Below are positions 1 through 64,000 of a DNA stretch of 64,000 nucleotides, piece after piece. Both the position numbers and the translations under genes were made by a program. The DNA is from Mobula hypostoma (Eukaryota), in NCBI RefSeq assembly GCF_963921235.1, contig NC_086108.1, positions 90,398,001 to 90,462,000 of the forward strand. The letters are read 5' to 3'. Numbering within the stretch: position 1 is the first letter of the stretch; every line of letters begins with the position of its first letter. The notes under the pieces were generated by a model that saw only the letters and a program-made list of their open reading frames with translations, did not search any database and was not told where the DNA came from.

Positions 1-143
1 GAACCAACTGGTTGAAAGGAAATAGCTGTTCTGGAATCTGATGATATACGACTTCAAACATCTTTTTTTCTTGCCCAGTGGCAGCTGTGAAAAGGTGACA
101 TGGCCTATTGGTAGGAATGTTCCATATTTCACTTTTCTGGTTT

Positions 144-900
144 AAGATGGCGCTACTGAAGATGTCTGACAGCTTAATGGTAGATCAGAGGAAATATGAC
201 TAAAATATTATTAATAGCACCTTTCTTGAAGTAAATAGTGGTCACCACAGACGATGAAGCACATGGAGGTGAAGCAGATCCAAAAGATGGGCCATGTGGG
301 AGTATCGCAAAGCAGGAACACAACAACATCTTAAAGACATGGCTGCAGTCAATGTTGTTACCGCTGCCTCTGTTGGAGTGAATGATTTGGAGAGCAGTCG
401 ATGCGGAAGAGTTTGAAGCCCGTCTGCCAAACCTGGGTGCGAGGTTGGATCGCTCCAAGCGCGGAGCTGATTTGGTAAGATCGAGAACGACTTCGGGCTT
501 TGCTGCCCAAGCGTGTTGCTGCACCGAGATCCATTTCCTAGAGCAAGGCACTACTCAATGCTTGGACAACTTAAATGCCTGGTCAGGACCCCTGATGAAG
601 GGTCTCGGCCTGAAACGTCGACTGCACCTCTTCCTAGAGATGCTGCCTGGCCTGCTGCATTCACCAGCAACTTTTATGTGTGTTATCTAAAAGCTCAGTC
701 TGGTTTGGAATGCTATCGTTTTCATTTATTGTTTGCATGGTGTGTATGTGTCTTTTTTCCCCTCTTTCTCTGCACAGTGCTTATGGTCTTCCATAGTTTT
801 TAAATTGGGTTCTTTAGGTTTCTTGCTTTGTTGGTGCCTGTAAGCAAACATATCTCAAGGTGTATACTTTGTATATTCTTTGATAATAAATGAACCTTGA
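144..900 (+). mobile_element. Non-autonomous retroposon with AAGATGGCG head and AATAAA/TGAACC tail
   Basis: Starts AAGATGGCG (144-152) and ends GATAATAAATGAACCTTGA. No coherent ORF. It interrupts a minus-strand Rex1-like remnant (1-120 and 900-1180). Confidence 0.45.
591..684 (+). mobile_element. Penelope-like element terminal-repeat fragment with hammerhead core
   Basis: Nearly identical to 52336-52429. Contains CTGATGA-AGG..CCT-GAAACGTC (592-619). Confidence 0.85.
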
Positions 901-1180
901 TTGATAGATGTGGCCTTCTTGAAGCAGTGCCTCCTGCAGATATGACCGATGGTATGAAGGGATGTGCTTGTTATATATTCTGTTGAGTCAACTACTTTCT
1001 GAAGCTTCTTATGTTCCTGCAGATTGGTATTGCCGCACCTGACTAACAAAGTGAAGATGCTGATGCGCCTTCATACATGTGCTAGGACCTGGATAGGTCA
1101 TCTCATTCTCTCAATCTCCAACTGCAGAGTATTGCACGTTCACCCTCTTTCCCCTTCCTGAAGCGACTGATGTTGAACAA
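900..1180 (-). mobile_element. Rex1/Babar-like LINE 3' remnant
   Basis: Translation CGNTNLQEHKKLQKVVDSTEYIT..IGHICRRHCFKKATSI resembles the Rex1-type RT C-terminus. Confidence 0.6.
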
Positions 1181-1365
1181 GACATTGTTATTCTGGTATC
1201 ACTCAACTAAGGGTTCTCTCTCACTAACGGTAAAGGAGTTTACAAGAAGATCTTGTTTCCTCAATAACTTCTTTACCCTTAGTGAGAGAGAACACTTGTA
1301 AACTCCTTTACCATTAGTGAGAGAAAGAACCCTTAGTTGAGTGATACCACAATAACTAGGTCTTG
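1178..1365. repeat. Inverted repeat with ~70-bp arms
   Basis: Arms 1178-1246 and 1295-1365 are reverse complements with a few mismatches and a 2-bp indel. Confidence 0.9.
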
Positions 1366-1865
1366 GGGATGTTTCCTCAAGACCTATTAGGTACATTCTC
1401 AGGAAAGGAGTTGGACCTTTAGGACTGAAATGAGAAGAATACTCTGTATGCAGCAGATTATTGTTTTTTTTGGGAAAGTGTGCATGCTCATTTGTTGGGA
1501 AAATTCAAGGCTTACAATTTTTTTTTCCCCTTAAGTCTTGGAAATAGATCCATTTGGTCATTTAGTCCATGCAACAATTCCATGCCCCATATTTCCTATA
1601 ACCTTTCTCACATGCCCTTTAATGCTCCCCACAATCCTCCTACCACCGAACAGTAACAGGGATAACTTAGGTTAGTGAATCAGCCGAACATGCAGTATAA
1701 GACATAATAGCAGCAATAAGCGATCCAGCCCATTGAGTCTGCACCACCATTCAATCGTGGCTGATCTATACACGAGGAATTCTGCAGATGCTGGAAATTC
1801 AAGCAACACACATCAAAGTTGCTGGTGAACGCAGCAGGCCAGGCAGCATCTCTAGGAAGAGGTAC

Positions 1866-1901
1866 AGTCGACGTTTCGGGCTGAGACTCTTCGTCAGGAC
1901 T
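1866..1901 (-). ncRNA. Minimal type I hammerhead ribozyme motif (helix II weakened)
   Basis: Minus strand reads AGTC-CTGACGA-AGAGTCTCAGCCC-GAAA-CGTC-GACT. Confidence 0.6.
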
Positions 1902-2770
1902 AACTGAAGGAAGAGCTAGTAAGAGATTTGAAAGGGGGAGGGTGAGATCCAAAATGATAGAAGACAGGAGGGGGAGGGATGAAGCCAAGAGCTGGACAGG
2001 TGATTGGCAAAAGGGATATGAGAGGATCATGGGACAGGAGGCCCAGGGAGAAGGAAGAGGGGGAGTGGGGGGAAAAGCCCAGAGGATGGGCAAGGGGTAT
2101 AGTCAGAGGGACAGAGGGAGAAAAAGGAGAGAGAGAGAGAAAGAATGTGTATATAAAAATAAATAACGGATGGGGTACGAGGGGGAGGTGGGGCATTAGC
2201 GGAAGTTCGAGAAGTCAATGTTCATGCCATCAGGTTGGAGGCTACCCAGACGGAATATAAGACCTGTGCTCTGTCCGCCAGAGAAAGCAGGATCTCCCAG
2301 TGGCCACACATTTTAATTCCACATCCCATTCCCTTCCTGATATGTCTATCCACGGTCTCCTCTACTATAAAGATGAAGCCACAGTCAGGTTGGAGGAACA
2401 ACACCTTATATTCCGCCTGGGTAGCCTCCAACCTGATGGCATGAACATTGACTTCTCTAACTTCCGCTAATGCCCCACCCCCCTCTTGTTCCCCATCCGT
2501 TATTTTTTTATATACACACATTCTTTCTCTCACTCTCCTTTTTCTCCTTCTGTCCCTCTCACTATACCCCTTGATCATCCTCTGGGTTTTTCCCCCCCTC
2601 CCCCTTTTCCTTCTCCCTGGGCCTCCTCTCCCATGATCCTCTCATATCCCTTTTGCCAATCACCTGTCCAGCTCTTAGCTCCATCCCTCCCCCTCCTGTC
2701 TTCTCCTATCATTTTGGATCACCCCCTCACCCTCCCACTTCCAAATCTCTTACTAGCTCTTCCTTCAGTT

Positions 2771-2806
2771 AGTCCTGACGAAGGGTCTCGGCCCGAAATG
2801 TAGACT
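2771..2806 (+). ncRNA. Minimal type I hammerhead ribozyme motif (variant)
   Basis: AGTC-CTGACGA-AGGGTCTCGGCCC-GAAA-TGTA-GACT. Helix I is AGTC/GACT; helix III is altered. Confidence 0.6.
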
Positions 2807-3139
2807 GTACCCCTTCCTAGAGATGCTGCCTGGCCTGCTGCGTTCACCAGCAACTTTGTGTGTGGCTAATCTATTATCTTTTTTGTTCTGGCAAGTCAGA
2901 ATAATCAGCACCCAAGTGGTCAGCTGAAACAAATCCCAGGGTGAATTTTACTGATCATTGTCCCAATCAGGGATTAAATTGTTCATGGTTAAACTATTTA
3001 AATAGTTGTACTGGCGAGTGTGAGTTTGTATTGAGTTTTGAGGTTGGTGTATTTTTACTGAATATAAAGTTATTCTGAATTCCAGTTTATTCTATTGTCT
3101 GGCTTTGGGTCTTATCAATAGTTATAGGTGAGAGAACAC

Positions 3140-3605
3140 AAAACCTTGAGAATGAAAGGGTTATCATGAGGAACATTTGATAGCTCTGGGTCTGTACTCA
3201 CTGGAATTTAGAAGGATGAGGGGGGATCTCATTGAAACATTTTGAATGTTGAAAGGCTGAGAAAGAGTAGATGTGGAAAGGAGGTTTCCCATGGTGGGGG
3301 TGTCTAGACAAGAGGGCATAGCCTCAGGATAGAAGGGTGCCCATTTAAAACACAGATGTGGAGAAATTTCTTTAGCCAAAGGATGGTGAATTTGAGGAAT
3401 TTATTCCCACAGGTAGTTGTGGAAGCCAGGTCATTGTGTGTATTTAAGGCAGAGCTTGATAGGTTCTTGATTAGAAATGGCTTCTAAGTTTATGGGATCA
3501 AGGCTGGGAAATTGTGCTGAAGAGGGGTGGAAAAGGATCAGCCATGTTTGAATGGCGGAGCAGACTCGAGGGGCCAAGTGGCCAAATTCTGCTCCTGTGT
3601 CTTGT
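3140..3605 (+). mobile_element. CR1-type LINE 3' end
   Basis: Degenerate LGLYSLEFRRMRGDLIETF coding region and a 3' UTR shared with other CR1 copies in the window. Confidence 0.8.
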
Positions 3606-4029
3606 GTTTTATATTAACCAGGAAGATGTGCACCCTCCACACAGACACCACCAAAAGTCAGAATTGAAGCTGGTCACTGTAACTCTGCACTTTCTAAGGA
3701 GTTGCCCAGATGGACTTGAACTATTGTGCTTGTCTTATGTGTTCATGCTGATATTGATATTTTTTCCAAGTACTAAACAGATTAGACAATATGGGGATTT
3801 TGTGAATATACTGGCATGAGGAAAAAATCTTACAAGATGGTAGACAGGTCTCACATCCTCCACCTTCTTGCATTCTTTTGCTCTTGGCGTTATGCTGGTC
3901 CACATGCTCTGTTTCTCAGTTATCACTTAATCTATCCCAAATTTATCCAATTTTGTACAATGATAACACTACACTATCTGTTGAAAGTTGTCTTTGCTTG
4001 TACAAGCTTTTTAAGATTTCAGTGAATGC

Positions 4030-4370
4030 TTGTAGGAGTAGATATATTGAAAGATTTGGATACAGTAGATGTGCAGAAGATGTTTTCAGTAGTGGAAGAG
4101 TCTAGGTCCAGAGGGTGCAGCCTCAGAACGGAAGAGCATCCTTTCAAAAGTGAGTTGGAATTTTTTTAGACAGAGTGTGGCGAATCTGTGTTATTCGTTG
4201 CCACAGATAGCTGTAGAGGCCAAGTCATTGGATATATTTAGAGCAAAGGTTGATAGGTTCTTGATTAGTTATGAGGAAAAGGCAGAAGAATGTGTTTGAA
4301 GGGGAAAATAAATCAGCCATGATGGAATGGGAGAGTTAAATGGCCTAATTTTGCTTCTACAATGTATATC
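4030..4370 (+). mobile_element. CR1-type LINE 3' end (older)
   Basis: Homologous to 3240-3600 and 12000-12360. Confidence 0.7.
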
Positions 4371-4839
4371 TTATTTGATTATCTGTAACAGTGAATGAAC
4401 CACTTTTGATGTTGAACACTGAGGTCCCCTTCTAAATGTAAATTTTAAGTTGTTGCTCCCTCATTGCATCTGGATGGAGGTTCATCGATCCATTAGCTGG
4501 GCTAAGGTGGTAATTAGTGGGGGCAGGAGATGCTGGATGTTGAGCCATGAGATATTATAGACTGTCAACTCCCTACACCATTCATTACCAAATTTACACC
4601 AGTGAGTCTGTCTTTTAAATGGGAGGGAACACAGACAAGCACTAAGGCTGAAGTTTTGAATCCAGTTTAAGTGATTACATTTGTGTTGGTCTATTGCTTG
4701 AATTGTCCTTGTCACAGCTCTCAGAATTTTGAGAATCCCCAGGTATTAATTAGGACGAATTTGCAGGGCTAACTGGACTGTGTGAGCTCTTGTCTTCTCT
4801 AGTGACTAGATAAAGCATTATTTTAATTTTTCCCAGTAC

Positions 4840-5080
4840 TTTGACGTAACTGGACAATTCAAAGGGGGATTTCAGAGTCATCATATTACTCAGTAAGTGT
4901 AAGGATGACAGGTTTCCTTCACCAAATTACTGATGCTAGTAAAATACTTGGGTTTTTATGACCTATCTGGTAGTTTTGTTTTAATTAATTGAATTTAAAC
5001 TGTTCAACTGTGACAGAGGGACTTGAATTTGTGTGCCTGGTTTATCAATTCAGCACTCTGTTTTACTTTATTTGCACAAG
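4840..5080 (-). mobile_element. Ancient LF-SINE-like remnant (tentative)
   Basis: Segments GTAAGGATGACAGGTTTCCTTC, GGGTTTTTATGAC..TCTGGTAGTTT and AATTGAATTTAAA resemble my recollection of the LF-SINE-type consensus. Confidence 0.3.
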
Positions 5081-5294
5081 ACCATAATAGCAAGTTGAAT
5101 TTACAATGTACCTTGCAAATATGAAAGTGTTGCTTACCTATTAAGAGATATAAAAATGGATAACTAACCAGAAAGTCATAATAATTAAACCTTCAGAAAA
5201 GAGTTAGAAAGAGGCTAACAGATGAAGGTAATGAAGAGACAAAAGCTTGGCAATAAATGCCTTAAAATGTGTAATGGATTGTCATTAATGTAGT

Positions 5295-5765
5295 TCACAG
5301 AGTCATAAAACACTACAGCACAGAAACAGGCCCTTCAGCCCATCTACATCATGCCAAACTATTAATCTGCCTAGTCTCATTGACCTGCGCCTGGACCATA
5401 GCCCTCCCATCCATGTACCTATTAAAATTTATCTTAAATGTTGAAATTGAGCCCACATCCACCGCTTCTGCTAGAAGCTCATTCCACACTCTCACCACCC
5501 TCTGAGTGAAGAAGTTCACCCTCGTTCCCATAAACCATTTCACCTTTCTGCCTTTCGTTTTAGTTTCACCCAACTTCAGTGGGAAAGCCTACTTGTACTT
5601 ACCTTATCTATACCCCTTATAATTTTATATACCTTCTTCAAACCCCCCCTTATTCTCCTGTGCTCCAGAAAATTAAGTCCAAACCCATTCAATCTTTCCC
5701 TATAACTCAGGCCCTCAAGTTCTGGCAACATCCTTGTAAATTTTCCCTGCACGCTTTATCAATTG
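5295..5765 (-). mobile_element. CR1-type LINE 3' end
   Basis: Translation NFFTQRVVRVWNELLAEAV plus a CR1-type 3' UTR. Confidence 0.75.
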
Positions 5766-7270
5766 TTGTTGATAATTTATCAATAAGTCTTATTGATATT
5801 ATCTTAGTCACTTCCACTATTTTGTCTGCTATCCTATTACCTCAAAGTTTTCATACTTGATGGGTGCTGCCATAATCTAATTTTTAAGCAAAAGAAAACT
5901 GTCCAGAGAAGTATTTCCAGAATGTACTATTTCTTACAAAACTCAGTCTTCTCTGGGCTGCTTTACACAATTTATCATTAAGTATTTTGATCAGACATAT
6001 GCATCATGTTCAGTAAATTTGTCTCCTGATGATTATTCATTTGGCAAGCAAGGAATATTGGAGTTCAGAGTGGGGAGAAAAATGACATGCAATTTAAAAA
6101 TGAATATTAATATGTTCGAGCCTGTTGGTATCAAAAATGATTACCTGTCTCATCTGCCAAAACAGTCTTGATTGCTTCCTTTTACATGCGCACCGTTTAA
6201 TCTTTCTAAACAGTCACTAGCTTACCCCCCTCCTCTGTCTTTCTCAATTTGCCATTATTCCTTTAAGATGCCTTTCTTTTCCTTACAAAACACAAACATG
6301 TCACTTAGCCCAAGTAGCTGACTTTGGAATTTTTTTTCTGAAGTCCTGGTAAACTCGTCTTATTCCCCCATTCTTTTATAAATGATGTTATAGAGATTTA
6401 TTTTATTAATGCTCATTATCCCGTCTGTCTTTGTATGAACTCTGATCCAATACTTCGCTCTTTGTAACCTCAAGCAAATCATTGATGTACACAGTGGACA
6501 GAAGTGTTCCTTAAGGAAGCCTTGTGAAATCCTGCAATCAATTCTAAGCAGTTGTAGTTTCTACAGTTTGATTCAGTTTTTCTCGACAGATTCATACTCT
6601 GGATTTTTTGTTCATCTGCTCTTCTTTCATGTTTGGTAATTTATCAAATACTTTTGAAATTCCACATCATTACCAGTATATCTTAGCTCCCACCATACAG
6701 ATTACTAATTTGATGGTACATCTTTAGTTATATTGGAAATTAGTAGTTTAAATTAGTCATACTGCATGGAAGCAGTTCCTTTAGCCTCTGAGTCAGTGCT
6801 GATCATCAACCACACTTTTACACTAATCATTCACTGATCCCCCTCGTTTATTCTCCCCATATTCTCTTCGACTCCCACAGTTCATGTACACACTATGGAT
6901 CAAGTTTTGTGGTCAATTAACCTCTCAAACTTTCTGCTGTCTCTTCTGCAATCTGGAAGTAGATGATGCATTGTGCTATATAACATTAGTGCTTAAATTC
7001 TGTAAGCTATATCCAAAGTAAAGATAAAGCAAATGATAGAATGAAGGTTAAATTCAAGTTCAGGTTTATTGTCATTCAACTGTGTACATGTGTAACTGCC
7101 AAGTGAAACAACGTTCCTCTGGACCAAAGTGCACAACACATAACATACAGCTTACACACAACACAGAAAGTAATAGAAACATAAAAACATAGAGAATAGG
7201 TGCAGGAGTAGGCCATTCGGCCCTTCGAGCCTGCACCGCCATTCAGTATGATCATGGCTGATCATCCAAC

Positions 7271-10200
7271 TCAGAACCCTCCATACCCCCCGATCCCTTT
7301 AGCCACAAGGGCCATATCTAACTCCCTCTTAAATATAGCCAATGAACTGGCCTCAACTGTTTCCTGTGGCAGAGAATTCCACAGATTCACCACTCTCTGT
7401 GTGAAGAAGTTTTTCCTAATCTCGGTCCTAAAAGGCTTCCCCTTTATCCTCAAACTGTGACCCCTCGTTCTGAGACTTCCCCAACATCGGGAACAATCTT
7501 CCTGCATCTAGCCTGTCCAATCCCTTTAGGATTTTATATGTTTCAATCGGATCCCCCCTCAATCTTCTAAATTCCAACAAGTATAAGCCTAGTTCATCCA
7601 GTCTTTCATCATATGAAAGTCCTGCCATCCCAGAAATCAATCTGGTGAACCTTCTTTGTACTCCCTCTAAGGCAAGGATTTCTTTCCTCAGATTAGGGGA
7701 CCAAAACTGCACACAATAATCCAGGTGTGGTCTCACCAAGGCCTTGTACAACTGCAGTAGTACCTCCCTGCTCCTGTACTCGAATCCTCTTGCTATAAAT
7801 GCCAGCATACCATTCGCCTTTTTCACTGCCTGCTGTACCTGCATGCCCACTTTCAATGACTGGTGTATAATGACACCCAGGTCTCGTTGCACCTCCCCTT
7901 TTCCTAATCGGCCACCATTCAGATAATAATCTGTTTTCCGGTTTTTGCCACCAAAGTGGATAACTTCACATTTATCCACATTAAATTGCATCTGCCATGA
8001 ATTTGCCCACTCACCTAACCTATCCAAGTCACCCTGAATCCTCTTAGCATCCTCCTCACAGCTAACACTGCCGCCCAGCTTCGTGTCATCCACAAACTTG
8101 GAGATGCTGCATTTAATTCCCTCATCCAAGTCATTAATATATATTGTAAACAACTGGGGTCCCATCACTGAGCCTTGTGGTGCCCCACTAGTCACTGCCT
8201 GCCATTCTGAAAAGGTCCCATTTATTCCCACTCTTTGCTTCCTGTCTGCCAACCAATTCTCTATCCACATCAATACCTTACCCCCAATACTGTGTGCTTT
8301 AAGTTTGCACACTAATCTCCTGTGTGGGACCTTGTCAAAAGCCTTTTGAAACTCTAAATATACCACATCCACTGGTTCTCCCCTATCCACTCTACTAGTT
8401 ACATCCTCAAAAAATTCTATGAGATTCGTCAGGCATGATTTTCCTTTCACAAATCCATGCTGACTTTGTCCGATGATTTCACCGCTTTCCAAATGTGCTG
8501 TTATCACATCTTTGATAACTGACTCTAGCAGTTTCCCCACCACCGATGTTAGGCTAACCGGTCTATAATTCCCTGGTTTCTCTCTCCCTCCTTTTTTAAA
8601 AAGTGAGGTTATGTTAGCCACCCTCCAATCCTCAGGAACTAGTCCAGAATCTAAAGAGTTTTGAAAAATTATCACTAATGCATCCACTATTTCTTGGGCT
8701 ACTTCCTTAAGCACTCTGGGATGCAGAACATCTGGCCCTGGGGATTTATCTGCCTTTAATCCCTTCAATTTACCTAACACCACTTCCCTACTAATATGTA
8801 TTTCCCTCAGTTCCTCCATCTCACTGGACCCTCTGTCCCCTACTATTTCTGGAAGATTATTTATGTCCTCCTTAGTGAAGACAGAACCAAAGTAATTATT
8901 CAATTGGTCTGCCATGTCCTTGCTCCCCATAATCAATTCACCTGTTTCTGTCTGTAGGGGACCTACATTTGTCTTAACCAATCTTTTTCTTTTCACATAT
9001 CTATAAAAGCTTTTATAGTCAGTTTTTATGTTCCCTGCCAGTTTTCTCTCATAATCTGTTTTCCCCTTCCTAATTAAGCCCTTTGTCCTCTTCTGCTGAA
9101 CTCTGAATTTCTCCCAGCGCTCAGGTGAGCCACTTTTTCTGGCTAATTTGTATGCTTCTTCTTTGGAATTGATACTATCCCTAATTTCCCATGTCAGCCT
9201 CGGGTGCACTACCTTTCTTGATTTATTCTTTTGCCAAGCTGGGATGAACAATTGTTGCAGTTCATTCATGCGATCTTTAAATGCTTGCCATTGCATATCC
9301 ACCGTCAACCCTTTAAGTGTCATTTGCCAGTCTATCTTAGCTAATTCACGTCTCATACCTTCAAAGTTCCCCTTCTTTAAGTTCAGAACCTTTGTTTCTG
9401 AATTAACTATGTCACTCTCCGTCTTAATGAAGAATTCCACCATATTATGGTCACTCTTACCCAAGGGGCCTCTCACGACAAGATTGCTAATTAACCCTTC
9501 CTCATTGCTCAATACCCAGTCTAGAATAGCCTGCTCTCTGGTTGGTTCCTCGACATGTTGGTTCAAAAAACCATCCCGCATACATTCCAAAAAATCCTCT
9601 TCCTCAGCACCCTTACCAATTTAGTTCATCCAATCTACATGTAGATTGAAGTCACCCATTATAACTGCTGTTCCTTTATTGCACACATTTCTAATTTCCT
9701 GTTTAATACCATCCCCAACCTCACTACTAATGTTAGGTGGCCTGTACACAACTCCCACCAGCGTTTTCTGCCCCTTAGTGTTATGCAGCTCTACCCATAT
9801 CGATTCCACATCCTCCCGGCTTATGTCCTTCTTTTCTATTGCGTTAATCTCCTCTCTAACCAGCAACGCCACCCCACCTCCTTTTCTTTCATGTCTATCC
9901 CTCCTGAATATTGAATATCCCTGAATGTTGAGCTCCCATCCTTGGTCACCCTGGAGCCATGTCTCTGTGATCCCAACTATATCATATTTATTAATAACAA
10001 TCTGCACTTTTAATTCATCCACCTTGTTAGGAATGCTCCTTGCATTGACACACAAAGCCTTCAGGCGCACTTTTACAACTCTCTTAGCCCTTATACAATT
10101 ATGTTGAAAAGTGGCCCTTTTTGATGCTTGCCCTGGATTTGTCGGCCTGCCACTTTTACTTTTCACCTTACTACTTTTTGCTTCTACCCTCATTTTACAC

Positions 10201-10289
10201 CCCTCTGTCTCTCTGCACTGGTTCCCATCCCCTTGTTGTGAATTAACCTCCTCTCGCCTAGCCTCTTTAATTTGATTCCCACCCCCCAA
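7271..10289 (-). pseudogene. CR1 ORF2: APE endonuclease plus reverse transcriptase
   Basis: EN motifs NARSI, GITETWL, GGGVAL, YRPP, MGDFN. RT motifs PGPD, NYRPVSL, QHGF, FQKAFDKV, PQGSVMGP, FVDD. One in-frame stop (9621-9623) and a frameshift near 7470. Confidence 0.95.
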
Positions 10290-10294
10290 CCATT

Positions 10295-11117
10295 CTAGTT
10301 TAAAGTCACCTCAGTAGCCCTCGCTGATCTCCCTGCCAGGATATTAGTCCCCCTAGGATTCAAGTGTAACCCGTCCTTTCTGTACAGGTCACGCCTGCGC
10401 CAAAAGAGGTCCCAATGATCCAAAAACTTGAATCCCTGCCCCCTGCTCCAATCCCTCAGCCACGCATTTATCCTCCACCTCATTGCATTCCTACTCTCAC
10501 TGTTGCATGGCACAGGCAGTAATCCCGAGATTACTACCTTTGCGGTCCTTTTTCTCAACTCCCTTCCTAGCTCCCTATATTCTCCTTTCAGGACCTCTTC
10601 CCTTTTCCTTCCTATGTCATTGGTACCTATAGGTACCACGACCTCTGGCTCCTCACCCTCCCACTTCAGGATATCTTGGACACGATCAGGAATATCCCGG
10701 ACCCTGGCACCAGGGAGGCAAACTACCATCCGGGTCTCTGGACTGCGTCCACAGAATCACCTATCTGACCCCCTTACTATCGAGTCCCCTATTACAACTG
10801 CCCTCCTCTTCCTTGCCCTACCCTTCTGAGCTACAGGGCCGGACTCTGTGCCGGAGGCACGGCCACTGTCGCTTCCCCCAGGTAAGCTGTCCCCCCCAAC
10901 AGTACTCAAACAGGAGTACCTATTGTCAAGGGGCACAGCCACCGGGGTACTCTCTATTACCTGACTCTTACTCTTCTCCTTCCCCCTCCTAACCGTGATC
11001 CACTGGTCTGCCTCCCGTGGCCCCGGTGTGACCACCTGCCTGTAACTCCACTCTATCAACTCCTCACTCTCCCTGACCAGACGAAGGTCATCGAGCTGCA
11101 GCTCCAGTTCCCTTACG
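10295..11117 (-). pseudogene. CR1 ORF1 with SGNH/GDSL esterase domain
   Basis: Motifs VIGDSIVRG, LPGA, IGTND, DGLHLN. One in-frame TGA at 10757-10759 splits the two ORF-track pieces. Confidence 0.9.
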
Positions 11118-11224
11118 ACATATTAGGACAAATTTATTAACAACTATTAAAATGTATTCCAGAATATATTTTATTGACTCCCAAGCCCTCAGGTACAAGG
11201 ATCATATTAAATGATTGACTCAAC

Positions 11225-12370
11225 CTTTGCCTTTGACAAGTTACCGTACATGAGGCTACTTAACAAGCTACAAGCCTATGGTATTACAGGAAAGATTCTA
11301 GCATGGATAAAGCAGTAGTTGATAGGCAAGGAGTGGGAATAAAGGGGCTTTTTCTGCTTGGCTGCCGGTGACTACTGGTGTTGGGACCGATTCTTTTTAC
11401 GTTATATGTCAATGATTTTGATAATGGAATTGATGGTTTTGTCACACAGTTTGCAGACAATATGAAGATAGGTGGAGGAGCAGGTAGTTTTGAGGAAGTA
11501 GAGAGGCTACTGAAGGACTTAGACAAGGTGAATGGGCAAAAAAGCAGATGGAATACAGTGTCGGGAAGTGTATGGTCATGCACTTTAATAGAAGAAATGA
11601 AAGGGTTGACTATTTTCTAAATGGAGAGAAAATTTAAAAAATCTGAGATGCAAAGGGACTTGGTAGGATTCCCAAAAGGTTAATTTGCAGGTTGAGTCTA
11701 TGGTGAGGAAGGCAAATGAAATGTTAGCTTTCACTTCAAGAGGACTGGAATACAAAAGCAAGGATGTAATGTTGAGACTTCATAAAGCACTAGTGAGGCC
11801 TCACTTTGAGTATTGTGAGCAGGTTTGGGTCCCTTATCTTGGAAAGGATGTGCTAAAACTGGAGATGGTGCAAAAGAGCTTCACAAAAATGATTCGAGGA
11901 TTGAAAAGCTTGTCATATAAAGAGTGTCTGATGGCTCTGGGCCTGTATTCCCTGAATTCAGAAGAATGAGGGGTAACCTCATTGAAACCTATCAAATGGT
12001 GAAAGGGTGTGATAGAGTGGATGTGGAGAGGATGTTTCCTATGGTGAAAGAGAGTCGAAAATCAGAGGACACAGTATCAGAATAGAAGGGAGTCCTTTTA
12101 GAATTGAGATGAGAAGGAATTTCTTTAGCCAAGAGGTGATAAATCTGTGGAATTCTTTGCTACAGGCAGCAGCAGAGGTCAGGTCTTTATGTATATTTAA
12201 TGAAGAGGTACATCAATTCTTGATTTGTCAGGGATAAAGGGATATGGTGGGAGAGAGAAGGTAGGGGATTGGGGCTGAGAGGGAAATTGGATCAGCCATG
12301 ATGAAGTGGTAGAGAAGACGCAATGGGCCCAATGGCCTAATTCTGCTCCTATATCTTATGATCTTGTGTC
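11225..12370 (+). mobile_element. CR1-type LINE RT/3' fragment
   Basis: Motifs LGPILFTLYVND, FADN, KALVRPHFEYC, followed by the 3' UTR. Confidence 0.85.
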
Positions 12371-12529
12371 TTATAAGGTAGTGCACACCAGGACTGGGAT
12401 GAGAAATTCTGCCACTCAGAAGGCAATAAATCTTTGGGATTCTCTTCTCAGGATGTTAATGGATGTTGATGCATGAAATATTTTCCCATCTGAGCTCAAG
12501 GACATGTGAACTGTGGCTAAAAGTTTGTC

Positions 12530-13165
12530 TGTGATGTTAATGGTGAACAATTTTAAGTTCCTCGGCATGCACATCGCTGAGGATCACACGTGGTCTGTAC
12601 TTATCGGCTGTGTGATGAGAAAAAGCACAACAGCGTCTTTTTCACCTCAGACAGTTGAAGAAGTTTGGTATGGCCCCCCAAATTCTTAAGAACTTTCTAC
12701 ATGGGCACAATTGATAGGATCCTGACTGGCTGCATCACTGCCTGGTATGGAAAATGTACTTCCCTCAATCACAGGACTCTGCAGAGAGTGTAGCGGATAG
12801 CCCAGTGCATCTGCCGTTGTGAACTTCTTACTATTCAGGCATTTACAAAGACAGGTGCGTAAAAAGGGCCCAAAGGATCATTGGAGACCCAAGTCATCCC
12901 AACCACAAACTGTTCTAGCTGCTACCATCCTGGAAATGGTATCAAAGCCGGACCAATAGGCTCCAGGACAGTTTCTTCCACCAGGCCATCAGACTGATTA
13001 ATTCATGCTGATACAACTGTATTTCTATGTAATATTGACTGTCCTGTTGGACATACTAATTATCACAAATTAGTATAAATTGCACATAGCACATTTAGAT
13101 GGAGATGTAACGTAAAGATTTTTACTCATGTATATGAAGGATGTAAGTAATAGTCAATTCAATTC
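12530..13165 (+). mobile_element. Rex1/Babar-like LINE 3' fragment
   Basis: Degenerate FKFLG..I.ED..W, KAQQRLFHLRQLKKF and LTGCITAWYG. Ends in a (CAATT)n tail. Confidence 0.8.
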
Positions 13166-15039
13166 AGTAATTGTGCTGCATACTTATATTTTATTACATG
13201 GACTTAATTTACACAGCTTTTTAGTGCTTTTGTGGTGCGTATGTGTTGCTATAAAGGTCTTGTTGTTGGGGAAGGGTTGTAAGGGTACTGGGGTTACAAT
13301 CAATAGGGTGTATTTTGTGGTCAACAGAGAAGGTGATAGATTGATTAATAAGGAGTACCATCAATGTGGATTGTCAGATTCATTGGGGGAGGGGAACAGG
13401 TAGAAATGAAGGTTAAGAGTGATGATAAGGGTCACACCAAACTAGGGAAGTTGGGGAAGTGCATTTGTTGACAAGTTCTCTCTTCTTTGTGTTCCCAATA
13501 TTGGAGAAGGCAGGTTCCCTTTAAGTAAATCTGAAGTAGTCTACTTCTATGAGTGGGCCACATATGGTGTGGATCATACTTGTGTAGTGAGTTTGAACAA
13601 GTCAGGTGGAAACCATGTATAGAAGCACAGCCAGCAGGTATTCCAGAACAAAGTCCTTTTGGAAGTACAGTATCTCAAAAATATCTTGAATTATGTCAGG
13701 TTTTTAACCCCTGTAACCAGAAAGATAATGCTAGGTATATAAAGAGTGTCTTGTTAGCTATAGTTAGGATATTTACTCTAAATGTGCATTCTACGAAGAT
13801 TCATGGTCATAGACATGTAGCTCTGAAGAACTGCATACTTAGAATGGGAATACCTCTTAACTGACAAGGCAGCTTTTTAATACTCAAACACCCCTGGATT
13901 GTCCAAAACCCTTGGCACTCAAAATGTATTCTTTTATCACACAATTGAGAGGTGGATATATGGATATACAATCACCCAGAATATTAACTGACAGAACACA
14001 GATGCCTACTTTATCCTTTCTCTGATCTCATTCTTGAAGTTTCAATGCAAGCTGATTAACATAAGCATTAACTTATTGTTCTCCTCTGCAGTAGTGCAAA
14101 ACCTGAATGCCCAATGAGTTGTTTCTATGCCTTTAGTTTATGGATAGATGTTACACGGTTTAATAAACTCTCTTCAAGTGCCAGTGGATGAGATTGTCTT
14201 GACAGTTTCCAAAGTATATCCGTTAATTGATCTCCCTGTGTGAACTGATAACCTGTAATCAAACAGACAATGGTGGTCTGTTGGATTACTGCTTGTAGGT
14301 TACATATGAACAGGTCTTTGTTTTGAAGACTGCTTCTCATTTGTATTAAAGGTTGCTATCAACAGAACCCCTCATTAAAATTGGCGTTATATGTTATATG
14401 GATCAATGCAAATTGCAAATGGGACATATAGGCATACATGGCATGCCTTTGAACTCCAAGTTCAAGTTTATTGTCATTCAGCCGTATGCATGTTATGCCT
14501 CTGTATACATCAATCACAACCATTGATTCCACCATGTGTTATTATACCGTACACATATAGAACTCTGAAGGAAAGTGTCAGACTTCTCGCTGCCTGCAGT
14601 ATGTCCCCAATTTTCAATTGCAATTCATGTTTTCATAGGAACAGAATCACACTGTGTGAAAAATCTGCATTCTATGCAGGATATATAGTGAATATCACAG
14701 GATGTGCATAATTGACAATTATCTAGCATGTATTTCAAGTCATGGATATGGTGGTATGTTTTGGAGCTCTTATAAGTACAACTACTGTATGGCTGTGTAA
14801 ATTGTATAGTTTTAAGATATACTTTACACTTTATGATATCCAGCCAGTTTTCCTGCAGAGCATGGATAATTTTCTTCATGGACCCATGCTGAGTCGAGAC
14901 TTCCTCAAATTTGTTTCACTCAAAACCCTTGGCACACCTTCTGAATATTCTGCACCAATTACTTTTTCTCTTTCCACTAATCTATGAAGAAGGTTGGAAG
15001 CGTTTACTTCCAAGCAGAGAGTGCCTTCACACAATGTAC

Positions 15040-15191
15040 CTCCACACGGCATGAGTGACTCTTCACAATCCAAATGTGTGAGCAGTAGTTGGTCTCGGCC
15101 CAAAAAAAAATGAGTGCCACAGTACAGTGCCTGTGTGTCAAGGCAAAGAAGTCGATCAGCAGGGATATGATTCTGTTGCGATGCAGAACAC
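15040..15191 (-). other. Exon-like segment in unique sequence (unidentified)
   Basis: Minus-strand acceptor cattctcctacgctccagacttcttttcag|GTG and donor GAG|gtacat. Two frames are open and several CpGs are retained. Product not recognised. Confidence 0.25.
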
Positions 15192-15974
15192 CTGAAAAGA
15201 AGTCTGGAGCGTAGGAGAATGAGCGAAGAATTGATGAGTTTTTCATTTCAATACAAGCATAAAGGGAGGAGGAGGATGCAAAACTGAATTTCTAGAAATT
15301 GCTGTGCTAGCGCCTATTTATGTAGCAATTTATGTAGCTTTTGATTATATTTGTAAAAACACCATTGTTTCTCAGAGCTTATTGTGTTGAACAGCTTGCA
15401 ATTTGCAAAAACTGAACAACACAAAATCACTATGTACCAAATATCAAAATTTTGATAATTGGTTGCATTAACTTTAGCACTATTTCAATTAACAGTGGGC
15501 CAATAATTATCATAATGAAAAATAATCCTTTATTAACTTGGGAGCATTTATCTTGCAGAGAAATTAGACTGTGTAGCAGTTTATTTCAACATCACGGGAT
15601 TACTTCCCATAAAGAGAAATGTGGCAATAGTAGCTTACTCTTTGCGAGTGGATGGATTCTTAGCAGCATCACATTATATCATTAATGAAGATACTTTTCT
15701 TTTACACAATCGTATGTGAAACTAGACCGAACAGTCTTGGTATTAGCCATCATTTGGCACACTGGGAGAACTATTTTTCAGTACTTCAGATTCCGATTGG
15801 GACAAAATTTAATTTCATTATTACCTTTTTTAACCCAAGCGGCCGATGACCCTAACCTAATTGACCTTGATCTCCGCCACTTCCCCACCTCCCCGTCCAT
15901 CTGAATGAGTCCTACAATGTTCGTGATTCTTCCAAAGCCTTAATGGAGTCTCAGATCTCTCTGACCCAGTTTAC

Positions 15975-16470
15975 GTGGAAGATAGAATCTGGAGCAAAAA
16001 AAAATAAACTAATGGAAGAACGGTGTGGGTCAAGTGGCTTCTGCAGAGAAGAATTGGTGGTTGACATTTTGGGCTGCCATTGTCTACATCAGGACTGAGA
16101 GGGATGGTAGCCAATGTAACAAAGTCAGTGGAAGGGGTGAGACAGAGGTTGGTAGATGATAGATGGTACCAGGTAATGGAGGAAGACGGGCAGATGGAGC
16201 CAATTAGAGTAGAGGGTAAGGAGTGCTCAGATAGAGCTGGTGACTGATGGGTAGAATCACAAGAAGAAAAGCAGACTGAGCTGAGTGGGAGAGAGGAAGG
16301 GGAGTGTAAAGACAGGCTGGTGGGTGACAGGTGGAACCAGAAAAGAGAGGGATGAAGGACAGAAAAAACTAGATGGGGGAGGGTATAAGAAAAGTGAACC
16401 AAGGGAGAAACAAAATAGGTAAGAGGGTGATGGTGGACCCCTGTGAGTGGGAAAGGTACAAAGGGGGAGC
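15975..16470 (-). mobile_element. Old Penelope-like 3' region
   Basis: Degenerate hammerhead box at ~16060-16097 (minus CAGTCCTGATGTAG..CCCAAAATGTCAAC) followed on the + strand by the purine-rich UTR complement. Confidence 0.6.
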
Positions 16471-16499
16471 ATGTTTTTTGAAATAGCAGACATTTTTAA

Positions 16500-17110
16500 A
16501 ATAAAATAAACTTCATTCATAATAAAAAATTCAAAATAAACACTGCATTACCTTTTCATTCGTTACATTCTAATAATGCTTTCAGTACTGCATTCCTACA
16601 CATCAATCAATAGCACTGTTGCCACTCCTGTGGTGGCTGGGGATGTTATACTATTGCAATAATTGAGGGGCTTCCTCCCTCAATGCATCCTCTCCTCCCC
16701 AAGTTGCAGGAAAACCCCTACGCTATGGTCTTTCCTCACTGAGCCCTTGTGGTAGCAGCACCCAGTATTGGTGTGTCCCTCAGCACCTACTCCTGCAACT
16801 TGAAGTGTGCCGGTTGGCAGCATCCCTCCACAGACATCTTGATGTGCTGGCAGACCAGAAAGTTTTAGGCAGACCAAAGTGAAATTTTCACTGAGTAGAC
16901 AGCCTGCCAGTGGCAATTGATGTCAATCTCTGTGTGTGTCCCTGGGAAGAGCCCGTAGATTGGAGAGTCCTCTGTCACGCAGCTGCTCGAGACGAACTGC
17001 AACACAGATCCTTTCAGCTTTCTCCACACCCACAGTCCGCAAATAGGGGATGCATATCTCTTCCCGTCTGATTACTAATGATGCTTCACTACAAAACAGC
17101 CAGTTCACTA
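16500..17110 (-). mobile_element. Tx1-like LINE 3' remnant
   Basis: Minus translation LWSA*NFLVCQH..CCQPAHFKLQE*VLRD..LGAA and EDSLIYGLFPGTHTE resembles the C-terminus of Tx1-clade ORF2. Confidence 0.6.
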
Positions 17111-17688
17111 GTCTTGAACATATTTCCCACCCCTCCAGCTCCCCCCATATCTTAGCAAAGGGCTGTGGGCATTGAGGTTTGTAACAGCTGGCATGAGACC
17201 ACCACGGAAATATTAGGCATAGTGTTTTTATAATAATTTTTGTGCTCCATTGCTTTCGGGCCTTCAGTTTTTAATTCCAGATGCAGTGGAAAACATTTAT
17301 AGTTTGATACAGTGTAGATTTTTTTTTTTCAATTTTGCTCAATTCAAAAGCAAATGGAAATGTTAACTGGGCTAGAATTCCTTCTAACCTAGTTATGTTG
17401 GAGCTAAAATCACAGTGTTAGCTTCTTCATTGTCACATTCCTTCAAAGTAGTTTCCTTTCTGCTCTTAGTTCACCAACTGATGATGTATCTTCAGGGAAA
17501 TCCAAGATACACTCATTGCAAAGTATCCTTTTAATGTGGCACATTTTGGGAAATGTTTATGGATGCTATTTTTGTATTTTTAACCTGTAACATAAGGTAA
17601 AATTAAGTGTTACATTGACTCAGGAATTGAGTGCTGCATGGGGGAAGCTTGCAAGTGTGTCCTGGTGTTGCATGTGCATAATTTTCAT

Positions 17689-18500
17689 TGTTACGTACCC
17701 CGTAACTGGGTTGCCAAACCAGCAGAAATGGAACACGTGTTGGAGTCTGTGATTACTAGGAACTAATAAACTTTTATTAAAGAAATAAGTAATACAGTAC
17801 ACTAATCGCAAGGATGTAAATGTAACAGGTTAGCAATGATAGTATACACATGTACACAGAAATAGGGTAATAGAAATCAACCAAGCTCTATCGCAGTCTA
17901 GGGGTAAAATGATCAGTCTTAAGTGAAGCAGAGTTCAGTTCAGTCTAGTGCAGTTTGAAGTAATTGCTGTTGTACCGTTGGGGAGAGAGAGAGTGAGAGA
18001 TGCAGTTGGTTTCAGGCAAACCTTTTCGATGCCTTCTGACCCAGCTGTGGTCACCGACTGTGACCCCTCCGTTCCGGATGCGATCGTTCTTCCATTGTGA
18101 ACCCGGCACCCAGGCAAGGGCGGACACACACCAGGTTCCCACCGATCGTATCTTTACACCCTGTGAGCCTCTGACTCATTCCCGCGAACTGGTCCTCCAA
18201 ACTCCCACCACCTTGTAGGGCACACTGCTCTTTCCAGGGTCTCGTGGCGTGTGTGTCCCGTGCCTTAGCAAACCTGCTATTTTTATCCCCCTGCTGGGGT
18301 ATCACCTGTCAATCAAACTTCAAACAGTTCAGGTTCAAAGCAAACAGTCTGTCGCAGATGCCAACATCAGAATTGTATTTCTTTCTCATTAATCTCTCTC
18401 TTCTCTCTTATTAGCATGTTGAATGTTTCTCCATTGTCTTCCGTTATCTCTCTCATTAGCATCATCCATCCTGCAGCTCTGCTTGGCATCACACATGACA
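17689..18500 (-). mobile_element. Solo LTR (Gypsy-like)
   Basis: Termini TGTTACG...CATGACA with a perfect 4-bp TSD TCAT (17685-17688, 18501-18504). CpG-rich, no ORF. Orientation is inferred. Confidence 0.85.
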
Positions 18501-18849
18501 TCATATGCATACATGAGTCCCCTTACAAGGATTCTTGCAAGCACTAGTCACAATGTTTCCCTATTAATGGACAAGAAACCAGGAGAAATTCCAAGAATCC
18601 TACCCACACTAGCTGAACTTCACCGATACTAATTTGCAGCAGCATTCCCTACATTTCTTAATGGGAAGATCAGCACTCAATCTGCTGGAAGTTATTTTGC
18701 AGCCTGGGAACATTGAAAAGAAGGATGAAAGTACAGACCTGACAGTGTGCTGATTACAAAATCACAATTAATGGTAAAAACTTTGGCGTCTTGAAGACTG
18801 AGGAATCCTCTAAGGACCAGATGAAACTGAAGAAGCAGGATGTGACCAG

Positions 18850-19340
18850 AGAGAATAGTGACAGAATACTGTGGATCTCAATGCTCGAAAGAGCTGAATG
18901 ATAATGTGCATCTGAAGAATAAAGGAAATGTCTTATGCTTGGAGTCAAAGAATGTGGATGAAGTACAAGGTGCGTACATTGAGTCAATATTCACCAAGGA
19001 GAAAGACATGGAAGTTAGTGAGGAGTGTGCTAATGTGCTGGGGCATTTTGAGAACAAGAAGGAAGTAATGCTGTTTCTTTTTTAAAAGGGGATCAAGGTG
19101 AGTAAGTTCCCTGAGTCTGATGGAATACATCATAGGTTATTGAAAGAGGCAAGAGAGAAGATTGCAGGGACCTTGTCAGAAATCTTTGCATCCTCACTAA
19201 CAGCAGACAAGGTCCCGGAGGACTGTTGAGAGTCAGTGTTTTCCTGTTTTTCAAAAATCCCTGAAATTATAGGCCGGTTAGCTTCTCATCAGTAGTAGGA
19301 AAGCTATTGGAGAGGAATCTCAGAGATATAATTTACCCAC
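18850..19340 (+). mobile_element. CR1-type LINE linker/RT fragment
   Basis: Degenerate SIFTKE, K.P.SDG, PED and NYRPVS..SVVGKLLE motifs. Confidence 0.7.
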
Positions 19341-19971
19341 TTTTCTCCTGGGTAGAAAAGCTAGATTAGCTAATGTGTGATTTTTGTCTTTGTTACTGAA
19401 CAATATTTAGTTTGTTAGTTTTTTTTTGGTTCATGCTTTCAAGGTTCATGCCAATTGGAACTTGATAAAAGATCAGTAACAGAAGGATTGCAAAGTAGGA
19501 ATTGTGTTACTTTAGGGATTTGTCTTCCCATCAGTGGTTATCACTTGTGCATATGGTATTAGTGGAAAGTAAGCATTTACTAATCATCCTTATTTACCAG
19601 TTAGGATAGCTAGAGGCAAACTTCTTCTCCTAAGTTCCGGAATTCCAGGGCTTTAGTGCCGAATGAAGCCTCGATACAATAGATGACTAATTATATTGGA
19701 AAGTGAAATAATATTGGGAAGCAAAGATGTGTAAATTGGAATCTATCTTAACGGAATTGAAATATTAGCAGCAACCTGTGTTATTTCAGGTGGTAAAGTT
19801 TGTAGGTTTTCACTATTTGGAAAGCAACCATTGTTGAGATGTAATGAGGTAGACAATGTTGGATTTTTCAGGCTGACTGGGTCATGGGCTTGGTATTACA
19901 AGACATTGATTTATGCCAATTAAATATAAATTGTTCAGTGTCTTTGTAGCTGTATAGAACTTCTCTTAAAC

Positions 19972-20560
19972 CATAAACACAAAAGATTCTGCAGAGGCTG
20001 GAAATCCAAGGGAATACACACAAAATGCTGGATGAATTTAGCAGGTCAGGCAGCTTCAATGGAGAGGAATGCAGAGTTGATATTTTGGGCTGAGACCCTT
20101 CATCAGGACGGGGAAGAAAGGGGGAAGAAGCCAGAATATGAAAGTGGGGGGAAGGGGAAGGCAAACAAGATGGAAGATGATGTGAAGCCAGGTGAGGGGG
20201 AAGGTGGGTGGGTGGGGTAGGGGGATGAAGAGAGAAGCTTAGGATATTGATGGGTGGAAAAGATAAAGGGCTGAAGAAGGAAGCTGATAGGAGAGGAGAG
20301 TGGAGCATGGGAGAAAGGGAAGGCGGAGGGGCACCAGTGATGAGCAGGTGAGGAGAGAAGTGGTAAGAAGGGAGCCAGAATTCAAAAAAAGAGGGAAGGG
20401 GAAGAAATTACCAGAAATTGGAAAAAATCGAGTGTTCGTGCCATCAGGGTGCAAACTACCCAGATGGAATATGGGGTGTTGTTCGCCCAACCTGAGAGTG
20501 ACCTCATCATGGCAGTGGAAGAGGCCGTGGACTAACACGTCAGAATTGGAATGGGGAGTA
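19972..20560 (-). mobile_element. Penelope-like element 3' part (older subfamily)
   Basis: Minus translation HGLFHCHDEVTLRLGEQHPIFHLGSLHPDGTN (GIY-YIG C-terminus). CpG-decayed hammerhead box at ~20076-20109. Confidence 0.85.
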
Positions 20561-20987
20561 TAGCCTCTACTTGAAAATGCTTGAACACTTTACAAATAAG
20601 GAGTGGAATTCCCTGTAGCAGCATACAGAGCTTCTGGATATACATTCATAGACACAGTCGTTAACTGCCTGATATAGAGCATTTTGTCATCTGTGTCATC
20701 AATCCCTCAAATGCTGAAGTGGGGGAAAGAGAATATGCAATGAGAACACTTTTGAATATCGAGGAGAAATGAGAAGACTTTGTGAGACTTTCACTTAATG
20801 GAGGGTCATCAGTACTAGGCAGTAAGATGGTGCAATGTTAAATGGACACTTGTCATTCTAAGTCTGAATGATGCCAAGATCCTTGCTGCATTTGGAAATC
20901 CATTGACACTGTATGTGAGCTCTGAGGTGAAAGCAGAGGGGTTCTCTTGTAACCTCAAGGCTGCAAGATGCAACCTAGCAGCACGTT

Positions 20988-21910
20988 CATAGAAGATTGA
21001 AATTTACAGCACATTACAGGTCCTTTGGCCCATAATGTTGTGCCAGCCGTGTAACCTACTCTAGAGAGTGCCTAGAATTTCCCTCGAGCATAGCCCTCTA
21101 TTTTTCAAAGCTTCATGTACCTATCTAAGACGCTCTTAAAAGACCCTGGTGTATCTGCTACCACCACTGTTGACTGCAGTGTATTCCACGCACCCACCGC
21201 TCTCTGTGTGTAAAAAAAAACAAACAACTTACCCCTGCCATCCCCTCGGTACCTATTTCCAAGCACCTTAAAACTATGCCCCTACATGTTAGCCATTTCA
21301 GCCCCAGGAAGAAGCCTCTGGCTATCCACTCGATCAATGTCCTTCATCATCTTGTACACCTCTATCAGGTCTCCTCTCACCCTCTATCGTGCCAAGGAGA
21401 AAAGGCAAAGCACACTCAACCTATTCTCATGAGGTACACCTTACAATCCAGGCAACATCCATGTAAGTCTCCTCTGCACGCTCTCTGTAGTACCCACATC
21501 CTTCCTGTAGTGAGGTGACCAGAAATGAACACAGTACTCCAAGTGGGGTCTGACCAAGGTCTTATATAGCTGTAACATTACCTCACAGCTCTTGAACTCA
21601 ATCCCATGGTTGATGAATGCCAATACACCATACGCCTTCTTAACAACACTGTCAACCTGTGCAGCAGCTTTGAATGTCCTATTGACATAGACCCCAAGAT
21701 CTCTCAGATTCTCCACGCTGCCAAGAGTCTTACCATTTATATTCTGTCTTCACATTGGACCTACCAAAATGAACCACTTCACACTTACCTGGGTTGAAAT
21801 CCATCTGCCACTTCTCAACACAGTTCTGCATCCTATCGATGTAAAGCTGTAACCTCTGACACCCCCCCCCGACTATCCACAGCAGCCCCAACCTTTGTGT
21901 CATCAGCAAA
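20988..21910 (-). mobile_element. CR1-type LINE 3' fragment
   Basis: Motifs RDLGVYV, KKAYGVLAFI, YKTLVRPHLEYCV.FWSP. Confidence 0.85.
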
Positions 21911-22399
21911 GAGGATCTCCCTTTGTACTGCCAAATGTCACATTTTCCTTCTCCTCCTTCTCAGCAGATAAAGTCAATCCCTTCATTACTTTGGGATGAG
22001 CTGGTCAAAATAAGTTTGATGAGTAATGACTATGAAGTACGTTTGTGGTACAGTGATGACGGAAGTAGTGGTTGTTTAGGATGGGAGGAGGTACAGCTGA
22101 TAGATTATAACTAGCTTTTAAAAGATTCGTCTTCAGGTTGGGTTAATGAACTAAAGATAGAGGTTGAAATATTGAAGTGTTGGAGACATTTTAGTATGCG
22201 TAACAAGAGAGATTTCAAAAAGTGAGAGGGAGCAGTCAGGACATTCTGCAGACCACATATAACTTAAAGACATTGGAGTGTATGTAGCAAGAGAGAGATT
22301 TCAAAATACGTGAGCTGGGCTGTTGAGACAGTCTCCATACATCACAGGAGATGTTGGAGTGTGTGTAGTTGGGTGCTTAGGAAGGTCCAATAAAAGGAA

Positions 22400-23745
22400 G
22401 TAAGATTTAAGTGGAGTGTCAGTTGTATGAGTGGGCCAGTGTTAGAATGAAATGCTCAAGCTTTTGCTCAGAGAGGTGGAGAACTGTTTTTCATTTTATT
22501 TATCTTTCTTTCATATTGCACACTTCGAGCAATGGGGATGCCAGGCACGGTACCTGGATGCTCTTTTTGCAGGATGTGCAAAGACAGGAAGACCTCCAGT
22601 GTCCCTGATGACTACACCTGCAAGAAGTGCATCCAGCTGCAGCTTCTAACAGACCATGTAAAGGAACTGGAGCTGGAGCTGGAGCTGAAGCTAAATGAAC
22701 TCCAGATCATTTAGGAGGCTGAGGAGTTGAATGACAGGCAACACAGGGAGATAATTACACCCAGAGTGCAGGGCGCAGGTAACTGGGAACTGTCAGGAAG
22801 GAGAAAGGGGCAAGGCAGCCAATGGAGAGTACCCCTGCAGTTATTCCCCTCAATTACAGGTATAATTGACCTGTAATTGAGGTGAACGGCCACAGGGATA
22901 CTCTCTGACTTGAGGCCTGTGACTAGTTAGATTAGATTAGATTAGATTAGATTCAACTGTATTGTCATTGTGCTGAGTACAGATACAAAGCCAATGAAAT
23001 GCATTTAGCATCTGACCAGAAATGCAAAGCATAGTATTATTTACAAAATAACTGCAAATGAAAAAGTGCTACAGCACACAAATATAAAAGTACTGAGACA
23101 GTACGATATAGGTGCAATACTGCTTAGCGCTGCGATGAGAGGTTCAGCAGTGTCACAACCTCGGAAGAAGCTCTTCCTGTGCCTGCTGGTGCGGGAGCGG
23201 AGGCTCCTGTAGCACCTACTGGTGTGGGCCTAGTGGTGCGCTTGTAAAGAGAGCTTTTGACACATTCTCCTTCATAACTTAAGTATTGAGTATAGCGGTT
23301 GGAATGTTATGTTGAAGTTTTATAATGGATGCAGTCCTAGGCATCTACCTCAGGGAAGGAGATCAATAAGATTGAAAGAGTGCAGAGAAGATTTACAAGG
23401 ATGTTGCCAGGACTTGAGGGCTTGAGTTATAGGGAAAAGTTTTAAATGTTTGGATATTGTTTCCCAGAGCATAGGTGAATGAAGGGAGATTTGAACTGTT
23501 TAAAGGGCAGCATGGGGGGGGGGGCAGTGTGGGGTTAGTGTCTTCACTCCCAGTGTGGTGAGACTGTGAAATGAGCTGCTAGCAGATAATTCAGTTTCGA
23601 TTTCAACATTTAAGAAGAATTTGGATGAGTGCTTATATAGGTGTGGTTTGGAGTTGCTGGTCAACAGGATGAGGCAGATTTATAGTTCAGCATGGACTAG
23701 ATAGTCTGAAGGGCCTGTTTCTGTGCTGTAGTATTCTATCTCTAT
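22400..23745 (+). mobile_element. Heavily deleted CR1 (ORF1 N-terminus joined to RT/3' end)
   Basis: PDDYTCKKCIQLQLLTDHVKELELEL (CR1 ORF1 Cys/coiled-coil region), then RT 3' remnants at 23225-23745. Interrupted at 22926-23225. Confidence 0.7.
22926..23225 (-). mobile_element. Rex1-like 3' end with (TCTAA)n tail
   Basis: Minus translation YRSLRSRTSRHRKSFF. ATTAG pentamer repeats at ~22929-22952. Confidence 0.7.
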
Positions 23746-24794
23746 CTGTGATCTTATTCAGTGGATGATTGAATTTATTGGCCTACTCTTCTCCCTGTGC
23801 CTCTTGTAGCTCATACAGTGGTTCATTTTTATAGGTGAGCAAATCTTTAATGTGGAATTATGTTCCTTTTAATATTCTAGCGTCTTTACAGTTACAGCAA
23901 GCCTTTGCAGTTTGAGTGAATCTGTCACACGGCTTATAGCGGTACTTGCATTCAAGTAATTCATTTAATCAAAATCTCAGCATTGTGCTCTTGATCCCAC
24001 CAAGACAATTCTTTCCAATAAAATTATGTAATTATTTCCTGAATCATGTTCTGAATAAAACTGCTATAGGATAGATTTTATGGGATAATTTATGCTGTAT
24101 CCGGCTGCATTTTTTCTGTAGTTGGCATTTATTTCATTTTTTTCATAAAAATTATGAATCTTAATATTTAAAAAGCATAAAATATATTTGACAGTTTAAC
24201 TTGCATACCAAATTATAATAATTTCTTTTATAACTATTCAGATTTAAAGCTACTTTATTTTTTAAACAGGCGACATCAATGCTGATGCAATCGGTTTTTT
24301 TCACTCCATAATACATTTGAATTCACAACTTACCACATTTCAGAGAATCTTGCAATTCAGTAGGACTTTCTCATTATGTTAAAAAGAAACTGAAAAGAAC
24401 CTGTGTTTTTCATGCTGTCACTTATTCAAGACTCAAGATTGCTTAATGCCATTCTTCCATATAAGAGTGCAAAGGAGAATGAAATGATTGTTACTCTGGA
24501 TCCAGTGCAGCATATAAAAAACACTAAGCATAAAGAACACCATAACAAAAACATAAAAAACCCCACAATAAATATAAATATAAATTGAATTGTATAAAAC
24601 AATATACAAGTAACTGTAACGTACTTAGAGTGACTGTATATACAAAGAGTGATGCTAGGTGATGTATGTAGTGGCGTTGGTGTGTGTGTGGTGCGAGGGG
24701 TTAATAGTTGCAGGTGTTGATCAGCCTAATGACCTGGGTGTTTATGATCTCTTTCCCACAACAAACTTGAGTCATTTTGCATCTGACATTGTGA

Positions 24795-26305
24795 AACAAT
24801 GTGTATCCAAGGACAGGCAGGTAGGCAGAGGGGGTGGGGTAGCTCTGTTGGTAACAAAAAGATGAAATCAAATCCTCAGAAAGAGGTGACATGGGGTCGG
24901 AAGGTGCAGAATCATTGTGGGTAGAACTAAGAAACTGCAAGGTTAAAAAGACCATGATGGGAATTATACACAGGCCTCCATACAAAATTAAGCACGAAGG
25001 ATACAAATTACAATGGAAGATTAAAAAATGTGTGTCAAAAGGGCAATGTTTTAATAGTCATGGGTGATTTCAATATGCAGGTAGATTGGGTAAATTGGGT
25101 TGGTGCTGGGTCTCAGGAGGGGGAGTTTGTAGATGTTGGAGTCAATTGTTAAGGATGGGGTTTTGGGGTACTTGGAGGCATGTGATAAAATAGGATGAAG
25201 TCAGCAGAGTTTCCTTAAGGGAAAATCTTGTCTGACAAATCTGTTAGAATTCTTTGAAGAAATGACATGTATAACAGAGAATGGAGAATGAATGGATGTT
25301 GTGTACTTGGAATTTCAGATGTCCTTTGGCAAAGTGCCACATATGAAGCTGCTTAACGATATAAGAGCCCATGGTATTACAAGAAAGATACTAACATGGA
25401 TAGAGCATTGGCTGATTGGCAGGAGGGAAAGAGTGGGAATAAAGGGAACCTTTTCTGCTTCTCTTCTGGTGACTAGTGGTGTTCCATAGGGATCTGTGTT
25501 GGGATTGCTTCTTTTTGTGTTAAATGTCAATGATTTAGATGGTGGAATTGATGGCTTTGTGGCCAAGCTTATGGATGGTATGAAGATAGGTGGAGGGGCA
25601 GGTGGTGTTGAGAAAGCAAAGGGGCAGCAAAGGGATTTAGATTAGGAGAGTAGGCAGAGATGAGGTGGAAGTGATGCTCTGTGGGAAGAGTAAGGTCATG
25701 CACTTGGTAGAAGAAATAAAAGTGTAGACCATTTTCTAAACGGCAAGAAAATTCAAAACTCTGAGGTACAAAGGGGCATCCTTGTGTAGGATTCCCAAAA
25801 AATTAATTTACAGGTTGAGTCGGTGGTAGGAATGGTTAAATGCAAAGTTTGCATTCATTTCTAGAGGACTAGAATATAAAAACAAGGATGTAATTTTGAG
25901 GCTTTATAAAGCACTGGTGAGGCCTCGTTTGGAGTATTGTGAATAGTTTTGGGCCCCTTATCTATGAAAGGATGTGTTGACATTAGAGAGGATTCAAAGG
26001 AGGTTCATGAAAATGCTCTTGGGATCGAAAGGCTTATCATATGAAGAGCATTTGATGAGGACGAATTTCTTTAGCCAGAGAATTGTGAAACTGTGGAATT
26101 CATTGCCACAGGCAGCTGTGCGGTGTAAGTCATTGGGTATATTTAAAGCAGAGGTTGATAAATTCTTGATGAGTCAGGGCATGAAGGGGTCCAGGAAGAA
26201 GGCTGGAATTTGGGGCTGAGAAGGAAACGGATCAGCCATGCTAACGTGGTGGAGCAGACTGGATGGGCCAAATGGCCTAATTCTACTCCCCTATCTTATG
26301 GTCAT
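24795..26305 (+). mobile_element. CR1-type LINE with internal deletions
   Basis: EN motifs DRQVGRGGGVAL, HRPP, MGDFN, then RT motifs DVVYLEFQ and VTSGVP and the 3' UTR. Confidence 0.85.
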
Positions 26306-27457
26306 ACGGACACTTTGACATTGGTAGTCCCAAAATTTTAAGTTGTCTCAAAGTTGTTTCAAATAAGCTAAAACATTTAATATCAGTGAGTAGCTGGCGG
26401 AACACCAAGCAGTAAGCTTTTGGAATGTTTGGTGCTTTTCTCAAATCCCATCTTCAGCTTTGAAATAATTTTGCTTATTATATTAATCTTCTTATCTACA
26501 ATGTTATGATGTCAAGGCTCTGTGATCTTGTGTGTTATATATTTTGTTAAAATTAAGATTCTGATTACTTTTTGCTGGTGTATCAACTTGCATGTCAGCT
26601 AAACTTCAGCTTGTACTGTGTTTCTGTCTATTTGAAGAAAAGATATTTGTCAACATTGAAGACTTCCCCCAGAAGTAATTGCTTAAATATTTTTACGGTG
26701 ACAAGGAAATGCTCGGGCAGTAAGAGCAATAGGATAAGTAGGATGTACAGTAATCTGTAATAGCATTCTTTTAAACATGATTAAAATTAATGTTCCATTT
26801 GACCTCTTTAGTTGGTTGTTTTTGTAAAAGCATTTTTGAGGACTTTGAGTTAAAAATAAAAGTGTTTTGATCATATATTAAATTAGTTAATAGTGTATAA
26901 TTATTTCCTAATTTCGGTATGTTTAGAATTGGGACTATGGCCACCAGTTTTTTGAACAAGAGTCAAACTGAATATATAAATCTGTAAACATGAATTATTA
27001 TTTTTCATGAATTCTGTCGGTGAACTTGCTGTTTTAAAATTTTAGCCATTTCTACTGGTACGAAGAACTGAGGCAATATATTAGAGAGGAGAATTTATTC
27101 AAAATAGTTGTTCTTTTGAAACTAGTAGAAACAATGAGTTCAAATAAAATGTACATTGTTAATTAATACAACATTTGAACTTCAATAAAATAGCATAGCA
27201 GTTTCAGAATATCATGTTAAATATTTATACATTGGTGTCCCATGGTGCAATTCAGAATCCTTGTTTTCCTTGCACCCCTAACTCTTGGCTCCAGTAACTG
27301 TATGTTAATCAATCACTTTAGTAAATGAGCCATATGTTATTTGTCACTTGAATTAGGATATCCACAGATGCTAGTCAAAATTCTTGACTGAAACTCTTTT
27401 GACATTCATTTCCTGGAAGAGAATTATAGTGATAGTGCAATTCCTATATCAGTGTGG

Positions 27458-27640
27458 GGTCAAGTTTAATCTAACTTGCCTGATGGGAAACTGATGGCAT
27501 CTGATTCACTGCTTCCTTTGTACTCCATTTAATTTTGCTTTGCATTGACTACCATGGAAATTAAAATTGGCAGACTGTAAAGTGGATGGCTAATACAGAT
27601 CCCATCAGTTTCCCACCTGGTATATTAGATTAAAATTACC
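27458..27640. repeat. Imperfect ~180-bp palindrome (MITE-like)
   Basis: GGTCAAGTTTAATCTAACTTGCCTGATGGGAAACTGATGGCATCTG pairs with CAGATCCCATCAGTTTCCCACCTGGTATATTAGATTAAAATTACC. There is an inner TTTAATTT/AAATTAAA stem. Confidence 0.8.
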
Positions 27641-29409
27641 ATCAGTACGAAGGTTCACTGGATTGATTTCTGAGAAACAGTATTTGTCCAAGACAGAGAC
27701 ATTAAACAAACTGGGCTAATATCCTTTAGAGTTCAGAATAATGAGAGGTGAGGTACAAAATGCCCTCAGGGCTTGGTAAGGTAGATGCAGGAAGGACACT
27801 TCCCATTTCCTGTGATGTCTAAAACAAGGACATATATAAAAAAAAGATTTGGCTATTCAGGACAGAGCTGAAGAGAAATTTCTTCACCCAGAGCATGATG
27901 AGTATTTTGAATCCTTTCCCCTTGAGGGTTGCGTATGCCCCCAAGCAGAGGGAATGCAGAAGTCTCACTGAGTACATTCAAAACAAAGACTGATAGCTTT
28001 TTGGATATTTTAAGGTGTCTGTGTGGGGAAGTGCCAATAAGATAAAATATCAACCGGGATCTTGCAAAACAGCAGCAAAAGCATTTGGATTTGGTGGTAT
28101 TGATCCAGAGGTGATACAGAAGTGATATGGAAGTCAAGAATGAAGCATAAATCTTGTAATTATAGGCATTTTATTGTGTGTTCATATTAATAAAAAATAA
28201 CGGTAACCCACTCATTCTACTGTAAGGGGGAAAAAGGTTAAGGAAAACAACGGAAATAAACAGAATCATTGGCGTCTTATTCTAAATCTAGCTCACTGGA
28301 GTGTTACAGCATATTTCAATGATAAGAGGCAACCTATAGGCATGTCATGTTCAGTCACTGGTGTGACACAGGCTTCAGTGTAACTTCTATATACATATAG
28401 AATCAGCTTTTCCAAAATTACTGAAATTTCACTGAACAACTACATGTATGTAAGTAATGATATAAAATTGTTAGCAAGCATGGGAATGTTAAATTACAAG
28501 AAAAATAACATTCCTACAACCATTACAACAGTCAGAAAGAACCAAATGCTATTTTCTATTTCTATTTCGTATGTCTAGAGCCTACAGGAAATCAAAAATA
28601 CATCATTTTCTATCAATGGTTTGGAAGTGCAAGTTTCCTGTTGCAGAATGTTGTTTGATCTGCTAATATTACAGTTAATAACTTCGGATCCCAGCCAGAT
28701 AATTATTTTGCTACTTGTACATCCCTCTTGTCAATGTTTATTTATGCTCTGGAATGAGCAACATTGAGGCTGATATTCCTTCTCCACTCTTTCCTGATGC
28801 TGATGGTGGGCTGCTGTCTTGAACCAGTCTTTAGGGTGTGGTGAAGGAAGGAGCCCGCTGGATTGCCACAGTTGAATTGTTTGCAAACCACTACAAAGGA
28901 TGGAAAACAGTTAATTTCAAAGATCCATGGATGCTACCTGGCCTGCTGAGTTCCTCTAGTAATTTACTGTGTTTTGTTCTGGATTTCCAGCATCTACAAA
29001 ATTTGTCTGTATAATATAAGAGGGCATAATTTTAAGATGATTGGAGGAATGTATAGGGGAATGTCAAGGATAGTTTCTTTTATACAGGGAGCGGTATTAC
29101 ATTGGAATGCATTGCTGGGGGTGGTGATAGAATATTAGGGACATTTAAGAGATTCTTAGATAGGTATATGGATGAACAGAAAATGGAGGGCTATGTAGGA
29201 TGGAAGGATTTGATTGATCTTTTAGGTTAAAAGCTTGGCACAACATTGTGGGCTGAAGGGCTTGTACTGTGTCATATGTTCTAACCACAAGCTGTTTATT
29301 CCTGATTGTGTTTCTGAAGTAATTCACATTCTGAAATTGTGGGAGTTGATCTCCTACTGCTTCCATTATTGTCCCAGACTCCTAGGGACTCCTTTGGAAA
29401 AGAGTTTCA

Positions 29410-29740
29410 TTTATATATCTCTTTATATCAATGTGTTCAACAACCACTGAAGAGTTTTTGGACATGTAACCACTGTTATAATTGTAGAATGATATAGAAA
29501 ACTTACAGTAATTTTCCAACAGAGGTGCATGACCAGATAATGTGTTTTATTCATATTGGTTTGAAGGATTAGTTCTGTACAGACACTGAAAGAGCTTCTT
29601 TATGAATGGTACCATGGGATCTTTTATGTCCAATTGAGGGGGCCGGATGAGACTTCAATTTAATTTCCAGTATCACAGCCCTTCATCATGGACACAAGCT
29701 TCTCACTTGGAAGCAGGAATGTCACTATTGAGCCAAACCT
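29410..29740 (-). mobile_element. Deu-SINE-like (SacSINE/AmnSINE-type) remnant
   Basis: CCATGGGATCTTTTATGTCCA..TGAGGGGGC.GATG matches my recollection of the Deu-domain in reverse orientation. Confidence 0.5.
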
Positions 29741-30269
29741 GACACTATGGATATTGATCTACACAAATAGCTTGATTTTTTTTTTCTGGCTTGTTTAAAA
29801 AAAAAAGAGGCCACCAACACATTCACAAAATTTTGTTTATTTTTCTGATTTATTCTTACATGTGCTTTTTGCTATATCACTCACCTTAACAAAGTTTAAA
29901 TACTTAATGCAACCAATCTTAACATAAGCACATTGAATGAGTGAATAAGAAAATAGATTGCTGCATTTGGCTCTGTGTTCTCCTGGCTGCCCTCCCAGCC
30001 ACCATCCTCCATCCTGCATAAGCCCAAGCACATCCAAAACACTTTCTAGACTGCACCAAATTTGTTGTTGCATGAATATTGGCTTGTGGGGTCCCTTGGG
30101 AAATGCCCATGCTTCATGTATTTCCATATTTTCATACAAGATGGGAGGCAGCTATTTCTGCTTGTTCAGTCTATGCTGGTTCATGAAAAAATCATAATAA
30201 TTCCCCCTGTAGGTTATTCTCCCTTTATTCTCTTCACCACCTCATCACGCAACTGCGCCCTAGATTCTG

Positions 30270-30400
30270 GTGCTTGCTCACTGGAGGCAATTTACAATGA
30301 TTATTTAACCTACCTGCCAGACCATCATTGGGATGTGGGAGGAAATGCACAGGGCTGTCAGGAGCACATACAAACTCTGCACACCACAGGGCTACTGCAC
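30270..30400 (-). mobile_element. V-SINE/HE1-like remnant
   Basis: GGCAATTTACA..TTAACCTAC..TTGGGATGTGGGAGGAAA..ACAAACTC resembles a reverse-complemented V-SINE core. Confidence 0.5.
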
Positions 30401-31218
30401 CACCTGAGGTCAATCTTATCGTGACTGAAAAATAAGACAATAAACTTCTAATCCCAGACTATTAAAAGACAAAAGTGAACTTGAAGTCACGGAGCTCTGA
30501 CTGAAATTTCAATTCTTCCTGGTTTGAGGAGCGGTGCCGGAGAATTGAATGACCATTTACCTTCTGCTTTGTATAGCAAAAGGGAGGAAAGTAAGAATGC
30601 AAGAACACAAAAAAGTAACAGCAAAAGTACACAGGAAAATATTCAAATTTTGAAACAAATTTATTATCAATGTACATATATAATATGTCACTATATGCCA
30701 CCTTGAGATTCTTTTTCTTGTAGGAGTTTACAGGTAAATAAAGAAATAAAATGGAATTTATAGAGAACTCTCAGTAACAAAGACTGACAGGCAACTAATT
30801 GCAAAATAAGACAAATTGTGCAAATTATTTTTAAAAATTGATACTGAGTACATAAGTTGTAGAGTCCTTGAAAGTGACTCTGTAGATTTTGGAATCAGTT
30901 TAGCATTGAGGTGAGTGAAATTATCCACACTGGTTCAGGAGCCTGATGGTTGTAAGGTGATAGCTGGATGATGGATATTATCAGGAGAACTATGTGTCCC
31001 GTCAAGCCTGACCTACCATTCCAACATGATCACAGCTGTTTCGCACATGAGCTGTACTTCTCGTCTATCCACTAAACATGTCAATGGATTTGAATTTGAG
31101 TCACAAGCGTCCCGATGAAGTCAGAACAAACTTGGAGGAATAGAGTTAACTTATACTGCTAGTTCAACTGTCTGAAAAACAGGGTGTTACCTCAATGTAC
31201 TTGTTTTTTTTATGATAG

Positions 31219-31329
31219 AATCTACTGATGCTAAATCCACGGGTGAAGACTTGTGCCTCCCTTCGATCGACAGCAACAACCAAAACAGACAAAGCTCACT
31301 GGAAAAGGAACGCTGTAAAGAACTGCTCT
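31219..31329 (+). CDS. Candidate internal coding exon of an unidentified host gene (111 nt, phase 1-1)
   Basis: Acceptor ttgttttttttatgatag| and donor |gtaagc. Open frame [36 protein letters not shown], CpGs retained, not recognisably repetitive. Confidence 0.45.
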
Positions 31330-32154
31330 GTAAGCATTTCTTCCTGGGGTTAATCTTTTGTTTCAGTCAGCATTATGACTGAAATACTAAATTATAGAGA
31401 GTATGTACTGGTGTGCCAAAGGCAATGTATATGTTTGGTACAGGATCACAGAAAACTTATCACGCACAACAAATCCATGTGGCCCATAGAGCTTTTGGTG
31501 ATTATTTTTTTTCAGAACAACTCCAGCTAGTCCCACTCTACTGTCTTAAACACAGGAGATTCTGCAGCTGCTGGAGGTCTTGAACAACATACACAAATTG
31601 CTGACGGGACTCAGGAAGTCAGACAGAATCCGTGGAGGGGAATAAACAGTCAATGTCTCAGGCTGAGATCCTTCATCAGGACAAGAAATGAATGGGGGAG
31701 ATGTGGGTGAAGTTAGAATAAGATGGAGGGAGACGGACTACAAGCTGGCAGATGATAGGTGAGAACAGGGCTGGGAGAGGGTGGTGAAGTGAGAAGCTGG
31801 GAGGTGATAGGTAGTAGAGGTAAAGGGATGAAGAAGACATAACCAGCACATCATTCTCTGTAACTTCCATCAACTCTAATAGGATCCTATCAATGAGGAT
31901 ATCTTTCCCTACACTGTCCCTTCTGCTTTCCATGGGGATCACTCTCTAGATGAGTCCCTTGTCCAATCATCGCTCCCCATTGATTTCTCTTCTGCCATTT
32001 ATCCCTGTGAGGATGATGAATGCTACATTTACCACTTAACCTCCTTTCCCACCATCATTCAGGGACCCAAGCAGTCCTCACAGGTGAGGCAACATTTCAC
32101 CTGTAAGTCTGTCGAAGAAATCTATTCAATTGGTGCCCAAGTGCAGCCACATCT

Positions 32155-32950
32155 ATAGTAGTCATAGTCATACTTTATTGATCCTGGGGGAAATTGGTTT
32201 TCATTACAGTTGCACCATAAATAATAGTAATAAAACCATAAATAGTTAAATAGTAATATGTAAGTTATGCCAGGAAATAAGTCCAGGACCAGCCTATTGG
32301 CTCAGGGTGTCTGACCCTCCAAGGGAGGAGTTGTACAGTTTGATGGCCACAGGCAGGAATGACTTCCTGTGATGCTCTGTGTTGCATCTTGGTGGAATGA
32401 GTCTCTGGCTTCATGTACTCCTGTGCCCACCCAGTACATTATGTAGTGGATGGGAGACATTGTTCAAGATGGCATGCAACTTGGACAGCATCCTCTTTTC
32501 AGACACCACCGTGAGAGAGTCCAGTTCCATCCCCACAACATCACTGGCCTTATGAATGAGTTTGTTGATTCTGTTGGTGTCTGCTACCCTCAGCCTGCTG
32601 CCCCAGCACACAACAGCAAACATGATAGCACTGGCCACCACAGACTCGTAGAACATCCTCAGCATCGTCTGGCAGATGTTAAAGGACCTCAGTCTCCTCA
32701 GGGAATGGAGACGGCTCTGACCCTTCTTGTAGACAGCCTCAGTGTTCTTTGACCAGTCCAGTTTATTGTCAACTCGTATCCCTAAGTATTTGTAATCCTC
32801 CACCATGTTCACACTGACCCCCTGGATGGAAACAGGGGTCACCATTACCTTAGCTCTCCTCAGGTCTACCACCGGATCCTTAGTCTTTTTCACATTAAGC
32901 TGCAGATAATTCTGCTCACAACATGTGACAAAGTTTCCTACCGTAGCCCT
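32155..32950 (-). mobile_element. Rex1/Babar-like LINE 3' fragment
   Basis: ORF 32411-32893: VEDYKYLGIRVDNKLDWSKNT, KKGQSRLHSLRRLRSF, FYESVVAS, VVCWG. AATAAA and (GACTAT)n tail. Confidence 0.9.
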
Positions 32951-32951
32951 C

Positions 32952-33194
32952 TAATGTTCCCTCTAAATAGCCGGGTTCTAAAATCTGAAGGCAAATCATC
33001 ATAAACTCCATTTTATCAACACCATCCACATCAGAAAATGGAAAAGGAAATGTTTTTGTGTACGATTGTGACATATAATTAACATGCCAATGAGGTAGAG
33101 GGTGAGAAACTTTCGTAAGTAGTTTAAATTCCTTCATGCACTAGTCAGAAAAGATATGTGCGCGGACACACGGCACAACTTTGAGGGGATATTG
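32952..33194. mobile_element. Small hAT-like MITE (tentative)
   Basis: Degenerate inverted termini TAATGTTCCCTCTAA / TTTGAGGGGATATTG. Confidence 0.4.
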
Positions 33195-33574
33195 TTGAGA
33201 CCCAGTGCAGACAGGAGGACTGTTTTGTCAAGCACCTTCGTTATCTCCACTGCAAAATGCAGGATCCATCAGGGCTTCCCATTTCAATCCCAATTCCAAT
33301 TTCCCTTTCTGACACATATGTCCATGGCCTTCTTTACTGCCGCAATGAGGCCATTCTCTGATTGGAGGAACATCACTTCCTAAGCTTTCTGGGCAACCAT
33401 TTCCTTAAGATTTCCTTAACTTCTGGTTATTACCCTCTCTTCTCTTTTCTCTCTCTTTTCTGTTTCCCATTCTGATTACCCTCTCTCCCCTTCTCTTCTC
33501 CTCACCTGCTCACCTCTTCCCTCTGGTTCCCCTATCCCTTCCCATTTTTCCATAGTCTGCTGTCCTCTCCTATT

Positions 33575-35485
33575 AAGGAGTTGGCCAAAGTAAATTGCAA
33601 AGGCTGGAGTTGCTGGGAAAAATGAGGAAGGTGCAGGATAGATGTATTCCTAAAACGAAGAAAGGCTCAAATGGCAAAATAGTACAACTGTGGCTGACAA
33701 AGGAAGTCAAAGCTAATGTAAAAGCAAAAGGGAGGGCGTACAACAAAACAAAAATTAGCGGGAAGATAGAGACTTGGGTAGCTTTTATAAAACTGCAGAA
33801 AGCAACTAAAAGAATCATTAGGAGGGAAAAGCTGAAATATGAAACCAAGCTAGCAAACAATATCAAGGTGGATAGAAAAAGCTTTTTCAAGTATATAACA
33901 AAATAAGTGAGATGAGAGTGGATAATAGACAGCTAGAAAATGAGGCTGGAAAAATAATAACGGGGGACAAGGAGATGGCAGATGAAATAAAAGAATTTTG
34001 CATCTGTCTTCATTGTAGAAGACACTAGCAGTGTGCTATATATTGAAGGGTGTGAGGGAAGAGAAGTGGGTGCAGGTACTATTACAAGGGAGAAAGTGCT
34101 CAAAAAGCTGAAAGACCTAAAGGTGTATAAGTCACCCAGACCAGATAAACTACTCCCTAGGGTTTTGAAAGAGGTAGCGGTAGAGATTGTGGAGGCATTA
34201 GTAATGATCTTTCAAGTATCATTGGAACTTGGCATGCTTCTGACGGCTGGAGAATTGCAAATGTCATTCCACTCTTTAAGAAAGGAGGGAGGCAGCAGGA
34301 AGGATGTTATAGATCAATTAGCCTGACCTCAGTGGTTGGAAAGATGTTGGAGTCAATTGTTGAGAATGGAGATTATGGAGTACTTGGTGACACAGGGCAA
34401 AATAGTACAAAGTCAGCATCATTTCCTTAAGGGAAAATCGTGCCTGATGAACCTGTTGGAGTTCTTTGAGGAGATTAGAAGTAGGATAGATAAAAGTAAT
34501 GCAGTGGATTTTATATATTTGGATTTTCAGAAGGCTTTTGACAAGCTGCCATGCATGAAGCTGCTTACCAAGTTAAGAGCCATGGTATTACAGGAAAGTT
34601 ACTAGCATGGTTAGACCATTGGCTGATTGGTAGAAGGCAGCAAGAGGGAATAAAAAGATTCTTTTCTGGTTGGCTGCCAGTGACTAATGGTGTTCCACAG
34701 GGGTCGGTGTTGGGACTGCTTTTTATGCTGTATATCAATGAATTAGATGATGGAACAGATGGCTTTGTTGCCAAGTTTGCAGATGATATGAATACTGGTG
34801 GTAGGGCAGGTAATGTTGAGGAAATAGGAAGGCTACAGAAGGACTTGGATTAGGAGAAGGGGCAAAAAAATGGCAACTGAAATTCAATGTCGGAAAATGC
34901 ATAGTCGTGCACTTTGGTAGAAGAAGTAACTGTGCAAATATTTTCTAAATAAGAAGAAAATCCAAAAATCCAAGATGCAAAGGGACTTGAAAGTCGTTGT
35001 GCAGAACATCCTAAAGGTTAAGTTACAGGTAGAGTTAATGGTGAGGTAGGCAAATACAATGTTAGCATTCATTTCAAGAGGTTTAGAATATAAGAGCAGT
35101 GATGTGATGCTGAGGCTTTATGAAGCATTGGTGAGGCCTCACCTTGAGTATTGTGAACAGTTTTGGCTCCGTATCTGTGAAAAGATTTACCAGCCTTGGA
35201 GCGCGTTCAGAAGAGGTTCACAGGGATAATTCCAGAAATGGAAGGGTTATCATATGAGGAACGTTTGATAGCTCTGTGTCTGTATTCACTGGAATTCAGA
35301 AGGATGTTGGGGGTTGGGGGTGGGAGTGGAATCTCATTGAAACCTTTTGAATGTTGAAAGGCCTAGACAGAGTAGATGTGGAAGTGATCTTATGATTCCC
35401 ATGGCGGAGAAGTCTAGGACAAGAAAGCACAGCCTCAGGAAAGAGGGCATCCATTTAAAACAGAAATGTGGAGAAATTTCTTTGA
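33575..35485 (+). mobile_element. CR1-type LINE ORF2 fragment
   Basis: Motifs KSPRPD, YLDFQKAFDKL, GVPQGSVLG, FADD, with many frameshifts. Confidence 0.9.
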
Positions 35486-38258
35486 TGCAAAATTCTTTTG
35501 ATTTGTGTCACTGTTACTTTCTTTTATCAGTTCTCATCATGTTGTTTCCTCTGTTCTTTCATCATTCCACCAATATGAACAAATTCTCTTTGTCTACTAC
35601 AACTAAACTCTTCATGATTTTAAATACCCCATTTGGAATCCCTCGCGAGCCTTATATTCACAGGTGAGTAACCCCAGACTCCTTGATCTGTCCGTGTAAC
35701 TTCTTTCGGGCCATCAACTAAAGACTAATTTTGTGGCACTCTTGCACAGGTAAGGTAACAGCTGCCTCTAAGCTGCACCATACCTGGTTTAATCTTGTAC
35801 TGCACATGATACAACACCTATGTCTGAGGCACTGTTTTATAAAGGTTCAAGAAATCAATGCACTTGTGCTTGTTGCCCTTGAATACAATGCCCCATATAC
35901 AAAGTCCATGATCCTGCAATATGGGCTTGCTTAACTGCTTCCTTTATCTCCAACAAAAAGTACAAATAAAACTTGTATTTAAGACCAGGTCCATGAGATA
36001 CAGGAGCAGAATTAGGCCATTTGGCCAGTCAGATCTTCTCTACCATTTTATCATGGCTGATCTGTTTTCCCTCTGAGCCCCAATCTCCTGCCTTCTCACC
36101 ATATCTGTTCATGCCCTGACCAACGAAAAACCTATCAACCTCTGCCTTAAGTATATCCAATAGCTTGGCCTCTACAGCCACCTTTGGCAACAAATGCTAT
36201 GAATTTGTCACTTTGGCTAAATAAATTCCTCCTCATCTCTGTTCCAAAAGGACGACCCTGTATTCTGAAACCATCCTTTGGTCTTAGGCTCCTTCACCAT
36301 AGGAAGCATCCTCTCTACATCCACTCTATTGCACCTTTTCAACACTCAGTATGGTTTTAATATGATTATCCGTCATTCTTCTGAATTCCAGTGAGTAGAG
36401 GCCCAGAATAATCAAATGCTCTTCATCTAGGACAAGTCTTTCAATTCTGGAATCATTTTCATGAACCTCCTTTGAACTCTCTCCAGTGTCAGCACATCCT
36501 TTCTTAGATAAGGAGCCAAAAACAGCTCACAATAATCGAAGTGAGGCCTCACCAGTGCTTTAAAAAGCCTCAAAATTATATCCTTGCTTTTAAATTTTAG
36601 TCCTCTTGAAATGAATGCTAACTTTAATTTGCCAAACTCATCACTGACTCAGTCTGCAGTCCTGGAAATCCTGCCCAAGGACTTCCAAGTTGCTTTGGAC
36701 CTTAGATTTTTGAATTTCCTCTTCATTTAGAAAATAGTCTAGCCTTTTATTTCTTCTTCCAAATTGCATGACCATACACTTCCCAACACTATTTCACGTG
36801 TCATGTCCTTGTCCATTCTGTTAATATGTCTAAGTTCTTCTGTAGCCACCCTATTCCTCAAAACTGCATGCCCCTCCATCTACCTTCTTATCACCTGCAA
36901 ACTGGGCCACAAAGTCGTCAATTACATCATTCAGTTCATTGACATGTAACATAAAAGGTAGTACCATCACAGACTCCAGTGGAACACCACTAGTCACCAG
37001 CAGCCAACCAGAAAAGGCTCTCTTTATTCCCACTCTTTTCTTTTTTCCAATCAGTCAATGCTCTCTCCGCTCATATCTTTCCTGTAATACCGTTAACTTG
37101 TTAAACCGGGTCATGTGGAACTTTGTCAAAGGCCTTATGAACATTCAAATGCACAACATCCATTGATTCTCCTTTATCTATCCTGCTTGTTATTTCTTCA
37201 AAGAAGTCCAACAGATTCCTCAGGCAAGGTTTTCCCTTAAGAGAACCATGCTGACTATGGCCTATTTTATCCTGTGCCTCCAAGTAACCTTTACAACCAC
37301 TGAGAGTCAGATTAACTGCTCTATAATTTCCTTTCTTCTGTCTCTCTCCTTTATGAAGAACAGAGTGACGTGCAGTCTTCCAGTCCTCTGGAACCATGCC
37401 GGAATCTATTGATGCTTGAAAGCTCATTACTAATGCCTCCACAATCCCTTCAGCCATCTCTTTCAGAACACACGAGTGTACACTGTCTGTTCCAGGTGAT
37501 TTATCTACCTTCCAATCTTTCAGTTTCTCAAGAACCTTCTTCCTAGTCATGACAATTTCACACACTCCTGCCCTCCTCAAACTTCCAGCATACTGCTAGT
37601 GTCTTCTACAGTGAAGACAGATGGAAAATACTTATTCAGTTCATTCACCATTTCCTTGTTGCCCATTACTACCTCTCCAGCATCATTTTCCAGTGGCCCA
37701 ATATCTACTCTCGCCTCTTTTTTTACACTTTAGATATTGGAAGAAACTTTTGATATACTCTTTAATATTATTGGCTAGCTTAGCTACATCTTTTTACTCT
37801 TTATGAAATTTTTCGTTGCCTTCTGTTGGTTTTTAAAAGCTTCCCAAATCTCTATCTTCCCACTAATTTTATGTCCTGTCTTTGGCTTTTATGTTGGCTT
37901 TGACTTCTCTTCTCAGCCACAGTTTTGTCATCTTGCCTTTAGAATACTACTTCCACTTTGGGATGTATATATCATCTGCCTTCCGAGTTGCTCCCAGAAA
38001 CTCTAGCCATTGCTGCTCTGCCATCATTCCTATCACTTTTTATTCAATCAGTTTGACCAACTTGTCTCTCATGCCTCTGTAATTCCCTTCACTCCACTGT
38101 AATACTGATACATCTGACTACTTCTTCCTAAGTTTCCGGGTTAATTTGATCATATTATGATTACAACCTCAAATGGTTTCTTTACCTTCAGCTGTCAAAT
38201 CAATAATGGTTCACTGCACAAAACCCAAACAGAATAAAGAATAGCTGATCCCCTAGAG

Positions 38259-39048
38259 CAGGGTCCCAAGCTTTTCTGCACCACGGACCAGTTTAATATT
38301 GACAGTATTCTTGCAGACCGGCTGACTGGGGGGCGGGGGGGGTGGTGTTCAAGAAGAGTTAAACTCACCTCAACATGTCTTTTACAGTTAGGGTTGCCAA
38401 CTTCCTCACTCCCAAATAAGGGACAAAAGTAGCAGTCAAATCCCAGGACACTTGTGTTTACCCCAAGGAAGACTACCATGACCATGAAGCCTTGCGTGGT
38501 CACCTGTGTGCATGCATGATGTGCGCATGGGCGTATGTGCCGATTTTTTTTTCCACAAATCGGTTTTAGCTTAATCTTTCTGACTATACTGTACATACAT
38601 TATTTCTACTTTATATAGGCTGTGTATTTATCATATCATTCTTGCTTTTACTATATGTTAGTGTTAGTTTAGGTTTTATGTGTTATTTGGTATGACTTGG
38701 TAGGTTATTTTTTCGGTCTGGGAATGCACAAAAATTTTTCCCATATAAATTAACGGTAATTGCTTCTTCGCTTCACGCCATTTCGGCACAAAAGTTTTCA
38801 TAGGAACGCTCTACCTCAGCGGAGGAAATACGGGACAAGGGCGGTCCCGTATGGGACAAACCAATTTAGCCCAATATATGGAATGTCCCGGCAAATAACG
38901 GACAGTTGGCAACCCTATCATCAAGTTCAACAGTGCGTGACAGGGAATGAGGAAAAGGTGCAGCTGACTCATATCGTTTCCTTGCAGCCCGGTAGCACAT
39001 GCTTTGCGGCCCGGTACCAGTCCGTGGCCTGGTGGTTGGGGACCTCTG
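38259..39048. mobile_element. hAT/Charlie-type non-autonomous DNA transposon
   Basis: Perfect 8-bp TSD CCCTAGAG (38251-38258, 39049-39056). Termini CAGGGTCCCAA / TTGGGGACCTCTG. Confidence 0.9.
38389..38917. mobile_element. Nested hAT (Blackjack-like) MITE carrying a Tigger fragment
   Basis: Perfect 14-bp TIRs TAGGGTTGCCAACT / AGTTGGCAACCCTA with GGGACA subterminal motifs. 38586-38826 matches the right end of the Tigger at 58420-58862. Confidence 0.8.
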
Positions 39049-39884
39049 CCCTAGAGGGCTGTAAGAAGCCATCTCATAGGCATTCTAAAAATTCCCTCTC
39101 CTGGGATCCAGCTCCAACCTGATTTTCCCAATCTTCCTGCATATTGAAATCCCCCATGGTATTGTAACATTGCCCTTTTGACATGCATTTTGTATCGCCT
39201 GTTGTAATTTGTAGACTGCATCTTTACTACCGCTTGGGGGTCTGCATATAATTCCCATCAGTGTCTTTTAACCTTGCAGTTCTTTAGCTCTACCCCCCAA
39301 TAATTCAATACCTTCTAATCCTATGTCACCTCTTTCTAATGATTTGATTGATTTTTTTTTATCAACAGAGCCACACCACCCCCTCTGCCTCCCTGACTTT
39401 CCTTTCGATAGAACATGTATCCTTGGACGTTCAGCCAATCCCATCATACGTGCCAATCTGTAACTGTGCTACAAGTTCATCTTCCTCATTCTGTATGCTG
39501 CGCACATTCAAATACAACACCTTCTGTCCTGTATTCACCCTTCTCGATTTTGCCCACCTTTTACTTTGCAACATCCAATTGACTGCAATTTTGCCCTATC
39601 AACAGCCCTATATTTATCTTATCTGTTCCATTTAGTCTTTTAATAATTGTGGCCCTGTAGTATATTTGATCTCACTTTTTCTCCTTCCAAAATGTTACAT
39701 CATGTTACATCTTTCTGCTCTGGATATCCATTCCACCAGCTCGTCAATTTCTCCTCCTTAGAGTTCACCGTGTTCTGAATTTTCTATTGCCTGCAAATTT
39801 GGAAATTGCAGCCTTTACATGCAAGGCTAATAATATAAATAAAAGGAGTAATTATCGAACTGACCTTTGGGGATCTGCGAATTA

Positions 39885-40400
39885 TAAACACGAGTTTCTG
39901 CAAATATTGGAATTCTTGAGCAACACACACGAAATGCTGGAGGAACTCAGTAGGCCAGGCAGCATCTATGGAGAGGATTTAAAAGTCAATGTTTTGGCCA
40001 GATCCGTCTGATGAAGGTGTCTGCCCAAAACATTGAGTGTTTATTCCCCAATGTAGATGTTGCCTGACCTGTTGAGTTCCTTCCATATTTTATGTGTGTT
40101 GTCTGATTGATAACTTACCAAGTTCTGATGGACAGTCTCTGCTCAAAATGTCGACTGTTTATTCTTCTCCATAGATGCTGTCTGATTTATTGAGTTCCTC
40201 CAACATCTTGTATGTGTTTCATGGGGAACTGCACTGCACTTCAAATTATTCCAAGAAACAACACTTCAGTGCTTCCACAAACGAGAAAATCTGCAGATGT
40301 TGGAAATCCAAGCAACACACACAAAATGCTGGAGGAACTCATCAGTCCAGGCAGCATCTATGGAAAAGAGTACAGTTGAAGTTTCGAACCGAGACCCTTC
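39885..40400. mobile_element. Cluster of Penelope-like terminal repeats (minus, plus, plus, minus)
   Basis: Inverted pair ~39921-40001 / 40020-40101, a second plus copy 40121-40218 and a minus copy 40277-40400. Hammerhead boxes are decayed. Confidence 0.75.
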
Positions 40401-40851
40401 AGGCGGACTTTAGTGCTTCTCCCATTTTGCCAGTTCTCTGTCCATACTCAAATGGTGCTTTTTATAATCTACTTTGCATGTCTAGTCTTTTTAACACTAC
40501 ATTATTGGATATCTTTTGACAGTACGACACATCAATTGAATTTACCTTATCAAAAAAATCTTTACTGATTTATTTAAACACGGTTTGCTGTAACCAAGTT
40601 CATACCAGCCATTTCTGTTTAATTCTGCCGTTGATTACCCTTGATAAAACTAAAGAGAAATAGTCATTTATTGCCTTTGTCACAGCTTCTGCCTTCATGA
40701 GAAGCTATCCTTTTTGGTCTCTGATCAATTCGTGTCTCCTGCAGACATGATCAAAAGGTTCAGTTGTTGTTCAGACCAAATATCAGAATGGGGAAGAAAT
40801 GTGATCTATGTGATTTTGGCTGTGGATCTTGATGCCAAACAGTGTGTCTCA

Positions 40852-41881
40852 AATTAGATTAGATTAGATTATGAGGACACTCAGTCCTCATTTAGACATA
40901 GACATAGACATACTTTATTGATCCCGAGGGAAATTGAGTTTCATTACAGCTGCACCAACCAAGAATAGAGCATAAATATAGAAATACAAAACCCACAAAC
41001 AATCAAACAACAATATGCAAACTATGCCAGATGGAAATAAGTCCAGGACCAGCCTATTGGCTCAGGGTGTCTGACCCTCCACGGGAGGAACTGCAAAGTT
41101 CGAGGGCCACAGGCAGGAACAACCTCCCATGACGCCCAGTGTTGTATCTCGGTGGAATATGGCTGGAGTCCAACAGCAAAAAGTTCAATATCCGGTCTAC
41201 AAACACGTTCCTCGATTGTAATATGACCAGGATTGCACCATCTGTTGTTAACCAGAACAGCAAGCCCCCAACTCCTTTTACACTTTATTGTCATTTAGAA
41301 ATGCATGTATTAAGAAATGATACAATGTTCCTCCAGAGTGATATCACAAAAAAAACAGGACAAACCATAGACTAACACTGACAAAACCACATAATTATAA
41401 CATATAGTTACAGCAGTGCAGAGCAATACCATAATTTGCTAAAGAGCAGACCATGGGCACGGTAAAAAAAAGTCTCAAAGTTCCGATCGACTCCCGATAG
41501 TCCTGATAGCAGGCGGCAAAAGGGAGAAACTCTCCCTGCCATAAACCTCCAGGTGCCGACAACTGCTGATGCATTGGAAGCACCCAAGCACAGCCGACTC
41601 TGAGTCCGTCCGAAAATTTCGAGCCTCCGATACAGCCTCCCGAGCTCGCCCCGGCCACCGAGTAACAAGCAAAGCCAAGGACTCGGGGCCTTCTCCTCTG
41701 GAGATTCTGGATCGCACAGTAGCAGCGGCAGCGAAGAAGGCATTTCAGAAGTTTCTCCAGATGTTCCTCCGTGCTCTCACATCTGTCTCCATCAGATCAG
41801 GATTGTGCACAGCACCCTGCTTGACAAATAACAGACATCATTCACCGGTGGCAGCTGCAAGCTGCGTTGCACCGCCATCTT
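40852..41881 (-). mobile_element. Non-autonomous retroposon with AAGATGGCG head and (CTAAT)n tail
   Basis: CGCCATCTT at 41873-41881, CpG-rich 5' half, ATTAG repeats at 40853-40872. Interrupted by 40893-41284. Confidence 0.6.
40893..41284 (-). mobile_element. Bipartite internally deleted Rex1-like element, copy 1
   Basis: APE-like LAVLVNNRWCNPGHITIEERVCRPDIELFAVGLQPY is fused directly to the terminal IPPRYNT..FLPVALEL..GGSDTLSQ. (TATGTC)n tail. Confidence 0.8.
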
Positions 41882-42420
41882 CTCTTCCTCCATACTACTG
41901 ATTTCCCTGATTTCTCACAGACAGCATTCTCTAGAGTTTACAAAGAACAGTGCAAAAGAAGCAATAACGGTCCAGTGAGTGGCAGTTCTGTGGGTGAAAA
42001 TGCCTTGTTAACGAGAGAGGTCAGAAGAGAAAGGCCAAACTAGTTCAAGCTGACAGGAAGATCACACTAACTCAAATAACCACATGTTACAATAGTGGTG
42101 TACAGAAGAGCATCTCTAAATATAATTGAATCTTGAAGTGAATGGGCTACAGCAGCAGAAGACCACGGACATATATTCAGTGACTATGGAGCGTATATTG
42201 TAGTTTATAGTACATTTTATATATTGCACTGCTGCCACAAAGCAACAAATTTCACAACGTATGTCGGTGATAGTAAACCTGATTCTGATTCTGGTAGCAT
42301 AATCCAAACTGGAAGTGGTTTTCAATACCTATATACATGTGAATTTCCAGACTGTTGTTTTCCCAAGTCATAAAATCAGCAAGGTCTTTAATCCACCGTG
42401 TCAGCGCCAACCATCAAGTA

Positions 42421-42825
42421 CAATACTGCACCAAGGTCTTAGGCGCGTCTTTAAAAATTTTGTTAAGTGCAGATGCTTTCAAAATAATGAAATGGGAAGT
42501 TTCTAAATATCAAAAAAAAATTATAAAGAGTAGTAAACATAAACAAAAATAAATATAATTGATATTTGGTGTGAGCACCCTTTCCCTTTAAAACTGCATC
42601 AACTCTGCTTGCAGTTTTCTAAGAAAATCGGCTGGTAGGTTGTTCCAAGCCTCTTGGAGAAATTTCCACAGTTCTGCAGACTTTGGCTATGCTGCTAGTT
42701 TCTGCCTCTCCAGATAATCCCAGACAATCTTGCTGATGTTGTGATCCGGGCTCTGTGTAGACCGTACCATCTGAAACCAAGTGAAAAAAAAAACCTAGGG
42801 CACCTAAAACTTTTACGCAACACTG
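42421..42825. mobile_element. Tc1/mariner-type non-autonomous element
   Basis: TA flanks and degenerate TIRs CAATACTGCACCAAGGTCTTAGGCGC / GCACCTAAAACTTTTACGCAACACTG. Confidence 0.7.
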
Positions 42826-45575
42826 TACCTATCTATATAAATCTTGTTTGAAAGCAGTCGGTCCATATCCTACAATGACTTGGCAATTCAAGTGCTCATC
42901 CAGATGCTTCATAAATAGTGTGGGGATGTCTCGGACTCCCAATACTCATATTCCAGATTTCACCCATCCTCTGGATTCAAGTATTCTTCCTGAAATCCCC
43001 TCTAAATCTCATTATTCCTCCTCAGAATTTCTACCATAGGTTAAAAAAAATCCTACTGTCTACCTAATGTAAACTTCTTATGTTGTTCAAGTCTGTCAGG
43101 TCCCCAGCATATTCAGTATCTCCTCATAACTGAAATTTGTGTACCCTACAACATAGATTGAATCTCCTCTGCGCCTTGACATCTTTCCCAAAGTGTGTTA
43201 TCCAGCAGTGCATATTAAATATTAATGTTTACTAACCTGATTCACCTAATTTAAAGCAAAGGTAAACGCAAGCATATTGGTGCCCATGATATTAAGAAAT
43301 AAGTGCAGAAATTAGTAAGTTGCTCTTCAGCATATCTTCTGTAAAGCAGAGAAGAATCATCGAAACATAGCAGAATCTAATAACCAAGATTTTTATTTCA
43401 GTCAGGAAGAAAGGTCTCAGTCCAAAACATCAACGTAATTCTTTTCCATAGACGCTGCCTGACCTGCTGAGTTCCTCCCACATTTTGTGTGTGTTGCTTT
43501 ATATTTAGGAGATATGATTGAGAAGTTTGCTTAAGATATCGAAGTTGGAATGTGATCAGGAGTTAAGGAAACAAGTTTCAAGCTGCAGGAAAACACCAAT
43601 GGACTTGTTTGGTGGACATAAAAGTGTCAAATGATAGTTATTCCAGTGAAAAGTGTGATAATACTTGTTGGTAAAATAGGCAGAAGAATATACAGAAAAT
43701 TGAGTATAATCAGAAAGATAGAAAATGTGAATTTTGGAGTGAATGTCCAAATACCACGTGATTCAGGGGTAGTTACCACCCTTGCACCATCAGACTCCTG
43801 AACCAAAATGAATAACTTACTTACTCCACTTCCTCCCTCCCTCCCTCCCTGCCTCTTTTGTTTTTCTTTGTATTTGCACAGTTTGTCTCCTTGGCTGTTT
43901 GTCGCTCCTTGCTTGTGTGCAGCTTTTCATTGATTTTACTGTATTTCTTGGTTCTGTTGTGGATGCTCGCAATAAAATGAACCTCAGGGTAGTACAATAT
44001 TAACATTGCTAGTAAATTTATTTTGATCTTTGAACTTAGAAAGCACTTTCTGAGGGCAAAATAGGCAGAAGAATACATAGAAAATTGAGTCCATCAGAAA
44101 GATTAAAAACCAGGAATTTTGGATTGAATGTCCGGAGATCCCTAAAAGTGGGGCAAGGCAGGTAGATTAAGAGATAGAGAGACAAATGAATTTGCATTTG
44201 TGCGCCAGAGCATAAACGCGGGGATATAAGAGACTAATGGCTTAAGTACAGTGTACTGTTCTAGTTACCATACTTCAGAGCAGATATAATCATATGGGAT
44301 GGGATCTAGAGGAGATGCACAAAAAACATTGCCAATTACAAAATTATATGGAAGTTTGATTCAGTTAGGGTTTTATCTTTGGAGCAAAGGTGACTGAGAA
44401 GAAAATTAAATAAGAAAATTGAGAAGGAAGGAGCTATTTCCATTGGCAGAGAAGTTGATTGCTAGAGCCATGGAGTTAAATCATTTGCTATAAAGCATTG
44501 AGGGGAGCTGAGAACCTTTTTCTTCATTGAGAGATAATTTTTAAGTGTGGAGTCTTAGATTTTTCAGAAGTTGATTTTTATTGGAAATTTAAAATAAAAA
44601 AATACATAGTTTTGTAATATTATTAACTTGTGCTTCCATCTCTCTTCTCATCTTTACACTTGCATAGAAAATTACAGCACAATACAGACCCTTTGGCCCA
44701 AGATGTTGTGCTGATCTTTTAACCTACTCGAAGATCAATCTTACCCTTCCCTCCTGGATAGCCCATCAATTTTCTATCAACCATATGCTGAGGAGTTTCT
44801 TAAATGCTCCTAATATATCTACCTCTAACACCACCCCTGTCAGGACATTCCACATACCCACCACTCTCTGTGTAAAGAACTTACCTCAGATATCCCCTAT
44901 ACTTTCCTCTAATCACCTGGAAATTATGCACCTTGCATTAGCTATTTCCACCCTGAGAAAAAGTCTCTGAATTTTTCTACCATAGGAAAAAAAGGTCTCT
45001 GATCCTTTAAGTTAATTTTATTTGTGCAACACTTAATTGAATTAACTCTTCCAAATTTACAATTCTTGGTTTGCACTCTGTGCAGCTTGGTATGGATTAT
45101 TAATTAATGTGATTGTTAAGAAAATGCACCATTATTTGTTTTGTGACTGATCCCTGTTGGAAGTTTGCTAGTGGAGCTTTCCAAGTGCACAACCCTGTAA
45201 GAAGTCTCTGGGTGAATATAAACCTAATGAGTTGCTGTGCTGTTTACTTGCTGCGGACTGCAGACTGCAGAATGTTGCTTTGCAGGACAGAAATGACCTT
45301 GATAGATTTCTTACTCTTTTACCTCTGCCTTACCCAAATGAACACTGTGCTACCATGTATTTTATGTGGCAGTCAAGCTGAGAACAGGAGAAACTGATTT
45401 GATGATGTAGCATATCTTATTCATTTAAACTGGAATTGAAATTTGAAAGTCGATAGCTTTAAATTCTGCACAGTACTACATTTAATGCACTGGTTAACAT
45501 GTTGATGATAAATTTCAGTCTATGCTATTATAACTCCGTCGTTAACCTGATTTGTTTTAAATGGATTCTTGACAG

Positions 45576-45647
45576 CATTAAAATAGCACAGACGGAAACA
45601 GATCACAGTGCACTAAGCAGGATTCACATGAGCTACCTGGAAGCCTA
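45576..45647 (+). CDS. Weak candidate coding exon (72 nt, phase 2-2)
   Basis: ttcttgacag| IKIAQTETDHSALSRIHMSYLEA |gtatat. The donor is weak and the frame reads into TAG if unspliced. Confidence 0.25.
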
Positions 45648-45984
45648 GTATATGTTGCTTCTGTATTTAAAGTCATCTGAACCAGAATGCCATTTGCACT
45701 TGGAATAAGCTAGTGAAAGGATTGGCAATATTTAGCTGCACAGAAATTTTATATGGACTTCAGAGGCATCTTCTGCTGGCAAACTTGGACTTGTTCTGCA
45801 CAATTAAATGAGATTCAGTTGTGTGTACAACCCAGTTGGTTGGACTCAGAAGGAAGTGTTGAAATGTAATATTTACAAGGCTTTGTTTTCCGCCACCTGA
45901 TTTCTCTCAACTTGAATAATACAAAGGTCATCAAAAGTTATTTAACCTTAGCAATGTAGTATTGTTACAATTTTTTTACATGTG

Positions 45985-47420
45985 TAGGTTGAGCACCCCT
46001 TATCCAAAATGCTTGGAGCTGGAAGTGTTTTGGATTTCAGATTTTTTTTTTGGATTTTGAAATGTTTTCTTTTATATAGAGAGAGAGCTTGGGGATGGGC
46101 CCCAAGTCTAAACATAAAATCTATTTACGCTCTATGTACAGCGTATACATATACGCTGAAGGTGGTTTTATACAATACTTTAAATGATTTTGGGCATGAA
46201 GCAACAGGGTGTACAGTGAACCATCAGCAAGGTAAGCTATCACTACTTCTGCCAGCCAGGTGGACAGTCGGTGGCTGTTTGGCATCACCATCATTCCCAA
46301 CTCTGAACTTATGTGCCACCGGTAAGCAGTCCTTGTCTTACACGTGTTCATTGCACATTCTGTGTGTACTTAACAAATAAAAATTATTACATACCATTAA
46401 TATAGTGAAACTATAATGTGTGCAGGGTAACAAAAGCAGCATACCAGCATCAGGAGAATATCTGAATCAGCTGTTGAACAACAACAATGACAGGCTTTCA
46501 GTCTCCATCTGTGATGCCATGCTTTGATTAAAAGGTTACAGTACACTGTATTTGTACTTTACTTTTTTAAAAGTTTTATGGGAGGTATAAAAACAAAAGT
46601 TTGAATTTAATTACAGGTAAATGTAATGAGAACTGTGAAAAAAGTCAACTTATCTTTAATGTAATAATGATGCTGGTCATGCTACACTCTATCATAGGAT
46701 TTTAGGTGGAGCTGAAATTCAGAATTCAGGCAAAAATAATATGTTTTGTAATTACCAAAAAAAAAGTGGAATGATCTTCACTTTACAGAAGAAGATAAAT
46801 GTGGCACCAAACACTGCAACTACATCAGGTCTGAAAAACTTGAGGGAGAGGGTATATCATCCTTGATATCATTGTGATTTCATTGATTTAAACTGGCATG
46901 ATTTCTTGTTCTGTTATGAATGCATGCTGCTTTAGTCCTTCGGTTTCTCTGCTGCTCCATGATCAGAAGCCTCCTTAAAAATGAAATACCATGCCTTTTC
47001 TTAAATTTCTACAGCCAGGCTGCTGAATATTCCCGATTACCTTCAATTTTCAGTTTATTAGCATGTGGTTAAGCAGCTTGTTCACTCTGACACTGATGAA
47101 TCCACTCTTTCAATACACATTCAAGATCTTCATTTTTCACTTATCCTGTGGTTTTCTACTTTTCATTAACTTTTGTTCTTTACTTTTAACAGTTTTTCCT
47201 TCTGTTTCTTCATTCATAGATGGTGGTTGCTCCACCACCATATTCCTCTGTCAGATGTTTCACACTTACACCACTGTCAAGTTCTTCCAACAACTTGACG
47301 TTCTGTGTTATAGAGAAACATGAATGCTTCCTCTTTTACTTTTCACTACTACCCAAAGAGGTAACTGTGGGCCTTTTTGACATTTTCAACAATATCTTCA
47401 GAGAACATGCAAAAAACACA
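45985..47420 (-). mobile_element. Tigger4/Zombi-like pogo transposon remnant
   Basis: TIR-like AGGTTGAGCACCCCTTATCCAAAATGCTTGG. Minus translation from 47383: MSKRPT..KRKH..SITQNVKLLEELDSGVSVKHLTEEYG, NEDLECVLKEWI, AWL*KFKKRHGI (CENP-B/psq HTH domains). Confidence 0.8.
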
Positions 47421-47463
47421 TGGTAATCACTGTGAGTTTTGCATGAAGATTTAGCTAAGGAGA

Positions 47464-47802
47464 CTGTCCTTCCAGGTGAGGCGACACTTCACCTATGAGT
47501 CGACTGGGGTGATATACTTCGTCCAGTGCTCCCGATGTGGCCTTCTATATACTGGCGAGACCTGACGCAGACTGGGAGACCGCTTTGCTGAACATCTACG
47601 CGCTGTCCGCCAGAGAAAGCAGGATCTCCCAGTGGCCACACATTTTAATTCCACATCCCATTCCCATTCTGACATGTCTATCTGCGGCCTCCTCTACTGT
47701 AAAGATGAAGCCACACTCAGGTTGGAGGAACAACACCTTATATTCCGTCTGGGTAGCCTCCAACCTGATGGCGTGAACATTGACTTCTCTAACTTCCGCT
47801 AA
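47464..47802 (+). pseudogene. GIY-YIG endonuclease domain of a Penelope-like element
   Basis: My translation: GVIYFVQCSRCGLLYTGET*RRLGDRFAEHL..VATHFNS..H..RLEEQHLIFRLGSLQPDGVN, with one TGA (probably from CGA). Confidence 0.9.
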
Positions 47803-48096
47803 TGCCCCACCTCCCCCTCGTACCCCATCTGTTATTTATTTTTATACACACATTCTTTCTCTCACTCTCCTTTTTCCCCCTCTGTCCCTCTGACTATACC
47901 CCTTGCCCATCCTCTGGGTTCCCCCCCCCACTTGTCTTTCTTCCCGGACCTCCTGTCCCATGATCCTCTCATATCTCCTTTGCCAATCACCTGTCCAGCT
48001 CTTGGCTCCATCCCTCCCCCTCCTGTCTTCTCCTATCATTTTGTATCTCCCCCTCCCCCTCCCACTTTCAAATCTCTTACTAACTCTTCCTTCAGT

Positions 48097-48133
48097 TAGC
48101 CTGACGAAGGTTCTCGGCCTGAAACGTCGACTG
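48097..48133 (+). ncRNA. Minimal type I hammerhead ribozyme motif
   Basis: CTGACGA (48101-48107), AGGT/GCCT helix II, GAAACGTC (48121-48128). Helix I lacks one base relative to the other copies. Confidence 0.7.
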
Positions 48134-48605
48134 TACCTCTTCCTAGAGATGCTGCCTGGCCTGCTGTGTTCACCAGCAACTTTGATGTGTGTTGCTTGAA
48201 TTTCCAGCATCTGCAGTATTCCTGTTGTTTGATGCCTATATATAGTTTCTTAATGCACAGATATTGAAGATATAATAGATAGTGAATAGGAATGTCTAAC
48301 TCTTATAACTGGATATATATCAGTTAGAGAGTTGATTGGAGCAATGGCAGATGTAATTTAAGTGTGAGATAATGTATTTTGGAAAGATGAATAAGATTTG
48401 GACATACACACAATCGTAGAGCCCTAGGAAGTGGAGATGAACAGAGAGACCTGGAGGTACGTGTCCATAGGAAATGGGGTGGGGAGGTGTATGACATACC
48501 TTTCTTTATTGGACAGGGCACAGTGCTGAGGGAATATCGCCCATCTTTTTTCTCACCACATTCTAAGAGGGAAATGATTGTGCTGAGGAGATCCAGCAGG
48601 ATTTT

Positions 48606-51100
48606 CTTTCTTTCTTTTTAAATCTTTTTATTGAATAAGTATACAAAAGGTAAGCCATATAGGTACTAATACACTGTTAGAATATAATAAAATTACAGGA
48701 GATAATAAAACAGAAAAGAAATGATACAAACAATGTAACTTAAACATAAAATAATAAGGTAACATAATAGTATACTAATTTTTTATATATATATATATAT
48801 ATCAATAGAAAAAGGAAAAAAAAAACCCACCGTGCAACTAAACTAAAAGCAAAGCAAAGAAATGGGCTAACTTGGAAACAAGTAGAGTTAAAAGACTTAA
48901 AATCACATCCTCAAACCCGACCTCCATTAAAAACAGTTGGAAAAAAACAAGAAGGGAATATAAATATGGAGCAAAAACGGGAAGAAAGAAAATTACAATA
49001 AATGAAAATATTGAATAAAAGATCTCCAGGTCTGTTCAAATTTAAGTGAGGAATCATAAAGATTGCTTCTAATTTTCTCCAAATTCAAGCATAATATCGT
49101 CTGAGAAAACCAAAAAAAGGTAGATAGAGCATTAAGCTCTTTCCAATGTTGTAAGATACATCTTTTCGCCATTAAAGTAAGAAATGCAATCATTCTACGG
49201 GCTGAAGGAGAAAGATTACTGGAAATTTTAGGTAATCCAAAGATAGCAGTAATAGGGTGAGGAGAGATATCTATATTCAATACCTTTGAGATAATATTAA
49301 AAATGTCTCTCCAAAAAGTTTCCAGAGTAGGACAAGACCAAAACATATGAGTTAAAGAGGCTATCTGCCCCGGACATCTATCACAAAAAGGATTAATATG
49401 AGAATAAAAATGAGCTAATTTATCTTTGGACATATGTGCTCTATGAACAACTTTAAATTGAATTAGGGAATGTTTAGCACAGATAGAGGAAGTATTGACT
49501 AATTGTAAAATCTGCCCCCAGTCATCCACGGAAATGATAGAGCCCAATTCCTGTTCCCAATCTACCCTAATCTTATCAAATGGAGCTTTCCTAAGTTTCA
49601 TAATAATATCATAAATCATAGCCGATGCACCTTTCTGACATGGATTAAGGTTAATTATAGTATCTAAGATATATGTAGGAGGAAGCATTGGAAAGGAAGA
49701 AAGTATAGTACTTAGGAAATTTCTAACTTGTAGATATCTAAAAAAAATGTATTCTTGATAAATTATATTTATTAGATAATTGTTCAAAAGACATAAGGGA
49801 ACCATCTAAAAATAAATCCAAAAACCGTGAAATACCCTTAGTCTTCCAAATTTGAAAAGCATGATCCGTGAAAGAGGGAGGAAAAAATATGTTACCTAAA
49901 ATAGCTAGCCCAAATTGGTTAAGATCAAAAAATTTTCTGAATTGGAACCAAACACGTAAGGTATATTTAACTATCGGGTTAGAGACCTGTTTGAGGCGTT
50001 TCAAATCAAAAGGAAGAGAGGAACCTAAAATAGAGCCTAGTGTATAGCCCTGAACAGATGGTAATTCCAATGCTACCCATTTAGGAATGGATAGTATATC
50101 CTGGTCAAGTAACCAAAATTTCATATGTCGAATATTAATTGCCCAATAATAGAAACTAAAGTTAGGTAATGCTAAACCTCCATCTCTCTTGGCTTTCTGT
50201 AAATGTATTTTACCCAGTCTCAGGTTTTTATTTTGCCAAATAAATGAAGAAATTTTTGAGTCAACTTTATCAAAAAAAGATTTTGGAACAAAAGTTGGTA
50301 ATGCCTGAAATATATATAAAAATTTTGGCAGAAAAAACATCTTAACTGCATTAATACGACTAATCAAAGTTAAATATAATGGAAACTATTTAGATGAAAG
50401 TTGAGTAATATGGTCAATTAAGGGTAAAAAATTAATCTTAAATAAATCTTTGTGTTTACAAGTAATTTTAATCCCAAGATAGGAAAAATAATTATTAATC
50501 AATTTAAACAAAAAGTTGTGATATAAGGGAAGTTGTTTATTAATCGGAAAAAGTTCACTCTTACTAAGATTTAATTTATAACCTGAAAAAAGACTAAATT
50601 GTGCTAATATATCTAAAACAGCAGGGATGGATTTTTGAGGATTAGAAATATATAAAAGTAAATCATCAGCATAGAGTGATATTTTATGGGACTTTAATCC
50701 CCGAGTTATCCCAGTAATATTTGGAGATTCTCGAATGGCAATTGCAAGAGGTTCTAATGCAATATCAAATAATAGGGGACTAAGAGGACAGCCTTGTCGA
50801 GTACCTCGAAAAAGAGGAAAAAAAGGTGAGTTTAAAGAGTTAGTACGGACCGAGGCTACAGGGGAATGATATAACAGTTTAATCCAGGATATAAATTTCA
50901 AGCTAAAGTTAAACATTTCAAGCACCTTAAATAAATAAGGCCATTCTACTCTATCAAAAGCTTTCTCGGCGTCTAAAGAAATAACACACTCAGGAACATT
51001 TTGTGAGGGAGTATAAACGATATTTAACAATGTACGAATATTATAAAAAGAGGACTCTGATTGATATAAGGAAGAATAAAAATCAAAAAAGGTTTGATTA
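48606..51100 (-). mobile_element. L1-like LINE, 5'-truncated, with TSD
   Basis: Motifs LDAEKAFDRVEW, GTRQGCPLSPLLF, YADD, YLGI and the zinc knuckle CDRC..THMFWSC. AATAAA plus A-rich tail. 11-bp TSD AGCAGGATTTT (48595-48605, 51101-51111). Confidence 0.92.
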
Positions 51101-52200
51101 AGCAGGATTTTGCATGAATCAGAGGTCTTTAGATGTAATGAGAGATTGGATAGGCGGAACTTGTTTTTCTTCGAGCAAACGAGACTGAGGAATGAGGAAT
51201 GAGCTGATAGGGTGGTGAATCTGTGGAATTCGTTGCCACAGGTGGCTGTGAAGGACAAGTCATTGGGTATATTTAAGGAGTGGTCGATAGATTCCTGATT
51301 AGTTAAGGCATGAAGGGATACAGGGAAAAGGCTGGAAATTGGGGCTGAGAGGGAAAATGGATCACACATGATGAAATGACAGAGCAGACTCAATGAGCCA
51401 AATGGCCCACTTCTACTCCTATATCTAATGACCTGATAAAATTTTGAGAGATACAGGTAGCGTGGACAGTAAGAATGTTTTTCTCATGGTGAGTTTTTGT
51501 CTAAAGTAGCAGGATTAAGCGGAACAAGAGGAAGTTAGAAGGGGATTTTCTTTAATGAAAAATGGATGATCTCTGATATCTGGAAAGCTGCCTGATGGGA
51601 TGGTGGAGACAGATACACTCAGAGAATTTAAGTCACATCTAGACAGGTACTTGAATAACCAAGGCATAGAATGCTATGGATCTCATGTGAGCCATTGGGA
51701 ATTGTATAGATAAATGCAATGGTCCATTTTTGTGCTTTTTAATTCTATGAATAGTGGTTATATTGCATTTTCTCAAGGAGGCTTTCAGAAGATCCTGTAT
51801 CTTTTTCTGTTCACCTGGTAATCACTTCACATAAAGTTATTGCTTTCATAGCTGCTACCAACCTCCTGAAATGGACTTTGATGCTCTATTGTATTAGCTA
51901 CTGCAGTCAGTTAGCTGTTGACTACCCTCTTTAAGCTGTTCTTCTGGTCTAACAAACAATTTGTTATAGGATAAGAGAAAGTCTGTAGCTGCTGGAAATC
52001 CAAAGCAACAGACACAAAATGCTGGAGGAACTCAGCAGGTCAGGCAGCAACTATAGAAATGAGTAAGTAGTCGACGTCTTGGTTTGAGAACCTTCATCAA
52101 GACTGAGAAAGAAGGGAGAAAATGCCAGAATAAGAAGGTTGGAGGAAGGAAAGAAGGCTAACTGGAAGGTGATAGGTGAAGTAGGGTGGGTGGGAAAGGT

Positions 52201-52430
52201 AAACAACAGGAATTCTGCAGATGCTGGAGATTCAAGCAACACACATAAAAGTTGCTGGTGAACGCAGCAGGCCAGGCAGCATCTCTAGGAAGAGGTGCAG
52301 TCGACGTTTCAGGCCGAGACCCTTCGTCAGTTAGTCCTGACGAAGGGTCTCGGCCTGAAACGTCGACTGCACCTCTTCCTAGAGATGCTGCCTGGCCTGC
52401 TGCGTTCACCAGCAACTTTTATGTGTGTTG
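52201..52430. mobile_element. Young palindromic Penelope-like insertion (94-bp perfect arms)
   Basis: 52237-52330 is the exact reverse complement of 52337-52430, with spacer TTAGTC. TSD GGTGGGAAAGGT (52189-52200, 52431-52442). Confidence 0.95.
52333..52368 (+). ncRNA. Intact minimal type I hammerhead ribozyme motif
   Basis: AGTC | CTGACGA | AGG-GTCTCGG-CCT | GAAA | CGTC | GACT. Predicted cleavage after GUC at 52364. Confidence 0.8.
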
Positions 52431-55400
52431 GGTGGGAAAGGTTAAGGGATGGAGAAAAAGGAATCTGATAGGAGAGGAAAATGGACATAGGAGAAAGGGA
52501 AGGAAGGGGGTACTAAGGGGAAAGTGATGGGCATCGTGGTACGAGTGGAGGCCATGGATCGATATATGGGAATCAGAATTAAAATGTCTGGCCATTGGGA
52601 AACTCTGCTTTTGGCAGATGGAGTAGTGGTGCTTGATGAAGCAGTCCCACAAGTTACGACGGTTACACCAATGTAAAGGAGGCTGCATTAGAAGCACTGG
52701 ACGCAATAGCCGACCCTAGCAGATTTGCAGATGAAGTATTGTATCACTTTTGAGGTCATCTACAAGTCCTAGCTGGCTATTTAGAAACATACCCAAGTCA
52801 TCGGCTATGTTTGAGACAGAGGTTGACAGATTCTTGATTAGTCGGGCCATGAAGGGATATGGGGCAAAGGTGGGAGATTGTGGCTAAGAAGAAAAATAGG
52901 TTAGCCATGATGAAATGGCAGAGCACACTCGATGGGTCAAATCTGCCTAGTTCTGCTCCCGAGTCTTCTTCTGAGGGGGCTCTACGTAAAGAATCAAGCC
53001 CATGTCCAGTCTTGATGTGTGGTACAGTTGGAAAGTCAGATGACTACCAGCATGCACAAATGCAATTCACTGCTCATTTCAGAATCATTAATTCTGCCCT
53101 GATTTTCATATTACCAGTGTAAATTCCCTTATCTGCATTTATAAAGGAATTGCTCATGTAAATGCTGTAATTATAGCTTCTAACAGCACTTCCACAAGAG
53201 AGGGCACAATTATGGTGTGACATGTTTACATTGGCAGTGTCCATTTTAAATCTGGACATGGCTTTGTCTTGTTAAAAGAAAGATAGGAAATGCTTTTTGA
53301 TGTGAAATTTCATAAAATAATTGCTGAGGAGGTGGAGTTGCAGGAAACGTTAGTATGATCGTATAATTAATAGGAGTTCACCACTGAATTGGGTAAAACT
53401 TAAGATTGAAATGTAATTGTAAGTTGAAGGTATAGGCAGACAGAAATGCCATTAATAGAACTCCTAATGAATGTTAGGATACCAGAAGTGTGCTTATTAA
53501 TTAATTATTGCTGTTCCTACAGCTTCTTAACACATAAAACTGTGATCTGAAAGAAGGCCCAAAATGTTATTCCACTTGATGTTAAAAAGCTGAGCTATGA
53601 AACTCCTGGTACAGTTTGAATGATGTGCTGTATTTCAGAATACAATGTAAATAGCTTCTTTTAAATTAATTTTAAGTCAGTTTTGCAAAAAAAAAACATT
53701 TTGGTGATTTAAAAAAAGAATCCAACTAGGGAATGCATTGAAGGTTTTGAGCCTCTGGCTACTGTAATCCTTTGAAACAGCAGCAGCAATTAAATCATTG
53801 GAACTATTGCTATTTCTTTATGAGAAAATAGTGTTATTTTTCATCTGTGTTCCTCTGAAGAGCTATCAAACATATGCATTTAATTGCATTGATATGGAAA
53901 AGAATTATAGTTTTCAAACAATTTTGTTTGTAAAATTCCTGAGAAAAATAATAATATATTCAACATCATTTTTTATTAAAAATACAGTTAAAATTCATGA
54001 AGAATCCAAAGGGTAACAGTTCTGTTCGTCTTAAGCAGACCAAGTAGCCACATACAGATGTAAATTCAAAGCACAACAAAATTGAAGACGCCGTCCTTTA
54101 TAGAACATCCAATTCATTATAGCCATGGTGCAGAGTGAATGTGATTATTGTGGATTGTGTGTAAATCATTTACTTATCAATGATGTAATAGATAAAATTT
54201 AATTGAGAGCTTTGATATATCAGATTAATTCCACAAATAATAAAGTAATGAGTTGGAAAGGTATTCATGAGTGGAGCAAATCCTATGTCTTATGGTTCTT
54301 CATTGTTGGGTGTATATAATGCATGACTAATGAATAAAACATTTGTTATATTCATTAGTTATGCATTTTTATGTAGCTTTAATGAGGACTATTAAAAATG
54401 TGGAGGGCTCATTTATACTCATTAGGTTTCGTGAGCTGCACTCAGTTTCATAGGAATATTCAGTCTGGGATCCCTCTAGCCAGTCTACATCATTTCAGTC
54501 AGTCTGCAAGTTCAAAGAAATAAAATATAACTTTTCCTCTTTATTATGTTCATGATTATACCTTTGGTTATGAAAAGTAGCCTACGTGCTTCCAAACTTT
54601 ACTGACTTTGTGAACCTCTTACTGCTCCATTTCTACTATGAACTTTTTACCATCTTGAAAACCAATTCAGTCAATGAAACTATTGGCGTTCCTTCTTAAT
54701 AATGAAATAAATGGGATGAATTGTTTAGCTGATGGGTATAAGGTTGCATATTGCTATACAACTGCTTCCGCTGACTTTTTGACTCAGTCCTGAATAGATG
54801 AATTTGAGACTCTAACCCCTGCTTCTAGATGTCCCATCAAAGGATAACTCTTTGCTGCATATGCTGTCTCAAACCAAGAATATTGTATGCTTCAATGAGA
54901 TCACCACTCATTTTCTAATGCAAAAGAGTAAAGGCCCAATTAACCTTTCTAATTTTAATATGGTGACGAACTAGATTTGTGTGATGCTTAAAGACATTCA
55001 TTGGACCTCATGACACTATTTAAATATATCCACTGTGTACAAAGGTAATTTTAATATAGGGTTGTACTTCTACATTTACAGTTTAGCAGCTCAGAGCACC
55101 CATATACATTCCTAAATTGACAGGGGGCAATAGAATTTTTTTCAAGCTATAATGAGACATGTTGTTGTAAAAAAAAACACAACCGGGAGTCCTCACTTTA
55201 AATACCTAATGATTTCATTTTATGGCCTACTCTGGGATGTACATCAAGATCATTGCAAATAGATAAATTATTTCATTCAGATTGAGTTTCCATGTAAGGA
55301 GAGCTCTAGAAAACTGGGCATTTTCCATTAGCACAATGAAGGTAATAAGGAATCTGATGTGAGGATTTCAAAATATTTTAGTTTCTGTAAGGTATATAGC

Positions 55401-55548
55401 AAAGAGGTGTTTACAGGGGTTGGTAAGTCCCTTTAAAAGTTTGGAAATTACATCAGTTTACCAAATAGAAAAAAGGGAGAAGATAACGGTGTCATTTTTT
55501 TACCAGATACTTGGAAGAGGTAATCTATTCTACCTTAAGTGGAAACAC

Positions 55549-55838
55549 TGTAGCGATGTGCTACACACAGAGCTAGAAATAACGGCACGCAGTCTGTAAG
55601 TTGCACTCGAGACTAATTTATTCAAACTTCATGGCACTGGCTTTTACGCAGTTCCGTTCCCGTCCTCTCTGGGCGGAAATGACGTCAGAGGTGCATTACA
55701 AAAGTCTTTTCCCGTGCATGGGCTTTCTCCCCTTGCTGGTGAAGAAGAGGGCCCAGTGCCATTTTGGGGCTGGCCTCTCTGCCGACGCGCAGACCATTTT
55801 GTGAGATGGTTCGCCTGCGTAAAAAGTGGGTCACCACA
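55549..55838 (-). mobile_element. Short solo LTR
   Basis: Termini TGTAGCGA...TCACCACA with 4-bp flanks ACAC/ACGC (one CpG-type change). CpG-rich, with a minus-strand AATAAA at ~55617-55622. Confidence 0.7.
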
Positions 55839-56151
55839 ACGCAATGAGCACCTGAAAAATAAATGGTTTGGGGATAGGTGGAATATACTGTAAGGTACGA
55901 TGAGCTAAATGACAAGTTTCTAGATGGTAAAATTTACAAAGGTTCAATGTAAGTTTATTATCAAGGTACATTTATGTCACCATATGCTATATTTTTTCCT
56001 CCCTTTTTGCATTACTTATTTAATTTATTAAATATATTTACTGTAATTTATAGTTTTTAGTATTATACATTGCAATGTACTGCTGTTGCAAAACAACAAA
56101 TTTGATGACGTATGCTAATAATATTAAACCTGTTTGATTCTGAAGATTCAC

Positions 56152-56970
56152 TTTCAAAGGTTCAAAGGTCTAATTTAATGTCAGAGAAATGTATGCAATA
56201 TACATCCTGAAATGCTTTTTCTTCTCGATCATCCATGAAAGCAAAGGAGTGCCCCAAAGAATGAATGAAAGTTAAATGTTTGAACTCCAAAGTCCTCCCC
56301 CCCAGCTCTCCTCCCAGCCGTGCGTAAGCCGCAGCAAGCAACAATCCCCCTCCCCCCACCGGCAAATAAAAAGCATCGGCACCCACCACCGAGCGCTCAA
56401 ATGTGAGCAAAGCAATAGCAAAGACACAGACTTGCAGTTACCCCAAAGACTTCGCGTTTCACCCGGTATTCGACATACCACAGGCTTTCTCTCCCTAATA
56501 AGGGAGAAGTAGGTGTCTCCGTCTTCCCAGTGAGTGGGGAGGCATAACAAACAGCTTTCTGGTTTACGATGTTAAAAGTCGGTTATGTCACTTTTTTCGA
56601 GCTCTGTAGCCAAAAAACTGGGCACACAACTGCAGATATTCCGACTCCTCCGATGACACACGGGTCTCCTGCCGTGACACCGACCCTCGATCCACTGGTC
56701 TCCAGAGCCCCAAGATCTCAGGCTTCCAAATCCGAGCCGGACTCTTAGCCTGAACCTAAGGCATGCTGAACAACGGCTGGTTGTGAAACCCCAAGAGCGG
56801 GTCCCATTCCTGCAAAGAACCGTAGTCAGCGTGTAACTTCAGGTCAGGGTCTTCAAAAGAACCCTGAAAGAGAAAAATAAAAATATTAAAGAAGGAAATA
56901 GAGCTGTTTCCGAAGATGCAAGCAAAGGAGTCGCCGTTTAGCGCCGCCGTTACTCAGCTCTGCCGCCGCT
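56152..56970 (-). mobile_element. Non-autonomous retroposon with (TTTGAACC)-like tail
   Basis: CpG-rich with no credible ORF. TTCAAAGGTTCAAAGG tail at the left end. Inserted into an older LINE 3' tail that resumes at ~56970. Confidence 0.5.
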
Positions 56971-57243
56971 TTTTTTGCAGGCATTCTCAGTGGAACAGAG
57001 AAGTGCAATAGAATCAGTGAAAACCCATGCAAAAATAAAGACTGACAAACAATAAATATGCAAAAGAAGACATAGTGTGCAAAAAATTAAAAAATAAAGT
57101 AGATACATAATACTGAGAGCGTGAGTCGTAGAGTTCTTGAAAGTGAGTTCATAGGTTGTGGAATCTGTTCAGAGTTGAGGTGTGTCAAGTTTTCCACTCC
57201 AGTTCAGGAGCCTGATCTTTGAAGGTTAATAACTGTTCCTATA

Positions 57244-58866
57244 CAGGTGTTCCCCGCTTTTCGAATGTTCGTTTTACGAAACCTCACTGTTATGAAAGAC
57301 CTACATTATTTTCCTGTTTTCGCTAACAGAAGGTGTTTTCACTGTTATGAAAAAAGGGCAGTGTGCGGAAATAGCAGCGCGCGATAAAAAAAATCAGCGC
57401 GCGATTAAAAAAAAGCAACACGCGCTGAGCAGCTGCTCTCCCTGGATTCGGAACTGCATTCTCGCCGGCATTGCTTAAACACGTGCCTGTGAGTAGCTGT
57501 TTGCAAGATGGGTTCTAAGGTATCGGAAAAGCCTGAAAGAGCTCGTAAGGGTGTTACACTTAGCGTAAAACTAGACATAATTAAGCATTTCGATCGTGGT
57601 GAACGAAGTAAGGACAGCGTGAGTTTGACCGTGGAAGTTGACGAAGATGATGTTGAAGAGGTTTTGGCATCTCGTGACCAAGGACTGATAGACGAAGAGC
57701 TGATGTAATTGGAAGAGGAAAGGATAACAATCGAAACTGAATGAGTAATGATAAAGTACAACTCTAATTTTGAAAGGGTACGTCGGTTTAGGGCATACTT
57801 GCAAGATGGTTTGAGTCCTTACAAAGAACTGTATGATAGAAAAATGCGCGAGGCTCAGCAGTCAAGCATACAGTACTGTCGTTTTTCAAGCCTTCCACAT
57901 CAGCCACAGTAGACGACGAACCTCGACCTTCGACATCAAGGCAGGCAGTTATAGGAGAAGATGAGCTGCCTGCCCTAATGGAAACAGACGACGATGAGCT
58001 GACACCCCAGTGTCTCACCACCTCAACCCCCAGGCCGCGGACAGATACCGATCCGCGAAGAATGTAGTGGTAGCCAGGAGGCACACAGCACATCTTTAAG
58101 AAAAAAGCAGAAATAAACATGCTAATTAGTTAGGTGCAACCTGGCACGTAATTGTTGGCCCAGATCAAAGGCGATGCAATCAGCAATCGCCTCTGATCTG
58201 GGCCAACACCTAATTAATTAGCTTGCTTATTTCAGCTTTTTTCTTAAAGATGTGCTGTGTGCCTTCCGGCCACCTCTGTACCCCTGCATACTTCGCGGGT
58301 CAGTATCAGTTCGCTGCCTGGAGGGTGGGGCCACTGCACCACCCCAACCTGCGATGACTCAGCCTAACACACCACCATCAGTGTGCTCGGCGCTGTCTTC
58401 CCAATTCCGATAAGTGATAATACACTGTACATACATTATTTCTACTTTATATCGGCTGTGTATTTTTATGTGTTATTTGGTATGATTTGACAGCTTCATA
58501 GCTTAAAAGTTACTGGAGAGAGTGTTTTTGCCGTGTTTTTGCTGACAGCACTTGCGTCGTGTTTCTGCCGAGAGCACTTGCATGAGATTTTCGCTACGGG
58601 GAACAGTTCAGGCAATGATTGTGGAAAAGTATTTCTACTTTATATAGGCTGTGTATTTATCATATCATTCCTACTTTTACTATATGTTACTGTTATTTTA
58701 GGTTTTATGTGTTATTTTGCATGATTTGGTAGGTTTTTTTTGGTTCTGCGAACGCTCACAAAACTTTCCCACATAAATAAGTGGTAATTGCTTCCTTGCT
58801 TTACGACATTCCGGCTTACGGACCGTTTCATAGGAACGCTGTACCTTCGGATGGCGGGGAAACCTG
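57244..58866 (+). mobile_element. pogo/Tigger-like internally deleted DNA transposon
   Basis: TIRs CAGGTGTTCCCCGC / GCGGGGAAACCTG with TA on the left and TG on the right. HTH start MGSKVSEKPERARKGVTLSVKLDIIKHFDRGERSKD is fused to an acidic C-terminal segment; the DDE domain is missing. Confidence 0.85.
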
Positions 58867-61082
58867 TGCCTGGTTGAATGTGATATAAGGCTCCTGTACC
58901 TCCTTCCCAATAGCAGCAGTGGGAAGAGAGAGAATTTTACAATGTTGCCTCAAGTTAGATCCTTTACACAAAAAAAAATCTTTCAGATGGCAGTAAGCAG
59001 AGCTCCAGCCTGCATTTCGTAAGGGAAAAAAATGATTGATCAAAGATTGATACCTCTTCACTCTGAACTTTCAAACTCCTACAAGTAAAATATCTCAGAC
59101 CATTTAATCCATGCCTAACTCCCATGTTCGTTGAACTATATTGCTTACAGTCAGTCAATGTCAAATTTCTAATTTTGGAAATTGCATTACGGCTTACAGC
59201 TTTTTTCATGCTTTCAATTGCTCTATGGCATCTACCTCCTCATCCAAACTTTCACTGTTTAATCCAGCAAATCTTTACCTGGCCCAGTATCAATTCTTGT
59301 TTGAACACACTCCATAGAGCACCTTCAGGTACATCTACATTTAACTAATTGTTCCATTAACGATTGTGTGAACACAAACTTTGATGACCATATCCCTATG
59401 TACAGGTAAAATACTGATTGGTAAGGTTATATGTATCACTTTCTAATACTTGGAGGATAACTGGTCAGTAAGTCATTAAATTCTTTATTTCTCAAAATAG
59501 TTACAGTCTGAATCCATACCAACAAACAGACAGCTGGTTTCAGCCCAGCTAAGAGAATGACTGTATATAAATTGAAAACAATGAATTACTTTGGAAAATT
59601 GCTAAGGGGATAGGTGCGCAAGATTAATGCAGGTGACTGATGTTATAGTATACTGTACATCTCAGAAATGCACATGCTGAACTCAAAGTAAGTCGTACCA
59701 TATTGGTCTTGCCAAATAAAGAATTAACATGAACATTCCTGAAAACTTTTTTGAAACATGGGTGGAATGGTATTTAATTAGTGCACAACCCCAGCTGTCT
59801 TTTGAACTTCGTGCCTTTCTTATCACAATCCACTCAGCTGGCAAATCACCATGGATGTCCAACCAGTGCCAGCAGTTCACTGATGCCATGTAATTGAGGC
59901 CTGATGCTTAACATTGAGGACTGGCGTAATGGGTTGAATATCTTGTCTGTTCTGATACCGTGATTGTTCCTTCTATCCTGTTCAGTTCAGACTCAAATAA
60001 GTTTCCAGGCTACTGGGATGGTATTGCTGCCTTGTATAAATTTTAAAACCTGCATTAGTGTTCCATGTATGCTTAACATACTGCCTGAAGATATGCAGAA
60101 GAGAATTGGATAAGTAATTAAATATAAACAAAGTTCGGTGTTGTTGGGGAAGAGTGGGAAAACTTGACTGACAAGAAAACCGTCGGAAGATCTGGTTATA
60201 TTCTTGATGAGCCAATTTACCTCCTGTGCTAGAGCAGTTTAATAATTTTATACTATAACTAAAATATTTGCATCAAAATAATGTATATGATACCTCCTTG
60301 CTTTTTGCATATGTGTATTAACACAGTGTTGTTCAATTCTTCTGTGCTCTCTATCATGCCTACATATTCAGAGGAAAAAAATCACTAGATGCCCATGATA
60401 TTTAGAATGAGGTTAAAGATTTTTCAAGTCATGTGATGTTGAAAGTAAAATCCAATTTTGCATGCATGATTAACAGGAATGACTGTGGTCTGGGCGAATA
60501 ACTTTTATGCTCTATTCTTGATGGAATATACAAAGTAGATTTCAAAACTGCATAGACTGTTGCAATTTGTAACTGGAATCTCTGGGAAGCTATTCATGAA
60601 ACAAATTTGTCATACAGAAACTTGATTCATTTTTGGAATTAACCTACTTTTTCTTTGATATTTCCACCGAGACTGGTTGTAATGAAAACTTGTCAAGCAA
60701 ATGAAGAGGCAAATTGACTAGTGTGGCTTGTAACTGATTTTATTTTTGCTACTTTGCATTCTGTATATGTACTCTAAACATGACCTAGCACTTCAAAATA
60801 GCAAGCAATTCAAGCATCTACCACAAAGAGATGACACATGAAAGCAAATGGATTGTCAAGTTTAGCTATACATAGAGTATGTTATTTATATTACTTACAT
60901 AAAAAAGGTTAAAAATGCTTTTCTTTAAACAACTCTTTTCACCATCTCAGGATATCCCAGGCGAGTTTACACCATTGAACTATTTATTTTGAAGCATCCC
61001 TTCTGTTCTTACAAAGTGTGAAAAGTACAAAATAGTGTTGGAAAACTGAAACAAGAAAAAGTAAATTATGCAAACCAGTCGC

Positions 61083-62250
61083 CATAAGACAGAATGTGGC
61101 CATTCAGCCCATTGAGTCTGCTCCGCCATTCCATCATGGCTGATCCCGAATCCCACTCGACCCCATACACCTGCCTTCCCGCCATGACCTTAATTGCCCT
61201 GACCAATCAGGAAACTTCTCAATTTTCGCTTTAAATATACCCACGGTCTTTGCCTCCACATGTGTTGTGGCAGAGCATTCTACAGATTTACTACTCCTTG
61301 GCTAAAAAAAAAATTCTCCTTACCTCTGTTCTAAAGGGTCACCCCTCAATTTAGAGGCTGTGCCCTATAGTTCTGGACACCCCCACCATAGGAAAGATCC
61401 TCTCCACATCCTTTGAATCTTGTTGTTTCAATATTCAGTAGGTTTCAATGAGATTCCCCTGTATCTTCTAAATTCCAGTGAGTGCAGGCCCAAAGTTGCA
61501 AAATGCTCCTCTTATGTTAACCCCTTCATTCCCAGAATTATCCCTATGAACCACCTCCAGACTCTCTCCAATGACAACACATCCTTTCTGGGATATAGGG
61601 CCCAAAACTGTTGGCAATACTTCAGTTGTGGCCTGACTAGTGTCTCATAAAGGCTCAACATTATCTCCTTGCTTTTATATTCTATTCCCTTTGAAATAAA
61701 TGCCAACTTTGCATTTGCCTTCTTTACCACAGACTCAACCTGTAAATTAACCTTCTGGGAATCTTGCACAAGGACTCCTAAGTCCCTCTGCACCTCTGAC
61801 ATTTGAATCTTATCCCCATTTGGATAATTGTCTACACTTCTGTTCCTTTTACCAAAATGCATTATCATACATTTCCCAACACTGTATTTCATCTGCCACT
61901 TTTTGCCCATTCACATTGCTTCCTCAGCGCTATCTGCCCCTCCACCTATCTTAATATCATCTGCAAAAGTTATCAATTCCATTATCTAAATCATTGACTA
62001 ACAATGTGAACAGTATCGTTCCCAATACTGACCCCCCGAAGAACACCACTAGTCACTGACAGCCAACCAGAAAAAGCCCCCTTTATTCACACTTGCTGCC
62101 TCCTGCTGGTCAGCTAATCCTCTATCCATACCAATATCTTTCCTGTAATGCCATGGGATTTTATCTTGTTCAGCAGCCTCGTGTGTCGCACCTTATCAAA
62201 TGCCTTCTGAAAATCCAAGTAAATGCCATCCACTGGCTTTCCTTTGTCTG
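61083..62250 (-). mobile_element. CR1-type LINE RT/3' fragment
   Basis: Motifs WQMKYSVGKC..HFG, QRDLGVLV, TLVRPQLKYC. Confidence 0.85.
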
Positions 62251-62324
62251 CTCTGTTTGTCCACAGCATCTGTGGAGAGAGAAGAAAGAAAGCTGATGAT
62301 ATTTAATCAGAACTTTCAGTTACC

Positions 62325-62850
62325 CTCTGAAATTGCCAAACAAGTTCAAGATTTGGAATAGGTAATAAAGGAAAGAGGACCAGGTCGAGACAACAGAGAC
62401 TTTTGGAGAAAAGGAGTACGGTGGGTAATACTGTTCCGGCTGACCAGAAGTGCACCGAGAACGGTAAGCGTAAAGGAGTTGGGTGCTTACTGATCTGGTT
62501 AACAACGGGTGGTGCAATCCGGGGTATATTACGATCGAGGAACGTGTTTGCAGACAGGATATTGAACTTTTTACTGTTGGACTTCGGCCACATTCCACCG
62601 TGATACAACACTTGGTGGCACGGGAGGTCGTTCCTGCCTGTGGCCATCGAACGTGCAGCTCCTCCCGTGGAGGGTCAGACACCCTGAGCCAATAGGCTGG
62701 TCCTGGATTTACTTTCCATCTGGCATAGTTTGCATTTTGTTGTTTGATTGTTGGGGTTTTTTGTATTGCTATATTTACGCTCTATACTTGGTTGGTGCAG
62801 CTGTAACGAAACCAAATTTCCCTCGGGATTAATAAAGTATATCTATATAT
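62325..62850 (+). mobile_element. Bipartite internally deleted Rex1-like element, copy 2
   Basis: Same EN-to-3'-end fusion as 40893-41284 (LVNNGWCNPGYITIEERVCRQDIELFTVGLRP joined to IPP..GGSDTLSQ). AATAAAGTA tail. Confidence 0.8.
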
Positions 62851-63479
62851 CTAAAGATTCGCCTTACCATGAATATGTGCCATTACAGTAAAACTGCAAT
62901 TGCTTTAGGATCCAATCATTATCATCAGTAGCTTTCTTTGAGGTGGTGTTTCTACTGCAGTTAATTATCTTAAGATGCTTCACAGAAGCAATAATAAACC
63001 CTGGAGTTAGCCAAACTAAAATCTGTTGTTCAATCAAAAGTTGGCCATACAGATGTAATTTTATTGGTTCAACAATGTTTTTTTTCCTGAATTGGTGCCC
63101 CACCATTCCTTTAATCTTGCGGTAATGGTGTTCAGAGCCTGGTTAAGTATTAAGTGAAGATTTCATTTTATAAATTGAGAATAACTTGGCACATTATTTG
63201 CCACATCAAATGATTAATACTGCTATTTTCAATTAGCCAGATGAAATATTCATTGTCGTTATGCCCAACTAACTTAATCGAAGAGTCAAAAAATGTTAAA
63301 CACTTCACAAGGTCAAAATTTCTCCTTAATCTCGGAAGGATAAATTAACATAGCAATTTATACTGTTTAAAATGACTGACTCGACTGCAGAAGTAGCACC
63401 ACATCATTTCATTAACATTTTTTCCTTTCCTTATATTGTTCAATTTGTTCTTCATGTTGTAAATTATGAAAATTATGAA

Positions 63480-64000
63480 AATTGGTAGAGTTGCGAATTG
63501 AGAGGAAGATTGGAAATTTGACAGAGAAATGGCACATGGATTTAATCCAGACAAATATGAGGTGTTGCATTTTGGGAGGTCATATGTAAAAGGAAAGGAT
63601 ACAGGACCCTTAAGGGCATAGATGTACTGAAGGATCTTGGGTTGCAGCAATACCATCGTTTAAAAAAAAAGCTATATGGAATATCTGCCTTCATTTGTTG
63701 GGGCATTGAGTTTATAAGTTGTGAAGTCATGTGGCATCTATATAAAACTTTGATTAGGCCACATTTGGAGAATTGTGTGCTGTTGCAGTTGCTGTATTGC
63801 AGAAATGATGTGAAGGCTTCGGAGAGGATGCCGAAGAGATTCACCAGGCTGAAGCTTGGATTGGAGAGTATTAAATATAAGGAGAATTTGGACAAATGTG
63901 TATTGTTTTCTCTGGCATGTTGGAGGCTGAGGGGCTGACTTGATCTACGTATATAAGATTATGGAAGGTATAGATGGGGAGTCAGAATCTTTTGCCAAAA
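63480..64000 (+). mobile_element. CR1-type LINE fragment running off the window
   Basis: Motifs FNPDKYEVLHFG, LYKTLIRPHLENC, WRLRG. Confidence 0.75.

Follow-up and report, generated by a model that had tools for sequence, protein, structure and literature searches.

How does a retroelement come to leave a perfect palindrome of its own 3΄ end in the genome of its host? In this work, we have addressed this question at a locus of the ray Mobula hypostoma, located in a stretch of 64,000 nucleotides (contig NC_086108.1, positions 90,398,001 to 90,462,000; hereafter, the window). The original prediction, made from the letters alone, had read the palindrome as a retroelement with a target site duplication (TSD), nested in an older relative and with its inversion junction on a short microhomology, and had explained it by a single truncated cDNA that snapped back and primed its own second strand. 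Our results uphold the first part of that reading, but not the self-priming of a single cDNA. They leave very little doubt that the palindrome is an inverted insertion of a Penelope-like element (PLE), and we think it was probably formed in a single event, by the joining of two cDNAs that had been primed separately.

Architecture and age of the insertion

The two arms are 94 nt long each and, as had been claimed, 100% complementary (0 differences in 94 pairs) around the spacer TTAGTC. The insertion is bounded by an exact direct repeat of 14 bp; the 12 bp reported before are the portion of this repeat that lies outside the right arm, the last 2 bases of the arm being also the first 2 of the right TSD (Table 1). 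What the earlier description did not contain is the asymmetry of the insertion, since its left side carries 36 additional element bases, 34 of them identical to the native tail of the element. Both arms are truncated to ~100–130 bp, and the insert as a whole is a non-coding, near-perfect hairpin. The target at the insertion site is G-rich.

The native element does read TCAG-TTAGTC-CTGA at 2765–2778, and the inversion junction sits on this TCAG/CTGA inverted microhomology, which adjoins the hammerhead, both as originally described. Because 224 contigs of the public run X1 diverge at 52327 into native upstream sequence, the right arm and the loop can be read as native sense from that position, and the TTAGTC loop is assigned to the tail-less right arm.

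Table 1. Positions in the window of the palindromic insertion, its host copy and related copies of the element
Feature	Position	Strand	Description
Left TSD	52187..52200	+	14 bp exact; 12 bp outside the element arm
36-bp PLE tail, left arm only	52201..52236	-	34/36 identity to the native tail at 48195-48230
Left arm, element 3΄ end	52237..52330	-	sense on the - strand; without the 5΄ strand of hammerhead stem I
Native TCAG-TTAGTC-CTGA hairpin	52327..52340	+	TCAG/CTGA is the 4-nt junction microhomology
6-nt spacer TTAGTC	52331..52336	+	native sense, in one stretch with the right arm
Minimal type I hammerhead motif	52333..52368	+	sequence read against the description in PMC4209133
Right arm, tail-less element 3΄ end	52337..52430	+	terminates at the proximal 3΄ end site
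Right TSD	52429..52442	+	first 2 bases common to the element end
Older host copy, 3΄ part	51966..52200	-	alignment to the same superfamily
Older host copy, 5΄ part	52443..52611	-	extends to the end of the endonuclease region
Reference copy of the young family	47458..48230	+	GIY-YIG frame, 3΄ region, hammerhead, tail
Second inverted unit, young family	1757..2874	.	left-arm tail, tail-less right arm
Third inverted unit, old	39885..40101	.	left-arm tail; tail-less right arm extends further 5΄

The nesting of the palindrome in an older element of its own superfamily was also recovered. When the insert is removed in silico, the flanks align as a single continuous older copy, which shares ~74–75% identity with the young family and with a further old copy at 20 kb. 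The host element is thus collinear on both sides of the insert, and this argues against an assembly or library chimera, or a fold-back read artefact, which we consider extremely improbable. What speaks for a chimera is that among the 32 contig pieces of run X1 that were listed none spans the centre of the palindrome or either target junction; unique contigs of the same run match both flanks with 0 differences. A chimera would, however, mirror the flank DNA, whereas here a direct TSD and a one-sided tail are found, and the window contains, at 1757–2874, an older and diverged unit built in the same way, with 26 mismatches and 14 gap columns between its arms (461 columns). This check covers contigs only, from 4 of the 24 public runs listed, and the repeat swamps the depth. 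No empty allele appeared among the joints listed. In run X5, possibly an RNA run, whose flank contigs are not taken as a sign of expression, a joint from 52194 to 52459 (depth 337) was considered as an empty allele and discarded, since its length (264 versus 242) and its depth indicate paralogous host copies.

The five CpG sites in the 83-nt core are intact in both arms (5/5), the closest copy of the subfamily (591) differs by two CpG transitions and the other young copies differ by 3–5. Since the arms are identical and all five CpG have been kept, the sequence points to a recent insertion. In a related organism (run X6) the flanks of the palindrome are present, with 18 differences in 715 bases; the 95% bound on the divergence of the arms is 3.1%, which leaves the insert undated relative to the X6 split.

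The Penelope-like family and its hammerhead motif

Which element gave rise to the arms? They share 95% identity with the 3΄ end of the reference copy at 47458–48230. The frame at 47458–47799 of this copy, which has one stop (read as X), matches the GIY-YIG domain of Pfam with 23.6 bits against a cut-off of 22.6, and by eye it shows CSRC between GIY/YIG-like motifs, followed by two His. The domain lies outside the palindrome itself, and it is this related copy that carries it. Nineteen proteins passed among 248 longer candidates, the best five coming from two rays, Mobula hypostoma and Hypanus sabinus (74–87% identical); the closest named proteins, which are from rays, are 87% and 82% identical.

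Inspected by eye, the ray relatives show a reverse transcriptase (RT) motif of the YIDD type, a Cys-rich linker and the endonuclease in their sequences. The RT motifs of P0001 and P0003, ray proteins that are 80–87% identical over the endonuclease, are likewise read by eye and have no Pfam RVT_1 match; in the more distant P0014 (51% identical) RVT_1 appears at E 2e-6, just under the cut-off. No family copy reaching the RT was seen within the 64-kb window, where the copy at 47458 begins just downstream of the Cys-rich linker. The linker seen by eye in P0001–P0003 has the form CX2-5CxxC and, when located between RT and endonuclease, is assigned to the Neptune and Nematis clades (PMC8557442). By these features the insertion appears as a young, 5΄-truncated, head-to-head copy of the ribozyme-bearing 3΄ end of a PLE with a domain layout of the Neptune/Nematis type. 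The PLE family is extremely abundant, and in run X1 the contig depth summed over the arms amounts to millions, compared with ~14 for the unique flank, a value that reflects depth and not copy number. Pattern scans for the family returned 0 loci in viral contigs, genome contigs and metagenome contigs.

The putative hammerhead comprises a stem I (AGUC/GACU), the core CUGACGA, an unpaired A, stem II, GAAA and a palindromic ACGU, and its cut is predicted after position 52364. Stems I and II are present in the computed fold, and in the structure of lowest energy some of the core is base-paired. The motif is complete only in the copy on the + strand, the copy on the − strand being devoid of the 5΄ strand of stem I. 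Rfam gave no hammerhead match, neither at the gathering score nor at E up to 10, and across the window it gave 0 matches at the gathering score. As described for the metazoan PLE hammerheads (Cervera and De la Pena 2014, PMC4209133), the motif has a short stem I, an unpaired base before stem II and palindromic stem III positions without a helix III. It differs from them in the first pair of stem II, which in the subfamily of the palindrome is G-U; here, cleavage is predicted. The same work describes paired hammerhead motifs on opposite strands at distances of 100–700 bp, whereas in the palindrome the cores are ~6 nt apart and one of the two copies has lost stem I.

If transcribed, the palindrome would form an RNA hairpin of ~−204 kcal/mol (computed) from either strand, and in such a folded transcript the hammerhead would be hidden. 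The small RNAs, the editing and the cruciform that the original prediction put forward are conjectural. Two other identities were considered for the locus and rejected. As a microRNA precursor it scores 51 of 82 bits with mir-3926 and 42.5 of 90 bits with mir-341, a signal that comes from the perfect stem alone. A MITE or fold-back DNA transposon is at odds with the 36 unpaired element bases at the left end and with arms that are the 3΄ ends of a retroelement.

Joining of the two arms

Could one cDNA, folding back on itself, have produced both arms? Since the register of the loop is that of the tail-less arm, a copy-back of the right cDNA would run into the flank and not into a tail. Flank DNA is thus predicted at 52201–52236, and only 8 of the 36 positions match it, against the 34 of 36 that match the native tail. 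A snap-back of the left, tail-bearing cDNA predicts the loop GACTAA on the + strand, and the loop observed is TTAGTC. To obtain the palindrome, either a second priming or a template that bears the tail is required.

We have also considered a snap-back with rescue, in which a tail-less cDNA folds at TCAG/CTGA and copies itself, and the new sense strand then joins a tail-bearing cDNA. The rescue would consist of annealing to, or switching onto, a cDNA primed from the other target strand, so that this route extends the original prediction by one more priming. We regard this route as unlikely, although it has several merits: the polarity of the loop is consistent with the fold-back of a tail-less cDNA, the cDNA end is able to form a 4-bp hairpin, the 100% identity of the arms would be accounted for, and self-priming has been proposed before (PMC3846280). 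Against it, this hairpin has a computed stability of −1.4 kcal/mol (−3.6 with the native 8-bp extension), no better than that of shuffled sequences (z 0.07 and −0.68), and it is missing from the minimum-energy fold of the whole 104-nt cDNA. Furthermore, the unit at 1757–2874 shows this polarity too, and there the spacer measures 143 nt and microhomology for a fold-back is missing.

What is the role of the microhomology? At random inversion junctions of the element, microhomology of at least 4 bases has a frequency of 0.013 (148,087 junction pairs), and of 0.009 when the paired junctions are within 30 nt (14,701 pairs). As only ~1% of random element junctions have it, the 4-nt microhomology found here, one case only, favours, suggestively, a role in the joining. 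TCAG/CTGA is one of 11 perfect stems of at least 4 pairs with a loop of 3–12 nt in 597 nt of element. Alternatively, the position of the junction may reflect a 5΄-end hotspot rather than selection for microhomology, given that three of the six young-family pieces (591, 52327 and 52330) start within 10 nt of the hammerhead core. Among the contig joints listed, 8 of 15 enter the right arm at 52333–52342, with sides of 18–33 letters; these joints are only a hint of a hotspot, and may reflect the alignment starts of older subfamilies.

The idea that inversion junctions cluster at TCAG..CTGA, offered for testing in the original prediction, was not sustained by the inverted units of the window, where one of three has its junction there and the other two have 0–2 nt of microhomology, which is against a general microhomology rule. 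In the unit at 1757–2874 the 143-nt spacer is continuous with the tail-less right arm, the junction has 0 nt of microhomology by eye, and the duplication is of 13 bp with one mismatch (12/13, read from the flanks). The unit at 39885–40101 has ~2 nt of junction microhomology and no clean duplication. In the three inverted units of the window (3/3) the extra 5΄ sequence is on the tail-less arm, with a one-sided p = 0.125 for a count of n = 3 in which the third unit is old and was read by eye.

The 3΄ ends of the family are bimodal. Among 14 matches to one old copy, one of which is the query itself, 6 end at query positions 95–103 and 7 at 120–130, and none ends at 104–119. The two arms of the palindrome end one at each of these preferred sites. 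Perfect inverted repeats can invert their spacer, an established behaviour, and a tail-bearing cDNA could have snapped back and had its 6-nt loop flipped later by recombination between the arms; or the arms could have been homogenised by gene conversion. We give these histories very little weight: the copy-back would have to stop exactly where 6 of the 14 family ends lie and a second event would be required in addition, and the intact CpGs and the perfect TSD indicate youth instead of gene conversion.

Because each arm stops at a different one of the two 3΄ ends that the family prefers, and because both simple snap-back models fail on the sequence, two primings, one per nicked strand, offer the simplest route. 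We propose that the GIY-YIG endonuclease of the PLE would nick the two target strands 12–14 bp apart. The top-strand end would prime reverse transcription at the distal start site, giving rise to the tail-bearing arm, and the bottom-strand end would prime at the proximal start site, giving rise to the tail-less arm. Both cDNAs would halt at the small hairpin that immediately precedes the hammerhead; the TCAG and CTGA at their 3΄ ends would anneal and, in a step that we infer, each would be filled in on the other. The identity of the arms would follow from both having been copied recently from the same sequence of the young subfamily. End-to-end annealing of two cDNAs and a snap-back with template switch would yield a like end product, which cannot separate the two.

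A PLE protein has been shown in vitro to nick and extend both target strands, and its RT starts at two RNA sites whose interval corresponds to the 30–40-bp tail (PMC11167929). The palindrome resembles this system, the Poseidon element PAc of Anolis (Frangieh et al. 2024, PMC11167929), in its two 3΄ end sites separated by the tail, and the nicking and extension of both strands is what its two arms would need. Two differences count against the two-primer route. The in vitro data were obtained with an element of the Penelope/Poseidon clade and not with the family of the palindrome, which has the Cys-rich linker of Neptune/Nematis, and PAc prefers AT-rich targets, whereas the target here is G-rich (PMC11167929).

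A symmetric hairpin intermediate might also have been formed first, by self-priming on antisense RNA or from a palindromic master locus, with the endonuclease trimming one tail at integration. Such an intermediate would account for the identical arms and for the loop at the native hairpin, and both antisense self-priming (PMC3846280) and an origin of the tail by cleavage (PMC8557442) are in print. We find it improbable, since the three units of the window have three different junctions, contrary to what a master palindrome predicts, and since the tail has been tied to two RT start sites and not to cleavage (PMC11167929).

Returning to the two-primer route, we tentatively suggest a rule for inverted insertions, by which one arm comes from the distal site and bears the tail, the other comes from the proximal site, and the tail-less cDNA reaches further 5΄. 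The proposed route recalls the twin priming of L1, in which both target strands prime cDNA and the products are joined via microhomology, generating an inversion within one TSD. The second priming of L1 begins at an internal position, and its two products cover separate pieces of the element; here, in contrast, both cDNAs would begin at the 3΄ end and cover one and the same stretch, and a palindrome would result.

Inverted insertions in the biology of PLEs

PLE insertions with an inverted, 5΄-truncated copy at the 5΄ end, and with a 30–40-bp tail that is often at one end only, have been described previously (PMC8557442), and in the rotifer element Pen2a the tail is of 31 bp and the duplication of 9 bp (Arkhipova et al. 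2013, PMC3846280; Craig et al. 2021, PMC8557442). Similarly to the EN+ PLE insertions reported in these works, the palindrome has head-to-head copies within one TSD, a palindromic junction and a tail on one end only, of 36 bp in this case. It differs from them in that both copies are stump-sized and contain no coding sequence, and in its host, a ray. With inverted copies, tails and self-priming already published (PMC3846280, PMC8557442, PMC11167929), the palindrome is an ordinary PLE inverted insertion, a by-product of transposition. The origin of the tandem and inverted structures of PLEs has been called undefined (PMC8557442), and an antisense template has been invoked for the inverted copies (PMC3846280). 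In the literature surveyed, through titles and abstract openings and with most subscription papers outside its scope, we found no work on such palindromes in rays and none that applies twin priming to PLEs.

What, then, can be learned from this palindrome? The locus itself is of little importance, being one of very many copies and of a build already in print. It is useful as a clean and young record of the transposition reaction, and its arms, one with the tail and the other with the loop, exclude the simplest snap-back. The polarity of tail and loop can be counted genome-wide and bears on how the inverted repeats of PLEs are formed, and the copy number in the ray genome suffices for testing the two-primer model by counting. 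In the genomes of sharks and rays, PLE inverted insertions also give rise routinely to perfect hairpins, which can be taken in error for microRNA genes or MITEs. A fixed arm rule, if true, would be the trace left in the genome by a PLE dimer that primes on the two strands in an ordered manner; it would mean that the cDNAs tend to terminate at the hairpin that immediately precedes the hammerhead, and would explain the inverted repeats of PLEs without an antisense template.

LINE-related and hairpin repeats in the window

The minus-strand LINE is CR1-like and carries frames for an SGNH/GDSL esterase, an AP-type endonuclease and a 730-aa RT, and the second ORF is L1/Tx1-like. The frame matching ALKBH8_N more likely represents the C-terminal portion of a LINE ORF than the host gene, and the inverted LINE-like fragments show a complementarity of 71-81% at a separation of about 1.1-1.4 kb. 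No further copy of the nested inverted repeat complex was found within the window, where the two MITE-like hairpin elements are present in one copy each.

Features of the window
Position	Strand	Feature
583-684		Tail-less Penelope-like element (PLE) copy, same young subfamily as the palindrome arms
1178-1365		Nested inverted repeat complex; 45, 32 and 30-bp arms
7431-11122	-	LINE, nearly intact, few breaks
22825-22905		Hairpin element; 37-bp arms, 81%
32414-32950	-	179-aa frame; Pfam ALKBH8_N, E 1e-10
35058-36625		Two LINE-like fragments, inverted pair
39885-40410		Four old PLE family ends, clustered, alternating orientation
48996-51483	-	Second ORF, split into three frames by stops; RVT_1 + zf-RVT
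51279-51403 and 52818-52942		Direct repeat pair, 125-bp, 78%
58066-58277		Hairpin element; 71-bp arms, 89%

Repeats beside the palindrome and related PLE ends

The palindrome locus is flanked, one per side, by the direct repeats, which belong to a common repeat distinct from the palindrome element. The clustered old PLE ends are ordered as a head-to-head unit followed by a tail-to-tail pair. The tail-less copy differs from the palindrome arms at 2 positions, both CpG. No target duplication was found upstream of this copy, which starts at the hammerhead core (part of the minimal hammerhead motif near the PLE 3' end); the 8 bases directly before it are the reverse complement of native GTCCTGAC and resemble a tiny fold-back remnant.

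Follow-up and report, generated by a model that had tools for sequence, protein, structure and literature searches.

The window, i.e., the whole 64,000-nucleotide stretch of Mobula hypostoma DNA analyzed here, carries a minimal hammerhead motif (min-HHR) of a Penelope-like element (PLE) within one arm of a young fold-back insertion. The features at and around this focal copy are as follows.

52333..52368, + strand: focal min-HHR, with helix I AGUC/GACU (plus U-G), core CUGACGA and an unpaired A, helix II GGGU/GCCU with a CUCG loop and a G10.1–U11.1 wobble, and GAAA followed by a loop-less ACGU helix III
52201..52429, no strand: young fold-back insertion of 229 bp, made of two arms of the element's 3' end
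52201..52236, − strand: 36-nt 'tail' present on one arm only (compare the two 3' end sites of young copies, 35 nt apart)
52188..52200, no strand: left target-site duplication, 13 bp
52430..52442, no strand: right target-site duplication, 13 bp
52303..52330, − strand: motif of the inverted arm, beginning at C3, with helix I's 5' strand missing
52069..52104, − strand: decayed motif in the older Penelope-like copy whose pseudo-LTR received the fold-back, with a weak endonuclease remnant at 52661–52750 (−)

The focal motif reads AGTC CTGACGA A GGGT CTCG GCCT GAAA CG TC GACT, with the predicted cut between 52364 and 52365 (after C52364), and includes the hammerhead core CUGANGA ... GAAA ... NUH. 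The 15.2–16.2 segment is palindromic and has no loop 3, being ACGU in the focal motif and CG, GC or CCGG in relatives. The unpaired base after A9 is present, and the pair G10.1–C11.1 is G-C in 16 of 17 aligned motifs and G-U in the focal copy. In these 17 motifs, the pair at G10.1 forms throughout, whereas the A-U pair that would close a helix II of AGG/CCU forms in one; that register is rejected in favor of GGGU/GCCY after an unpaired A. A scan of Rfam gave no hammerhead family among five matches at E ≤ 5, as expected for a motif without a helix III loop.

The two arms form a perfect 94-bp inverted repeat (52237–52330 and 52337–52430) around a 6-nt loop, with a predicted energy of −210 kcal/mol (z −29.7), and the hammerhead helices of the focal copy have a predicted probability of 0.000 within it. 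The inverted arm cannot be the cis partner of the focal copy: its motif is on the opposite strand and is missing one side of helix I (the 5' one), and pairing between the arms would lock the focal copy into the 94-bp stem. The folding model thus indicates that the focal copy is likely inert, held in the fold-back. The insertion is nested within an older copy from the same superfamily and shows the traits of endonuclease-bearing (EN+) PLE insertions, namely an inverted 5'-truncated arm, a tail of 30–40 bp at one end and a short target-site duplication; the inverted 5'-truncated fold-back architecture is already described for PLEs in the available part of Craig et al. (2021, PMC8557442). A turn within 30 nt of the core is found in 3,162 strand matches genome-wide, many of them counted on both strands, indicating that such fold-backs are common.

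An edit-distance scan and an iterated profile search together reveal 14 copies in the window that reach the core, two of which (2771 and 52333) are structurally intact. The copies outside the fold-back region, with an associated endonuclease frame, are as follows.

2771..2806, + strand: second intact motif, with G10.1–C11.1, a U-G pair in helix III and a GUA triplet, 303 nt past the end of a GIY-YIG frame
2270..2467, + strand: C-terminal end of that GIY-YIG endonuclease frame, 94% to the full-length ORF
1866..1901, − strand: young copy, mismatched in helix II, that is the inverted partner of the element at 2771
588..623, + strand: young copy, 5'-truncated, helix I broken
48097..48132, + strand: young copy in which helix I has lost 1 nt, located 298 nt past the GIY-YIG frame 47467–47799
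16061..16096, − strand: decayed old copy, ends approximate
20075..20110, − strand: decayed old copy, about 300 nt past a GIY-YIG remnant
31648..31683, − strand: decayed old copy (edit-distance scan and profile)
40003..40038, + strand: decayed old copy (edit-distance scan and profile)
40121..40156, + strand: decayed old copy (edit-distance scan and profile)
40374..40409, − strand: decayed copy (edit-distance scan and profile)
43399..43434, + strand: decayed copy (edit-distance scan and profile)

Chance matches are rare by several controls. The scan gave 11 window matches at ≤10 edits and none at that distance in four simulated windows, 100 shuffles gave no match, and the profile found nothing in the reversed sequence; an 11-edit match at 56929, which the profile did not confirm, was dropped as chance. 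An earlier note on this DNA, made from its letters, had described the focal motif as the hammerhead of a Penelope-like family with about a dozen copies in the window. Its sequence and position for the focal motif hold, and so does the identification, motifs of this kind having already been published (PMC4209133, in part available). All 12 places named in that note were recovered, and the copies at 40374–40409 and 43399–43434 were added. Its class of six near-intact copies shrinks to 2771 and 52333, in which the core and helices I, II and III are all present; helix I is broken in the copies at 52303–52330 (−), 592 and 48101, and helix II in that at 1866 (−). Likewise, a place downstream of a GIY-YIG frame is correct for 2771, 1866 (−), 48097 and 20075 (−), which lie about 300 nt past the end of the frame, but not for the focal copy, whose upstream neighbor is its own inverted arm. 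Its helix II was the AGG/CCT register rejected above.

Repeats in the compared loci match at least 55% of the window. An old fold-back of the same superfamily (39910–40110) turns beside the motif at 40003, with the second direct copy at 40121. Another short fold-back (1208–1345, arms of about 55 bp) is unrelated to the motif and gave a chance Rfam miRNA match. A LINE at 7428–11122 (−) has a 730-aa reverse transcriptase (RT) frame (Pfam RVT_1) with endonuclease-like and esterase-like frames upstream, and several more decayed copies of it are spread across the window. An L1/Tx1-like RT remnant occupies 48993–51483 (−) in three frames (Pfam RVT_1 on 50389–51483).

The central 34-mer of the motif occurs in 36,060 exact copies in the 3.48-Gb genome, and in 62,745 copies if CpG-type changes are allowed. 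Sampling the genome with 140 tiles of 10 kb at even spacing (1.4 Mb) gave 309 profile matches, of which 207 cover the motif and 34 are structurally intact (about 24 per Mb). Of 20 loci chosen for long open frames, seven have an ORF flanked by direct motifs spaced about 3.5 kb; location in both flanking repeats, as in a PLE, applies to the family, and the focal copy itself is a truncated fragment. The full-length copy L027 has a motif at 2012, an ORF at 2104–5232 and a second motif at 5527; the motif thus follows the ORF stop by about 300 nt and precedes the next unit's first ATG by 56 nt. The ORF encodes 1,042 aa with DKG and RT motifs, a CX4CxxC linker (CKRNKCYTC) and, at the C terminus, a GIY-YIG domain whose CCHH residues are CSRC inside the domain and two downstream His. 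Pfam RVT_1 and GIY-YIG matches on this ORF are both under the curated cut-off, and its best named homolog is a bamboo shark protein (73%). This pattern of protein motifs matches that of an endonuclease-bearing PLE of the Neptune/Nematis type. Other frames from the RVT_1 genome search, up to about 1,264 aa and more, were taken for other retroelements and set aside, and no relative was found in the viral contigs searched. In young copies, an ATG shortly past the motif (L027 2048–2200) begins a short upstream frame that is not in phase with the long ORF; read by eye, this ATG appears to be in phase with it in older lineages.

Selection on the RNA fold is visible between lineages and in distant relatives. 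Between the young (52 copies) and old (40 copies) lineages, which are defined by their flanks, the commonest letter differs at two of 36 motif columns (N7 and 11.1) versus 19 of 60 downstream columns (Fisher p 0.002). A small third lineage (five copies) differs from the young one at 4 of 36 motif columns versus 23 of 60 downstream. Upstream, 25 of 35 columns differ, a count that weighs less here owing to the poor alignment of the pyrimidine tract. Seeding by the motif does not explain its presence, since a profile of the flank alone recovers it upstream in 165 of 232 matches at ≤12 edits, a level reached by none of 300 random windows. In contigs of five other organisms, divergent lineages fit the L027 reference only over the motif (5527–5562, with loose ends at 5527 and 5563). 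Within lineages, non-CpG mismatch in the motif versus downstream is 0.128 versus 0.103 (old lineage), 0.040 versus 0.070 (young), and 0.131 versus 0.080 and 0.058 versus 0.060 in two others: inserted copies decay neutrally, the motif about as fast as the flank.

Among 80 metagenome loci of distant relatives (44–55% protein identity), 29 reach the ORF end with enough flank, and nine of these have the motif 101–142 nt past the ORF match; the opposite strand has it in none of the 29, and shuffled windows yield 0.0002 each. The strict descriptor failed in the remaining 20, four of which keep the core. The 17 aligned motifs comprise two from the window, 11 passing the descriptor and four found by core alone; their helices I and II are paired in 85% of cells versus 59% after shuffling, and double-sided changes occur at eight of nine pairs, the covariation being partly circular as 13 of the 17 were picked by a pairing descriptor. 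The helix I/II covariation that the earlier note had asked of genomic copies is seen in distant relatives only, because the helices are invariant within the M. hypostoma genome. Across the 17 motifs, the catalytic core and NUH show little or no variation.

Taken together, the focal motif is a copy of the already described minimal type I hammerhead of PLEs; it is another case of a known kind. By 2014, min-HHRs of PLEs had been described across metazoans, among them fish, coelacanth, Xenopus and reptiles (Cervera and De la Pena, 2014, PMC4209133). In the available part of that paper, a loop-less min-HHR with a palindromic helix III in the PLE pseudo-LTR is expected to need two copies, and a single min-HHR was inactive whereas multimers were weakly active. 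In the available passages on the element of the lizard Anolis carolinensis (PAc; Frangieh et al., 2024, PMC11167929), cleavage by the hammerhead requires protein, mutation of the core does not abolish insertion in vitro, and RNA-seq gave no reads ending at the cut site.

With a probability of about 0.8, we consider that the min-HHR in the pseudo-LTR of this PLE acts as a slow, protein-helped two-copy ribozyme on tandem RNA of the element itself, and that the focal copy is inert. As helix III has no loop, it can form only between two ACGU strands; a single tandem transcript would supply these from its two copies, spaced 3.5 kb, with help from protein. In a nearest-neighbor model without tertiary terms, the active dimer has −11.5 kcal/mol, compared with −11.0 for each separate monomer and −30.3 for the best duplex. 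The active dimer is thus predicted to be less stable than two monomers or the best duplex, suggesting that help is likely needed, and these energies agree less with free pairing than with cleavage assisted by protein, as reported for the anole element (PMC11167929). Dependence on a dimer is consistent with the structure of the motif and with the literature on related motifs. Cleavage might trim precursor RNA to unit-length or circular forms, as an accessory processing step.

Insertion would not need this cleavage. The 3' ends of 46 young copies form two clusters, located 67 nt (15 copies) and 102 nt (21 copies) past the cut, and 40 copies span the cut site, indicating that the templates of insertion were uncut or re-ligated there. 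Reverse transcription would start at these two sites and run through on uncut or re-ligated RNA.

The best surviving alternative, which we regard as rather doubtful, is that the motif is kept mainly as a folded cis-element (a protein-binding site, or a transcript start or splice-acceptor region) and that cleavage is vestigial. The 5' ends of young copies cluster away from the cut, 10 of 46 starting 25–45 nt upstream of it (four of these are two paired arms) and one within 5 nt. Variation in the core also favors it. Position 6 of the core is non-A in 2,074 genome matches, with 73 C, 16 G and 11 T among the first 100 listed, and among 155 non-young copies of the tile sample 24 have C versus six G and seven T. 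The C6 lineage makes up about 12% of sampled motif copies (24 of 207), is middle-aged and has intact helices. In the tile sample, C6 is associated with one flank type (15 of 37 versus 7 of 64, p 0.0009), which genome-wide accompanies 1,120 C6 and 1,395 A6 copies, and endonuclease remnants lie upstream on the same strand at eight of 19 C6 loci. In another hammerhead, A6C lowered activity at 0.3 mM Mg2+ about 10^5-fold, from 0.30 to 3.6e-6 per min, with Mn2+ activity spared (PMC7151607, in part available). The cis-element reading is opposed by the near-invariance of the core and NUH in relatives whose helices covary, by the youngest lineage, which keeps A6 in all 52 copies and has no C6, and by the cleavage, with protein, of the homologous anole motif (PMC11167929). 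A cleaving ribozyme therefore remains the preferred reading.

Core variation is not confined to position 6. With a looser pattern, position 9 is non-A as G, C or T in 50, 35 and 15 of the first 100 matches listed, and an old divergent group with C at this position accounts for 12 of the 155 non-young rows (tiles L051, L055, L064, L116, L190, L195, L203 and others). The youngest clade (21 rows) has U11.1 throughout. A tree from flanks only (85 of 118 grouped rows, 112 columns) leaves the forks between young and C6 lineages open and gives no order of descent. Against the preferred reading, the wide spread of C6 and the presence of U11.1 in the youngest clade show tolerance to changes expected to lower activity. 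Given the large C6 lineage and the copies that span the cut, efficient cleavage seems dispensable for spread.

The start of the motif also resembles a splice acceptor, as the AG of helix I is preceded by a pyrimidine tract like that of a 3' splice site, a further point for the cis-element reading. The stretch from the ORF stop to the motif (L027 5229–5528; window 2468–2772) is intron-like. In older lineages, the ORF ends in G-GTAA, followed by 240–300 pyrimidine-rich bases up to a CCAG that supplies, with its AG, the first bases of helix I. In young copies, the GT is missing, and a branch-point-like TACT(A/C)AC and CAG-TTAG are retained. One contig joins L027 5226 to 5527, which is too little to show splicing. 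In Drosophila Penelope, splicing reportedly acts as a switch of hammerhead helix I, and our literature search found no such switch for vertebrate elements. It is possible, though not probable, that a coding A6C lineage of tens of thousands of copies, with intact helices, has spread with a nearly dead or Mn-preferring hammerhead and that the first bases of the motif double as a 3' splice site, so that splicing could switch helix I on or off.

It is unlikely that the motif works in monomeric form, protein contacts or a flanking strand taking the place of helix III. The anole hammerhead was cleaved on a template in the presence of protein, and the available passages leave unstated whether one or two RNAs took part (PMC11167929). 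In opposition, 15.2–16.2 stays self-complementary (CG, GC, CCGG, TATA) in relatives and in the published alignment, as far as available, which only a two-copy helix III explains, and single motifs gave no cleavage (PMC4209133). Least probable is the idea, derived from the earlier note, that dispersed copies pair in cis or trans within host pre-mRNAs and cleave them: although the density of intact copies means that many must lie in transcription units and the motif is present in contigs of sequencing runs guessed to be RNA, within 5 kb in the same tile, none of the 34 intact copies is joined by another intact one on its strand (8 of 34 have one on the opposite strand), inserted motifs decay as fast as their flanks, the focal helices do not form in the fold-back, the window profile matches are without strand bias (8 + and 8 −), and no exon was found by Pfam in 150 of the 169 non-repeat frames of at least 45 aa in the window, a search that would miss short exons, so that the window may still be intronic. 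The two-copy ribozyme acting on the element's own RNA thus accounts best for the data.

Compared with the metazoan min-HHRs in the available part of PMC4209133, the motif has the same core CUGANGA/GAAA/NUH, a short helix I, the unpaired base between 9 and 10.1, G at 10.1, the loop-less palindromic 15.2–16.2, the pseudo-LTR position and mostly solo or inverted copies. It differs in having a helix II of 4 bp. G10.1–U11.1 is also found in cichlid, Xenopus and coelacanth motifs of the alignment published there, in the available part of which neither cartilaginous fish nor a C6 core is seen; the available part of PMC544870 holds nothing on this pair. Exact copies number 36,060 here, compared with about 4,000 and 9,000 descriptor matches in coelacanth and Xenopus (PMC4209133).

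As in the EN+ elements Neptune and Nematis, in the available passages of PMC8557442, there is a single ORF with the DKG motif, RT, a CX2-5CxxC linker and a GIY-YIG with two internal cysteines and two later histidines, and there are partial tandem pseudo-LTRs, an inverted 5'-truncated copy and a 30–40-bp tail; placement by protein motifs alone does not tell Neptune from Nematis. PAc, a Poseidon element, likewise has a hammerhead at the pseudo-LTR/ORF junction and two 3' end sites, downstream of the cut, that define a tail, but it belongs to the Penelope/Poseidon clade, lacks the linker zinc finger and has an ORF starting inside helix II, unlike the ATG downstream of the motif here (PMC11167929, in part available).

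Non-LTR retrozymes have a type I hammerhead from PLE pseudo-LTRs, and the one cartilaginous fish sampled was positive (bioRxiv 10.64898/2026.07.22.740005, in part available). They are head-to-tail non-coding tandem arrays, whereas the present copies are fragments, truncated or inverted, of a coding element; given the lack of nearby same-strand partners and the inverted focal pair, assignment to this class is rejected. A search for hammerhead ribozymes in cartilaginous fish gave, among the papers listed, shark ecology alone, one for Penelope with stingray gave no paper, and the supplements of the retrozyme preprint may name the family. The natural A6C hammerhead of phage Bcep176 shares the core change of the middle-aged lineage, not of the focal copy; it is phage-borne and monomeric, whereas the C6 lineage here belongs to a high-copy animal retroelement and is known from sequence alone (PMC7151607, in part available). 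A search for hammerheads with an A6C core listed no title on PLEs.

The role of PLE hammerheads is still debated (PMC8557442 and PMC11167929, both in part available). For this question, the M. hypostoma genome is useful material: it has young ORFs that are intact, identical motifs by the tens of thousands and lineages whose core varies naturally (A6C, U11.1), which allow a direct comparison of cleavage rate with transposition success. The copy number also permits a well-powered test of strand bias in introns once genes are annotated.
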